In this document: positions 1-25,000 of the stretch, in pieces
How the letters are laid out: every line of letters starts with the position of its first letter
Position numbering within the stretch: position 1 is the first letter of the stretch
NCBI GenBank assembly: GCA_029248335.1
Contig: JAQWJM010000050.1
Coordinates: 1-25,000 of the forward strand
Origin: Phycisphaerales bacterium
GTDB taxonomy: Bacteria; Planctomycetota; Phycisphaerae; Phycisphaerales; SM1A02
Direction: 5' to 3'
DNA: 25,000 bases
Program-made: the position numbers and the translations under genes
Notes under the pieces: generated by a model
Seen by the model: only the letters and a program-made list of their open reading frames with translations
Databases searched by the model: none
Told to the model about the DNA's origin: nothing

Positions 1-288
1 GTTCGCGGGTGGTGTCTGGAAGAGCGGACGAAGCTCGGTCGCCTGCATCTCGAACAGCTGATCCCGCATCAGTCGGGCGGCGATCAGATCGGCGGTCGTG
101 AGTCTTGCTCGGGCCGCATCGGGAACGAGCCAGAAACCGCCTTCCCGGTCTTCGTGGATCCGGACGTCCGGGGCCGTTCTGAGGATGACCCGGACTGGAT
201 CTCCAGTGACGACCTCCGCGGCCATCGCCGACGAAGTGGTCAGCGTGCCGAGGGCGAGAATGGCCGGCATCAGTTTCGATCTGCTCAT
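1..288 (-). CDS. Partial CDS (N-terminal 96 aa; continues past the window start); secreted hypothetical protein
   Basis: Minus-strand frame starting at ATG 288..286 reads MSRSKLMPAILALGTLTTSSAMAAEVV..., which looks like a signal peptide. It has no stop inside the window, so it is absent from the complete-ORF track. Third codon positions are GC-rich. The plus-strand ORFs 98..352 and 154..432 look like antisense artefacts. Confidence 0.35.
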   Translation of the reverse strand, partial: MSRSKLMPAILALGTLTTSSAMAAEVVTGDPVRVILRTAPDVRIHEDREGGFWLVPDAARARLTTADLIAARLMRDQLFEMQATELRPLFQTPPAN

Positions 289-608
289 GTCTGCGGCGTC
301 CGACGAGTCTGCATCACACGGCCTGAATCGTCCGGCCAGTGCGTGGGAATGAAGGGTAGCCCGCGATTCAAGCGGCGACGACCCAACATTCTCTTCTCCG
401 CCGGACGACCTCCGGATCGGTTGCATTCGTGAGTTCCGTACCGATTCTCCCATCGACATCTGGTTATCGGTCTTTATCTGAACAACGCCGATCCACGGCT
501 TGCCGGCCTCTCACGCACCGACCCGCACGTGCACGCCCGTTGCAATTCGGTCACACTTCGACCTCGCGTCGCAGGTCTAAAAGAAGTACCCTCCGACCTC
601 AGGAATAT

Positions 609-627
609 CCATTGATCCGATCAATGG
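609..627. promoter_or_regulatory. Perfect 9-bp inverted repeat CCATTGATC-c-GATCAATGG in the lower-GC leader upstream of metK; candidate operator or RNA hairpin
   Basis: Read directly from the sequence: ccattgatccgatcaatgg, followed by the related atcaattg and tatcgatcagg, 40 nt upstream of the metK ATG. The 430..666 region is noticeably lower in GC. Confidence 0.4.
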
Positions 628-666
628 ATCAATTGCTCGACACTACTTATCGATCAGGCTGAACCA

Positions 667-1881
667 ATGACCAACCGCCCGCACTTCTTCACCTCCGAAT
701 CCGTCTCGATGGGCCATCCCGACAAGCTCGCGGACCAGATCTCGGATGCCGTGCTCGACGCCATGATCGCCGTCGACCCGAACTGCCGAGTCGCCTGCGA
801 GACGATGGTCACGACCGGCATGGCGGTGGTCGCCGGCGAAGTCACCTGCGACGGCTACGTGGAGATCGCCGAGATCATCCGCAAGACCGCGGAAGAGATC
901 GGCTACGACGATGCGGCGAAGGGACTCGACGGACGCAGCTGTGCGGTCCTCGTCTCGCTCGACCAGCAGAGCCCCGACATCAACCAGGGCGTGGATCGAC
1001 ACAAGGCGGGTGGCGATCCGTCCGAGCAGGGCGCCGGTGACCAGGGGCTGATGTTCGGCTTCGCGTGTCGCGAGACCGACTCGCTGATGCCGCTTCCCAT
1101 CGACCTCTCCCACAAGCTGGTCGCCCGACAGGCCGAAGTCCGCCAGTCCGAGGCGATCCCCCATCTCCGTCCCGACGCGAAGAGCCAGGTCACCGTCGAA
1201 TACGACGAAGGCCGCCCGACCGCGGTCCGGACCGTCGTGCTCTCGACGCAGCACGGTCCGGAGTGGAACGGCGAGGCGAAGCAGGCGGAACTGAAGGCCG
1301 CCATCATCGAACACGTCATCAAGCCGGTGCTCGGCACCTGGTGGAACGACGACATCGTGGTGCACGTCAATCCGACCGGCAAGTTCGAACTCGGTGGGCC
1401 CCACGGCGACTGCGGCCTCACCGGACGGAAGATCATCGTCGACACCTACGGCGGCCGAGGCCGTCACGGCGGCGGCGCGTTCAGCGGCAAGGATCCCTCG
1501 AAGGTCGACCGCTCCGCGGCGTACATGGCGCGTTACATCGCGAAGAACATCGTGGCCGCCGAACTCGCCGACGAGTGCGAGGTCCAGCTGAGCTACGCGA
1601 TCGGCGTCGCTGAACCGACCTCCGTCCTCGTGGACACCAACGGCACCTCGACCATCGACGAAGCCGCCATCGAAGTGATCGTCCGCGAGCACTTCGATCT
1701 CACCCCGGCCGGCATCATCCGTGATCTCGACCTGCTCAAGCCGATCTACCGCGCCACGGCCGCCCACGGTCACTTCGGCCGCGAACCCGGCGAGGGCGGC
1801 GAAGGCACGTTCACCTGGGAGCGGACCGACAAGGCCGCGGCCCTGAAGTCGGCGGCCGCCGCCGCGACGGTGACCTCCTGA
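667..1881 (+). CDS. metK: S-adenosylmethionine synthetase
   Basis: [24 protein letters not shown], the [23 protein letters not shown] motif and the DTYGG loop are the MetK family hallmarks. The 404-aa length fits. Confidence 0.95.
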
Positions 1882-1885
1882 CCCC

Positions 1886-3406
1886 ATGAATCAACGACGC
1901 CCCTACGGAAACCGCCCCTCCGGTCAGAACGGTGGACGAGGACGTCACCGGGAACATTCTCGAGACGAGCGATCCGCATCGCCTCCCGTCCGGGTCGACG
2001 GCCCGCGGGAACGCGTTCACGAGCGACTCATCAAGCTCGTGCAGCGATTCCCGGAACTGCCGCTCGGCAGCGTGGACACCCGCGGCCTCGAACCTCGTGA
2101 CACGGCGTTCGCCCGGGCGCTCGAGTCCGCGGTGCTCGAACGCTGGATCACCCTCGAGACGATCGTCAGTTCGCAACTCGATCGCGGCTGGCCGACGCTT
2201 CAACCCGCGGTTCGCGCGGCCCTGCTGACCGGCGCCGCCGAGATCCTGCTGCTCGACGGCGTCCCGGATCACGCGGCGATCAACGAGGCGGTCGGCCGGG
2301 TCCGCCGCAACCTCCACCAGAAGGTGGCGGGACTCGTCAACGCCGTGCTTCGAAAGGTCGCGGCGCTCCGGCTCGAGACCCTCGCCGCGGATGATCCCGA
2401 AACCACCGAACTCCGGACCGCGAGGAACGGACTTCCCCTCGGCGATGGCCGGGTGATCCGACTGGCGGAACCCGTGTTCGCCGAGGAGGAGGTCAGTCGA
2501 CTCGGAGAGCAGACGAGCCATGGCGACGATCTGGTGATCCACTGGATCGCGGCCCACGGCTTCGCCATGACCCGCGAGTTCTGTCTCCATGATCTGGTTC
2601 GACCACCGATCTGCGTGACCGCGGACGACCCCGAGACGCTGCGATCGGACGCCGGTCCGGACGGCCCCCTCGTCGCACACGACCGCCCCGGATTCTTCGT
2701 GCTCGACCCCGGCAAGGTGAATGTCCGCGAGTTCCTCGCCGGACATCCCGGAAGTCGGATCCAGGATCCCGCGAGCGCGGAGCCGGTCGCCGGCGCCGCC
2801 GGGCTCGAACCGACCGTGATCCTCGACTACTGCGCGGGGCGTGGCACCAAGACGAAGCAACTCGCCGGCGCCTTCCCGGAGGCGAGAATCCTGGCCACCG
2901 AGGTCGATCCCCTTCGCTTCACCGATCTCGAGCGGGCCTTCGAAGGCCACCCGACCGTGGAAGTGGTCCGCCCCGAAGGACTGAAGGACGTGATCGGACG
3001 CGTGGATCTGCTCGCCCTCGACGTCCCCTGCACGAACACCGGCGTCCTTCCTCGGCGCCCCGAGGCGAAGTACCGCTTCAGCCGGGAGTCCCTCGCCTCG
3101 ATCGCGACCCTGCAGCGGAAGATCGTCCGGGAGACCAAGCCGTTCCTCGCTCCGGGCGGCGCGATCCTGTTCTCGACCTGCAGCCTCGAACCGACCGAGA
3201 ACCGCCGCATGGTCGCGTGGATGGAGCGACGATTCGGCCTCGAGTCGAAGCACGCCGCCCAGCGATTCCCCGCCGGCCGGCCCGGTGACCCCCTCACCGC
3301 GATCCACGACGGCAGTTTCCATGCGGTCCTCGTGGACACCGAACGCCCGGAAAGCACCGACGCGGACGACATGACCGATGCCGAGCTGATGCCCGACGCG
3401 ACCTGA
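1886..3406 (+). CDS. rsmB: 16S rRNA (cytosine-C5) methyltransferase, RsmB/Sun family, with an N-terminal NusB-like domain; the N-terminal ~40 aa is Arg-rich
   Basis: It carries LDYCAGRGTKTKQLA (SAM-binding motif I), DVPCTNTGVLPRRPEAKYR (the catalytic PC motif) and GGAILFSTCSLEPTEN (the TCS catalytic Cys motif). The ATG lies 4 nt after the metK stop with no obvious SD, so the exact start is uncertain. Confidence 0.85.
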   Translation: MNQRRPYGNRPSGQNGGRGRHREHSRDERSASPPVRVDGPRERVHERLIKLVQRFPELPLGSVDTRGLEPRDTAFARALESAVLERWITLETIVSSQLDRGWPTLQPAVRAALLTGAAEILLLDGVPDHAAINEAVGRVRRNLHQKVAGLVNAVLRKVAALRLETLAADDPETTELRTARNGLPLGDGRVIRLAEPVFAEEEVSRLGEQTSHGDDLVIHWIAAHGFAMTREFCLHDLVRPPICVTADDPETLRSDAGPDGPLVAHDRPGFFVLDPGKVNVREFLAGHPGSRIQDPASAEPVAGAAGLEPTVILDYCAGRGTKTKQLAGAFPEARILATEVDPLRFTDLERAFEGHPTVEVVRPEGLKDVIGRVDLLALDVPCTNTGVLPRRPEAKYRFSRESLASIATLQRKIVRETKPFLAPGGAILFSTCSLEPTENRRMVAWMERRFGLESKHAAQRFPAGRPGDPLTAIHDGSFHAVLVDTERPESTDADDMTDAELMPDAT

Positions 3407-3526
3407 TCCTGAATCAGGCGTCCGTTTTCAGGACAAACGCGAAATCCGTACGGGAGGATGGTACGATCGTCGGATTCCCCCGCGTGGCGTCCGCCGCGCG
3501 AGCATCGACCCGGTGGAGTCCTGAAC

Positions 3527-4000
3527 GTGGCCTTCGAACTCTCCTCGATCCTGAAGCCCCAGCTCATCAAGGTCCCGCTCGACGGGGACTCCAAGCGGTC
3601 GGCGATCGACGAACTGTGCGACCTCGTCTGCACGTCTTCGTCGGTGACCGATCCGGAGAACTTCCGCAAGGCGGTCTGGGAACGCGAAGGCCAGCGATCG
3701 ACCGGCATCGGGGAAGGGCTCGCGATCCCTCACGGGAAGTGCCCGGGCGTCCGCGAGATCACGATGAGCATCGGCATCCCCGAGACGCCGCTGGAGTTCG
3801 AAGCGATCGACGGCGAGCCCGTTCGAATGATCGTGCTCCTCGCAAGCCCCGCGGATCGCATCGCCGATCACATCCAGGCCCTGGGCCGGATCAGCAAGTT
3901 CATGTCGGATCCCACCGTGCGAAGCCGCGCGTACTCGGCCGACTGCGGCGAGGACCTCTATCAGCTGCTCACCGGCCTCGACGCCGCCGCCCGCACCTGA
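3527..4000 (+). CDS. ptsN: PTS EIIA type-2 domain protein, nitrogen-regulatory PtsN (EIIA-Ntr)-like
   Basis: GIGEGLAIPHGK holds the phosphorylatable His of the EIIA(Fru/Mtl/Ntr) fold. A GTG at 3527 sits 8 nt after GGAG and gives 158 aa, the typical PtsN size. The longest ORF starts at ATG 3458, but GGGAGG abuts that ATG with zero spacing. Confidence 0.75.
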   Translation: MAFELSSILKPQLIKVPLDGDSKRSAIDELCDLVCTSSSVTDPENFRKAVWEREGQRSTGIGEGLAIPHGKCPGVREITMSIGIPETPLEFEAIDGEPVRMIVLLASPADRIADHIQALGRISKFMSDPTVRSRAYSADCGEDLYQLLTGLDAAART

Positions 4001-4053
4001 AACGGGCGAACCCGCGACGTACCGTTCGAACCACCGTCCTCTTCCGAGCGCCG

Positions 4054-6117
4054 TCAGGCCCCCGGCGGGCGCGATGGCCCTTCGACCGGCGTCGGAAGCG
4101 CCGGACGGGGGCCGGCCTCCTCGCCACCGGCCGCCTCCCACAGACGAAGTGATTCGGCCAGCGCCGCCTCGGCGGCCGGCATCGAGCGACGCTCGAACAG
4201 CAACAGGGCGAACTGGTGACGCAGCTGCCAGTCCGTCGGCACCAGCTCGACGGCCGCCCGCATGGCGACCTCCGCGCTCTCCAGGTCGCCCGACTTCGCC
4301 CGCGCCAGCGCGAGCGCGCGAAGCGCGTTGGGGTTCTCCGGTTCGATCAGCAGGGTGCGTTCGGTGATCTCCGCGCTCTCCCGCCACTCCTCGGGACCAC
4401 CGTGATCCACCAGAAGGACCGCGAGTCGACGGAGCGGAAGAAGCTCGTCGGGCATCGCCTCGACGCCCGCCCGGGCCTCTTCGATCGCCGATTCCGTCGA
4501 CAACTGCTCGTACCGCCACATCACGCGTTCATCGCGGAGTCGCATCCAGCTCGGATGCTCGTCGAGCACCTCGCCGTACCACCCGTCGACGACCCGGGGA
4601 TCCTGGACGCGAAGCAGTCGGCTTCGTCCCATCGCGAGATCCTCGGTCATGCCGAGTCGGTCGACGGTGTCGTCGATTTCCGCCGCCGCGTCGTCGAAGC
4701 GTCCCATCGCCGAGAGCAGCCACGCCTTTCGAACCGAGATCATCTCGCGATACGCGGGGATCGGCGACCAGCCGCCGTCGCCGACGAAGGCGGCGCGGTC
4801 GTACCACTCGAGGCTCGCCTCGGCATCGCTCATCATGTCGGACTCGGGCACCACGTAGCCCTCCGAGAAGACGATCGAGGGCGGGATGATGACGCGGTCG
4901 TCGTAGCGGAAGGCCATGGCGGCGGCGATGTTGGCGGTACCCAGCCAGCCGGAGAAGACCAGAAGCAGACCCGCGAACAGCAGCAGGCCCCCGCCCGCCG
5001 GCCGCAGTCGACCGTCCCGCTTGAGCGGCGTGCGATGCAGCGATGCATTCCGATCACGAAGCACTCGCCAGGCCTTCCAGACGATCCAGGTCCCGCAGGC
5101 CGCGGTGCCGCTCGCGAAGAGCAGCGGCAGCGAGTACGCCCCGCGGATCGAGAGCAGAAGTCCCAGCGCGATGCAGGCGAACACGATCTCCTCGGGCCAG
5201 GTCATGTCGAATCGAGCGGTCGCGGGCTTCGCGGCACGCTCCTCGGCATCGACCGAGATCGCCGGACGACCCATCCCGACCGACAACGCGTCGTTCGGAC
5301 AGACGCTGACGCAGTCGAGACACTTCATGCATCCCGGGTCCACCACCATGCCGAACTGCTCGACCTCCTCGTGCACCCGGACGTTGCTGGTGCAGACGGC
5401 GGTGCAGTGACCGCAATGCTCGCAGTCGTCGTTGACGCGGATCCGCATCGGCGCAACCTGTTCCGCGGGCGCGAAGAAACCGCCGTACGGACAGGCGTAG
5501 GTGCAGTACCCCTTCATTCCGAGCAGATAGACGGTGAGAAAGCCGCAGACCAGCAGGAAGGGAATCCCCATCAGCAGACCCGGGAACGTCGCCCAGTAGT
5601 CCTGGGTGACCACCTGCCAGGACCAACCCGGCCACGGCGCGACGCCGCCGACCCAGGGGGCGATCAGGAATCGGTACGCCACCGGCCAGACGAAGAGATA
5701 CAGGGCGAGTCCCAGCGGCATCCAGAGCAGGAGTCGGGATCGGAACGGCTTCGGCCGGAGCCCGATGCGGGCGAGCAGTCGGCCGCAGAAATCCTGCAGC
5801 AGAATGACGTGACAACCCCAGCCGCAGAAGAAACGCCCGAAGATCATCGTCGACCCGATCGCCAGCACGAAGAAGACGAAGCCGACGGTGATCACGCCGT
5901 CCCGGACCGTCTGGATCGATTCGCTCGGCTCGATCGGTGCGAGGGTGGTTCCGACCACGAGCCACTGGACGACGTGGACGATCATCAACGCCTGGATCAC
6001 CAGCAGGACGAGGAACCGACGCCCTTCCATCCGACTCTTGCGAGGCCGGCCGTCACCAGCACCTCCTGAAACGTCGGGAGCCATCACCGTCAGGGACACG
6101 TCGCCGTTCTTTGCCAT
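4054..6117 (-). CDS. Polyferredoxin-type membrane protein (FixG/CcoG/NapH/RdxA-like, two [4Fe-4S] motifs) fused to a C-terminal TPR-like helical domain
   Basis: Motifs FFCGWGCH and CTYACPYGG are present, plus two CX2CX2CX3C(P) clusters (CEHCGHCTAVC and CMKCLDCVSVCP). There are multiple hydrophobic TM segments. The C-terminal ~270 aa have TPR-like periodicity (NPNALRALALARAKSGDLESAEVAMRAAVELVP). The start could be the internal Met12 or Met30. Confidence 0.75.
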   Translation of the reverse strand: MAKNGDVSLTVMAPDVSGGAGDGRPRKSRMEGRRFLVLLVIQALMIVHVVQWLVVGTTLAPIEPSESIQTVRDGVITVGFVFFVLAIGSTMIFGRFFCGWGCHVILLQDFCGRLLARIGLRPKPFRSRLLLWMPLGLALYLFVWPVAYRFLIAPWVGGVAPWPGWSWQVVTQDYWATFPGLLMGIPFLLVCGFLTVYLLGMKGYCTYACPYGGFFAPAEQVAPMRIRVNDDCEHCGHCTAVCTSNVRVHEEVEQFGMVVDPGCMKCLDCVSVCPNDALSVGMGRPAISVDAEERAAKPATARFDMTWPEEIVFACIALGLLLSIRGAYSLPLLFASGTAACGTWIVWKAWRVLRDRNASLHRTPLKRDGRLRPAGGGLLLFAGLLLVFSGWLGTANIAAAMAFRYDDRVIIPPSIVFSEGYVVPESDMMSDAEASLEWYDRAAFVGDGGWSPIPAYREMISVRKAWLLSAMGRFDDAAAEIDDTVDRLGMTEDLAMGRSRLLRVQDPRVVDGWYGEVLDEHPSWMRLRDERVMWRYEQLSTESAIEEARAGVEAMPDELLPLRRLAVLLVDHGGPEEWRESAEITERTLLIEPENPNALRALALARAKSGDLESAEVAMRAAVELVPTDWQLRHQFALLLFERRSMPAAEAALAESLRLWEAAGGEEAGPRPALPTPVEGPSRPPGA

Positions 6118-6199
6118 GCCCGGATGCTACCCCGACCGCACCGGCGGGGTCCCCGGGAGGGTCCATCGAGAATCGGCGAGCGACCCGTCCCCGGTCATC

Positions 6200-6205
6200 T
6201 ATAAT
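6200..6205 (+). promoter_or_regulatory. Candidate -10 box TATAAT 12 nt upstream of the cbpA-like ATG (near-leaderless transcript?)
   Basis: An exact TATAAT hexamer was read in the sequence. The flanks carry a direct repeat AATCGGCGA(g/c)CG at 6171..6185 and 6203..6216. No good -35 was seen. Confidence 0.3.
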
Positions 6206-6216
6206 CGGCGACCGCC

Positions 6217-7194
6217 ATGTCCGACCAACGCGACCATTACGACGTCCTCGGTGTGAAGCGAGGCGCGAGCCCGGAAGAGATCCGGAACGCGCACCGGTCA
6301 CTCGCGCGGAAATACCACCCGGACATGAACAAGTCCGACGACGCCGCGGAGCGTTTCAACGAGGTCCAGCTCGCCTACGACGTGCTGTCCGACACCGAGA
6401 AACGGGCTCAGTACGACCGATTCGGCCATGCTGGCCCCAACACGCCCCCATCCGGCGCGGGTGGTGGCGGCAACTGGCAGGATCTCTCCCCCGACGACTT
6501 CGAGTCGATCTTCGGCGACTCGTTCGGGCGACGCGGACGCTCGGCCGGCGGTGGTGGTTCCGGATTCGGTGGTTTCGGCGGGTTCGGCGGCTTCGGTGGT
6601 GGCGAACCACGAGGCGGGCCGACCAAGGGCCGTGACATCGAACACGAGCTCGAAGTCGGGTTCGCGGCCTCGGTGTTCGGCGGCATGGAGACCATTCGAA
6701 TGGGGAGCCCCGACGGCGAACCGGTCTCCATCGACGTCCGCATCCCACCCGGGGTCCAGTCCGGAAGCACGCTGCGGGTTCGTGGCAAGGGGCTCGCCGG
6801 ATCCCACGGGGGCCCGCAGGGCGACCTGCTCCTGCAGGTCAAGGTCGGCCGACATCCCTGGTTCACCCGGGACGGACTCGATCTCAGCGTCATGGTGCCG
6901 GTCACGATCGTGGAAGCCGCCCTCGGCGGCGAGGTCACGGTGCCGTTGATGAAGGGCACCGCGACGCTCCGGATCCCCCCCGGCGTGCGAAGCGGCGCGA
7001 AGCTCCGCCTCAAGGGCAAGGGCATCGTCGACGCGAAGGAGAAGGCCGGCGATCTCTACGCGGTGCTGGAGATCGTCGCGCCCAAGGCCGACGACCTCGC
7101 CGAAGACGACCGCGAGACGCTCGCCTCGATCGGTGAACGGCTTCCGAATCCACGATCCCTCGTCGCCTGGGCGGGCGAGATCCCGAACGACTGA
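6217..7194 (+). CDS. cbpA: J-domain co-chaperone, CbpA type (J domain + Gly/Phe-rich linker + two C-terminal substrate domains, no zinc-finger CxxCxGxG repeats)
   Basis: YDVLGV...KYHPD is the J-domain HPD motif. It has a [15 protein letters not shown] region. The C-terminal region resembles DnaJ CTD I/II ([30 protein letters not shown]). Cys-rich zinc-finger repeats are absent. Confidence 0.85.
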
Positions 7195-7289
7195 GTCACC
7201 GCCCCCGCGCGATCGCGGAATCACCTTCGTACCCCGCTGCAATCGATCTCATCGACCTCCGCTCACGCCCGCTCGCAAGGAATCGACCG

Positions 7290-8255
7290 ATGCCAGACAT
7301 CATTCCCGATCCCGGACCGGGAGCTCGCCGCCGTACGGCGAACAACACCGGTCGCCGAGGCGTCAACGACCTCAGCGGAAGCGTGGTCGACCGAGGCACG
7401 ACCCGTGCCGACGATCCGGCCCGTGACGGGGTTCGACTCGCGGTCATCGCGTTCACCACCTTCGCCGCGGGACTCGGCATGCTGGTGCTCGGCTGGATGG
7501 CCGAACGCGCCGGGATCGAGGCATGGCTCGGGATGGGTGAATTCGAGCGACCGATCGGCGGCACGGTGGTGACCGGCGCCCGCATGCCGGGCACCATGAT
7601 CCAGTCGCTCTACGAGGCCGGGGTCGTCGAACCGCTCTTCTTCGCGGCGGCGATGGCCCTCCTCATCCCACCCATCGCGGGCATCGTCGCGGCCCGCCCC
7701 CTGCGTCCGGGAGTCGCCGCGCCGGCCGCGGCCGCCCGGATCGCCGCGGGCATCGCCGCCGGCCTCGTGGTGGCCGCCGATGTCGCGATCGTCGCGGTGA
7801 CCATGTCGACCGTCCGTCCGACCGTCGACGACGTGGTGATCGGCGAGGACGCATGGCTCGACGCGATCCGCAACGTCGCCGCCGCCGACACCGTCGCCGC
7901 GATCCTCGCGATCCTGCTCGCGGTGCTCGTGTTTCGAATGCCGCTCGATCGCTGGGCCCGTGGACTCGTCGGTGCGATCGCGATCACCGCCGCGGTCCTC
8001 GCGACCGGCACCGCCGCCGGAAGCGCCGGCACCCTCGACTTCCTGCAGTCCGAACGGCCCGTGGTGGTGCCCCGCGGCTGGACGGGTGGAACCTCGCTCG
8101 ATCTGGGCCGGACGCCGGGGGGCGGCATGGCGACGATCGACCGGAGTCTCGACGCGAAGCCTGTCCTCTCGCGGCGCATCTCCCCCGTCGAACGGATCAC
8201 CGTTCCGGGCACGATGTCGATCGCGGAGCTCGTCGCCGCCCCGATTCCCGATTGA
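7290..8255 (+). CDS. Hypothetical Ala-rich polytopic membrane protein
   Basis: It has an AAGGAA SD 8 nt upstream and strongly GC-biased third positions. Several hydrophobic helices are present (LAVIAFTTFAAGLGMLVLGW, LFFAAAMALLIPPIAGIVAA, VAAILAILLAVLVF). No known motif was recognised. Confidence 0.55.
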   Translation: MPDIIPDPGPGARRRTANNTGRRGVNDLSGSVVDRGTTRADDPARDGVRLAVIAFTTFAAGLGMLVLGWMAERAGIEAWLGMGEFERPIGGTVVTGARMPGTMIQSLYEAGVVEPLFFAAAMALLIPPIAGIVAARPLRPGVAAPAAAARIAAGIAAGLVVAADVAIVAVTMSTVRPTVDDVVIGEDAWLDAIRNVAAADTVAAILAILLAVLVFRMPLDRWARGLVGAIAITAAVLATGTAAGSAGTLDFLQSERPVVVPRGWTGGTSLDLGRTPGGGMATIDRSLDAKPVLSRRISPVERITVPGTMSIAELVAAPIPD

Positions 8256-8852
8256 TCAGACGCCGCCGGCTCCGCGGCCGTATCGATCGATCGCCTGCGT
8301 GACGGCCTGATGGACCGCGAACGGATCGTCGACCGCCTCCCAGAGGGCGTCGAGGGTCCCCGTGCCCGCGGTGGCGAACGCGATGGTTCCGAGACCGAAC
8401 AGACGCTCGCGCACCAGTCGGAGCACCGACGTCTGCTGGATCCGGTCGAGTCGCGCCTCGAAGACGTCGACCTGGAAGATTCCGCGACGACGGATCACGC
8501 GACGATCGGTGAGCACGTACAGACGATTCATCCAGTCGAGGAACTGCCAGACCAGCCGGATGCCCGCGAGCAGCAGGCCGAGTCCGAAGGCCTGTGACTC
8601 CGTCCATCCGGTCCACTCGAACCGGGCCCCCCACGCCAGCGCGAAGACCATGCCGGCGATGACCCCGAGGGCGCCGATGGACCAGAGTCCGACCATCCAG
8701 AGGCTGGGGCGGACGACCATGAGCACCGTCTCGCCGTCCGAGAGCAGCGACGCGACCGGCGCGGGCGGCGCCTCGATCGAGATCGACGCCTCCGCCTCGC
8801 CCCCGAACGGGATCCGGGCCGGTCGATCCGACGTCGGTCGGTCGACGCTCAC
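8256..8852 (-). CDS. Membrane protein with a bacterial PH (bPH_2/YdbT-like, DUF304) domain
   Basis: Two TM helices are followed by YVLTDRRVIRRRGIFQVDVFEARLDRIQ, typical of bPH_2 domains. The start codon (GTG) overlaps the hpt stop in a GTGA arrangement. Confidence 0.6.
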   Translation of the reverse strand: MSVDRPTSDRPARIPFGGEAEASISIEAPPAPVASLLSDGETVLMVVRPSLWMVGLWSIGALGVIAGMVFALAWGARFEWTGWTESQAFGLGLLLAGIRLVWQFLDWMNRLYVLTDRRVIRRRGIFQVDVFEARLDRIQQTSVLRLVRERLFGLGTIAFATAGTGTLDALWEAVDDPFAVHQAVTQAIDRYGRGAGGV

Positions 8853-9400
8853 TCGACCACCTCGGGCTTGAGGACGCCGATGAACGGAAGGTTCCGGTAG
8901 AGCCCGTCGTAATCGAGTCCGTAGCCGACGACGAAGGCGTCGGGAATCTCGAAGCCGATGAGATCCGGTCGGAGATCGACCTCGTACCGGGAGGGCTTGG
9001 CGAGGAGCACGCAGATCGTGACGCTCGCGGCGCCGCGTTCCCGCACCAGTCGATCCAGCAGGCTGAGGGTGTTGCCGGTGTCGAAGATGTCGTCGACCAG
9101 CACGATGTGCTGTCCTTCGAGATTCTCAGGCACCGCACCCCGGATCCGGGCCCCCCTCGACTCGGTGGTCGCACCGGCGTAGCTCGAGATGGTGACCACG
9201 TCGAGTCGCATCTTCTGGGGAAGCTGGCGGATCAGGTCGGCGGTGAACACCAGGCTGCCGGTGAGCACCGGTACGAGCACCACCGGTTCATCCCGCTCGG
9301 CGAGCGGCGACAGGCGACGACCGAGTTCGGCGGCGATCTCCTCCACCCGGCTGGCGATCACGTCCGAGGCGAGCAGGATTTCCGAGAGTTCGTCGTGCAT
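8849..9400 (-). CDS. hpt: Hypoxanthine-guanine phosphoribosyltransferase
   Basis: VLVDDIFDTGNTL is the PRPP-binding motif. Length is 183 aa. The N-terminus MHDELSEILLASDVIASRVEEIA is typical of Hpt. Confidence 0.9.
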   Translation of the reverse strand: MHDELSEILLASDVIASRVEEIAAELGRRLSPLAERDEPVVLVPVLTGSLVFTADLIRQLPQKMRLDVVTISSYAGATTESRGARIRGAVPENLEGQHIVLVDDIFDTGNTLSLLDRLVRERGAASVTICVLLAKPSRYEVDLRPDLIGFEIPDAFVVGYGLDYDGLYRNLPFIGVLKPEVVE

Positions 9401-9491
9401 GTCGCGTCCCTGCGTTCGAGATCGTGTTCGGGGGTCGGGTCGGTTCCGGCGACGACACCGAAGCCTGTGAATCGCGGATGAATCGGCGGCA

Positions 9492-11045
9492 TCAGCCTCG
9501 GAGCAGATCGAAGAGTCGCTTTCGAACGTCCTGCGCGTCGGCCTGTCCGCCCGACGCCTTCATCACCGCACCGACCAGTCGGCCGATCGCGGCATCCTTC
9601 CCGTTTCGAACGTCCTCGGCGGCCTGCGGCTGGGCGACCACCGCGTCGGCGAGCCACTGATTGATCGCGGACTCGTCGCGTACCGCCACCAGATCGTTCG
9701 CTTCCGCGAGGGACGCGATCGGTTCCGGGGAATCCGCCGCGAGTTCGAGCAGCGGATCGATCGCCTGCGCAGGCAGGGTGCCGTCCCGACGAAGTGCGAG
9801 CAGATCGGCGATCTGATTCGCATTGATGCCGAGGTCCGGGACGCCGATACCCTGTTCGTTCGCCCGCTTCGCCATCTGGTTGAGGAGCAGCTTCGCGGCC
9901 TCGTGCCCCGCGGCCGAGGCGGGCGGCGGCACGGGCAGCGACGCCTGGGCGTCGACCACGCGTTCGAAGTAGAGACACAGTTCGCGATCCTCGACCAGGG
10001 CCGCCGCGTCCTTCTCGGGGAGACCGAAGTCGTCCCGGTACCGCGCCCGTCGGGCGATCGGCAGCTCGGGGATCTCCGCCCGGATCCGATCCTTCCACGC
10101 CTCGTCCATCTCGACCGGGAGCAGGTCCGGCTCCGGGAAGTAGCGATAGTCGTGGGCGTCCTCCTTCTCCCGCTGCAGCACGGTGACCAGACGCTCGTCG
10201 TCCCAGCCGCGGGTCTGCTTCATCCCCATGCCCATCACCCGCCCGGTCTCGAGGAACTCGTCGATCTGACGCTCCATCTCGTGCCGGATCGCGCCTTCGA
10301 CCGCGCGGAAGCTGTTGAGGTTCTTGATCTCGATCACCGGCGTCCGGAACTCCCGACCGTCCGTGGTGTCGATGACCAGGTTGATGTTCGGCTCGAACCG
10401 CATGTGCCCCTTCTGCATCACGCCCTCGGTGACCCCGAGGAAGCGACAGAGGGTGCGGAGTTCGCGCGCGAAGATCACGACGTCCTCGGGGCAGTCGAAG
10501 TCGGGCTCGGTGACGATCTCGAGCAGCGGCGTGCCGGCCCGGTTCAGGTCGACGAGACTTCCCGCGAACCGACCACCACCCGGGAGATCGTGCCCGAGCT
10601 TGCCGGTGTCCTCCTCGAGGTGCGCCCGCGTGATCCCGATGCGACGCATGCCGCCGTCGGCATCGGAACTCGACGACGGGATGTCGACCGCCCCGTCGAA
10701 GCAGAGCGGCAGGTCGTACTGGCTGATCTGGTAGCCCTTGGGGAGATCCGGGTACGCGTAGTTCTTGCGATCCCACTTCGCATGCTCGGCGATCGAGCAG
10801 CCGAGGGCCATCCCGACCTTCGCGGACATCTCGACCGCGTGCCGGTTCATCACCGGCAGGGTGCCCGGCAGGGCCGCGACCAGGGGATCGACGAGGGTGT
10901 TCGGTTCCGCGTCCTCGAACTCCGGGCAGGCCGGATTGGCGGCTCGCGTGAACATCTTCGACCGGGTCGAGAGTTCCACGTGGATCTCGAGGCCGACGAT
11001 GAGTCGGGTCGAGGCGATATCGTCTCTGGTGAGGCCGGTCTTCAT
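9492..11045 (-). CDS. gatB: Asp-tRNA(Asn)/Glu-tRNA(Gln) amidotransferase subunit B
   Basis: N-terminal VGLEIHVELSTRSKMF and the C-terminal YqeY-like tail (AIGRLVGAVMKASGGQADAQDV) are present. Length is 517 aa. It sits upstream of hpt on the same strand. Confidence 0.95.
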   Translation of the reverse strand: MKTGLTRDDIASTRLIVGLEIHVELSTRSKMFTRAANPACPEFEDAEPNTLVDPLVAALPGTLPVMNRHAVEMSAKVGMALGCSIAEHAKWDRKNYAYPDLPKGYQISQYDLPLCFDGAVDIPSSSSDADGGMRRIGITRAHLEEDTGKLGHDLPGGGRFAGSLVDLNRAGTPLLEIVTEPDFDCPEDVVIFARELRTLCRFLGVTEGVMQKGHMRFEPNINLVIDTTDGREFRTPVIEIKNLNSFRAVEGAIRHEMERQIDEFLETGRVMGMGMKQTRGWDDERLVTVLQREKEDAHDYRYFPEPDLLPVEMDEAWKDRIRAEIPELPIARRARYRDDFGLPEKDAAALVEDRELCLYFERVVDAQASLPVPPPASAAGHEAAKLLLNQMAKRANEQGIGVPDLGINANQIADLLALRRDGTLPAQAIDPLLELAADSPEPIASLAEANDLVAVRDESAINQWLADAVVAQPQAAEDVRNGKDAAIGRLVGAVMKASGGQADAQDVRKRLFDLLRG

Positions 11046-11121
11046 GCGATCCGCATTCTACGGTTCAATGGCGACCGCACCAGCATCGTGCCCGATCGAC
11101 CGGCCACCCGGAGGCGAGAAC

Positions 11122-12327
11122 ATGCCAGGACCGAAGAACCAGTTTCCGACCCGATCGATCCTCGCCGGCGTGCTGGCGATCGTCACGCTCGCCACGAGCC
11201 CGGACGGCATCGCCGCCGGCCCGACGGCCGCGACCCCGGATGTCGGACGGATGACCATCGACGGAGATCCGCTCCGACCGAACGCCCTCTACAACCGGAT
11301 CGGACGACCGATTCCGGTGGTGTTGTCACTCCGTGGCCGGACCGAGGTGCCCGAGGACGGGTTCGACCTCGTGCTCCTGGCCCCGGACGGCACCGTCCTC
11401 GCCAGCGCGATCGGCGGCGCCGCCGGCGAATTCGATCTGCTGGAAGCCCTTCCCGCCATCGCCGACCTGACCACCACCGCCCGGGTCCAGGTCATCGCGG
11501 ACGGCATCGCGACGGGGTCGCCGCTGGTGATCCAACCGATGGTCGGTCGAACGCCGGTCCGCACCACCCGCGACTATCGCCCCGGAACCACGGACCAGTA
11601 CACGCGGATCATCGGCTTCGGCGAGGAACTCCTCGATCCCGACGACGCCTCGGACGTCGCGGTCCTCGAGCGGGCGAAGGCCGCCCCCGACTGGGATCCG
11701 GGTGAGCCGCCGGTGCTGACCGGATTCCGGATCTTCCCCGACCGCGACGTGCTGGTCGACACGACCCTCGGTCCGATCCGGGTCGCCCTCGCGCCGGAAG
11801 CCGCCCCGAACACCGCGTGGAACTTCCGGCACCTCGCGGAAAACGGTTTCTACGACGACACCACCTTCCACCGAGTGGTCCACTTCGACCGCACCGGTCG
11901 ACGATTCGTGATCCAGGGCGGCGATCCGAGCGGCACCGGCAACGGCAGCGCGGGTTGGGATCTCCCGATGGAACGATCCACGCTGCCGCACGACCTCGGC
12001 GTCATCTCGATGGCCCGGGCCGATCATCCCGACAGTGCGGGCAGCCAGTTCTTCTTCTGCCTCGGACGCCCGGGCACCGCCCGGCTCGACGGTCAGTACT
12101 GCGCCTTCGGCTACGCGGTGGAGGGCGACAAGGCGATCGCGGACATCGCGGACGTCGAGATCGAGGACGTCGCCGCGGGAAGACCGACCGAGCCGCCGGA
12201 GATCACGCGGATGACCCTCGTCCCCGCGCCGCCGCAGACTCCCGGCGACGATCGCGCCGAACGCCGGATCCAGTCGTGGTGGACGCCCGAAGTCGTCGAC
12301 GAACCCGAGACGCGTCAGCCGCGATAG
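11122..12327 (+). CDS. Secreted cyclophilin-type peptidyl-prolyl cis-trans isomerase with a ~230-aa N-terminal domain of unknown function
   Basis: GGAGG sits 7 nt upstream of ATG 11122. A signal-like helix (ILAGVLAIVTLATSP) follows. The C-terminal half carries cyclophilin motifs (FHRVVHFDRTGRRFVIQGGDPSGTGNGSAG, SMARADHPDSAGSQFFFCL). The ORF track extends to 10765, but that stretch is antisense to gatB. Confidence 0.85.
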   Translation: MPGPKNQFPTRSILAGVLAIVTLATSPDGIAAGPTAATPDVGRMTIDGDPLRPNALYNRIGRPIPVVLSLRGRTEVPEDGFDLVLLAPDGTVLASAIGGAAGEFDLLEALPAIADLTTTARVQVIADGIATGSPLVIQPMVGRTPVRTTRDYRPGTTDQYTRIIGFGEELLDPDDASDVAVLERAKAAPDWDPGEPPVLTGFRIFPDRDVLVDTTLGPIRVALAPEAAPNTAWNFRHLAENGFYDDTTFHRVVHFDRTGRRFVIQGGDPSGTGNGSAGWDLPMERSTLPHDLGVISMARADHPDSAGSQFFFCLGRPGTARLDGQYCAFGYAVEGDKAIADIADVEIEDVAAGRPTEPPEITRMTLVPAPPQTPGDDRAERRIQSWWTPEVVDEPETRQPR

Positions 12328-12444
12328 AACGCGGGTCGACGGATGATTCCCGTCCCGACCGCGAGGCTCCCGAGACGGAAACCCCGAGTGGGACGGAATC
12401 CGATCGTCGCACGCGACTCGCCACCGTCACCACCGGACCTGCGT

Positions 12445-14082
12445 TCAGTCCGCGGTCTCCCCGTCGCCTTCACCCGAGGACTTCGGCCGCCTCGGGTTGA
12501 CCACGGTCGGTGAGCCGAGCCCGCCGGTGATGATCGTGGGATTCCCCGGCCCGTCGCTCTCCGCCTTCGCCACGTTGACCGCGGCGTTGGCTTCGAGACT
12601 CGCCTTGAGGACCCGCTCCATCTGGGCGGAGTGCTTGTCGTTTCGCTGGCGTTCCTGTTCGAGCTGGCGACGAAGCAGATCCGCGATCTCCTCGCTGTTC
12701 CGCCCTTCGACCTTCCAACGTTCCGCCAGCGCCGCGGCGACCGCGGGGCTGGTCTCCGCCGCCATCGCCAGCAACTGGTCGGGCGACATGCCCTTCTGCT
12801 TCTCGAGCCGTTCGAGCTCGAGCAGCGCCTCGCTGTCACCGAGGCCGAGCGCGATCTTGGTGGCGGTATCGGCCTCCGCGACCGTCTTCATCCGCTCGCG
12901 TTCGAGTTCGACGTCCTGCATCTTCTTCCGGCGACGGGCATCGAGCGTGTCTTCGCGGATCTTCTTCGCGAGTTCCCAGTCCTTGGCGTCCCCGTCGCGG
13001 CCGACGTCCCGGGCCTGTTCGTCGGCCTTCGCGGTCTCGATCCTGGCTTCGAGGAACGCGACGAGATCGGCCGCCTCCTCCACCCGCTCGTGCTCCCGCT
13101 GCGATTCGTCCAGCGCCTGCTCGTGATCCGACGCCGACTTCTCGCGTCGTTGCTCACTCGTCTGTTCGAACGCCAGCGCGTCGGACTCGAGGCTTGCCTC
13201 GAGCCGGGCGAGTTCGTCGCCTCGAAGCGTGTCCTTCAAGCCGAGTTCGTGGGTCGCCTGGTTGATCCGCTCCCTCAGATCGACCTCGTGACTCCGCTTC
13301 TCCGCCACCTTCTCGCGGACCCGCCGAAGCACGTCGATCTTGGCTTCCTGGAAGTCCGCCTCGTTCTCGTATCGATCGACGAGCGTCTCCCTGGAACGAC
13401 GATCACGATCGCGATCGACGGTCTCCAGACTGTTGCCGATCTCGGCGTCGACGCGGCGCCCACGGACTTCGTCATAGCGTTCGGATTTGACGGTCGTCAC
13501 GCTGACCGCGACGACGTGGAACCCGAAACGCTCGAGGCTCACGGCCAGACGTGACTGCAGCTGCCGCTGCGTCTCGCCTCGAAGCGCGGGATTCCCGTAG
13601 AGATCCTCGATCGGATGGATCCCGGTGAATGCGAGCAGCGCGTCGAGAATCTCCGGATGGAGATGCGACTTGAAGTCGTCGAGCAGATACCGCCGGCGAT
13701 CCTTCATGACGTTCTGGTAGAAGGCCTCCGGCTGGTCGAGTCGGACCACCAGTCGCACGCCCATCTCGAGTTCGATGTGCTCGGCGCTCGCGAGATTCTC
13801 GATCTCGAAATCCATCGACACGTCGCCCGCATCGGTCAGGATCAGCGCGGTCGGATCCTTTCCGCGGAGGAACTTCCGAAGCGGACCGTCGACGTCGTGT
13901 TCGCCGGCCTCGAGCCGGCCCTGCAGGACGCCGCACTCGAAGATGATGGCCTCCGTGCCCTCGTACACCACGTAGGGCTTGTTGCCCCACACCGTGGCGA
14001 CGTCCTCGGCTTCGATGCGGATCGCGAGATCGTTCGGTTCACGTTCCCAGCGATCACTCTTCGGCTTGCTGAACCAACCCAT
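12445..14082 (-). CDS. SPFH/band-7 domain protein with a long C-terminal coiled coil (flotillin-like)
   Basis: ATG 14082 is preceded by GGAAGGAG. The N-terminal ~200 aa fit the SPFH pattern (DVSMDFEIENLASAEHIELEMGVRLVVRLDQPEAFYQNV ... HPEILDALLAFTGIHPIEDLY). After that the sequence is E/R/A/L-rich heptad-like. The upstream extension in the ORF track lacks an SD. Confidence 0.65.
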   Translation of the reverse strand: MGWFSKPKSDRWEREPNDLAIRIEAEDVATVWGNKPYVVYEGTEAIIFECGVLQGRLEAGEHDVDGPLRKFLRGKDPTALILTDAGDVSMDFEIENLASAEHIELEMGVRLVVRLDQPEAFYQNVMKDRRRYLLDDFKSHLHPEILDALLAFTGIHPIEDLYGNPALRGETQRQLQSRLAVSLERFGFHVVAVSVTTVKSERYDEVRGRRVDAEIGNSLETVDRDRDRRSRETLVDRYENEADFQEAKIDVLRRVREKVAEKRSHEVDLRERINQATHELGLKDTLRGDELARLEASLESDALAFEQTSEQRREKSASDHEQALDESQREHERVEEAADLVAFLEARIETAKADEQARDVGRDGDAKDWELAKKIREDTLDARRRKKMQDVELERERMKTVAEADTATKIALGLGDSEALLELERLEKQKGMSPDQLLAMAAETSPAVAAALAERWKVEGRNSEEIADLLRRQLEQERQRNDKHSAQMERVLKASLEANAAVNVAKAESDGPGNPTIITGGLGSPTVVNPRRPKSSGEGDGETAD

Positions 14083-14102
14083 GGGGAGCTCCTTCCAGAC
14101 GC

Positions 14103-14810
14103 TCAGTGCTTGAGGTTTCTTGACTTCAGGGCGAGCGCGAGTCTGCGCCGGGAGAAGAGGAGTACGACGGCCAGGCCGCAGCCGACCACCGTACCGGAGA
14201 TCACCGTGGGAACGAACCATGGATCGTCGACCCAGTCCCTTCCCAGTCCCATCGCGAGCGTGGCGGGATCGATCGGGACGGAACCGTCCCCGATGAAGAC
14301 CGCGGACTCGCCGGTCGTGGGATCCGACGTGGTCACTTCGATCCTCGCCTGCGCCGCCAGTCCGCTCTCGTCGATCCGCGCGTATCGAACCCGCCCCCAG
14401 GCGATCACCCCCGGACCGTCCGACGCGACATATTCCAGCACCCGGCTCGCGATCGCCTCGTCGTCATCGACGTCCACCGGATCCGCCCCGCCTCCACTCG
14501 TCGATCCGAGGTCGATCCGTCGGATGCTCCGTCGCCCGGACGCCGCGGTCAACGCGGCTTCGAAGGTGACGGTGGTCATGCCCTCGGCATCACCGAAGAG
14601 CGGCAACACCGCGACGAGTTCGAGCCCCGCGGGCAGGCCCTGCATGATCTTCCCCGCGACGTCGTCGGCCGCGAGCCGCGTCGCGGATTCGATGGCCTGC
14701 CGCGATCCGGGCGGACCGTCGACGACCGGGGTCTGACCGGCGTTCGCCGAGGCCCCGACCAGAAGCAGCAGCGCGAAGACCGTTCGAATCCCTGCATCGA
14801 GTCGCTTCAT
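14103..14810 (-). CDS. Hypothetical secreted/membrane-anchored protein (N-terminal signal peptide, C-terminal TM helix); operon partner of the SPFH gene
   Basis: ATG 14810 is preceded by GAGGGAG. It reads MKRLDAGIRTVFALLLLVGASANAG (signal peptide) and ends with a C-terminal TVISGTVVGCGLAVVLLF helix. There is a 20-nt gap to the SPFH gene start, and a 4-nt overlap with the upstream HTH gene. Confidence 0.5.
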   Translation of the reverse strand: MKRLDAGIRTVFALLLLVGASANAGQTPVVDGPPGSRQAIESATRLAADDVAGKIMQGLPAGLELVAVLPLFGDAEGMTTVTFEAALTAASGRRSIRRIDLGSTSGGGADPVDVDDDEAIASRVLEYVASDGPGVIAWGRVRYARIDESGLAAQARIEVTTSDPTTGESAVFIGDGSVPIDPATLAMGLGRDWVDDPWFVPTVISGTVVGCGLAVVLLFSRRRLALALKSRNLKH

Positions 14811-15169
14811 CGTGAATCTCCCTCGTTCGTCGGTACCGGCGACGCCTGTCGTCTGCCGGCATCCCAGGCTGATTTCCGGATCGGCGCCCCGGTATCGATC
14901 GCATAGCCGCCGATGTCCAGCGCACTCATGATCCGCTCGCCGGTCACGCAACATCGGACCTCCTGAAGCGGGACCAGGGGGCGGCCGATCTCGGAAGCGA
15001 CCGCCTGCTTCGTCGAATCGAAATACGCCTCGAGATCGGTCCGGCTGACCCGGTAGACCCGACCGACCTTCCCGGCGGCGAGATCACCCTTGCGGACCAG
15101 GCGGTAGACCGTCTTGTAATCGACGCCGAGGATCTCCGCTGTTTCTTCGAGACTGAGCAGTTGTTGCAT
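14807..15169 (-). CDS. Excisionase-family helix-turn-helix DNA-binding protein with a ~65-aa C-terminal extension
   Basis: LSLEETAEILGVDYKTVYRLVRKGDLAAGKVGRVYRVSRTDLEAYF matches the excisionase/MerR-like HTH_17 pattern. It is the first gene of the minus-strand operon. Confidence 0.7.
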   Translation of the reverse strand: MQQLLSLEETAEILGVDYKTVYRLVRKGDLAAGKVGRVYRVSRTDLEAYFDSTKQAVASEIGRPLVPLQEVRCCVTGERIMSALDIGGYAIDTGAPIRKSAWDAGRRQASPVPTNEGDSR

Positions 15170-15381
15170 GAAAGGGCTCCTGCGAGAATCCCATCAACTT
15201 GAGGCTCTCGTACCCTTGTTTGGACTCTCTTGCCCCCGCTTTCATCCTTTCGACCGAAATCCGGCCGACGCGGGCGATCAGGGGCCGGAACGCCGAGAAT
15301 GGGGTTTGAACACCGATCGATGCAGGCACCGGGACGACCGTTCCCACCCATATCATCCCGAATCGAGACAGGTCTCCACGA

Positions 15382-16743
15382 ATGAAAGAGTTCGAGTCCC
15401 CGATAGAAATCACGTTCGACGTGAGCCGGATCTACAAGGAACGGCTCGCGGACGTCGCGTCGTTCCGGTTTCGAAATCGGGCCGATGAGCGTTTTCATCT
15501 CGTCGTCAATCTGAGAAGTCGGATCTTCTCCCGCCCGGTCGAAGTCGATCTCAAGCTCGGACCGGCGCAGGTCCGGACGCATCGAATCCCGCTGGAGCTG
15601 CCGTGCCGCGAGACGTGCTCCGAAGGCCGGGGCAGTTCGGGCCGCCATCCCATCCAGATCATGCTCCTGATCTCCGAGGGAGACACGCCGAACGACGAAC
15701 GACACGCCTTCACCGGCGAGAAGATGACCATGGTCCTGGAGGACGACGCCAGTCCCCGGACCATCGTGAACCACATCAACGTGAAGATCGAGCAGCATGG
15801 CGACAAGGCCGGCTGGGGCGCGATCAACGAGATCAACATGCCGGCGGCCGAGATCCAGGACGATCCTGAATCGAACAACGATTTCCTTGAACGACTGAGC
15901 ACGCTTCCTCCCGCGTTCGAGCCGATCCCGCTCGACTACGAAGGCGTGATGGACGCGTCCCGGACCGCGATTCCCTCGATCGTCGACCGCAGTCCCTCGA
16001 CGCCGACGCTCGATCGATGCGCCATCGACCGACCACGAAGCCGCTCGCGGATCCTCGCCCTGACCGGGCGTTCCATCAACTTCGGCAAACGGCGGAAGGA
16101 CGTCGACGTCACCACCTGGCACCTGCCGCGGACGAGTTCCAACGACGAACGAACGAAGCGGATCTCCGGGGTGCAGTGTCGACTGGAGATGACCGGTGAG
16201 GGCATCTGCCTCGAGCATCTTTCCGCCACCAACCAGACCCGCCTCGACGATGTCTCCGTGAAGCAGAGAACGCCGATCGACCTCCATGGAATCTCGAACC
16301 TGCATCTGCCCGGGGGCTTCCAGCTCGAGTTGATCCCGCAACACGTTCCTGCCACCTTCGCGCAACACGCCACCGCCTGGCGTCGCCTCGGTGACGCCAC
16401 CTTCCAGGAGGCGTGCCGCTGGTCCGAGAGGACCCACATCGGCGGCCTCCTGATCCGACGCACCGATGCCCTCCGCTCGGTCGAGGAGTATCTCTGGATC
16501 CTTTCCGCGATCGCGGCGCCGCGATGCGGAGACGACCTGCCTCCGTTCACGCTCGCCGCCATCGAGGGCCTCCACGTCTTCGCGATCGGCTCGGGCAACG
16601 GCGCCACCATTCGAAACGCGGACGACGACGCCCCGATGCTCGAGAACGCCGCCTGTCGACTGGCGATCGACGACTCGGTCGCCTGGGACGACGGACGGCT
16701 CGAATTCAACGAATGGCGACAGTCCGGCCTCGACGACGACTGA
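15382..16743 (+). CDS. FHA (forkhead-associated, phosphothreonine-binding) domain protein; N-terminal 250 aa of unknown function
   Basis: RISGVQCRLEMTGEGICLEHLSATNQTRLDDVSVKQRTPIDLHGISNLHLPGGFQLEL fits the FHA consensus (SRxHa..., LeDLgStNGT, L.dGD.i.lG). Third codon positions are GC-biased. The antisense ORF 14944..16884 is low-complexity. Confidence 0.65.
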   Translation: MKEFESPIEITFDVSRIYKERLADVASFRFRNRADERFHLVVNLRSRIFSRPVEVDLKLGPAQVRTHRIPLELPCRETCSEGRGSSGRHPIQIMLLISEGDTPNDERHAFTGEKMTMVLEDDASPRTIVNHINVKIEQHGDKAGWGAINEINMPAAEIQDDPESNNDFLERLSTLPPAFEPIPLDYEGVMDASRTAIPSIVDRSPSTPTLDRCAIDRPRSRSRILALTGRSINFGKRRKDVDVTTWHLPRTSSNDERTKRISGVQCRLEMTGEGICLEHLSATNQTRLDDVSVKQRTPIDLHGISNLHLPGGFQLELIPQHVPATFAQHATAWRRLGDATFQEACRWSERTHIGGLLIRRTDALRSVEEYLWILSAIAAPRCGDDLPPFTLAAIEGLHVFAIGSGNGATIRNADDDAPMLENAACRLAIDDSVAWDDGRLEFNEWRQSGLDDD

Positions 16744-16905
16744 CCGGACCGCGACCGGAACCCGTGTGCTCGACGCGGATGGAGCGTCACAGGCGAGCTT
16801 CGCAAGACGTGATGATCTTCTCATCGTCGGGCTCCGCGGGTCGCGGTCGGGAGAAGGGGTGTCGATCCACCGAAGTGCCCGCACCCCGGATGGACGATGC
16901 TCGCC

Positions 16906-19900
16906 CTAGGAGCCGTCGCCCGCCGATGCGACGTTCACCTTCGATTCGAAACCGGCATTCGCCGTCTCCGAGGACCGACCGGGATCGGCACTCGATCCGG
17001 GCTCGGTCTCGTCACCGCGAGCGACCGTGGAGATCCTCACGCGGAGGCCTTCGGGCGGCGTGCACTGGCCGGACGGATTGGACCCCCAGCCGACGACCGA
17101 GCCGTCCGACAGGAGAGCGATCGTGTGGTCGCCGCCCGCGGCCACGCTCGCCACCGGATTCTCCGGCGTGCCGATCCCCGGAGGGACGTCGCACTGACCG
17201 TAGTTGTTCCCGCCCCAACACGCGACCGAGCCGTTCGCGAGCACGGCCACGGTGTGGTTGTCTCCCGCCGACACGGTCGCGACGGGGTTCTCCGGCGTGC
17301 CGATCCCGTCCGGAACATCGCACTGACCGGGTCCGTTGTAACCCCAGCAGACGATCGAGCCGTTCAACAGCACGGCGACGGTGTGGGAACTTCCGGCCGC
17401 CACGTTCGAGACCGGATTCTCCGGAGTCCCGATTCCGCTCGGGACGTCGCACTGGCCGATGAGGTTGTTCCCCCAGCAGACGACGGAACCGTCCGCCAGC
17501 AGCGCGACGGTGTGGCGGGTACCCACGGCGACTCGATCCACGGGATTCTCAGACGTGCCGACCCCCTCCGGAACGTCGCACTGGCCGGAGCCGTTGAAGC
17601 CCCAGCAGACCACCGAACCGTCCGCAAGCAACGCGACGGTGTGGAAGTAGCCCGCGGCCGCGCTCGCGACCGGGTTCTTCGCCGTGCCGACCTGGATCGG
17701 CACGTCGCACTGGCCGTCGTTGTTGCCGCCCCAGCAGGTGACCGAACCGTCCGCGGACACCGCCACGGAATGGGAGCCGCCCGCCGCCACCTTCATCACG
17801 GCGTTGTCGTTCGAGCCGATTCCTTCGGGGACGTCGCACTGGCCGTCCTGGTTGCCGCCCCAGCACGCGATCGTGCCGTCTTCGACGACGGTCACGGTGT
17901 GCACGCCACCGGCGGAGATCCGACCGATGTTGGCGGTGATCCGTTCGTGGCCGGCATCGAGACGGGCCGCTTCGATCTTGGCCGCTTCGAAACGCCGATC
18001 CAGCACGATCTTCGTCAACGCCGCCCGGCGATCATCGAGATTCGTCTTCGCGGCGAGTCGCGCGACGTCGGCGAGCTCGAACTTCAATCGCGAAAGGTCG
18101 CACTGTCCCTCGTTGTTACCGCCCCAGCTGGAGACCGAGCCGTCGGCCAGCACCGCGATGGTGTGGGCACCACCGGCGATGACGCTCGCCACCGGACGAT
18201 CCGGCGTGCCGATCTCGACCGGAATCGTGCACTGGCCCGAGTTGTCTCGTCCCCACGCCGCGAGCGAGCCGTCCATGAGCAGGGCGACGGTGTGATCGTC
18301 ACCCGCGGTCACGCTCGCGACCGGATTCTTCGCGGTGCCGACCTTCGTCGGGACGTCGCACTGGCCGTGCTCGTTGTCACCCCAGCAGACGACCGAACCG
18401 TCCGCGAGGACCGCGACCGAGTGCTCCGCGCCCGCGATCACGTTCGCGACGGGATTTCGAGGCGTGCCGATGTCGACCGGCACATCGCACTGCCGAGCCG
18501 TGTTGCGTCCCCAGCAGGCCACCGAACCATCCGCGAGCACCGCGATGGTGTGGTCATCGCCCGCGGCCACGCTCGCGACCGTGTTCTCCCCCACTCCGAT
18601 TCCTTCCGGAACGTCGCACTGTCCATCGACGTTCTGCCCCCAGCAGGCGACGGAACCGTCCTTGAGCATCGCCACGGTGTGATAGCGGCCGGGAACCACG
18701 CTTGCGACCGGATTCTCCAGCGTGCCGATTCCCTCCGGCACCTCGCACTGGCCGTGGTCGTTGTATCCCCAGCAGGCCACCGAGCCGTCCGCGAGCAGGG
18801 CGACGGTGTGATGGCGGCCCGGTTCGACGCTCAAGACGGGATTCTCCGGCGTCCCGATTCCGCGTGGAATCTTTCGTTCGCCGAAGTAGTTGAAGCCCCA
18901 GCAGCCCTTCGGACCGAGCGAGCCGTCGGAAAGAACCGCGACCGTGATATCCCCGCCGGCGGCGATCGACCGCACGGGAAGCGGCATGAACCACCAGAAC
19001 GCGAACGTACCGATCGCCGCGAGCGTGGTGACGAAGGCGACCGATCGGCCGACACGACGCCGCCTCAGCGCCGCGACGTGGCGGGCGTTCCCGACGGTCC
19101 GGCGATGCGCTTCCAGCGCCTGCGACCATCGCTTGCGATTCGTCAACGCGATCTTGCGCAGTTCGATCGCGCCCGCCCGCGCTTCCTCCCACGCCAGCGC
19201 CGTCACGTGCAGATCGACCTGATCCATGAGGTCCGATTGCCGCGTCATTCCGTCGCTCAGGGCCGGGTTCCGTTCGCCACCGGAACCGATCTCCTTGATC
19301 AATCCCCTGGTATCGGCGACGATCACGTCGATCTCCGGACGCAGTCCCAGGTACTCCTGCCGCGCCTTCGAGGTCTTCCGAATCCAGGCGCAGTGCTTGT
19401 CCACGAGGCCGCGAACGGATCTCGTCGTGGACAGCACGCCCATCCAGTCACCTGCTTGCGTCTGAGCTTTCACCCGGGCGTCGAGGCTGATCCGCTTCGC
19501 CCGGAACTCCTCGAACCGCGATCGGCCGCCCAGCGCGGTCTCCGTCTCGCAGGAGATCAGTTCCTCGTCGAGATGGGCGATCTGCGCACGGACCTTCATG
19601 ACCTTCCGATGGACGGTGAGCACGCCCTCGGACCAGGCGACGTGTGATTCGATCAGATCACGCAACGTCGACAGCGTCGCTTCCGCCTTTATCCACTCGC
19701 CCTCGCCGATCTGACGCGAGAGATCCTCGTCCAGCTTCGCTCGCCCGGAACGGAACTCCCGGGTCTTGGCCACTTCGCTCAGATCGACTCGAAGATCGAT
19801 CTCCGCGATTCGGGCGTCGCATTCCTTGATCTCTTCGCGAAGCGTCTCGGTTCGCTGTCGAATGTCCGAGATCTGTCTCAGACGCGACCGTTGTGCTTCG

Positions 19901-21504
19901 GCCTGGGTGTGGAGATCACTGGCGGTGGCTCGTGCCTCGAGCCACGCCTGCGAGGTCATCTCCGTCTCCAGTCGATCCTTCAATTCAACGCGATTCGACC
20001 GATACGCCACGATCTTCGGATCGGAATCGTGATCCGACTCGCTCTCGAGCGAACCGAGGTCACCATCGATCCGATCGACGTCGGCGATGAAACGAATCAC
20101 TTCCTCGCGGGCCGTGCGCAGCGAACGCACCCACTTCCGATGCGTCGACACCGGCTCGATGATGGCCTTTGCGGTCTGACACGCGGACGACCAGTCCAGG
20201 GCACCGACTTCCTTCTCGAGACGTCGATCGAGCTCCGTACGATTCGTCTTGTAGGCCTGCGAACGAGGCAGTTCATGCAGATCAAGTCCCACGCGATCCG
20301 CATTCAGCCCCTTGTCGATCTCCAGAATGTCCGCCCGCAGTCGCCGGAAGGCGTCATAGGGCGCGCGTGCCGACTGGATCTCTTCGTAGAGTCCGCACGC
20401 CCGCTCGAGAATCGCCGCCGCATCCGACCAGAGCCGGCCGAGCTTGTTCTCCTTCGCCGACTCGAGAAAATGACCAGCTCGCTCGAATTTCGCCATATAG
20501 GCCTGCGGAAGCGGCTCGCCTTCCTCCAGGACCCGCTTCGCCTCGCGACCCAGGATCCGCACCCGACTCTCGAGATCCACGAGATCGGCGGCGCTGCGAG
20601 GCGACCCATCCGAAGGCTGGGGCGAGGCGCTGCGGGCGGTCTTCGGCCGGGGAGCGGCGGCGCTTCCCTCGAACTGGAAGAACGCCTTGCACGACCTCGG
20701 TCGATCGGCGGGATCCTTCGAGAGGCCATTCATCAGGAGTTCCGAGATCTCCAGCCCCTCGAGCTCGCGAGGCATGTCCGGAATCTCCTCGAGGATCTGG
20801 TGCCGAAGGTCGCCACGACTGAACGGTGGCTCGCCCGAGAGGCACTCCCACATCGTCGCCGCGAGGCTGTAGATGTCCTGCGCCGCGGCGGGTTTTCGTC
20901 CCCGAAGCTGTTCCGGCGACATGTAGGGCAGCGTCCCGGAGTTCGACTCCCGGCCCGTCAACAACGTCGAAGTCTCCTTCGCCTCTCGCGCGATTCCGAA
21001 ATCCATGATGAGCGGCGTGCCGTCGTCACGGATCATGATGTTCGAGGGCTTCACGTCGCGATGGATCACACCGCGACGGTGCGCGTAGTCGAGCGCCTCG
21101 CCGATCGGGCCGAAGACCCGGACCACTTCGGATTCGTCCATCCGGTCGCGGTCCACGAGGATCTCCTCGATCGACTGCCCGTCGACGTGATCCATGACGA
21201 GGAAAGGCTGGCCTGAATCCATCTCCTCGAAGCCACGCACCGTCACGACGTTCGGGTGCGAGAGCTCCATGGCGTGGAGCGCTTCTCGCTTCAATCCGGC
21301 GATCGCCCGCTTGTTCGCCGCGAGAAACGAGGGAAGCAGTTTCACCGCGAACAGACGGTCGTCGAGCTTGAGATCCTCGACCAGATGCACTTCGCCCATT
21401 CCGCCGGCGCCGAGACGGCGGACCACGCGATACCGACCGGCAAGCAACGGGTGCTTGCCTTCGGGAATCGTCTGGCCGAACTGGTCGGGAGCGGGGGCGG
21501 ACAT
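16906..21504 (-). CDS. Receptor-type Ser/Thr protein kinase (1532 aa): kinase domain, ~6 helical ~80-aa repeats, one TM helix, two 7-bladed RCC1-like beta-propellers
   Basis: Kinase motifs are GAGGMGEV (Gly loop), AVKLL (VAIK), HRDVKPSN, DFGIA and SPE. The TM helix is VAFVTTLAAIGTFAFWWFMPLPV. The RCC1 unit HTVALLADGSVxCWGxNxxGQCDVP occurs 14 times. The most plausible start is the Met 20 codons inside the longest ORF (MSAPAPDQ...). Confidence 0.9.
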   Translation of the reverse strand: MSAPAPDQFGQTIPEGKHPLLAGRYRVVRRLGAGGMGEVHLVEDLKLDDRLFAVKLLPSFLAANKRAIAGLKREALHAMELSHPNVVTVRGFEEMDSGQPFLVMDHVDGQSIEEILVDRDRMDESEVVRVFGPIGEALDYAHRRGVIHRDVKPSNIMIRDDGTPLIMDFGIAREAKETSTLLTGRESNSGTLPYMSPEQLRGRKPAAAQDIYSLAATMWECLSGEPPFSRGDLRHQILEEIPDMPRELEGLEISELLMNGLSKDPADRPRSCKAFFQFEGSAAAPRPKTARSASPQPSDGSPRSAADLVDLESRVRILGREAKRVLEEGEPLPQAYMAKFERAGHFLESAKENKLGRLWSDAAAILERACGLYEEIQSARAPYDAFRRLRADILEIDKGLNADRVGLDLHELPRSQAYKTNRTELDRRLEKEVGALDWSSACQTAKAIIEPVSTHRKWVRSLRTAREEVIRFIADVDRIDGDLGSLESESDHDSDPKIVAYRSNRVELKDRLETEMTSQAWLEARATASDLHTQAEAQRSRLRQISDIRQRTETLREEIKECDARIAEIDLRVDLSEVAKTREFRSGRAKLDEDLSRQIGEGEWIKAEATLSTLRDLIESHVAWSEGVLTVHRKVMKVRAQIAHLDEELISCETETALGGRSRFEEFRAKRISLDARVKAQTQAGDWMGVLSTTRSVRGLVDKHCAWIRKTSKARQEYLGLRPEIDVIVADTRGLIKEIGSGGERNPALSDGMTRQSDLMDQVDLHVTALAWEEARAGAIELRKIALTNRKRWSQALEAHRRTVGNARHVAALRRRRVGRSVAFVTTLAAIGTFAFWWFMPLPVRSIAAGGDITVAVLSDGSLGPKGCWGFNYFGERKIPRGIGTPENPVLSVEPGRHHTVALLADGSVACWGYNDHGQCEVPEGIGTLENPVASVVPGRYHTVAMLKDGSVACWGQNVDGQCDVPEGIGVGENTVASVAAGDDHTIAVLADGSVACWGRNTARQCDVPVDIGTPRNPVANVIAGAEHSVAVLADGSVVCWGDNEHGQCDVPTKVGTAKNPVASVTAGDDHTVALLMDGSLAAWGRDNSGQCTIPVEIGTPDRPVASVIAGGAHTIAVLADGSVSSWGGNNEGQCDLSRLKFELADVARLAAKTNLDDRRAALTKIVLDRRFEAAKIEAARLDAGHERITANIGRISAGGVHTVTVVEDGTIACWGGNQDGQCDVPEGIGSNDNAVMKVAAGGSHSVAVSADGSVTCWGGNNDGQCDVPIQVGTAKNPVASAAAGYFHTVALLADGSVVCWGFNGSGQCDVPEGVGTSENPVDRVAVGTRHTVALLADGSVVCWGNNLIGQCDVPSGIGTPENPVSNVAAGSSHTVAVLLNGSIVCWGYNGPGQCDVPDGIGTPENPVATVSAGDNHTVAVLANGSVACWGGNNYGQCDVPPGIGTPENPVASVAAGGDHTIALLSDGSVVGWGSNPSGQCTPPEGLRVRISTVARGDETEPGSSADPGRSSETANAGFESKVNVASAGDGS
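17052..18972. repeat. Tandem ~130-bp coding repeats (14 RCC1-like blades in two blocks, split by a ~55-aa helical insert at ~17922..18084)
   Basis: The antisense motif gtcgcactggcc (GQCD) recurs every ~129-132 nt. Other-frame ORFs repeat peptides such as GTSHWP and QQTTEPSA. Confidence 0.7.
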
Positions 21505-21779
21505 CAACAGACTCTTACGAAGGAACGTGTGCGAATTCCAGCAGTTCCCCCGAACCACAAACACTGCGCCCCTCGATCTTAACGACAGAAACGTGCGAAA
21601 GCCTCATGGAAAAACAAACCGCCAAACACCGCCATAAACCGCCAGTGACCGCAAGTCGTCGGCGTGACTTTTGCGCTTCAAAGCATCATCCGTTTATTCG
21701 GACTCCACGCTCGCGCGCATGCATCGCGGCACGACGCCGCCGCCATCACGTTGATGACGCATGAAGAACGCACCACCCC

Positions 21780-21818
21780 CTCGATCGACATGCGACCGAG
21801 GGGGTGGTGTTTCAAATC
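21780..21818. terminator. 13-bp perfect-stem hairpin (caccaccccctcg ... cgagggggtggtg, 13-nt loop) between the cyclophilin and kinase genes; candidate intrinsic terminator
   Basis: Read in the sequence. It lies in a lower-GC A-rich spacer 21505..21842. The plus-strand side is followed by TTTCAAAT, the minus-strand side by CGTTCTTC. Confidence 0.45.
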
Positions 21819-21842
21819 CTGCGCAGAACGAGTCGAGTCCGC

Positions 21843-22346
21843 TCAGGCGGTCTCGACGGCCTTGATGCCACCGGTCATGCGAGGCATCTCGCCTTCGGGG
21901 AAACCGTTGCCGTCCTTCTTGACGCCCGCGATCGCCTCGACCACGTCCATGCCGTCGATCACCTTGCCGAAGGCGGTGTACTCACCGTCGAGGTGCTGGC
22001 AGCCGCCGCGGCTCAGGCAGATGAAGAACTGGCTGCCCGCGCTGTTGGGATCCGCGGAGCGGGCCATCGACAGGACGCCTTCCTCGTGCTGCTTGTCGTT
22101 GAACTCGGCGTTGACGTTGTAGCCGGGGCCGCCGGTGCCGGGCATCCCGTTCGCGCCTTCCTTGGTGTTCGGGCATCCGCCCTGGATCACGAAGTTGTCG
22201 AGGATCCGGTGGAAACCGAGACCGTCGTAGAAGCCCTTCGCACCGAGGTCGAGCATGTTCTTGACGTGATTGGGCGCCACGTCGTCCCACAGCTCGACGG
22301 TGATGGTGCCCTTGTCGGTTTCGATGATTGCCTGGGGGTAGGCCAC
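21843..22346 (-). CDS. ppiB: Peptidyl-prolyl cis-trans isomerase, cyclophilin type (PpiB-like, 168 aa)
   Basis: FHRILDNFVIQGGCP, SMARSADPNSAGSQFFICL and GEYTAFGKVIDGMDVV are cyclophilin motifs. The preferred start is GTG 22346 (MAYPQAIIETDKG) with GGAGA 8 nt upstream. The longer ORF to 22601 adds an unlikely Arg/Pro-rich leader. Confidence 0.85.
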   Translation of the reverse strand: MAYPQAIIETDKGTITVELWDDVAPNHVKNMLDLGAKGFYDGLGFHRILDNFVIQGGCPNTKEGANGMPGTGGPGYNVNAEFNDKQHEEGVLSMARSADPNSAGSQFFICLSRGGCQHLDGEYTAFGKVIDGMDVVEAIAGVKKDGNGFPEGEMPRMTGGIKAVETA

Positions 22347-22444
22347 GGCGGTCTCCAGATACGGGTTTGAAAATGCGAGCGGAAAGGATATCAGGACGGA
22401 CGAGCCGTCCGGCGGCGGATGAAGGGGAATCCCTCCAGACCCCG

Positions 22445-23425
22445 TCAGGGACCGATGCTTCGGCCTTCGGTCGGCGTGCGAACCGCGGTCGGAAGCAGGT
22501 AGTTGCGGCCCTGATACATGGTGACGACCCCGCTCAGGAGCACCGCGGAGCCGACGCCGGCCTGCCGGGTCCGGCGGATCAGCCGTTCGAGTTCGAGACA
22601 AGGCAGCAACTGGACGCTCGATCCACCGCCCTGACGACCGGTGCCCTCCAGCACGAATCTCCAGATCCCGCTCGCCGGGTCGCGAACCACCCGGCCTCGT
22701 CGCTGCACGAAACGCGTCCCCGCCTTCAACGCGGCGGGCTCGGTGGGCGGCGCCGCCAGCACGTCGAGGCTTCGAGGAACCGCACCGATCCGCGACTCCA
22801 GTCGCGACTCGATCTCCGAAGCGTAATCACGCTCCTCGAGCGGATCCGAACCATCGGGATCGGTCGCGGTCTCCGACGTCGCCGCGGCTGGAACGGTCTG
22901 ATCGACCGGTTCGTTCCCGGTCGCATCCTCGTCGGTTCGACGGACCGGCACGATCGCGCCGGGAAGCAGGAAGTTCCTGCCTTGGAAGACGAGGACCTTC
23001 CCGGTCACCTCGTAGATCCCGGCGGTGGGATTGCCGCGCGCCGAAGCCGGCTGAACCGACTCCAACCGAACCAGGTCGTCGAGGCCTCGACTCGGGAGAA
23101 GAATCAACTCGCGACGGATGCCGCCGGTCGCGGTGGCGAGCGGTCGATAGACGTGGACGCCGAGCTCCGCGTCGCGTTCGATCTCCCCTTCGACCTTGAC
23201 CAGAAACCCACCCTCCCGAAGGAGTGGCGGCCGTCCGCCCCGGTCGACGTCATCGGGAATGACCACGCGCCTCGTGGGTGCGGTGATCCTCGAGTCGTCG
23301 GAGGGGGGCGTGGCGTCGGGATCCTGTCCCACGACGGGTGTCGCGAGACCGCATGCGAGCAGGGCCGGCAACGCGGCCGCGAGGAGTCCGAAGGGTCGAG
23401 ACTGAGGAGATCGCATCGTGCTCAT
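22445..23425 (-). CDS. Hypothetical secreted protein (possible lipoprotein) with an internal duplication
   Basis: It begins with a signal peptide and LLAC (MSTMRSPQSRPFGLLAAALPALLACG). Two related segments (VTGKVLVFQGRNFLLPGAIVPV and VLLSGVVTMYQGRNYLLPTAVRT) each follow G-rich or acidic linkers. Third positions are GC-biased. Confidence 0.55.
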   Translation of the reverse strand: MSTMRSPQSRPFGLLAAALPALLACGLATPVVGQDPDATPPSDDSRITAPTRRVVIPDDVDRGGRPPLLREGGFLVKVEGEIERDAELGVHVYRPLATATGGIRRELILLPSRGLDDLVRLESVQPASARGNPTAGIYEVTGKVLVFQGRNFLLPGAIVPVRRTDEDATGNEPVDQTVPAAATSETATDPDGSDPLEERDYASEIESRLESRIGAVPRSLDVLAAPPTEPAALKAGTRFVQRRGRVVRDPASGIWRFVLEGTGRQGGGSSVQLLPCLELERLIRRTRQAGVGSAVLLSGVVTMYQGRNYLLPTAVRTPTEGRSIGP

Positions 23426-23574
23426 GCGATGAATGCTACGCCGAATCGACTCCGCCCAGCACCGCTCCGGGCCCGGTTCGCTTCCCGGAGAACGCCAGGA
23501 CGCTCTTTCGGCGAAATCGAAGATTTGAAAGAGGCGATCGGCGACCCGCCACCCGATATATACTCTCGAGCCCT

Positions 23575-23648
23575 GGCCGAGTACCCAAGTGGACTAAGGG
23601 AACGGATTGCAAATCCGTGATTCGTGGGTTCGAATCCCACCTCGGCCT
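23575..23648 (+). tRNA. tRNA-Cys (anticodon GCA)
   Basis: Folded by hand. The acceptor stem GGCCGAG/CTCGGCC closes and the discriminator is T. The anticodon stem ACGGA/TCCGT carries loop TTGCAAA, and the T arm GTGGG-TTCGAAT-CCCAC carries the canonical TTCGAAT loop. No CCA is encoded. TATACT lies 11 nt upstream. Confidence 0.85.
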
Positions 23649-23654
23649 TTGAAC

Positions 23655-23680
23655 GACGCCCGCCTGCCCCGGCGGGCGTC
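23655..23680 (+). terminator. Rho-independent terminator hairpin after tRNA-Cys (GACGCCCGCC-tgcccc-GGCGGGCGTC, then GCTCATTTCAT)
   Basis: A 10-bp perfect GC-rich stem with a 6-nt loop is followed by a T-rich tract on the plus strand. It also sits just beyond the 3' end of the convergent minus-strand gene. Confidence 0.6.
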
Positions 23681-23748
23681 GCTCATTTCATGGCCGAATG
23701 CCTGGTGCAGTCACTTCGAACGTCTGCAATGGCACGTCGCGGCGAGCG

Positions 23749-24615
23749 TCACTGAACGATGCCCCAGCTTGCCAGCAGCAGGCCGAGGTCGCTTCCGTTC
23801 ACCACGCCATTCCGGTCGAGATCACCGTCGCAGTCCCCGCAGGGGCCCCAGTCGCCGATCTGAAGACCGAGGTCCGCGCCGTTCACGATTCCGTCACCGT
23901 TGATGTCCGCGGGCCTGGCCGGCTTCGGCCCCCACTCGACGATCAATCTCGGCAAGAGGGTCACTGCGGGATTCTCACGACTCGTGATCTTGCAGGCGGT
24001 CTTTTCGACGGATTCGTCCCCGATCAGGATCCAGCCATGGTTGGGCTCGCCTTCGATCCAGGACTGGACGTCGGCCGCGAGCCCCGGACCTTCGATGAAG
24101 TACGGCCCGGTTTCGGCGATCGCCGCCGACCCGCTCGCGTCGTCGACGTAATCCCCCCCGGGCGTCGTCCATGATTCGGTGGGGAAGAATCGATAGCCCC
24201 AGGTCGCATCACCCGTCGCCGCCGGGGCGCCACGTCCTCCGGGGGAGAACGACGAAGACTCACCCCAGTCGGCAAGGCTCCGATGGAAAGAGATCGGGGC
24301 GGGAAACACGCCATCCTGGGGACGCTGGATCACCTGGATCCGGACCTTGGCGGAGATCACGGCCGCGTCGGCCGGAATGCCGGACACGTCGAATCGGATC
24401 AATGAACGCAGGAACGTGTTCGCCTGGACCGGGTCCCCCGGATCGGTGCGTCGGCCGATGAAGAGGGCCGTTCCGGCGCCGGACGAGAGGTCGTCGGCGA
24501 TCGGGCCGAACATCGCGGTGTCCCGATCCGGGACCACCTCATACGTCTCGGCGACCGCGGGGGACGCCAAGGCGAGCGTGACCGAAACGGCCAGGGGAAC
24601 GAAGTCGGTTTTCAT
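23749..24615 (-). CDS. Secreted protein with a C-terminal dockerin-like double repeat
   Basis: The signal peptide is MKTDFVPLAVSVTLALASPAVAETY. The C-terminus has DINGDGIVNGADLGLQIGDWGPC and DLDRNGVVNGSDLGLLLASWG (two EF-hand-like dockerin segments). GGAG sits 10 nt upstream of the ATG. Confidence 0.7.
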   Translation of the reverse strand: MKTDFVPLAVSVTLALASPAVAETYEVVPDRDTAMFGPIADDLSSGAGTALFIGRRTDPGDPVQANTFLRSLIRFDVSGIPADAAVISAKVRIQVIQRPQDGVFPAPISFHRSLADWGESSSFSPGGRGAPAATGDATWGYRFFPTESWTTPGGDYVDDASGSAAIAETGPYFIEGPGLAADVQSWIEGEPNHGWILIGDESVEKTACKITSRENPAVTLLPRLIVEWGPKPARPADINGDGIVNGADLGLQIGDWGPCGDCDGDLDRNGVVNGSDLGLLLASWGIVQ

Positions 24616-24642
24616 CGGTCGAGGCTCCGGGTGGTCTTCATC

Positions 24643-24666
24643 TCTCGGTCTTGGTCTTGGTCTTGG
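24643..24666. repeat. Hexanucleotide microsatellite (TCTCGG)(TCTTGG)x3 in the 5' region of the dockerin-like gene
   Basis: Read in the sequence, 28..51 nt upstream of the ATG of the gene ending at 24615. Confidence 0.6.
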
Positions 24667-24822
24667 ACGAGACCACCACCCGAATTCAAGGGAAAGGCTC
24701 GGCTCGGCATGAATGTGGGGAGCGTTTCGGGCGCATCCCGGAACTGGAGTCGCCGCACGCCGGAGAAAGATTCAAATGACCCACGGAGGGCCCGGGACGG
24801 AGAACGCCTGACCGGGCGTCGC

Positions 24823-25000
24823 TCAGGGGGTCCATTGCCCCAGCAGGACCCCGAGGTCGAGACCCGCCACGATGCCGTTCCCGTCGAAGTCGGCGTCGCA
24901 GCCGGCGCAGTCACCCCAGGAAGCGAGCAGGATTCCGAGATCGGCCGCGGTCACCCGATCGTCGCCGTTCAGGTCGGCATCGGGCACCGGCATCGGCGCG
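24823..25000 (-). CDS. Partial CDS (C-terminal 58 aa plus stop; 5' end outside the window): second secreted protein ending in a dockerin-like module
   Basis: The minus-strand frame ending in stop 24825..24823 encodes the same motifs as the downstream paralogue's C-terminus (D-x-D-G-x-V-x-x-x-D-L-G-x-L-L ... W-G; the last residues are ...LLGQWTP). It has no in-window start, so the ORF track omits it. Confidence 0.5.
   Translation of the reverse strand, partial: APMPVPDADLNGDDRVTAADLGILLASWGDCAGCDADFDGNGIVAGLDLGVLLGQWTP

Follow-up and report, generated by a model that had tools for sequence, protein, structure and literature searches.

In Mycobacterium tuberculosis, FHA proteins are encoded next to several kinases, namely FhaA and FhaB with PknB, the tandem-FHA transporter Rv1747 with PknF, and EmbR with PknH. 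In Pseudomonas aeruginosa, PpkA, Fha1 and PppA make up the pathway of threonine phosphorylation that belongs to the H1 type VI secretion system (T6SS), while in Sulfolobus the ArnA protein, made of a Zn-ribbon and an FHA domain, acts with ArnB and with the ArnC and ArnD kinases; PDB entry 5a8i is the FHA domain of ArnA. FHA domains bind phosphothreonine through G-R, S, H and N residues, which in Rad53 FHA1 are G69, R70, S85, H88 and N107. Kinase-adjacent FHA proteins are already familiar, and adjacency by itself is ordinary.

In archaea, the arCOG13166 FHA protein is encoded in the Halo_FHA ESCRT loci alongside Vps4 and ESCRT-III as well as Ser/Thr kinases and phosphatases, while the Meth_adaptin loci associate Zn-ribbon SPFH proteins with Ig-like adaptin domains (Makarova et al. 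2024, PMC10936438). In bacteria, SPFH proteins are coupled to PspA, which belongs to the ESCRT-III superfamily, e.g., in the ydjFGHI(L) genes of B. subtilis (Ravi et al. 2024, PMC11237479). The word FHA does not occur in the latter survey, and the kinases mentioned in its available part are histidine kinases.

The locus described here lies in a window of 25,000 nts (the whole stretch of DNA analyzed), where it is surrounded by the housekeeping genes gatB, metK, dnaJ and cyclophilins. It consists of a receptor kinase gene, an FHA gene, whose product is called the adaptor below, and an operon encoding HTH, anchor and SPFH proteins. Its features are the following.

12445..14082, minus strand: SPFH/Band_7 protein of 545 aa, from MGWFSKP (PF01145, 2.9e-9), with a long coiled-coil tail
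14103..14810, minus strand: exported protein (235 aa) that carries a signal peptide and, at its C-terminus, a transmembrane (TM) anchor
14807..15169, minus strand: HTH_17 (excisionase/MerR-type) DNA-binding protein of 120 aa (PF12728, 8e-17), first gene of the operon
15170..15381, no strand: divergent adaptor/HTH_17 spacer of 212 bp, conserved in its HTH-proximal part
15382..16743, plus strand: adaptor gene, 453 aa, ATG start; Ig-like domain, FHA1 and degenerate FHA2; cytoplasmic
15382..15735, plus strand: N-terminal Ig-like beta-sandwich of the adaptor (aa 1-118)
15811..15831, plus strand: invariant G-W-G-A-I-N-E motif (aa 144-150), of which columns G144, G146, A147, I148 and E150 are invariant in alignment A1
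16009..16347, plus strand: FHA1 (aa ~210-322), hallmark positions G235, K236, S262, Q265, N284 and T286
16348..16434, plus strand: two-helix inter-FHA linker (aa 323-351), with helices 324-334 and 339-351 in the model and invariant W347-S348
16435..16716, plus strand: FHA2 (aa ~352-445), degenerate in the clade of the adaptor, with no G-R and no S-x-x-H
16744..16905, no strand: convergent adaptor/kinase spacer of 162 nts, between both stop codons
16906..21504, minus strand: receptor Hanks Ser/Thr kinase (Pkinase 4e-41, RCC1_2 8e-111, WD40_RLD 4e-110)
17065..18927, minus strand: extracytoplasmic RCC1-repeat region of the kinase (aa ~880-1500), the presumed sensor
18985..19041, minus strand: single TM segment of the kinase (aa 842-860, hydropathy scan)
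20695..21432, minus strand: catalytic domain of the kinase (aa 45-290), with activation-loop threonines in KETSTLLTG
21466..21489, minus strand: N-terminal kinase motif PDQFGQTI, consensus P-D-[EDQ]-[FH]-x-x-T-[ILV]

The locus shares with PpkA-Fha1 a receptor kinase with an extracytoplasmic sensor and a non-enzymatic FHA scaffold, which in P. aeruginosa act together to switch on a membrane machine, as they may do here. It differs by the absence of T6SS genes and of a cognate phosphatase, by an adaptor made of an Ig-like and two FHA domains, and by a partner machine that is SPFH (with Snf7/Vps4-like proteins in relatives). Compared to the M. tuberculosis FHA proteins, the adaptor has no TM, ABC or DNA-binding output domain but carries the N-terminal Ig-like domain, a 12-aa insertion in FHA1 and the Arg to Lys and His to Gln substitutions, and its locus is coupled to an SPFH operon with no PP2C (PstP-like) gene nearby. 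Relative to ArnA, the Zn ribbon was lost, the Ig-like and FHA2 domains are additional and there is no vWA partner. Similar to the Halo_FHA and Meth_adaptin loci, FHA, Ser/Thr kinase, Zn-ribbon SPFH, Ig-like, Snf7 and Vps4-like ATPase are found together, fully so in two relatives (L020 and L023), with the difference that these loci are bacterial (Planctomycetota), that the window locus lacks Snf7, Vps4 and phosphatase, and that the adaptor's C-terminal domain is a second FHA rather than CdvA-like; the likeness is one of domain set. Likewise, the SPFH-PspA couplings combine SPFH/Band-7 proteins, often with a Zn-ribbon, with an ESCRT-III-superfamily protein and AAA+ ATPases in sub-membrane dynamics, whereas the ESCRT-III-like gene found in relatives here belongs to the Snf7 type, and the window does not contain it.

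The 453-aa ORF on the plus strand at 15382-16743, proposed in the initial annotation, starts with an ATG and has a codon-position GC of 0.63/0.47/0.81, like the neighboring genes; because its dN/dS against orthologues is 0.17-0.27, it is evidently a real gene. A long antisense ORF, Arg-rich and 646 aa in length (14944-16884), fails the codon-position GC filter passed by real genes and is a high-GC shadow ORF. The adaptor has no TM or other hydrophobic segment in a hydropathy scan, and no enzymatic domain. Its close homologues number only 11, all from Phycisphaerae or metagenomes, while the wider family comprises 364 representative sequences, and relatives align with the adaptor over their full length at E 1e-30 to 1e-208. 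The hypothetical protein CMJ22_09545 (P0001) of a Phycisphaerae bacterium is 99% identical to the adaptor. Profile scans with alignment A1 yielded only 5 loci from genomes and 4 from metagenomes, and a word-indexed search with alignment A2 gained little. The adaptor thus belongs to an uncharacterized family of ~360 representatives with a fixed architecture, i.e., an optional Zn ribbon, an Ig-like domain and two FHA domains.

The initial annotation also placed an FHA core at residues ~255-330 and saw no recognizable motif in the ~250 residues before it. The FHA beta-sandwich is present in the adaptor, with boundaries at ~210-322, and the N-terminal region is in fact an Ig-like beta-sandwich, followed by a linker (aa 119-205) of low model confidence (pLDDT 33-39) that contains the GWGAINE motif. 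That annotation missed the second, degenerate FHA at ~352-445 and with it the tandem-FHA and Ig-like architecture, as well as the constancy of SPFH and the Snf7/Vps4-like genes of relatives. PF00498, the check that it suggested, does not match the adaptor itself: a search of Pfam and NCBIfam with this sequence returned no match at E<=1, a scan of family members left it without a match at E<=10, and the single sequence found no match among PDB sequences. At the profile level the FHA assignment stands nonetheless, since the family profile A1 matches the Ki-67 FHA domain (E 0.02) and PF00498 is matched by 58 of the 70 full-length relatives (best 4e-30), through which the adaptor is transitively an FHA protein. 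For the second domain, the C-terminal part aligns with FHA1 by hhalign at E 1.3e-4, 10 out of 30 C-terminal fragments of relatives match PF00498 (best 1.4e-9), and all but one of the 18 matches of profile A4 in the PDB are FHA chains, with DgcB at 3.4e-5. The isolated model of the C-terminal third is poor (pLDDT 43), and the second FHA is settled by these profile searches. The adaptor is a real but very divergent double-FHA protein.

Phosphothreonine reading by FHA1 cannot be assumed because the canonical phosphate-binding Arg is K236 and the conserved structural His is Q265. Among the 70 relatives, the first position is occupied by 60 R and 8 K and the second by 66 H and 4 Q, and in the closest clade of the window protein the Arg position is Lys or Asn. 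In addition, the NG pair is NQ (G to Q285), and a family-specific insertion of 12 residues, TWHLPRTSSNDE, separates the G-[RK] loop from the Ser loop. Both FHA domains could hence have lost phosphothreonine binding in this clade, the adaptor being a structural subunit of an SPFH-associated complex, comparable to the tandem FHA-like domains of YscD/EssC; any regulation by the kinase would then consist in phosphorylation of the adaptor as a substrate. Such a loss is suggested by the three substitutions, the tolerance of K or N at the Arg position, an FHA2 devoid of any hallmark, the missing Pfam match of the adaptor and the fact that the Yop-YscD_cpl model is matched by 44 out of 70 relatives. 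PscD, EssC and YukB are among the structural matches of the adaptor, and the secretion-system scaffolds YscD/PscD (T3SS) and EssC/YukB (T7SSb) similarly carry, on their cytoplasmic side, two FHA folds in a row whose phospho-binding residues are degenerate; SPFH is moreover the immediate upstream neighbor of the FHA gene in L020 and L022. However, the adaptor has none of the TM, ring-building or ATPase domains of these scaffolds, no secretion genes are nearby, and the kinase is conserved alongside, its adjacency in ten lineages being kept precisely in the substituted clade. Furthermore, S262, N284, T286 and R238 are invariant in the closest clade, the Lys at 236 retains the positive charge, and the functional FHA domain of Ki-67 has the same N-P-T as most of the clade. 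We regard a purely structural role as doubtful but worth serious consideration, and phosphothreonine binding by FHA1 as plausible.

The presumed partner is a receptor kinase, whose ORF opens at a GTG at 21564 with M21, at 21504, as the likely start. From the N-terminus, it consists of the kinase domain, a helical repeat region of ~500 aa, one TM segment and two RCC1 beta-propellers outside. All catalytic motifs are present (AVK73-75, HRD168-170 and DFG188-190) and the activation loop is Thr-rich, hence the kinase looks catalytically competent. Alignments revealed an N-terminal motif of the PDEFxxT[ILV] type in 11 kinases linked to the adaptor family, while the motif is absent from two non-orthologous kinases of the same loci (L008-k2 and L015b). 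Its threonine is a candidate docking site for a phosphothreonine reader.

A Hanks kinase is encoded next to, or within ~3 kb of, an orthologous or paralogous adaptor-family gene in ten independent lineages (window/L016/L017, L001, L003, L004/5/9, L006, L008, L012, L013/14, L015 and L018/19), to which the wider family adds L021 and L023, the kinase being convergent or divergent relative to the adaptor-family gene. Over the visible stretch, identity to the kinase domain of the window is 44-72% for the linked kinases of eight of the ten lineages, and those whose N-terminus is visible have the PDEFxxT[ILV] motif in common; those of L015 reach only 31-37%, the fragment in L006 is recognized only by Pfam, and other kinases of the same loci are 31-33% identical to the window kinase. 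In L002, a short contig, the immediate downstream gene is TonB_C-like and not a kinase. That the adaptor gene has come to lie between the kinase gene and the SPFH operon by accident could be argued from the many kinases that Planctomycetes can carry and from the frequency of FHA domains. Against this, the adjacency persists down to 31% protein identity, despite rearrangement, mostly with one kinase orthogroup, and SPFH and HTH recur. Because a kinase is nearby in ten independent lineages with changing orientations, the adaptor-kinase linkage is, on the evidence of gene order, not due to chance, and an accidental neighborhood is scarcely credible, being effectively refuted by synteny.

The other neighbors named in the initial annotation (a Hanks kinase, here with RCC1 repeats, and HTH, membrane and flotillin-type proteins) were confirmed, the two intergenic distances of 162 nts and 212 bp being exact. 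The start of the anchor gene overlaps the stop of HTH_17 by 4 nts, and the anchor protein is distantly related to LpoB-like proteins of the wider module. The SPFH protein, which has no TM segment according to hydropathy, is 28-69% identical to those of L001, L008, L012, L013 and L023. Orthologues of the HTH_17, anchor and SPFH genes recur in L001/2, L008, L012, L013, L020, L022 and L023, while L015 and L018/19 show none within 10 kb. The FHA gene of L020 and of L022 has the SPFH gene directly upstream, on the same strand, and throughout the wider family SPFH operon and kinase are equally constant partners. The expected synteny of FHA, kinase and HTH/SPFH was therefore recovered, and calling the locus a self-contained module was fair since the HTH, anchor and SPFH genes recur with the FHA gene and the kinase. 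The adaptor family, one kinase orthogroup with an N-terminal Thr motif of its own, HTH_17, an anchor in the periplasm and an SPFH protein without TM segment evidently constitute a Planctomycetota module, kept through extensive rearrangement. No PP2C was found among the called genes of the window, as noted before, nor was any member of this family among the Pfam annotations for the genes of L008, L012, L013, L015, L020 and L023 (ORFs in part for L008 and L012), which leaves the reversibility of phosphorylation unexplained. A PP2C often, though not always, accompanies a kinase/FHA pair. A Metallophos gene is carried by L015.

The adaptor might instead couple the kinase to HTH_17, e.g., by phospho-dependent hold and release, controlling the divergent promoters in the 212-bp spacer, with the SPFH genes as regulated output and not as partners. 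HTH_17 is the best-conserved component of the module (50-57% identity between the window protein and its L023/L020 orthologues), and it ends in a degenerate Zn ribbon where the C-terminal tails of these orthologues carry CxxC...CxxC. It weakly matches the wHTH model of Rv2175c (E 0.005), and Rv2175c is a substrate of PknL in M. tuberculosis. Compared to L001, the HTH-proximal ~100 nts of the spacer are 65% identical and the remainder 44%, next to a gene whose synonymous sites are near saturation (pS 0.64). In L020, L023, L012 and L008, however, the HTH and FHA genes are not arranged divergently, therefore the shared control region is not conserved. Scans of both spacers for promoters, terminators and inverted repeats gave nothing above chance; no operator-like inverted repeat stands out, and no terminator-like hairpin was detected in the convergent spacer. 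The HTH_17 alignment shows no evident conserved Thr outside the HTH core, and we consider such a transcriptional read-out quite improbable.

It is also worth considering whether the kinase, HTH and FHA genes could be part of a defense island, i.e., an anti-phage or conflict system around the kinase, because its catalytic domain matches the PADLOC models PD-T4-6 and mad6, the HTH matches mad1, and genes for a transposase or a reverse transcriptase are found close to L008 and L010. These generic kinase and HTH matches, the only ones given by PADLOC, score well under the NCBIfam cut-offs (141.9 vs 460 and 36.4 vs 80), and the adaptor, anchor and SPFH proteins match no PADLOC model. Moreover, the locus lies among housekeeping genes, with no nuclease, methylase or other effector. 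A defense system is unsupported and very improbable.

At two Planctomycetota loci that are more distant, L020 and L023, Snf7-like and Vps4-like genes belong to the same operon as the module; neither is found in the window or in other near-clade loci. The scores are 29.5 bits for Snf7 (cut-off 27.3) and 22.2 for Vps4_C (cut-off 21.3), and the Vps4-like protein matches CdvC/Vps4 (4lcb) over its full length at 4e-47. Homologues of the Snf7-like protein are named Planctomycetes or Sedimentisphaerales. According to a 2025 review, bacteria appear to lack a Vps4-like ATPase (PMC7619361), and sporadic transfers are all that an earlier survey mentions (PMC11237479). No description of an FHA/SPFH/kinase module or of a Planctomycetota Snf7/Vps4 module was found in the literature. 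Because these genes share the operon in two relatives, the likely output is membrane maintenance or remodeling, and their presence points to a membrane output rather than a transcriptional read-out only.

With moderate confidence, we propose that the adaptor is a phospho-dependent, non-enzymatic link between the receptor kinase and an SPFH membrane scaffold. A signal at the extracytoplasmic RCC1 propellers would activate the kinase, which would autophosphorylate on Thr, the candidate sites being the activation loop and the conserved N-terminal PDEFxxT[ILV] motif. FHA1 would then dock on this phosphothreonine, and the Ig-like and FHA2 surfaces could recruit or reorganize the SPFH scaffold, possibly together with HTH_17, at the membrane, from which we infer an output in membrane maintenance or remodeling. 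The absence of a PF00498 match, the Arg to Lys, His to Gln and NG to NQ changes and the degenerate FHA2 weigh against the phospho-adaptor, as do the 12-residue insertion, which sits beside the binding loops of FHA1, the lack of a PP2C, the TonB_C-like gene downstream in L002 and the absence of Snf7 and Vps4 genes from the window and the other near-clade loci. A more ambitious and rather unlikely version is that the adaptor acts as the phospho-reader of a Planctomycetota-specific bacterial ESCRT-like membrane-remodeling system, in which the SPFH scaffold and a Snf7/Vps4-like pair, encoded elsewhere in the genome, would be placed under the receptor kinase, in parallel with the archaeal ESCRT loci that carry FHA and kinase genes.

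What is out of the ordinary here is the fixed architecture of an uncharacterized family, a module kept through rearrangement and the co-operonic Snf7/Vps4-like genes. If the link between kinase, adaptor and SPFH scaffold holds, the module would offer a tractable example from bacteria in which Ser/Thr phosphorylation controls membrane machinery of the SPFH/ESCRT-III type. The ESCRT-like version, if true, could bear on how membranes are shaped or repaired in these FtsZ-less, endomembrane-rich bacteria.

The FHA gene (15382-16743, + strand) starts with ATG and encodes 453 aa, as first annotated. In a window of high GC content (~67%), its codon-position GC (0.63/0.47/0.81) is the same as that of the real genes around it, and its dN/dS against orthologues ranges from 0.16 to 0.27 where nucleotide identity is 98-99.6%, and is 0.17 where identity is 69%. 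Judged by these measures, it is a constrained, expressed-type gene. The closest relative of its product (P0001, 99% identity) is named hypothetical protein CMJ22_09545, from a Phycisphaerae MAG. An Arg-rich antisense ORF of 646 aa (14944-16884, - strand) spans the entire gene and was rejected as a high-GC shadow, because it does not pass the codon-position GC filter that selects real genes. ORF calls and domain scans recovered the neighbours named in the initial annotation, separated from the gene by exactly 162 nt (convergent, to the kinase stop) and 212 bp (divergent, to the HTH start):

Hanks kinase, 1552 aa, two RCC1 propellers, convergent with the FHA gene
HTH_17 protein, divergent from the FHA gene
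Exported protein with a C-terminal anchor, true start 14810, with a 4-nt overlap with the HTH stop
SPFH/Band_7 protein, TM-less, true start 14082

The remaining genes are housekeeping (metK, rsmB, PTS EIIA, dnaJ, gatB, a PRTase and two cyclophilins), and gene annotation of the window bore out the reported absence of a PP2C phosphatase. Cyclophilin-type peptidyl-prolyl isomerase genes lie on either side of the module (10765-12327, +; 21843-22601, -), and another is found ~8 kb downstream in a related locus (L023:19994-21355), possibly by coincidence.

The FHA assignment was to be checked with PF00498, but neither Pfam nor NCBIfam gave anything at E<=1, and the sequence used alone as a query found no match among PDB sequences. 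Searched with a profile, a set of 1.84 billion representatives yielded 364 relatives (174 at E<=1e-10), the majority aligned over their full length; PF00498 is matched by 58 of the 70 relatives that were aligned, with a best E of 4e-30. The close-family profile matches the FHA sequences of Ki-67 (E 0.02) and aprataxin (E 1), and the motif can be read by eye (G235-K-R-R ... I-S262-G-V-Q-C-R-L ... S-A-T-N284-Q-T286). Sequence comparison thus establishes an FHA domain that is real though invisible to Pfam. The fold proposed initially is correct, but its placement at residues ~255-330 is not: the domain (FHA1) covers aa ~210-322 and is one of two. The C-terminal ~100 residues are, by profile comparison, a second FHA (FHA2), aligning with FHA1 at an hhalign E of 1.3e-4. 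Among 30 C-terminal fragments taken from relatives, 10 match PF00498 (best 1.4e-9), and 17 of the 18 PDB matches to their profile are FHA chains (DgcB at 3.4e-5, followed by EmbR, FhaA and CHFR). FHA2 lacks both G-R and S-x-x-H in the window clade. A tandem of FHA domains with partial degeneration is reminiscent of YscD and EssC.

The N-terminal region, previously described as motif-less, proved otherwise on structural comparison, aa 1-118 forming an Ig-like sandwich whose neighbours are transglutaminase barrels, macroglobulin MG domains, PapD/MSP-type domains and HAP2/Fsx1 domain 3. Residues 119-205 are poorly modelled, yet hold the most invariant motif of the family:

15811-15831, + strand, G-x-G-A-I-N-E, followed by the invariant N166 of N-D-[FL]-L (aa 166-169), in the lowest-confidence region of the model

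An N-terminal Zn ribbon is frequent in the wider family (Zn_Ribbon_1 in 26/70) and absent from the target protein; the Zn-ribbon-FHA order recalls Sulfolobus ArnA. Zn ribbons also occur in the wider family in the HTH tail, the SPFH N-terminus and one kinase N-terminus, and all are gone or degenerate in the window clade.

A family-wide 12-residue insertion (TWxLPRxxxND; P249 in 69/70) separates the G-R loop of FHA1 from its Ser loop. S262, N284 and T286 are kept, and R238 is invariant across the near clade. The phosphate-contacting Arg, present in 60/70 relatives, is Lys236 in the target (near-clade members have Lys, Asn or Arg), and the structural His, present in 66/70, is Gln265 in the target and its closest clade. 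These two substitutions call for caution over phosphothreonine reading, a plausible but putative activity. Together with the degenerate FHA2, they would fit a pseudo-FHA scaffold acting independently of phosphorylation, although the kinase is kept precisely in the clade that carries the substitutions, and we regard this alternative as rather unlikely. A phospho-dependent adaptor is the best-supported reading, held with moderate confidence.

Kinase linkage was followed across 23 related loci (L001-L023), of which L007, L010 and L011 are too short for a call. In the near family, a Hanks kinase adjoins the gene or lies within ~3 kb in ten independent lineages:

Window/L016/L017: kinase convergent
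L001: kinase convergent, tail-anchored, without RCC1
L003, L004/5/9, L006, L008: kinase divergent
L012: kinase convergent, with SPFH and kinase on the same strand
L013/14: kinase divergent, two intervening genes
L015: kinases flanking the gene on either side
L018/19: kinase divergent

Kinase orthologues thus clearly co-occur with the FHA gene, and synteny strongly supports both the kinase partnership and the self-contained module originally proposed; a chance neighbourhood is extremely improbable. Over the visible stretch, kinase domains from eight of the ten lineages share 44-72% identity with that of the window; both L015 kinases reach 31-37%, the L006 fragment is recognised by Pfam only, and other kinases within the same loci show 31-33%. 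Sensor domains of the linked kinases vary (RCC1, FG-GAP, FGE-sulfatase or none). On the short contig L002, the immediate downstream gene is TonB_C-like and no kinase is seen. A defence system, for which generic PADLOC similarity of the kinase and HTH is the sole basis, is very unlikely.

A 6,398-bp unit occurs three times on contig ctg90749c (L021:764-16562), either through tandem amplification or because a small circular element was misassembled; it holds an FHA-family gene, two kinase-FGE-sulfatase genes and a gene for 280 aa. One MAG, Arabian9_MAG_66 (L009 and L010), has two adaptor paralogues, one by a kinase and the other by an HTH_17 gene, the latter copy adjoining a reverse-transcriptase gene. 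Transposase fragments border the L008 copy.

Eleven linked kinases (window, L003, L006, L008, L009, L012, L013, L015a, L018 and both kinases of L021, from the wider family) share an N-terminal motif that immediately precedes the kinase domain, P-D-[EDQ]-[FH]-x-x-T-[ILV]; this motif is missing from two non-orthologous kinases examined in the same loci:

21466-21489, - strand, motif in the window kinase (PDQFGQTI, within M-S-A-P-A-P-D-Q-F-G-Q-T-I)

We infer that the obvious candidate FHA ligands are the conserved Thr of this motif, which may be an autophosphorylation or docking site, and the activation loop (D-T-x-T). Between kinase domain and TM, the window kinase has a long helical stretch with internal repeats of ~80-90 aa (19050-20600, -; aa ~320-835), kept at 32-36% identity in the tail-anchored L001 orthologue, which has no RCC1 propellers.

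Orthologues of HTH_17, the anchor and SPFH are found with the gene in L001/2, L008, L012 and L013 (HTH alone in L010), as a single operon that includes the kinase in some cases and not in others. In the wider-family loci L020 and L022, the gene immediately upstream of the FHA-family gene, in the same orientation, is a Zn-ribbon-SPFH gene; in L023 the two are separated by a Zn-ribbon kinase. Of the components, HTH_17 is the most strongly conserved (50-57% identity, window versus L023). In L020 and L023 its tail is a Zn ribbon of the form CxxC...CxxC, which is degenerate in the window (CCVTG...DTGAP):

14807-14950, - strand, HTH tail of the window, compared with L020:991-1338 and L023:3594-3983

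Within the 212-bp spacer, the ~100 nt nearest the HTH gene (15170-15270) share 65% identity with L001, versus 44% for the remainder, and synonymous sites of the adjoining gene approach saturation (pS 0.64). This segment probably serves the HTH operon as a conserved promoter or 5′ leader; inspection of the spacer revealed no clear operator palindrome. A mainly transcriptional circuit acting through HTH_17 is of low probability.

Two related loci outside the window hold Snf7-like and Vps4-like genes:

L020:7908-10816, Snf7-like and Vps4-like genes
L023:1581-3466, Snf7-like and Vps4-like genes

In both, the Snf7-like gene lies in a co-directional cluster with HTH_17, LpoB-like, Zn-ribbon-SPFH, kinase and FHA-family genes, together with the Vps4-like AAA ATPase gene. 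The Snf7-like proteins match PF03357 (29.5 bits in L020, cut-off 27.3; E 2e-5 in L023), and the ATPase shows a weak MIT match and Vps4_C at 22.2 (cut-off 21.3), and matches CdvC/Vps4 (4lcb) over its full length at 4e-47. In database records, homologues of the Snf7-like protein carry the names Planctomycetes, Planctomycetota or Sedimentisphaerales bacterium; these loci are therefore bacterial, some of them in the class of the window organism. Neither gene was found in the window or the other near-clade loci.

For the phospho-dependent adaptor, extracytoplasmic propellers would activate the receptor kinase, which would autophosphorylate on Thr; FHA1 would dock onto the phosphorylated site, and the Ig-like and FHA2 modules would engage the SPFH scaffold, perhaps also HTH_17, at the membrane. 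The operonic Snf7/Vps4 link in relatives suggests membrane maintenance or remodelling as the output. Kinase-adjacent FHA partners occur in mycobacteria, and PpkA-Fha1 is a switch of the type VI secretion system; the adaptor would work like both. By gene context, the closest parallel in the searched literature is with archaeal ESCRT loci, which combine FHA proteins, Ser/Thr kinases and phosphatases, Zn-ribbon SPFH and Ig-like adaptin domains (PMC10936438). Bacterial PspA/Snf7 neighbourhoods as surveyed include Band-7 and AAA+ partners, with no FHA component reported (PMC11237479), and Vps4-like ATPases appear absent from bacteria according to a 2025 review (PMC7619361). No description of a kinase/SPFH/FHA module or of a Planctomycetota Snf7/Vps4 module was found in the literature searched. 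The main interest lies not in the adjacency of FHA and kinase genes, but in a conserved kinase/SPFH/FHA module and its Snf7-like/Vps4-like link in related Planctomycetota.

Follow-up and report, generated by a model that had tools for sequence, protein, structure and literature searches.

A predicted receptor-type Hanks kinase of marine Phycisphaerales with a helical-repeat stalk and twin BLIP-II-type propellers

The stretch of DNA analyzed here (25,000 nucleotides, hereafter called the window) derives from the metagenome-assembled genome (MAG) of an uncultured marine Phycisphaerales bacterium. Its minus strand includes a single intact open reading frame (ORF) that encodes a protein of 1532 amino acids from an ATG start codon. 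An alternative GTG codon upstream, at position 21564, would extend the product to 1552 amino acids; the ATG codon is favored by the N-termini of homologues and by the NCBI record, in which the identical sequence appears as MDG1977666.1, “protein kinase [Phycisphaerales bacterium].” Approximately 10 full-length members share at least 90% identity, each from a separate assembly, and the kinase is intact in them. An earlier examination of the letters without database searches (the sequence-only reading) had proposed that a Hanks-type kinase is joined in one protein to a long stalk of helical repeats, one transmembrane (TM) helix, and a pair of RCC1-type propellers with a helical insert of about 55 residues between them. 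This description is borne out by the ORF, by Pfam matches, by hydropathy, and by the period of the propeller blades (Table 1).

Table 1. The kinase gene, its predicted parts, and neighboring features, in window coordinates.
Feature	Residues	Position	Strand	Basis
Complete coding sequence, 1532-aa kinase	1-1532	16906..21504	minus	ORF list and translation; stop codon 16906..16908
Hanks-type Ser/Thr kinase domain (predicted)	25-270	20695..21432	minus	Pfam PF00069
Juxtakinase helical segment, ADLVDLESRVRIL...FERAGHFLESAKENKLGRLWSDA	296-411	20272..20619	minus	Conserved in RCC1-bearing kinases
Cytoplasmic stalk (predicted), five tandem 83-aa helical repeats	412-816	19057..20271	minus	Repeat alignment and AlphaFold
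Single predicted TM helix, VAFVTTLAAIGTFAFWWFMPLPV	822-844	18973..19041	minus	Kyte-Doolittle hydropathy
Propeller 1, blades 1-7	847-1137	18094..18966	minus	Seven xWG motifs, 43-aa period
Helical linker between propellers	1138-1192	17929..18093	minus	AlphaFold: two helices, pLDDT 39-62
Propeller 2, blades 8-14	1193-1493	17026..17928	minus	Seven xWG motifs; AlphaFold
Disordered C-terminal tail	1494-1532	16909..17025	minus	AlphaFold pLDDT <50
Terminator-like hairpin, 17-bp stem, between upstream cyclophilin gene and kinase gene		21771..21809	minus	
Convergent neighbor, 453 aa, divergent FHA-like core	~225-320 (core)	15382..16743	plus	NCBI name and PDB profile matches
HTH_17/excisionase-type DNA-binding protein		14807..15169	minus	Pfam, NCBIfam
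~240-aa protein, signal-like N-terminus and C-terminal TM		14103..14954	minus	Conserved neighbor
SPFH/Band 7 protein		12445..14220	minus	Pfam, NCBIfam

The terminator-like hairpin upstream suggests that the kinase gene forms its own transcription unit. Converging on it is a gene for a 453-aa protein, and a sequence identical to this protein carries the NCBI label “FHA domain-containing protein.” The best PDB matches of its family profile are weak (Ki-67 FHA, E 0.02; aprataxin FHA, E 1) and align over the S..H/S.TN.T core, and the protein matched nothing among the Pfam and NCBIfam HMMs. Its gene keeps the position beside the kinase gene in L001, and L083 has an in-frame fusion of the N-terminal 190 amino acids of the FHA-like protein to a body made up of stalk, TM helix, and twin propellers. 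We regard this neighbor as a candidate phospho-dependent partner of the kinase. Beyond it, the HTH_17, ~240-aa, and SPFH genes occur in the same order beside kinase-RCC1 genes in L001 and L002/L083, a synteny that suggests a functional link to the kinase. Among the window ORFs of at least 150 amino acids, a Pfam scan detected no phosphatase gene.

Searches against Pfam placed both the kinase and the RCC1 families above their curated cut-offs. The kinase domain matches PF00069 (Pkinase) with an E-value of 4e-41 (141.5 bits versus a cut-off of 31.7), and its translation includes GAGGMGEV, AVK (K55), E74, HRDVKPSN (148-155), DFG (168-170), and SPE (196-198). These catalytic motifs are invariant across the family alignment. 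Profile and full motif set together identify the domain as a predicted Hanks-type Ser/Thr kinase (STK) of the RD type, with Ser/Thr in its activation loop. Many metagenomic STKs have a kinase domain 50-60% identical to this one but bear FGE-sulfatase, Sel1, LysM, LRR, or TPR domains instead. Only the kinase domain matches the PASTA kinase model (PknB/Stk1, NCBIfam NF033483; 228.5 bits versus a cut-off of 450), and the Pfam scan found no PASTA domain in the 1532-aa protein. Among 293 proteins compared, the juxtakinase segment is confined to RCC1-bearing kinases, and it is also present in a kinase subfamily that is just 50% identical in the catalytic domain.

The five stalk repeats align without gaps, are 10-27% identical to each other, and share a conserved pair of Trp residues spaced 20 residues apart (W...W). 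AlphaFold models the stalk as nearly all helix (pLDDT 74), with one helix of ~22 amino acids and another of ~50 in each unit. An HMM built from the repeat finds 3, 3, 4, and 7 copies in relatives, such that the number changes by whole units. The stalk has no Pfam match, and its model yields nothing significant among PDB folds, the best being EzrA, spectrin, and designed helical proteins (E >1). A scan of metagenome contigs with the juxtakinase-plus-stalk alignment found no relative. The 83-aa helical stalk repeat is previously unnamed. Among the relatives compared, the repeats are present solely in proteins that bear the hydrophobic helix, which suggests a distinct membrane-spanning subfamily.

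This helix contains the single 19-residue window in the whole protein with a Kyte-Doolittle value above 1.6. Its 23 uncharged residues between Arg flanks are enough to span a bilayer, and six Arg residues fall within 15 residues on its N-terminal side versus one on its C-terminal side. The helix recurs at the same position in three relatives, where position and not sequence is conserved, and an RR..R / FxWW.P motif with a hydrophobic helix is conserved in relatives. Based on this computational evidence, the protein is predicted to be a single-pass receptor-type STK whose kinase is cytoplasmic. By hydropathy and the positive-inside rule, the propellers would be periplasmic or on the cell surface.

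The sequence-only reading had likewise placed the propellers outside the membrane. The positive-inside rule agrees with this placement for the present protein, but it does not extend to the propeller module as such, which is found without a TM helix in the closest paralogues and is therefore not intrinsically extracytoplasmic. A related metagenomic organism carries two more twin-propeller copies within tandem arrays of paralogues, most of which have one propeller and no membrane helix, so that the module seems to function in the cytoplasm as well. Contigs ERZ21849166:contig_11868 and ERZ21849172:contig_17634 carry frameshifted and fused paralogues, which may be real genes, pseudogenes, or products of homopolymer errors. 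Five close TM-less paralogues (P0138, P0142, P0145, P0155, and P0221) match the present protein in kinase, juxtakinase segment, coiled coil, and propeller, and the propellers of the closest ones are 55-78% identical to those of the kinase described here. Two Cys residues per blade are kept in TM-bearing and TM-less proteins, and so these residues do not mark an oxidizing compartment.

Such paralogues raise the question of whether the entire protein resides on the cytoplasmic side, with the hydrophobic segment serving as a tether or re-entrant anchor and the propellers acting as autoinhibitory or substrate-recruiting domains, as in NEK8/NEK9 and the TM-less paralogues. This arrangement would accord with the five paralogues that have the same parts but lack the hydrophobic helix, with the resemblance of propeller 2 and its preceding linker to their module, and with the identical Cys pattern. 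However, we consider it improbable given the bilayer-spanning length and strong positive-inside bias of the Arg-flanked segment, the conserved position of the helix in three relatives, and the occurrence of stalk repeats solely alongside that helix. NEK8 and NEK9 are soluble kinases in which an N-terminal kinase is followed by a C-terminal RCC1-like domain, and this domain order parallels that of the five TM-less paralogues. Nevertheless, the NEK proteins are eukaryotic and have canonical, long, four-stranded RCC1 blades, and the likeness reflects shared domain families.

The C-terminal part of the protein includes 14 [CSAG]WG motifs with an exact 43-residue spacing, at positions 868..1126 and 1214..1472. 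The repeats match RCC1_2 (PF13540) in 13 stretches (360 bits versus a cut-off of 22) and the WD40_RLD/RCC1-like domain (PF25390) with an E-value of 1e-131 (440 bits versus 150). Profile and fold searches both assign them to the RCC1/BLIP-II fold, as had been proposed, and not to NHL or Kelch propellers. The AlphaFold model has a mean pLDDT of 86, with most 10-residue blocks of the propellers at 94-98. Seven blades had been claimed for each propeller. For propeller 2 the model agrees, showing seven complete three-stranded blades with block means mostly at 95-98. In propeller 1, six blades (2-7) are modeled confidently with three strands each (pLDDT 90-98), whereas the membrane-proximal blade 1 is irregular, with a 3-aa insertion, no GQC, and 20 initial residues whose pLDDT stays below 50, such that the seven-fold count of this propeller rests on sequence periodicity. 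The model does not fix how the two propellers are oriented relative to each other (pTM 0.52). The 55 residues between them form a degenerate coiled coil; the relatives have a homologous (EAARL)n coiled coil in the corresponding position, and TM-less paralogues have one ahead of their propeller.

The regularity of the blades had been taken as a sign of recent amplification, a proposal that the identities between blades contradict. The blades are just 45-72% identical in protein and 64-74% in DNA, and TRF reports 64% matches over a 13.7-copy array of 129 bp, with 71-74% in shorter overlapping rows. Thus the amplification is not recent, and the regularity results from a strong family consensus: variation from blade to blade is concentrated at seven of the 43 positions. 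Blade-by-blade comparison likewise gives no support for a simple, recent duplication of a whole propeller: blades of propeller 1 have no positional orthologues in propeller 2, and neither propeller has them in the paralogues, apart from the terminal blade of propeller 2. This last blade of propeller 2 ends in QCTPPEGLRVR, like that of single-propeller paralogues.

The best structural match of the propellers in Foldseek is BLIP-II (TM-score 0.84, rmsd 2.4 Å, 32% identity); UVR8, RCC1, and the ACR4/CR4 ectodomain rank next. A phmmer search of PDB sequences also recovers BLIP-II (E 3e-37). BLIP-II of Streptomyces exfoliatus (PDB 1JTD, 3QHY, 3QI0) likewise forms a seven-bladed RCC1-like propeller from three-stranded blades of ~40 amino acids, and, like the kinase's propellers in the explanation that we prefer, acts outside the cytoplasm. 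According to the titles of two PDB entries (1jtd, 3qi0), the secreted BLIP-II binds class A beta-lactamases very tightly. This binding is a feature of BLIP-II that should not be assumed for the kinase's propellers; BLIP-II is a small secreted protein with a single propeller, unlike the kinase, and has no kinase domain, stalk, or membrane anchor. Neither beta-lactamase inhibition nor the Ran-GEF activity of RCC1 follows from the propeller fold.

One possibility is that the propellers are BLIP-II-like binding or inhibitor modules that tether the kinase to a periplasmic enzyme, or block this enzyme, rather than sensing a signal. The target would then be a protein with the PBP/beta-lactamase fold or another envelope enzyme, and the kinase would report envelope status instead of an external ligand. 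BLIP-II is the best match in both sequence and structure, and the variation among blades centers on a few loop positions, including AG-xx-H, which presumably correspond to the hot-spot loops of BLIP-II. We nonetheless assign this reading a rather small chance of being correct: identity to BLIP-II is ~32%, the Pfam scan revealed no beta-lactamase or PBP gene in the window, and the TM-less paralogues would need a cytoplasmic target for the same scaffold. It also overlaps with our main explanation, because both invoke protein binding outside the membrane that is coupled to the kinase.

We return to that explanation, which we believe is probably correct: as a receptor-type Hanks Ser/Thr kinase of marine Phycisphaerales, the protein would cross the membrane once, N-in/C-out, and use twin BLIP-II-type propellers to link a ligand to an output. 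Each propeller would offer a binding face made from a few hypervariable loop positions per blade (AG-xx-H, WG-x-N-xx-GQ, and VP-x-G). Binding of a protein or glycan ligand there may change the oligomeric state or geometry of the receptor, and this change could pass via the TM helix and helical stalk to promote trans-autophosphorylation of the activation loop. Phospho-Thr sites on the kinase might then recruit the convergently encoded, divergent FHA-like protein, and the output may run through the neighboring HTH_17 and SPFH genes.

The plant receptor kinase CRINKLY4 (CR4/ACR4) also uses a BLIP-II-like propeller fold as its ectodomain. Its polarity is opposite, with an N-terminal signal peptide and ectodomain and a C-terminal kinase, and it has one propeller plus a TNFR-like Cys-rich domain, which the kinase described here lacks. 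Furthermore, CR4 has one disulfide per blade and an N-terminal strand that fills the pore, features that its authors called unique. In the bacterial blades the second Cys follows the WG motif (CWG-x6-GQC), whereas in CR4 it precedes this motif, and the loss of one Cys is not accompanied by that of the other. Disulfides of the CR4 type were considered for these blades but are not supported, given that blades 6, 7, and 14 keep the GQC Cys and lose the CWG Cys while cytoplasmic paralogues keep both. The protein is not a member of the CRINKLY4 family, and the combination of propeller and kinase is convergent. To our knowledge, no ligand of CRINKLY4 is known.

Among bacterial proteins, a propeller sensor of the NHL type is found in PknD, a receptor Hanks kinase of M. 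tuberculosis. In Planctomycetota, 70-80% of STKs reside in the membrane and carry periplasmic repeat sensors, and the kinase-TM-C-terminal repeat sensor is the dominant layout (PMC11032199). STKs of this phylum with WD40, PQQ, TPR, or FGE-sulfatase domains have an N-terminal cytoplasmic kinase, one TM helix, and C-terminal extracytoplasmic repeats, as here. Unlike in other bacterial receptor STKs, the sensor is of the RCC1/BLIP-II type, is duplicated, and includes a coiled-coil spacer. In addition, an ordered helical-repeat linker of ~520 amino acids separates the kinase from the membrane on the predicted cytoplasmic side, whereas other receptor Hanks kinases have a short juxtamembrane segment.

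The sequence-only reading had called two stacked RCC1 propellers on a bacterial STK a non-textbook arrangement. To treat it as unique would be an overstatement given the twin-propeller relatives and many single-propeller kinase paralogues in the related organism. Moreover, RCC1 propellers in tandem occur very commonly among bacterial proteins, and a BLIP-II-like ectodomain is already used by plant CRINKLY4. We did not find the architecture in literature on RCC1 with bacterial or Hanks-type kinases. RCC1 does not appear among the domain-table rows listed from the Planctomycetota survey (PMC11032199), nor, by occurrence counts, in general STK surveys or reviews. The protein adds a variant not described before to the bacterial receptor kinases, which are already very diverse, and is not a new kind of system.

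A search of 1.84 billion representative sequences with residues 1-1195 was dominated by multi-RCC1 giants, the longest with 7013 amino acids. The only kinase-bearing proteins among its best 150 matches were P0145, P0155, P0325, and two fragments. Because multi-RCC1 giants swamp this search, it is not a census of proteins that combine an STK, a TM helix, and RCC1 repeats. The matches listed from a scan of genome contigs with the kinase/juxtakinase alignment, which keyed on generic kinase peptides (YMSPEQ, LGxGGMG), were 80 unrelated STKs from many phyla with 32-40% identity.

Within the kinase-RCC1 arrays of the related organism, architectures are shuffled, some copies are truncated, and repeats have been duplicated recently, as might be expected if the gene belonged to a conflict or defense island as an anti-phage or antagonism sensor whose propellers are rapidly diversifying recognition modules. 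The HTH_17 neighbor also weakly matches MADS MAD1, and the kinase matches the PD-T4-6 and mad6 models. We find this reading very improbable. The PADLOC matches span the generic kinase domain only, and all NCBIfam scores fall below their cut-offs (MAD6, 142 bits versus 460; MAD1, 36 versus 80; PglW, 104 versus 990). Assignment as a defense kinase of the PD-T4-6, MADS MAD6, or BREX PglW type was rejected on the grounds that these matches reflect generic kinase-domain similarity. Furthermore, the window lacks methyltransferase or other defense-system genes and holds one kinase-RCC1 copy among housekeeping genes (GatB, a phosphoribosyltransferase, and cyclophilins), and in many MAGs the protein stays 99% conserved and shows no hint of diversification.

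We speculate that the receptor proposed here belongs to a lineage-specific family of marine Phycisphaerae receptor kinases that is built from interchangeable parts, uses its propeller inside or outside the membrane, and has a private, highly divergent FHA-like adaptor. The parts in question are the kinase, the juxtakinase segment, zero to seven 83-aa stalk repeats, an optional TM helix, one or two BLIP-II-like propellers, and coiled-coil spacers. This proposal is tentative, and we regard it as unlikely. If true, the family would parallel plant CRINKLY4 signaling in bacteria, having been assembled independently, and would be a natural system for learning how the activation of a transmembrane kinase depends on rigid cytoplasmic stalk length and on a tandem ectodomain.

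Two-component systems are understood far better than bacterial Hanks kinases, and we know of a ligand or output for almost none of the hundreds of Planctomycetota sensor architectures. One more planctomycete STK architecture will not surprise specialists and has no bearing on a long-standing question. The catalog gains a tandem-propeller sensor of the BLIP-II/RCC1 type and an 83-aa helical stalk repeat, and the CRINKLY4 parallel is a useful case of convergence. Versions that are TM-less, single-propeller, or tail-anchored, or that have 3 to 7 repeats, are natural comparators that could help to work out how single-pass kinases carry a signal across the membrane.

Two other ORFs were judged to be antisense shadows in this 66% GC genome. 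One of 916 amino acids (16897..19647, plus strand) is antisense to the RCC1 region, and the other, of 646 amino acids (14944..16884, minus strand), is Arg-rich, has no Pfam match, and lies opposite the conserved FHA-like gene. The C-terminal tail of the kinase is of low complexity, with abundant Gly, Ser, Asp, and Glu residues.

The 1532-aa protein is best read as a single-pass receptor kinase, an interpretation that we consider quite likely and that starts from the observed domain composition, fold, conservation, and synteny of the kinase locus. Its gene is a single ORF read from an ATG codon. An alternative GTG start lies at 21564, and the ATG is favored based on the N termini of homologs (MSTPFDHE.TIPEG...) and on the NCBI record, in which the protein (MDG1977666.1) is named “protein kinase.” The sequence-only reading left the minus-strand location unstated, and its description of the protein is correct: the ORF, Pfam matches, hydropathy, and motif spacing agree on a kinase, one TM helix, seven plus seven blades, and a 55-residue insert.

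The protein is a member of the Hanks kinase family. Pfam places Pkinase at residues 25-270 (E 4e-41), and all motifs of an active RD-type Hanks kinase are present in the sequence and invariant in the family alignment. The top NCBIfam match, to the PknB/Stk1 model, is restricted to the kinase domain and reaches a score of 228, far short of the cut-off of 450. When the 1532-aa protein was tested for membership among PASTA kinases, defense kinases, and the CRINKLY4 family, it fell into none of these groups.

The propeller repeats belong to the RCC1/BLIP-II superfamily and are specifically of the short, three-stranded BLIP-II type. Fourteen xWG motifs recur at an exact 43-residue spacing, seven on either side of the insert (residues 1138-1192), and Pfam detects RCC1_2 in 13 stretches (360 bits) as well as the RCC1-like domain PF25390 (E 1e-131). 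An AlphaFold model of the ectodomain (residues 846-1532; 64-sequence alignment) has a mean pLDDT of 86 and includes two propeller domains, with 10-residue blocks mostly at 94-98 and three strands per blade. Seven complete blades are modeled in propeller 2 and six in propeller 1, whose irregular membrane-proximal first blade is not confident. The linker between the propellers is modeled as two low-confidence helices, the last 40 residues are disordered, and the pTM of 0.52 leaves the mutual orientation of the propellers undefined.

BLIP-II ranks first among PDB fold matches (TM-score 0.84 on target, rmsd 2.4 A, 32% identity; Foldseek), followed by UVR8, the RPGR and RCC1 propellers, and the ACR4/CR4 ectodomain (TM-score ~0.77). 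Matches to PDB sequences are BLIP-II (3e-37), UVR8 (~1e-24), RCC1 (~1e-14), and ACR4 (1.4e-9; phmmer). Thus, the RCC1 assignment of the sequence-only reading stands, and the NHL or Kelch fold that it named as a possible refutation is not borne out. Given the leading position of BLIP-II, one possibility is that the propellers have a BLIP-II-like enzyme-binding role, which we consider unlikely.

The blades had also been proposed to result from recent amplification, a claim that the data contradict. Protein identity between blades is 45-72% (internal-blade means of 60% for propeller 1 and 67% for propeller 2), and the array has a 129-bp period with 13.7 copies, 64% matches, and 6% indels (Tandem Repeats Finder), with 71-74% matches in shorter overlapping rows. 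Moreover, the two propellers show no positional kinship. At 61% identity, propellers 1 and 2 are no closer to one another than each is to the paralog propellers of another organism (54-64%), and same-index blades across propellers are barely more alike (55%) than other blade pairs (52%). Variation relative to the blade consensus, VAxVxAGxxHTVAxLADGSVxCWGxNxxGQCDVPxGIGTxxNP, is clustered at seven positions (8, 9, 25, 27, 28, 35, and 40). The low identity and this clustering indicate that the blades are regular because their scaffold is constrained while the loops vary, and not because they were duplicated recently. In the receptor reading, a ligand would bind at these loops.

A Kyte-Doolittle scan reveals one hydrophobic helix, at residues 822-844, with six Arg in the 15 positions on its N-terminal side and a single one in the 15 on its C-terminal side. 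This distribution predicts an N-in/C-out topology, in which the kinase would cross the membrane once. The kinase domain is followed by a conserved juxtakinase segment (residues 296-411; ADLxDLESRVRIL...FERAGHFxESAKENK..LWSDA) that, among the 293 proteins fetched, is confined to kinases bearing RCC1 propellers, and that is also found in a kinase subfamily whose catalytic domain is only ~50% identical. The stalk (residues 412-816) consists of five ungapped 83-aa repeats that are 10-27% identical and carry two conserved Trp residues 20 residues apart. In an AlphaFold model resting on only an 8-sequence alignment, residues 296-850 are predicted to be entirely helical (pLDDT 74), with a short helix (~22 aa) and then a long one (~50 aa) in each repeat, and the last stalk helix continues into the TM helix. 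The 83-aa repeat has no Pfam model, and a Foldseek search with the stalk model returned no significant PDB match. Copy number differs among relatives by whole units, from 3 to 7, and two neighboring units of the seven-copy L083 gene retain 84% DNA identity, indicating recent repeat expansion at that locus. The stalk may mediate activation of the kinase.

The ectodomain search also yielded five close paralogs of 718-748 aa (P0138, P0142, P0145, P0155, and P0221). In them, the kinase and the same juxtakinase segment are followed by a coiled coil of the (EAERV/EAARL)n type and then by a single seven-blade propeller that ends in QCTPPxGLRVRLPE. None of the five has a hydrophobic helix. In these paralogs, the propeller evidently works on the cytoplasmic side as well, which is the main caveat on the receptor reading. 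That the whole 1532-aa protein is likewise cytoplasmic is very unlikely in our estimation. A second, unrelated family (P0128, P0206, P0215, and P0218) has RCC1 repeats at the N terminus and an atypical kinase-like domain at the C terminus.

Related metagenomic loci carry tandem kinase-RCC1 gene arrays on two contigs, ERZ21849166:contig_11868 (L001) and ERZ21849172:contig_17634 (L002 and L083). At least nine paralogs flank a conserved block of HTH_17, 242-aa, and Band 7 genes, and many array genes are frameshifted at homopolymers. Because the twin-propeller form recurs among the L002 and L083 genes, it is a conserved subfamily. The inter-propeller insert is a degenerate version of the coiled coil that joins kinase to propeller in the soluble paralogs. 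In the L001 relative, whose kinase is interrupted by a frameshift in a G run, the ~330 aa in place of the second propeller have no Pfam match. The four gene forms show that the module placed second, behind propeller 1, can be swapped.

Coordinates of features in the window and in the related loci
Feature	Location	Strand	Stalk repeats	Description
Kinase ORF	16906..21504	-	5	1532 aa
FHA-like neighbor	15382..16743	+		453 aa; downstream of and convergent with the kinase gene
Likely operon	12445..15169	-		HTH_17/excisionase-type DNA-binding protein, ~240-aa protein, SPFH/Band 7 protein
Terminator-like hairpin	21771..21809	-		17-bp stem, 12 GC pairs
Frameshifted twin-propeller gene	L002 5962-7947 + 8062-9948		3	Kinase, stalk, TM helix, propeller 1, (EAARL)n coiled coil, propeller 2
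Intact 1592-aa ORF	L083 3284-8062		7	Juxtakinase segment, stalk, TM helix, twin propellers, same (EAARL)n coiled coil
L001 relative (P0002 + next reading frame)	L001 9605..13724		3	One propeller, then helical linker and ~330 aa
783-aa tail-anchored paralog	L083 8059-10410		4	Kinase, juxtakinase segment, stalk, C-terminal hydrophobic TM anchor, no ectodomain

The FHA-like neighbor has no Pfam or NCBIfam match. An identical sequence is labeled “FHA domain-containing protein” at NCBI, and the protein carries a putative, divergent FHA-like core (GR...SGVQC...SATNQT). Against the PDB, the first matches of the family profile are FHA domains, weakly and over the FHA core (Ki-67, E 0.02; aprataxin, E 1). 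The family comprises 11 clusters, and every organism-named cluster is from Phycisphaerae. In the 1592-aa ORF of L083, the N terminus is the first 190 aa of this family, fused in frame, and a truncated kinase ORF lies immediately upstream. The fusion is either a real rearrangement, in which case it would be a Rosetta-stone-type argument that the FHA-like neighbor and the receptor body are functionally linked, or an assembly chimera. The kinase may be coupled to the FHA-like protein.

The order kinase, FHA-like gene, HTH_17/excisionase-type protein, ~240-aa membrane protein, and SPFH protein is common to the window, L001, and L002/L083. In the window, the HTH_17 protein has weak MAD1 similarity (under the cut-off), the ~240-aa protein has a signal-like N terminus and a C-terminal TM helix, and the SPFH protein has a long charged coiled-coil tail. 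Placement of the gene within a defense island, as generic kinase-domain matches and the tandem arrays of a related organism might suggest, is most improbable: its basis is limited to these two observations, and in the window the gene is present once, is highly conserved, and has housekeeping genes around it.

By exact-sequence match, the source is a marine MAG labeled Phycisphaerales or Phycisphaeraceae bacterium (Planctomycetota), and in the 90%-identity cluster of the kinase, ~10 members are full length (1532 aa) and come from separate assemblies. Many metagenomic STKs with FGE-sulfatase, Sel1, LysM, LRR, or TPR C termini share 50-60% identity with it in the kinase domain. These mixed C-terminal domains agree with the published picture of Planctomycetota STKs, of which 70-80% are membrane proteins and which carry 105 accessory domains in 307 architectures (PMC11032199). 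RCC1 was not found in the supplementary tables of that survey, as far as these are accessible (PMC11032199), and our literature search found no description of an RCC1/BLIP-II ectodomain on a bacterial STK. As a combination, the 1532-aa kinase works in the manner of known receptor STKs whose sensors are propellers, and its resemblance to plant CRINKLY4 is convergent. A search of representative sequences shows that bacteria have many RCC1 proteins with several propellers. The matches listed from that search (P0304-P0451) are dominated by giant bacterial proteins, 2000-7000 aa long and with as many as 27 matched RCC1 stretches, indicating that tandem RCC1 propellers are common outside kinases.

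Two long ORFs were rejected as antisense shadows, which we attribute to the GC-rich DNA (window GC ~66%): 14944..16884 (-; 646 aa, Arg-rich, no family match), opposite the FHA-like gene, and 16897..19647 (+; 916 aa), opposite the RCC1 repeats. Two cyclophilin-type peptidyl-prolyl isomerase genes occur within 12 kb, at 21843..22601 (-) and 10765..12327 (+), the second with an unassigned N-terminal extension of ~330 aa. The strong terminator-like hairpin directly follows the first and precedes the start codon of the kinase gene by ~270 nt, separating the two genes. A tRNA-Cys (GCA) gene at 23575..23648 (+) (ARAGORN and Rfam) lies inside the mechanical ORF 22328..23620/23338..23652, which is thus unlikely to be coding there. 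Finally, a 687-aa protein encoded at 4054..6117 (-) has 4Fe-4S dicluster motifs together with TPR repeats at its C terminus, an unusual pairing.

What the first reader, a model, noticed from the sequence alone, without database searches (positions are those of the whole stretch)
19050..20480. Unrecognised ~80-aa helical repeat module (about 6 copies) between the kinase domain and the membrane
The cytoplasmic juxtamembrane region holds about six degenerate repeats. Their shared skeleton is (Y/F)RxxRxxLDxxL-x8-10-W-xxA-x6-L-x8-hxxW-x10-20. Examples are QAYKTNRTELDRRLEKEVGALDWSSACQTAKAIIEPVSTHRKWVRSLRTAREEVIRFIADVDRI and VAYRSNRVELKDRLETEMTSQAWLEARATASDLHTQAEAQRSRLRQISDIRQRTETLREEIKE. I do not recognise it as HAMP, spectrin, TPR or any other standard module. 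It could be a rigid spacer, a signalling helix or a docking scaffold.
Basis: seen in the sequence. Interest (0 to 1): 0.6.

Follow-up and report, generated by a model that had tools for sequence, protein, structure and literature searches.

The report
Spectrin-like helical stalk in a kinase
A membrane-bound protein kinase of an uncultured marine planctomycete carries five real copies of an undescribed 83-residue helical repeat, predicted to stack into a spectrin/EzrA-like rod whose unit number differs between near-identical strains, most likely a stalk of adjustable length between kinase and membrane.

Summary
The repeat is real. Residues 435-840 of the 1532/1552-aa kinase (window 16906..21504/21564, minus strand) hold five tandem units of about 83 aa. 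Periodicity at 83/166/249 aa lies far above shuffles, and leave-one-out HMM E-values are 5e-8 to 1e-17. It belongs to a separate conserved 'head' module with a similar helix-turn-long-helix shape.

No Pfam, NCBIfam or PDB sequence match exists. An exhaustive HMMER search of 1.84 billion representatives found only two fragments of the same small family, from marine Phycisphaerales.

AlphaFold2 (pLDDT 81 for the region, 92 for a two-bundle fragment) gives each unit a 22-residue helix, a turn at the invariant Trp and a 52-residue helix. The best structural matches are the two bacterial 'spectrin-like' proteins, BB0323-N and EzrA, at fold level only.

Unit number varies across relatives (0, 3, 4, 5, 6, 7). 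One exact one-unit indel separates proteins that are 99.9% identical. The first and last units are always kept.

Best reading: a length-variable, rigid three-helix-bundle stalk, possibly also a docking scaffold. This is a new sequence family of a known architectural kind, of moderate interest.

The parts
16906..21504 (-). Whole gene: Hanks-type Ser/Thr kinase, linker, head, five helical units, TM helix, two RCC1 propellers. It is 1532 aa from ATG 21504; the open frame extends to GTG 21564, which gives the 1552-aa numbering used here.
   Evidence: ORF. Pfam finds Pkinase and RCC1. The exact sequence is NCBI MDG1977666.1 'protein kinase [Phycisphaerales bacterium]', 1532 aa. The same gene is called as 1532 aa on four related contigs.
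20695..21432 (-). Protein kinase domain (aa 45-290). The GxGxxG, VAVK, HRDVKPSN, DFG and SPE motifs are all present.
   Evidence: Pfam PF00069, E = 4e-41. The motifs were read in the translation.
20602..20679 (-). Short Ser/Thr/Pro-rich linker (aa 296-321: FQFEGSAAAPRPKTARSASPQPSDGS). It is poorly conserved (25% identity to P0002).
   Evidence: That it is disordered or a phosphorylation site is inference.
20263..20601 (-). 'Head' module (aa 322-434). It contains DLVDLESRVRIL and FERAGHF(L/V)ESAKENK..RLWSDAA and is conserved in every family member, including those without units.
   Evidence: Alignment A3 has 77% mean column identity. The HMM hits all paralogues. It is not related to the unit by hhalign or by leave-one-out HMM. 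The AF2 model gives helices 4-27, 33-52 and 55-103.
20014..20262 (-). Unit a (R1, aa 435-517)
   Evidence: Leave-one-out E = 1e-17. It is orthologous to the first unit of P0001-3, P0008 and the L002 1592-aa protein.
19765..20013 (-). Unit b (R2, aa 518-600)
   Evidence: Leave-one-out E = 3e-14. It is absent from P0001-3 and present in P0008 and the L002 protein.
19516..19764 (-). Unit c (R3, aa 601-683)
   Evidence: Leave-one-out E = 9e-15. It is absent from P0001-3.
19261..19515 (-). Unit d (R4, aa 684-768). This unit type is triplicated in L002 and duplicated in L003.
   Evidence: Leave-one-out E = 3e-13.
19045..19260 (-). Unit e (R5, aa 769-840), the last unit. Its long helix is predicted to run straight into the TM helix.
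   Evidence: Leave-one-out E = 5e-8. The AF2 helix spans model residues 471-537, i.e. aa 792-858, but pLDDT falls to 53-60 there.
18976..19044 (-). Single transmembrane helix (aa about 841-863). The N-terminal flank is RRRRVGRS, so kinase and repeats lie on the cytoplasmic side by the positive-inside rule.
   Evidence: Kyte-Doolittle maximum of 1.72 at 842-860, with flanks shown. The topology is inference.
17065..18957 (-). RCC1-repeat region (aa about 870-1500): two propellers separated by a helical insert (about 1157-1215).
   Evidence: Pfam RCC1_2 (13 stretches) and WD40_RLD. There is a 129-nt tandem period at DNA level.
15382..16743 (+). Convergent 453-aa neighbour gene, syntenic with the kinase in all relatives. 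Its N-terminal ~210 aa replaces the kinase domain in front of head plus units in a paralogue, and its middle part looks FHA-like.
   Evidence: Synteny. Fusion in L002 3226..8004. A profile against PDB gives weak hits, 5 of 8 of which are FHA domains (best E = 0.018). There is no Pfam hit.

Best explanation
The segment is a tandem array of five 83-residue units. Each unit is a 22-residue helix, a tight turn at an invariant Trp, a 52-residue helix and a short loop.

The second half of each long helix, the next short helix and the first half of the next long helix pack into an antiparallel three-helix bundle. The array plus the head therefore forms a continuous rod of about six bundles. This is the connecting principle of spectrin, EzrA and BB0323-N.

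From helix lengths the rod would be roughly 23-27 nm long if straight (inference). It ends in a helix that continues into the membrane anchor.

I think it works as a rigid stalk of evolvable length. It holds the N-terminal effector domain, here an active-looking Hanks kinase, at a set distance from the membrane and from the RCC1 propellers. Length is changed in steps of about 4 nm by in-register gain or loss of internal units.

Shown: the repeat, its rarity and the copy-number variation. Predicted: the helix pattern and bundle fold. Inferred: rod length, rigidity and the spacer role.
For: Repeat statistics.

Structure prediction:
- The region model has pLDDT 81, with a strictly repeating pattern of 22-residue helix, 3-residue turn, about 52-residue helix and 5-8-residue loop.
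- An independent two-bundle fragment (aa 567-733, built with an MSA of non-overlapping unit pairs) has pLDDT 91.6 and pTM 0.78, with five helices of 26/22/53/23/26 residues.

Hydrophobic pattern: an a/d-type stripe runs the whole length of the long helix (unit columns 24, 27, 31, 34, 37/38, 41, 44/45, 48, 51, 55, 58, 62, 65, 69, 72, 76). Both halves are therefore buried.

Fold matches:
- All other hits are single three-helix bundles.
- Foldseek TM-scores are 0.56/0.59 to 6rjx.

Length variability:
- Window: a-b-c-d-e.
- P0001-3: a-d-e, missing exactly two units in register.
- P0004: four units.
- L002 paralogue: a-b-c-d-d-d-e.
- L003: a-b-c-d-d-e. It differs from L002 only by an exact 87-aa one-unit indel in otherwise 99.9% identical proteins. 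The duplicated units are 92% identical in DNA.
- The first and last units are always retained.

Rate of change: units diverge faster (32-55% identity) than kinase (81%) or head (73%), as expected if mainly the core pattern is constrained.

Paralogues P0005-7 carry a plain (AERVE)n helical stretch and no TM in place of the units. An elongated helical connector between head and propeller is thus the conserved theme.

The module also follows a non-kinase N-domain in the L002 paralogue, so it is not a kinase-specific regulatory element.
Against: - There is no experimental structure. The MSAs are shallow (5-10 sequences), and I could not inspect model coordinates. Bundle packing, straightness and length are therefore inferred from helix lengths and from which PDB chains align.
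- Some polar positions are conserved across units (R8, D12, H41, R52, D66). Unit types are also positionally orthologous across paralogues. Both could mean specific binding surfaces rather than a passive spacer.
- Oligomeric state is unknown.
- A spacer role has no direct functional evidence, and the organism is uncultured.
Confidence: 0.5

Rival explanations
1. Docking scaffold. The rod's main job is to bind partners such as substrates, the neighbouring FHA-like protein or other kinases of the cluster, on unit-specific surfaces. EzrA binds FtsZ this way, BB0323-N binds BB0238, and spectrin repeats bind ligands. This can coexist with the spacer role.
For: - The closest structural analogues are all protein-interaction rods (PMC4243239; PMC12758692).
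- Unit types a-e keep their identity and order across paralogues.
- Polar positions R8, D12, H41, R52 and D66 are conserved, as is a polar stretch (HRKWVRSL.TAREE) in unit a.
- The N-domain of the syntenic 453-aa neighbour is fused to the same head plus units in a paralogue. This is a Rosetta-stone type link.
- That neighbour has an FHA-like core.
Against: - Internal units are gained and lost freely, even between 99.9% identical proteins.
- Paralogues replace the units by a simple (AERVE)n helix.
- Units evolve much faster than head and kinase.
- No partner has been shown, and the FHA assignment is weak (E = 0.018).
Confidence: 0.3
2. Signal-transmitting helical stalk. The region forms a dimeric coiled coil that relays a conformational change from the periplasmic RCC1 propellers through the membrane to the kinase, like the signalling helices, HAMP or stalks of sensor histidine kinases and chemoreceptors.
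For: There is a heptad-like hydrophobic pattern. The last unit's long helix is predicted to be continuous with the TM helix. The location lies between sensor-like and catalytic domains.
Against: - Each unit has a short return helix and tight turns with an invariant Trp, so it folds back on itself rather than forming one long parallel coil.
- Unit indels of 83-87 aa, with variable loops, are not multiples of the heptad. They would not preserve helical register.
- P0004 has four units and a C-terminal tail anchor with no outside domain to signal from. P0005-7 have no TM at all.
- There is no HAMP or other Pfam match.
Confidence: 0.1
3. No real module: the apparent repeats are a compositional effect of an Arg/Glu/Ala/Leu-rich, high-GC coding region, or the wrong strand or frame was read.
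For: The window has about 65% GC and long spurious ORFs on both strands. The region is rich in charged residues.
Against: Composition-preserving shuffles never approach the observed periodicity or unit scores. The frame carries Pkinase and RCC1 domains on either side. NCBI calls the same gene. Homologues conserve the units.
Confidence: 0.01

Closest known systems
EzrA (Bacillus/Staphylococcus divisome protein; PDB 4uxv, 4uy3; PMC4243239)
   Different: - No sequence similarity (<=12% identity; no Pfam EzrA hit).
- EzrA repeats are about 100 aa and not recognisable as repeats by sequence, whereas here they are 83 aa with a clear consensus.
- The EzrA anchor is N-terminal and the rod ends in a four-helix bundle. 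Here the anchor is C-terminal to the rod and the rod carries a kinase.
- Curvature and handedness could not be compared without coordinates.
- Foldseek TM-score is only 0.40.
BB0323 N-terminal domain of Borrelia burgdorferi (PDB 6rjw/6rjx, 9q9v; PMC12758692)
   Different: It shares only 8-10% identity. It is periplasmic, consists of only two bundles rather than an expandable array, is linked to a LysM domain and has no kinase.
Eukaryotic spectrin repeats (spectrin, alpha-actinin, dystrophin; Pfam PF00435)
   Same: The architectural principle is the same: serial three-helix bundles connected by continuous helices, a conserved Trp, a heptad pattern, repeat number varying between family members, and use as rods, spacers and docking platforms.
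   Different: - The unit is 83 aa, not about 106 aa.
- There is no Pfam Spectrin hit even at E<=1.
- The Trp sits at the turn before the long helix.
Juxtamembrane domains of bacterial Hanks-type kinases (PknB, PrkC, StkP)
   Same: The position is the same: cytoplasmic, between the catalytic domain and the single TM helix of a receptor-type Ser/Thr kinase with an extracytoplasmic repeat domain.
   Different: Those juxtamembrane regions are described as intrinsically disordered and as regulated by phosphorylation (abstracts of PMC12636448 and PMC12077195). Here only about 25 residues look like that, and some 520 residues are a predicted folded helical rod.
Scaffold/dimerisation domain of TBK1/IKK kinases
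   Different: That domain is a single elongated bundle, not a tandem repeat. The Pfam TBK1_CCD1 match is noise (E = 0.61), and the similarity is weaker than to generic three-helix bundles.

Membership tests
Spectrin repeat (Pfam PF00435) | Significant match to the Spectrin profile | tested here: not met
   hmmscan of the whole protein at E<=1 lists no Spectrin hit.
Spectrin repeat (Pfam PF00435) | Repeat length of about 100-110 residues | tested here: not met
   The period is 83 aa from the self-diagonal analysis, and HMM envelopes are 81-86 aa.
Spectrin repeat (Pfam PF00435) | Antiparallel three-helix bundles in a head-to-tail array, joined by a continuous helix | tested here: inconclusive
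   The AF2 helix pattern and alignment of 139-156 of 167 residues to BB0323-N and EzrA fit this arrangement. However, these are only predicted models, I could not inspect the coordinates, and Foldseek gives no hit at E<=0.001.
Spectrin repeat (Pfam PF00435) | Left-handed helix connectivity, in contrast to the right-handed connectivity of EzrA | not testable with these tools
EzrA family (Pfam PF06160) | Sequence match to EzrA, an N-terminal TM anchor and a C-terminal four-helix bundle | tested here: not met
   There is no Pfam hit. The TM helix lies C-terminal to the rod, and the N-terminus is a kinase.
HAMP / signalling-helix linkers | An approximately 50-aa two-helix unit matching PF00672, directly after a TM helix | tested here: not met
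   There is no Pfam hit. Units are 83 aa with helices of 22 and 52 residues, and they lie N-terminal to the TM helix.
TPR / Sel1-like repeats | A 34-40-aa helix-turn-helix unit matching TPR or Sel1 profiles | tested here: not met
   There are no TPR or Sel1 hits in aa 300-865. Helix lengths and the period do not fit.
Hanks-type Ser/Thr kinase (the host protein) | Pkinase domain with catalytic motifs | tested here: met
   PF00069, E = 4e-41, above the gathering threshold. HRD, DFG, the catalytic Lys and the Gly-loop were read.

The most novel reading that the evidence does not exclude
The array is a genetically tunable molecular ruler. By gaining or losing about 4-nm units through in-register recombination, populations of these marine Phycisphaerales would set how far from the membrane the kinase domain operates, and therefore which targets it reaches. 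In a paralogue the same would apply to the N-domain of the FHA-like neighbour.

This would make it the first sequence-recognisable, copy-number-polymorphic family of spectrin-like repeats in bacteria, and a structured alternative to the disordered juxtamembrane regions of other bacterial receptor kinases.
Probability: 0.2. Interest if true: 0.7.

Novelty: new variant of a known kind. Interest (0 to 1): 0.45.

Why it matters
Serial spectrin-like three-helix-bundle rods are regarded as rare in bacteria. EzrA was described as the only such bacterial protein (PMC4243239), and BB0323 as a rare further case (PMC12758692). In both, the repeats cannot be recognised by sequence.

Here a bacterial family shows the same predicted architecture with three differences:
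- a clear 83-aa sequence repeat;
- whole-unit copy-number polymorphism between nearly identical strains;
- a new context, the juxtamembrane region of a Hanks-type receptor kinase, which in the studied kinases is disordered.

If the rod model holds, it offers a natural length series (0, 3, 4, 5, 6 and 7 units). That series could test how the distance between membrane and catalytic domain matters for bacterial Ser/Thr kinase signalling. It also offers a compact repeat for protein engineering.

The limits are that everything structural is predicted, the family is tiny, and the organisms are uncultured.

Tried and rejected
- **Sequence families.** Pfam on the whole protein at E<=1, NCBIfam on aa 322-866 and a unit profile against PDB sequences gave nothing but noise. 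The noise included the proteasomal ATPase coiled coil (E = 0.046), BLOC1_2, TBK1_CCD1 and NNMT.
- **Wider homologues.**
  - The word-indexed search with the whole region gave 7 proteins, all the same kinase family.
  - The same search with the unit profile returned only one fragment.
  - The exhaustive HMMER search of 1.84 billion representatives returned two fragments.
  - The GTDB genome scan with the head found no relative (the unit alignment was too variable for that tool).
  - The JGI metagenome scan found one weak locus, L085.
  - Caveat: one search missed the window's own protein cluster, which is in the collection. One search did not list P0001-4 or the L002 protein. The census is therefore a lower bound.
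- **R0 as a sixth unit.** Rejected on sequence grounds.
- **DNA-level repeat.** None in the helical region.
- **afdb50 fold search.** The library was unavailable, so I could not ask whether similar rods exist among predicted structures.
- **Planctomycete membrane-coat-like proteins** (beta-propeller plus alpha-solenoid, PMC2799638). Considered and rejected. The domain order is reversed, a TM helix separates the parts, the propeller is RCC1 and the helical part is three-helix bundles rather than a solenoid.
- **Literature.** Searches for RCC1 kinases or spectrin repeats in Planctomycetes found nothing relevant.
- **The 453-aa neighbour.** Pfam, NCBIfam and PDB searches with the single sequence gave nothing. 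Only the family profile gave weak FHA hits.
Full report
**The gene**

The finding lies inside one long gene on the minus strand. The open frame runs from 16906 to GTG 21564 (1552 aa), and I use that numbering throughout. Homologues start at the position of M21. NCBI annotates the identical sequence as a 1532-aa 'protein kinase [Phycisphaerales bacterium]', MDG1977666.1, which starts at ATG 21504.

The domain layout is:
- a Pkinase domain at 45-290, with all catalytic motifs readable;
- about 13 RCC1 repeats at roughly 870-1500;
- one hydrophobic segment at 842-860, preceded by RRRRVGRS, which places the kinase and the region in question on the cytoplasmic side by the positive-inside rule (topology is inferred);
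- no Pfam or NCBIfam match between residues 300 and 865.

The window's MetK is 92% identical to that of the marine MAG 'Phycisphaera sp. TMED9'. The surrounding genes are housekeeping: metK, rsmB, a DnaJ-family gene, gatB and cyclophilins. This is therefore chromosomal DNA of a marine Phycisphaerales planctomycete.

**Is the repeat real?**

Yes.
- Self-comparison of residues 330-842 gives mean BLOSUM62 scores on the diagonals at offsets 83, 249 and 166 of 0.35, 0.18 and 0.06. The best value in any of 200 shuffles was -0.28.
- Pairwise local alignments among units R1-R4 have z-scores of 7-14.
- In a leave-one-out test, an HMM built from the other units finds R1-R4 at E = 1e-13 to 1e-17.
- The same test finds R5 at 5e-8 (19.3 bits), while the best of 2000 shuffled units scores 13.7 bits.
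By profile-profile comparison it shares only W-x-x-A with the unit (probability 1.8%).

There are thus five sequence-supported units: 435-517, 518-600, 601-683, 684-768 and 769-840, corresponding to nt 19045-20262.

They are preceded by a distinct 'head' (322-434). The head is the best conserved part of the whole non-catalytic region and is present in every relative (alignment A3).

Trp24 is invariant in all 23 that cover that column, Ala/Val27 is nearly so, and R8, L11, D12, L15, H41 and W44 are frequent. At DNA level the units are no longer recognisable in the window.

**How widespread is it?**

It is very narrow.
- The region as query found seven proteins among 5.8 billion, all the same kinase family from marine metagenomes.
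- An exhaustive HMMER search with the unit profile over 1.84 billion cluster representatives found two hits, both fragments of the family.
- A scan of 185,579 GTDB species genomes with the head found no relative.
- A scan of JGI metagenomes found one weak locus.
- These censuses are lower bounds, because known members were not all returned (compare with 39 and 80). No unrelated protein carries the unit at HMMER sensitivity.

**Predicted structure**

AlphaFold2 on residues 322-866, with a five-sequence alignment, gave mean pLDDT 81 and a strictly periodic pattern. Each unit is a helix of about 22 residues, a 3-residue turn at the invariant Trp, a helix of 52-53 residues and a loop of 5-8 residues. 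The head has the same shape plus an extra N-terminal helix. The last long helix runs on into the TM segment, though with low confidence there.

A second, independent model covered residues 567-733. That stretch runs from the second half of one long helix through the following short helix, the next long helix and the following short helix to the first half of the next long helix. Its alignment was built from non-overlapping unit pairs. It reached pLDDT 91.6 and pTM 0.78 with five helices.

The hydrophobic stripe with 3-4 spacing runs along the entire long helix. Both halves must therefore be packed.

- everything else is a single three-helix bundle of about 80 residues.

Foldseek finds nothing at E<=0.001. 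Its best TM-scores are 0.56/0.59 to BB0323-N and 0.40 to EzrA.

The EzrA paper defines the architecture as ~100-aa antiparallel triple-helical bundles in a head-to-tail array joined by long continuous helices (PMC4243239). The BB0323 authors assign that domain to the spectrin-repeat fold, 'rare in bacteria', with five helices (PMC12758692).

My reading is that the module is a short-period (83-aa) version of this architecture, similar at fold level and with no detectable homology. I could not inspect coordinates. Bundle packing, handedness, curvature and the length estimate (six bundles of about 3.8 nm, roughly 23-27 nm) are therefore inferences.

**Comparative anatomy**

This is the most informative evidence. 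Units fall into positionally orthologous types a-e.

| Protein | Units |
|---|---|
| Window | a-b-c-d-e |
| P0001-3 | a-d-e (lacking exactly b and c, in register) |
| P0004 | four divergent units, then a C-terminal tail anchor with no outside domain |
| P0005-7 | none, and no TM; head followed by an (AERVE)n helix and the propeller |
| L002 paralogue (1592 aa) | a-b-c-d-d-d-e |
| L003 counterpart (1505 aa) | a-b-c-d-d-e |

The L002 and L003 proteins are 99.9% identical apart from one exact 87-aa indel, placed as expected for an unequal crossover between neighbouring d units. Those d units are 92% identical in DNA.

Between the window protein and P0002, identity is 81% in the kinase, 73% in the head and 32-51% in the units.

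In the L002 paralogue the head plus units follow a ~210-aa domain instead of a kinase. That domain is homologous to the N-terminal half of the window's convergent 453-aa neighbour gene.

**Mechanism**

Five observations point the same way:
- the first and last units are always retained;
- internal units come and go in whole steps, even between strains;
- the units evolve fast, constrained mainly at core positions;
- a plain helical stretch replaces the units in some paralogues;
- the module is independent of which domain sits at its N-terminus.

I therefore favour a rigid stalk of adjustable length that sets the distance between the N-terminal effector domain and the membrane or propeller (confidence about 0.5).

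A docking-scaffold role is compatible with, and not excluded by, the conserved polar positions, the identity of unit types, the analogues' functions and the link to the neighbour gene (about 0.3).

A register-dependent signalling coiled coil is unlikely (about 0.1). The units fold back on themselves, unit indels do not preserve heptad register, and family members exist without an outside domain or without a membrane anchor.

A compositional artefact is excluded.

**Relation to known kinases**

The juxtamembrane regions of studied bacterial receptor kinases (PrkC, StkP) are described as disordered and phosphorylated (abstracts). Here only about 25 Ser/Thr/Pro-rich residues after the kinase look like that. 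The remaining ~520 residues are predicted to be a folded rod.

**Verdict**

The module is new as a sequence family, but its predicted fold is the spectrin/EzrA kind, and the spacer reading is favoured.
- Novelty: a new variant of a known kind.
- Interest is moderate (0.45). A recognisable, copy-number-polymorphic spectrin-like repeat in a bacterial kinase is unusual and gives a natural length series for experiments. Against that, all structural statements are predictions, the family is tiny and the hosts are uncultured.

Noticed in passing
window 15382-16743 (+); L002 3226-8004: The convergent 453-aa gene with no Pfam hit is syntenic with the kinase in all relatives. Its N-terminal ~210 aa (ESPIEI.FD.SRIYKERLADVASF.FRNRADE.FHL..NLRSRIF) is fused in a paralogue to head, 6-7 units, TM and RCC1 in place of the kinase domain. 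Its middle part (GRS..FGKRR.DVD...ISGxQCRL...S.TN.T) looks FHA-like: a family profile against PDB gives weak hits, 5 of 8 of which are FHA domains (Ki-67 E = 0.018).
   Followed up: partly
L001/L002 1-18352 (contig of 481 kb): In the relative genome, five or six paralogous kinase or RCC1 genes lie within 18 kb. The order is kinase-RCC1 (771 aa), a stand-alone 292-aa kinase whose C-terminus departs from the paralogues right after the catalytic domain, the 1592-aa head-units-TM-RCC1 protein, P0004 (kinase, units, tail anchor), then the 453-aa gene, an HTH_17 gene, a 242-aa gene, a Band_7 gene and two more kinase-RCC1 genes. This looks like a hotspot of domain shuffling. The window keeps the 453-aa, HTH_17 and Band_7 genes.
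   Followed up: partly
P0005, P0006, P0007 (aa ~395-450); window aa 1157-1215 = nt 17920-18096; L002 paralogue: Simple pentapeptide-like helical repeats, (AERVE)n and (AARLE)n, occur in two places. They sit between head and propeller in the TM-less paralogues, and between the two propellers of the L002 protein. At the latter position the window protein has a non-repetitive helical insert instead.
   Followed up: no
window 17062-18904: The RCC1 blades are still recognisable as a DNA tandem repeat (period 129 nt, 13.7 copies, 64% matches; sub-arrays 71-74%). This indicates recent or concerted expansion of the propeller blades, unlike the helical units.
   Followed up: no
window 21504-21564: The ORF extends 20 codons upstream to a GTG, but homologues and the NCBI annotation start at ATG 21504 (MSAPAPDQ...). 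Some ENA gene calls use the 1552-aa form (P0033).
   Followed up: yes
L090 5056-9718: On one Tara Oceans scaffold the same kinase gene is called as two genes (562 and 1004 aa). This is either a frameshift or an assembly error within or near the repeat region.
   Followed up: no
window 16897-19647 (+) and other long antisense ORFs: A 916-aa ORF lies antisense to the kinase gene and there are many other overlapping ORFs. They are the usual product of about 67% GC and have no domain hits.
   Followed up: partly
window 23749-24615 (-): A 288-aa ORF has a near-threshold Dockerin_1 match (E = 2e-4, 21.9 bits against a cut-off of 22.9). In L086 the next gene along also has a faint dockerin hit.
   Followed up: no
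tool behaviour: The word-indexed protein search did not return the window's own protein cluster, although the exact sequence is in the collection. The representative library did not list known full-length members. Counts of family members are therefore lower bounds.
   Followed up: partly
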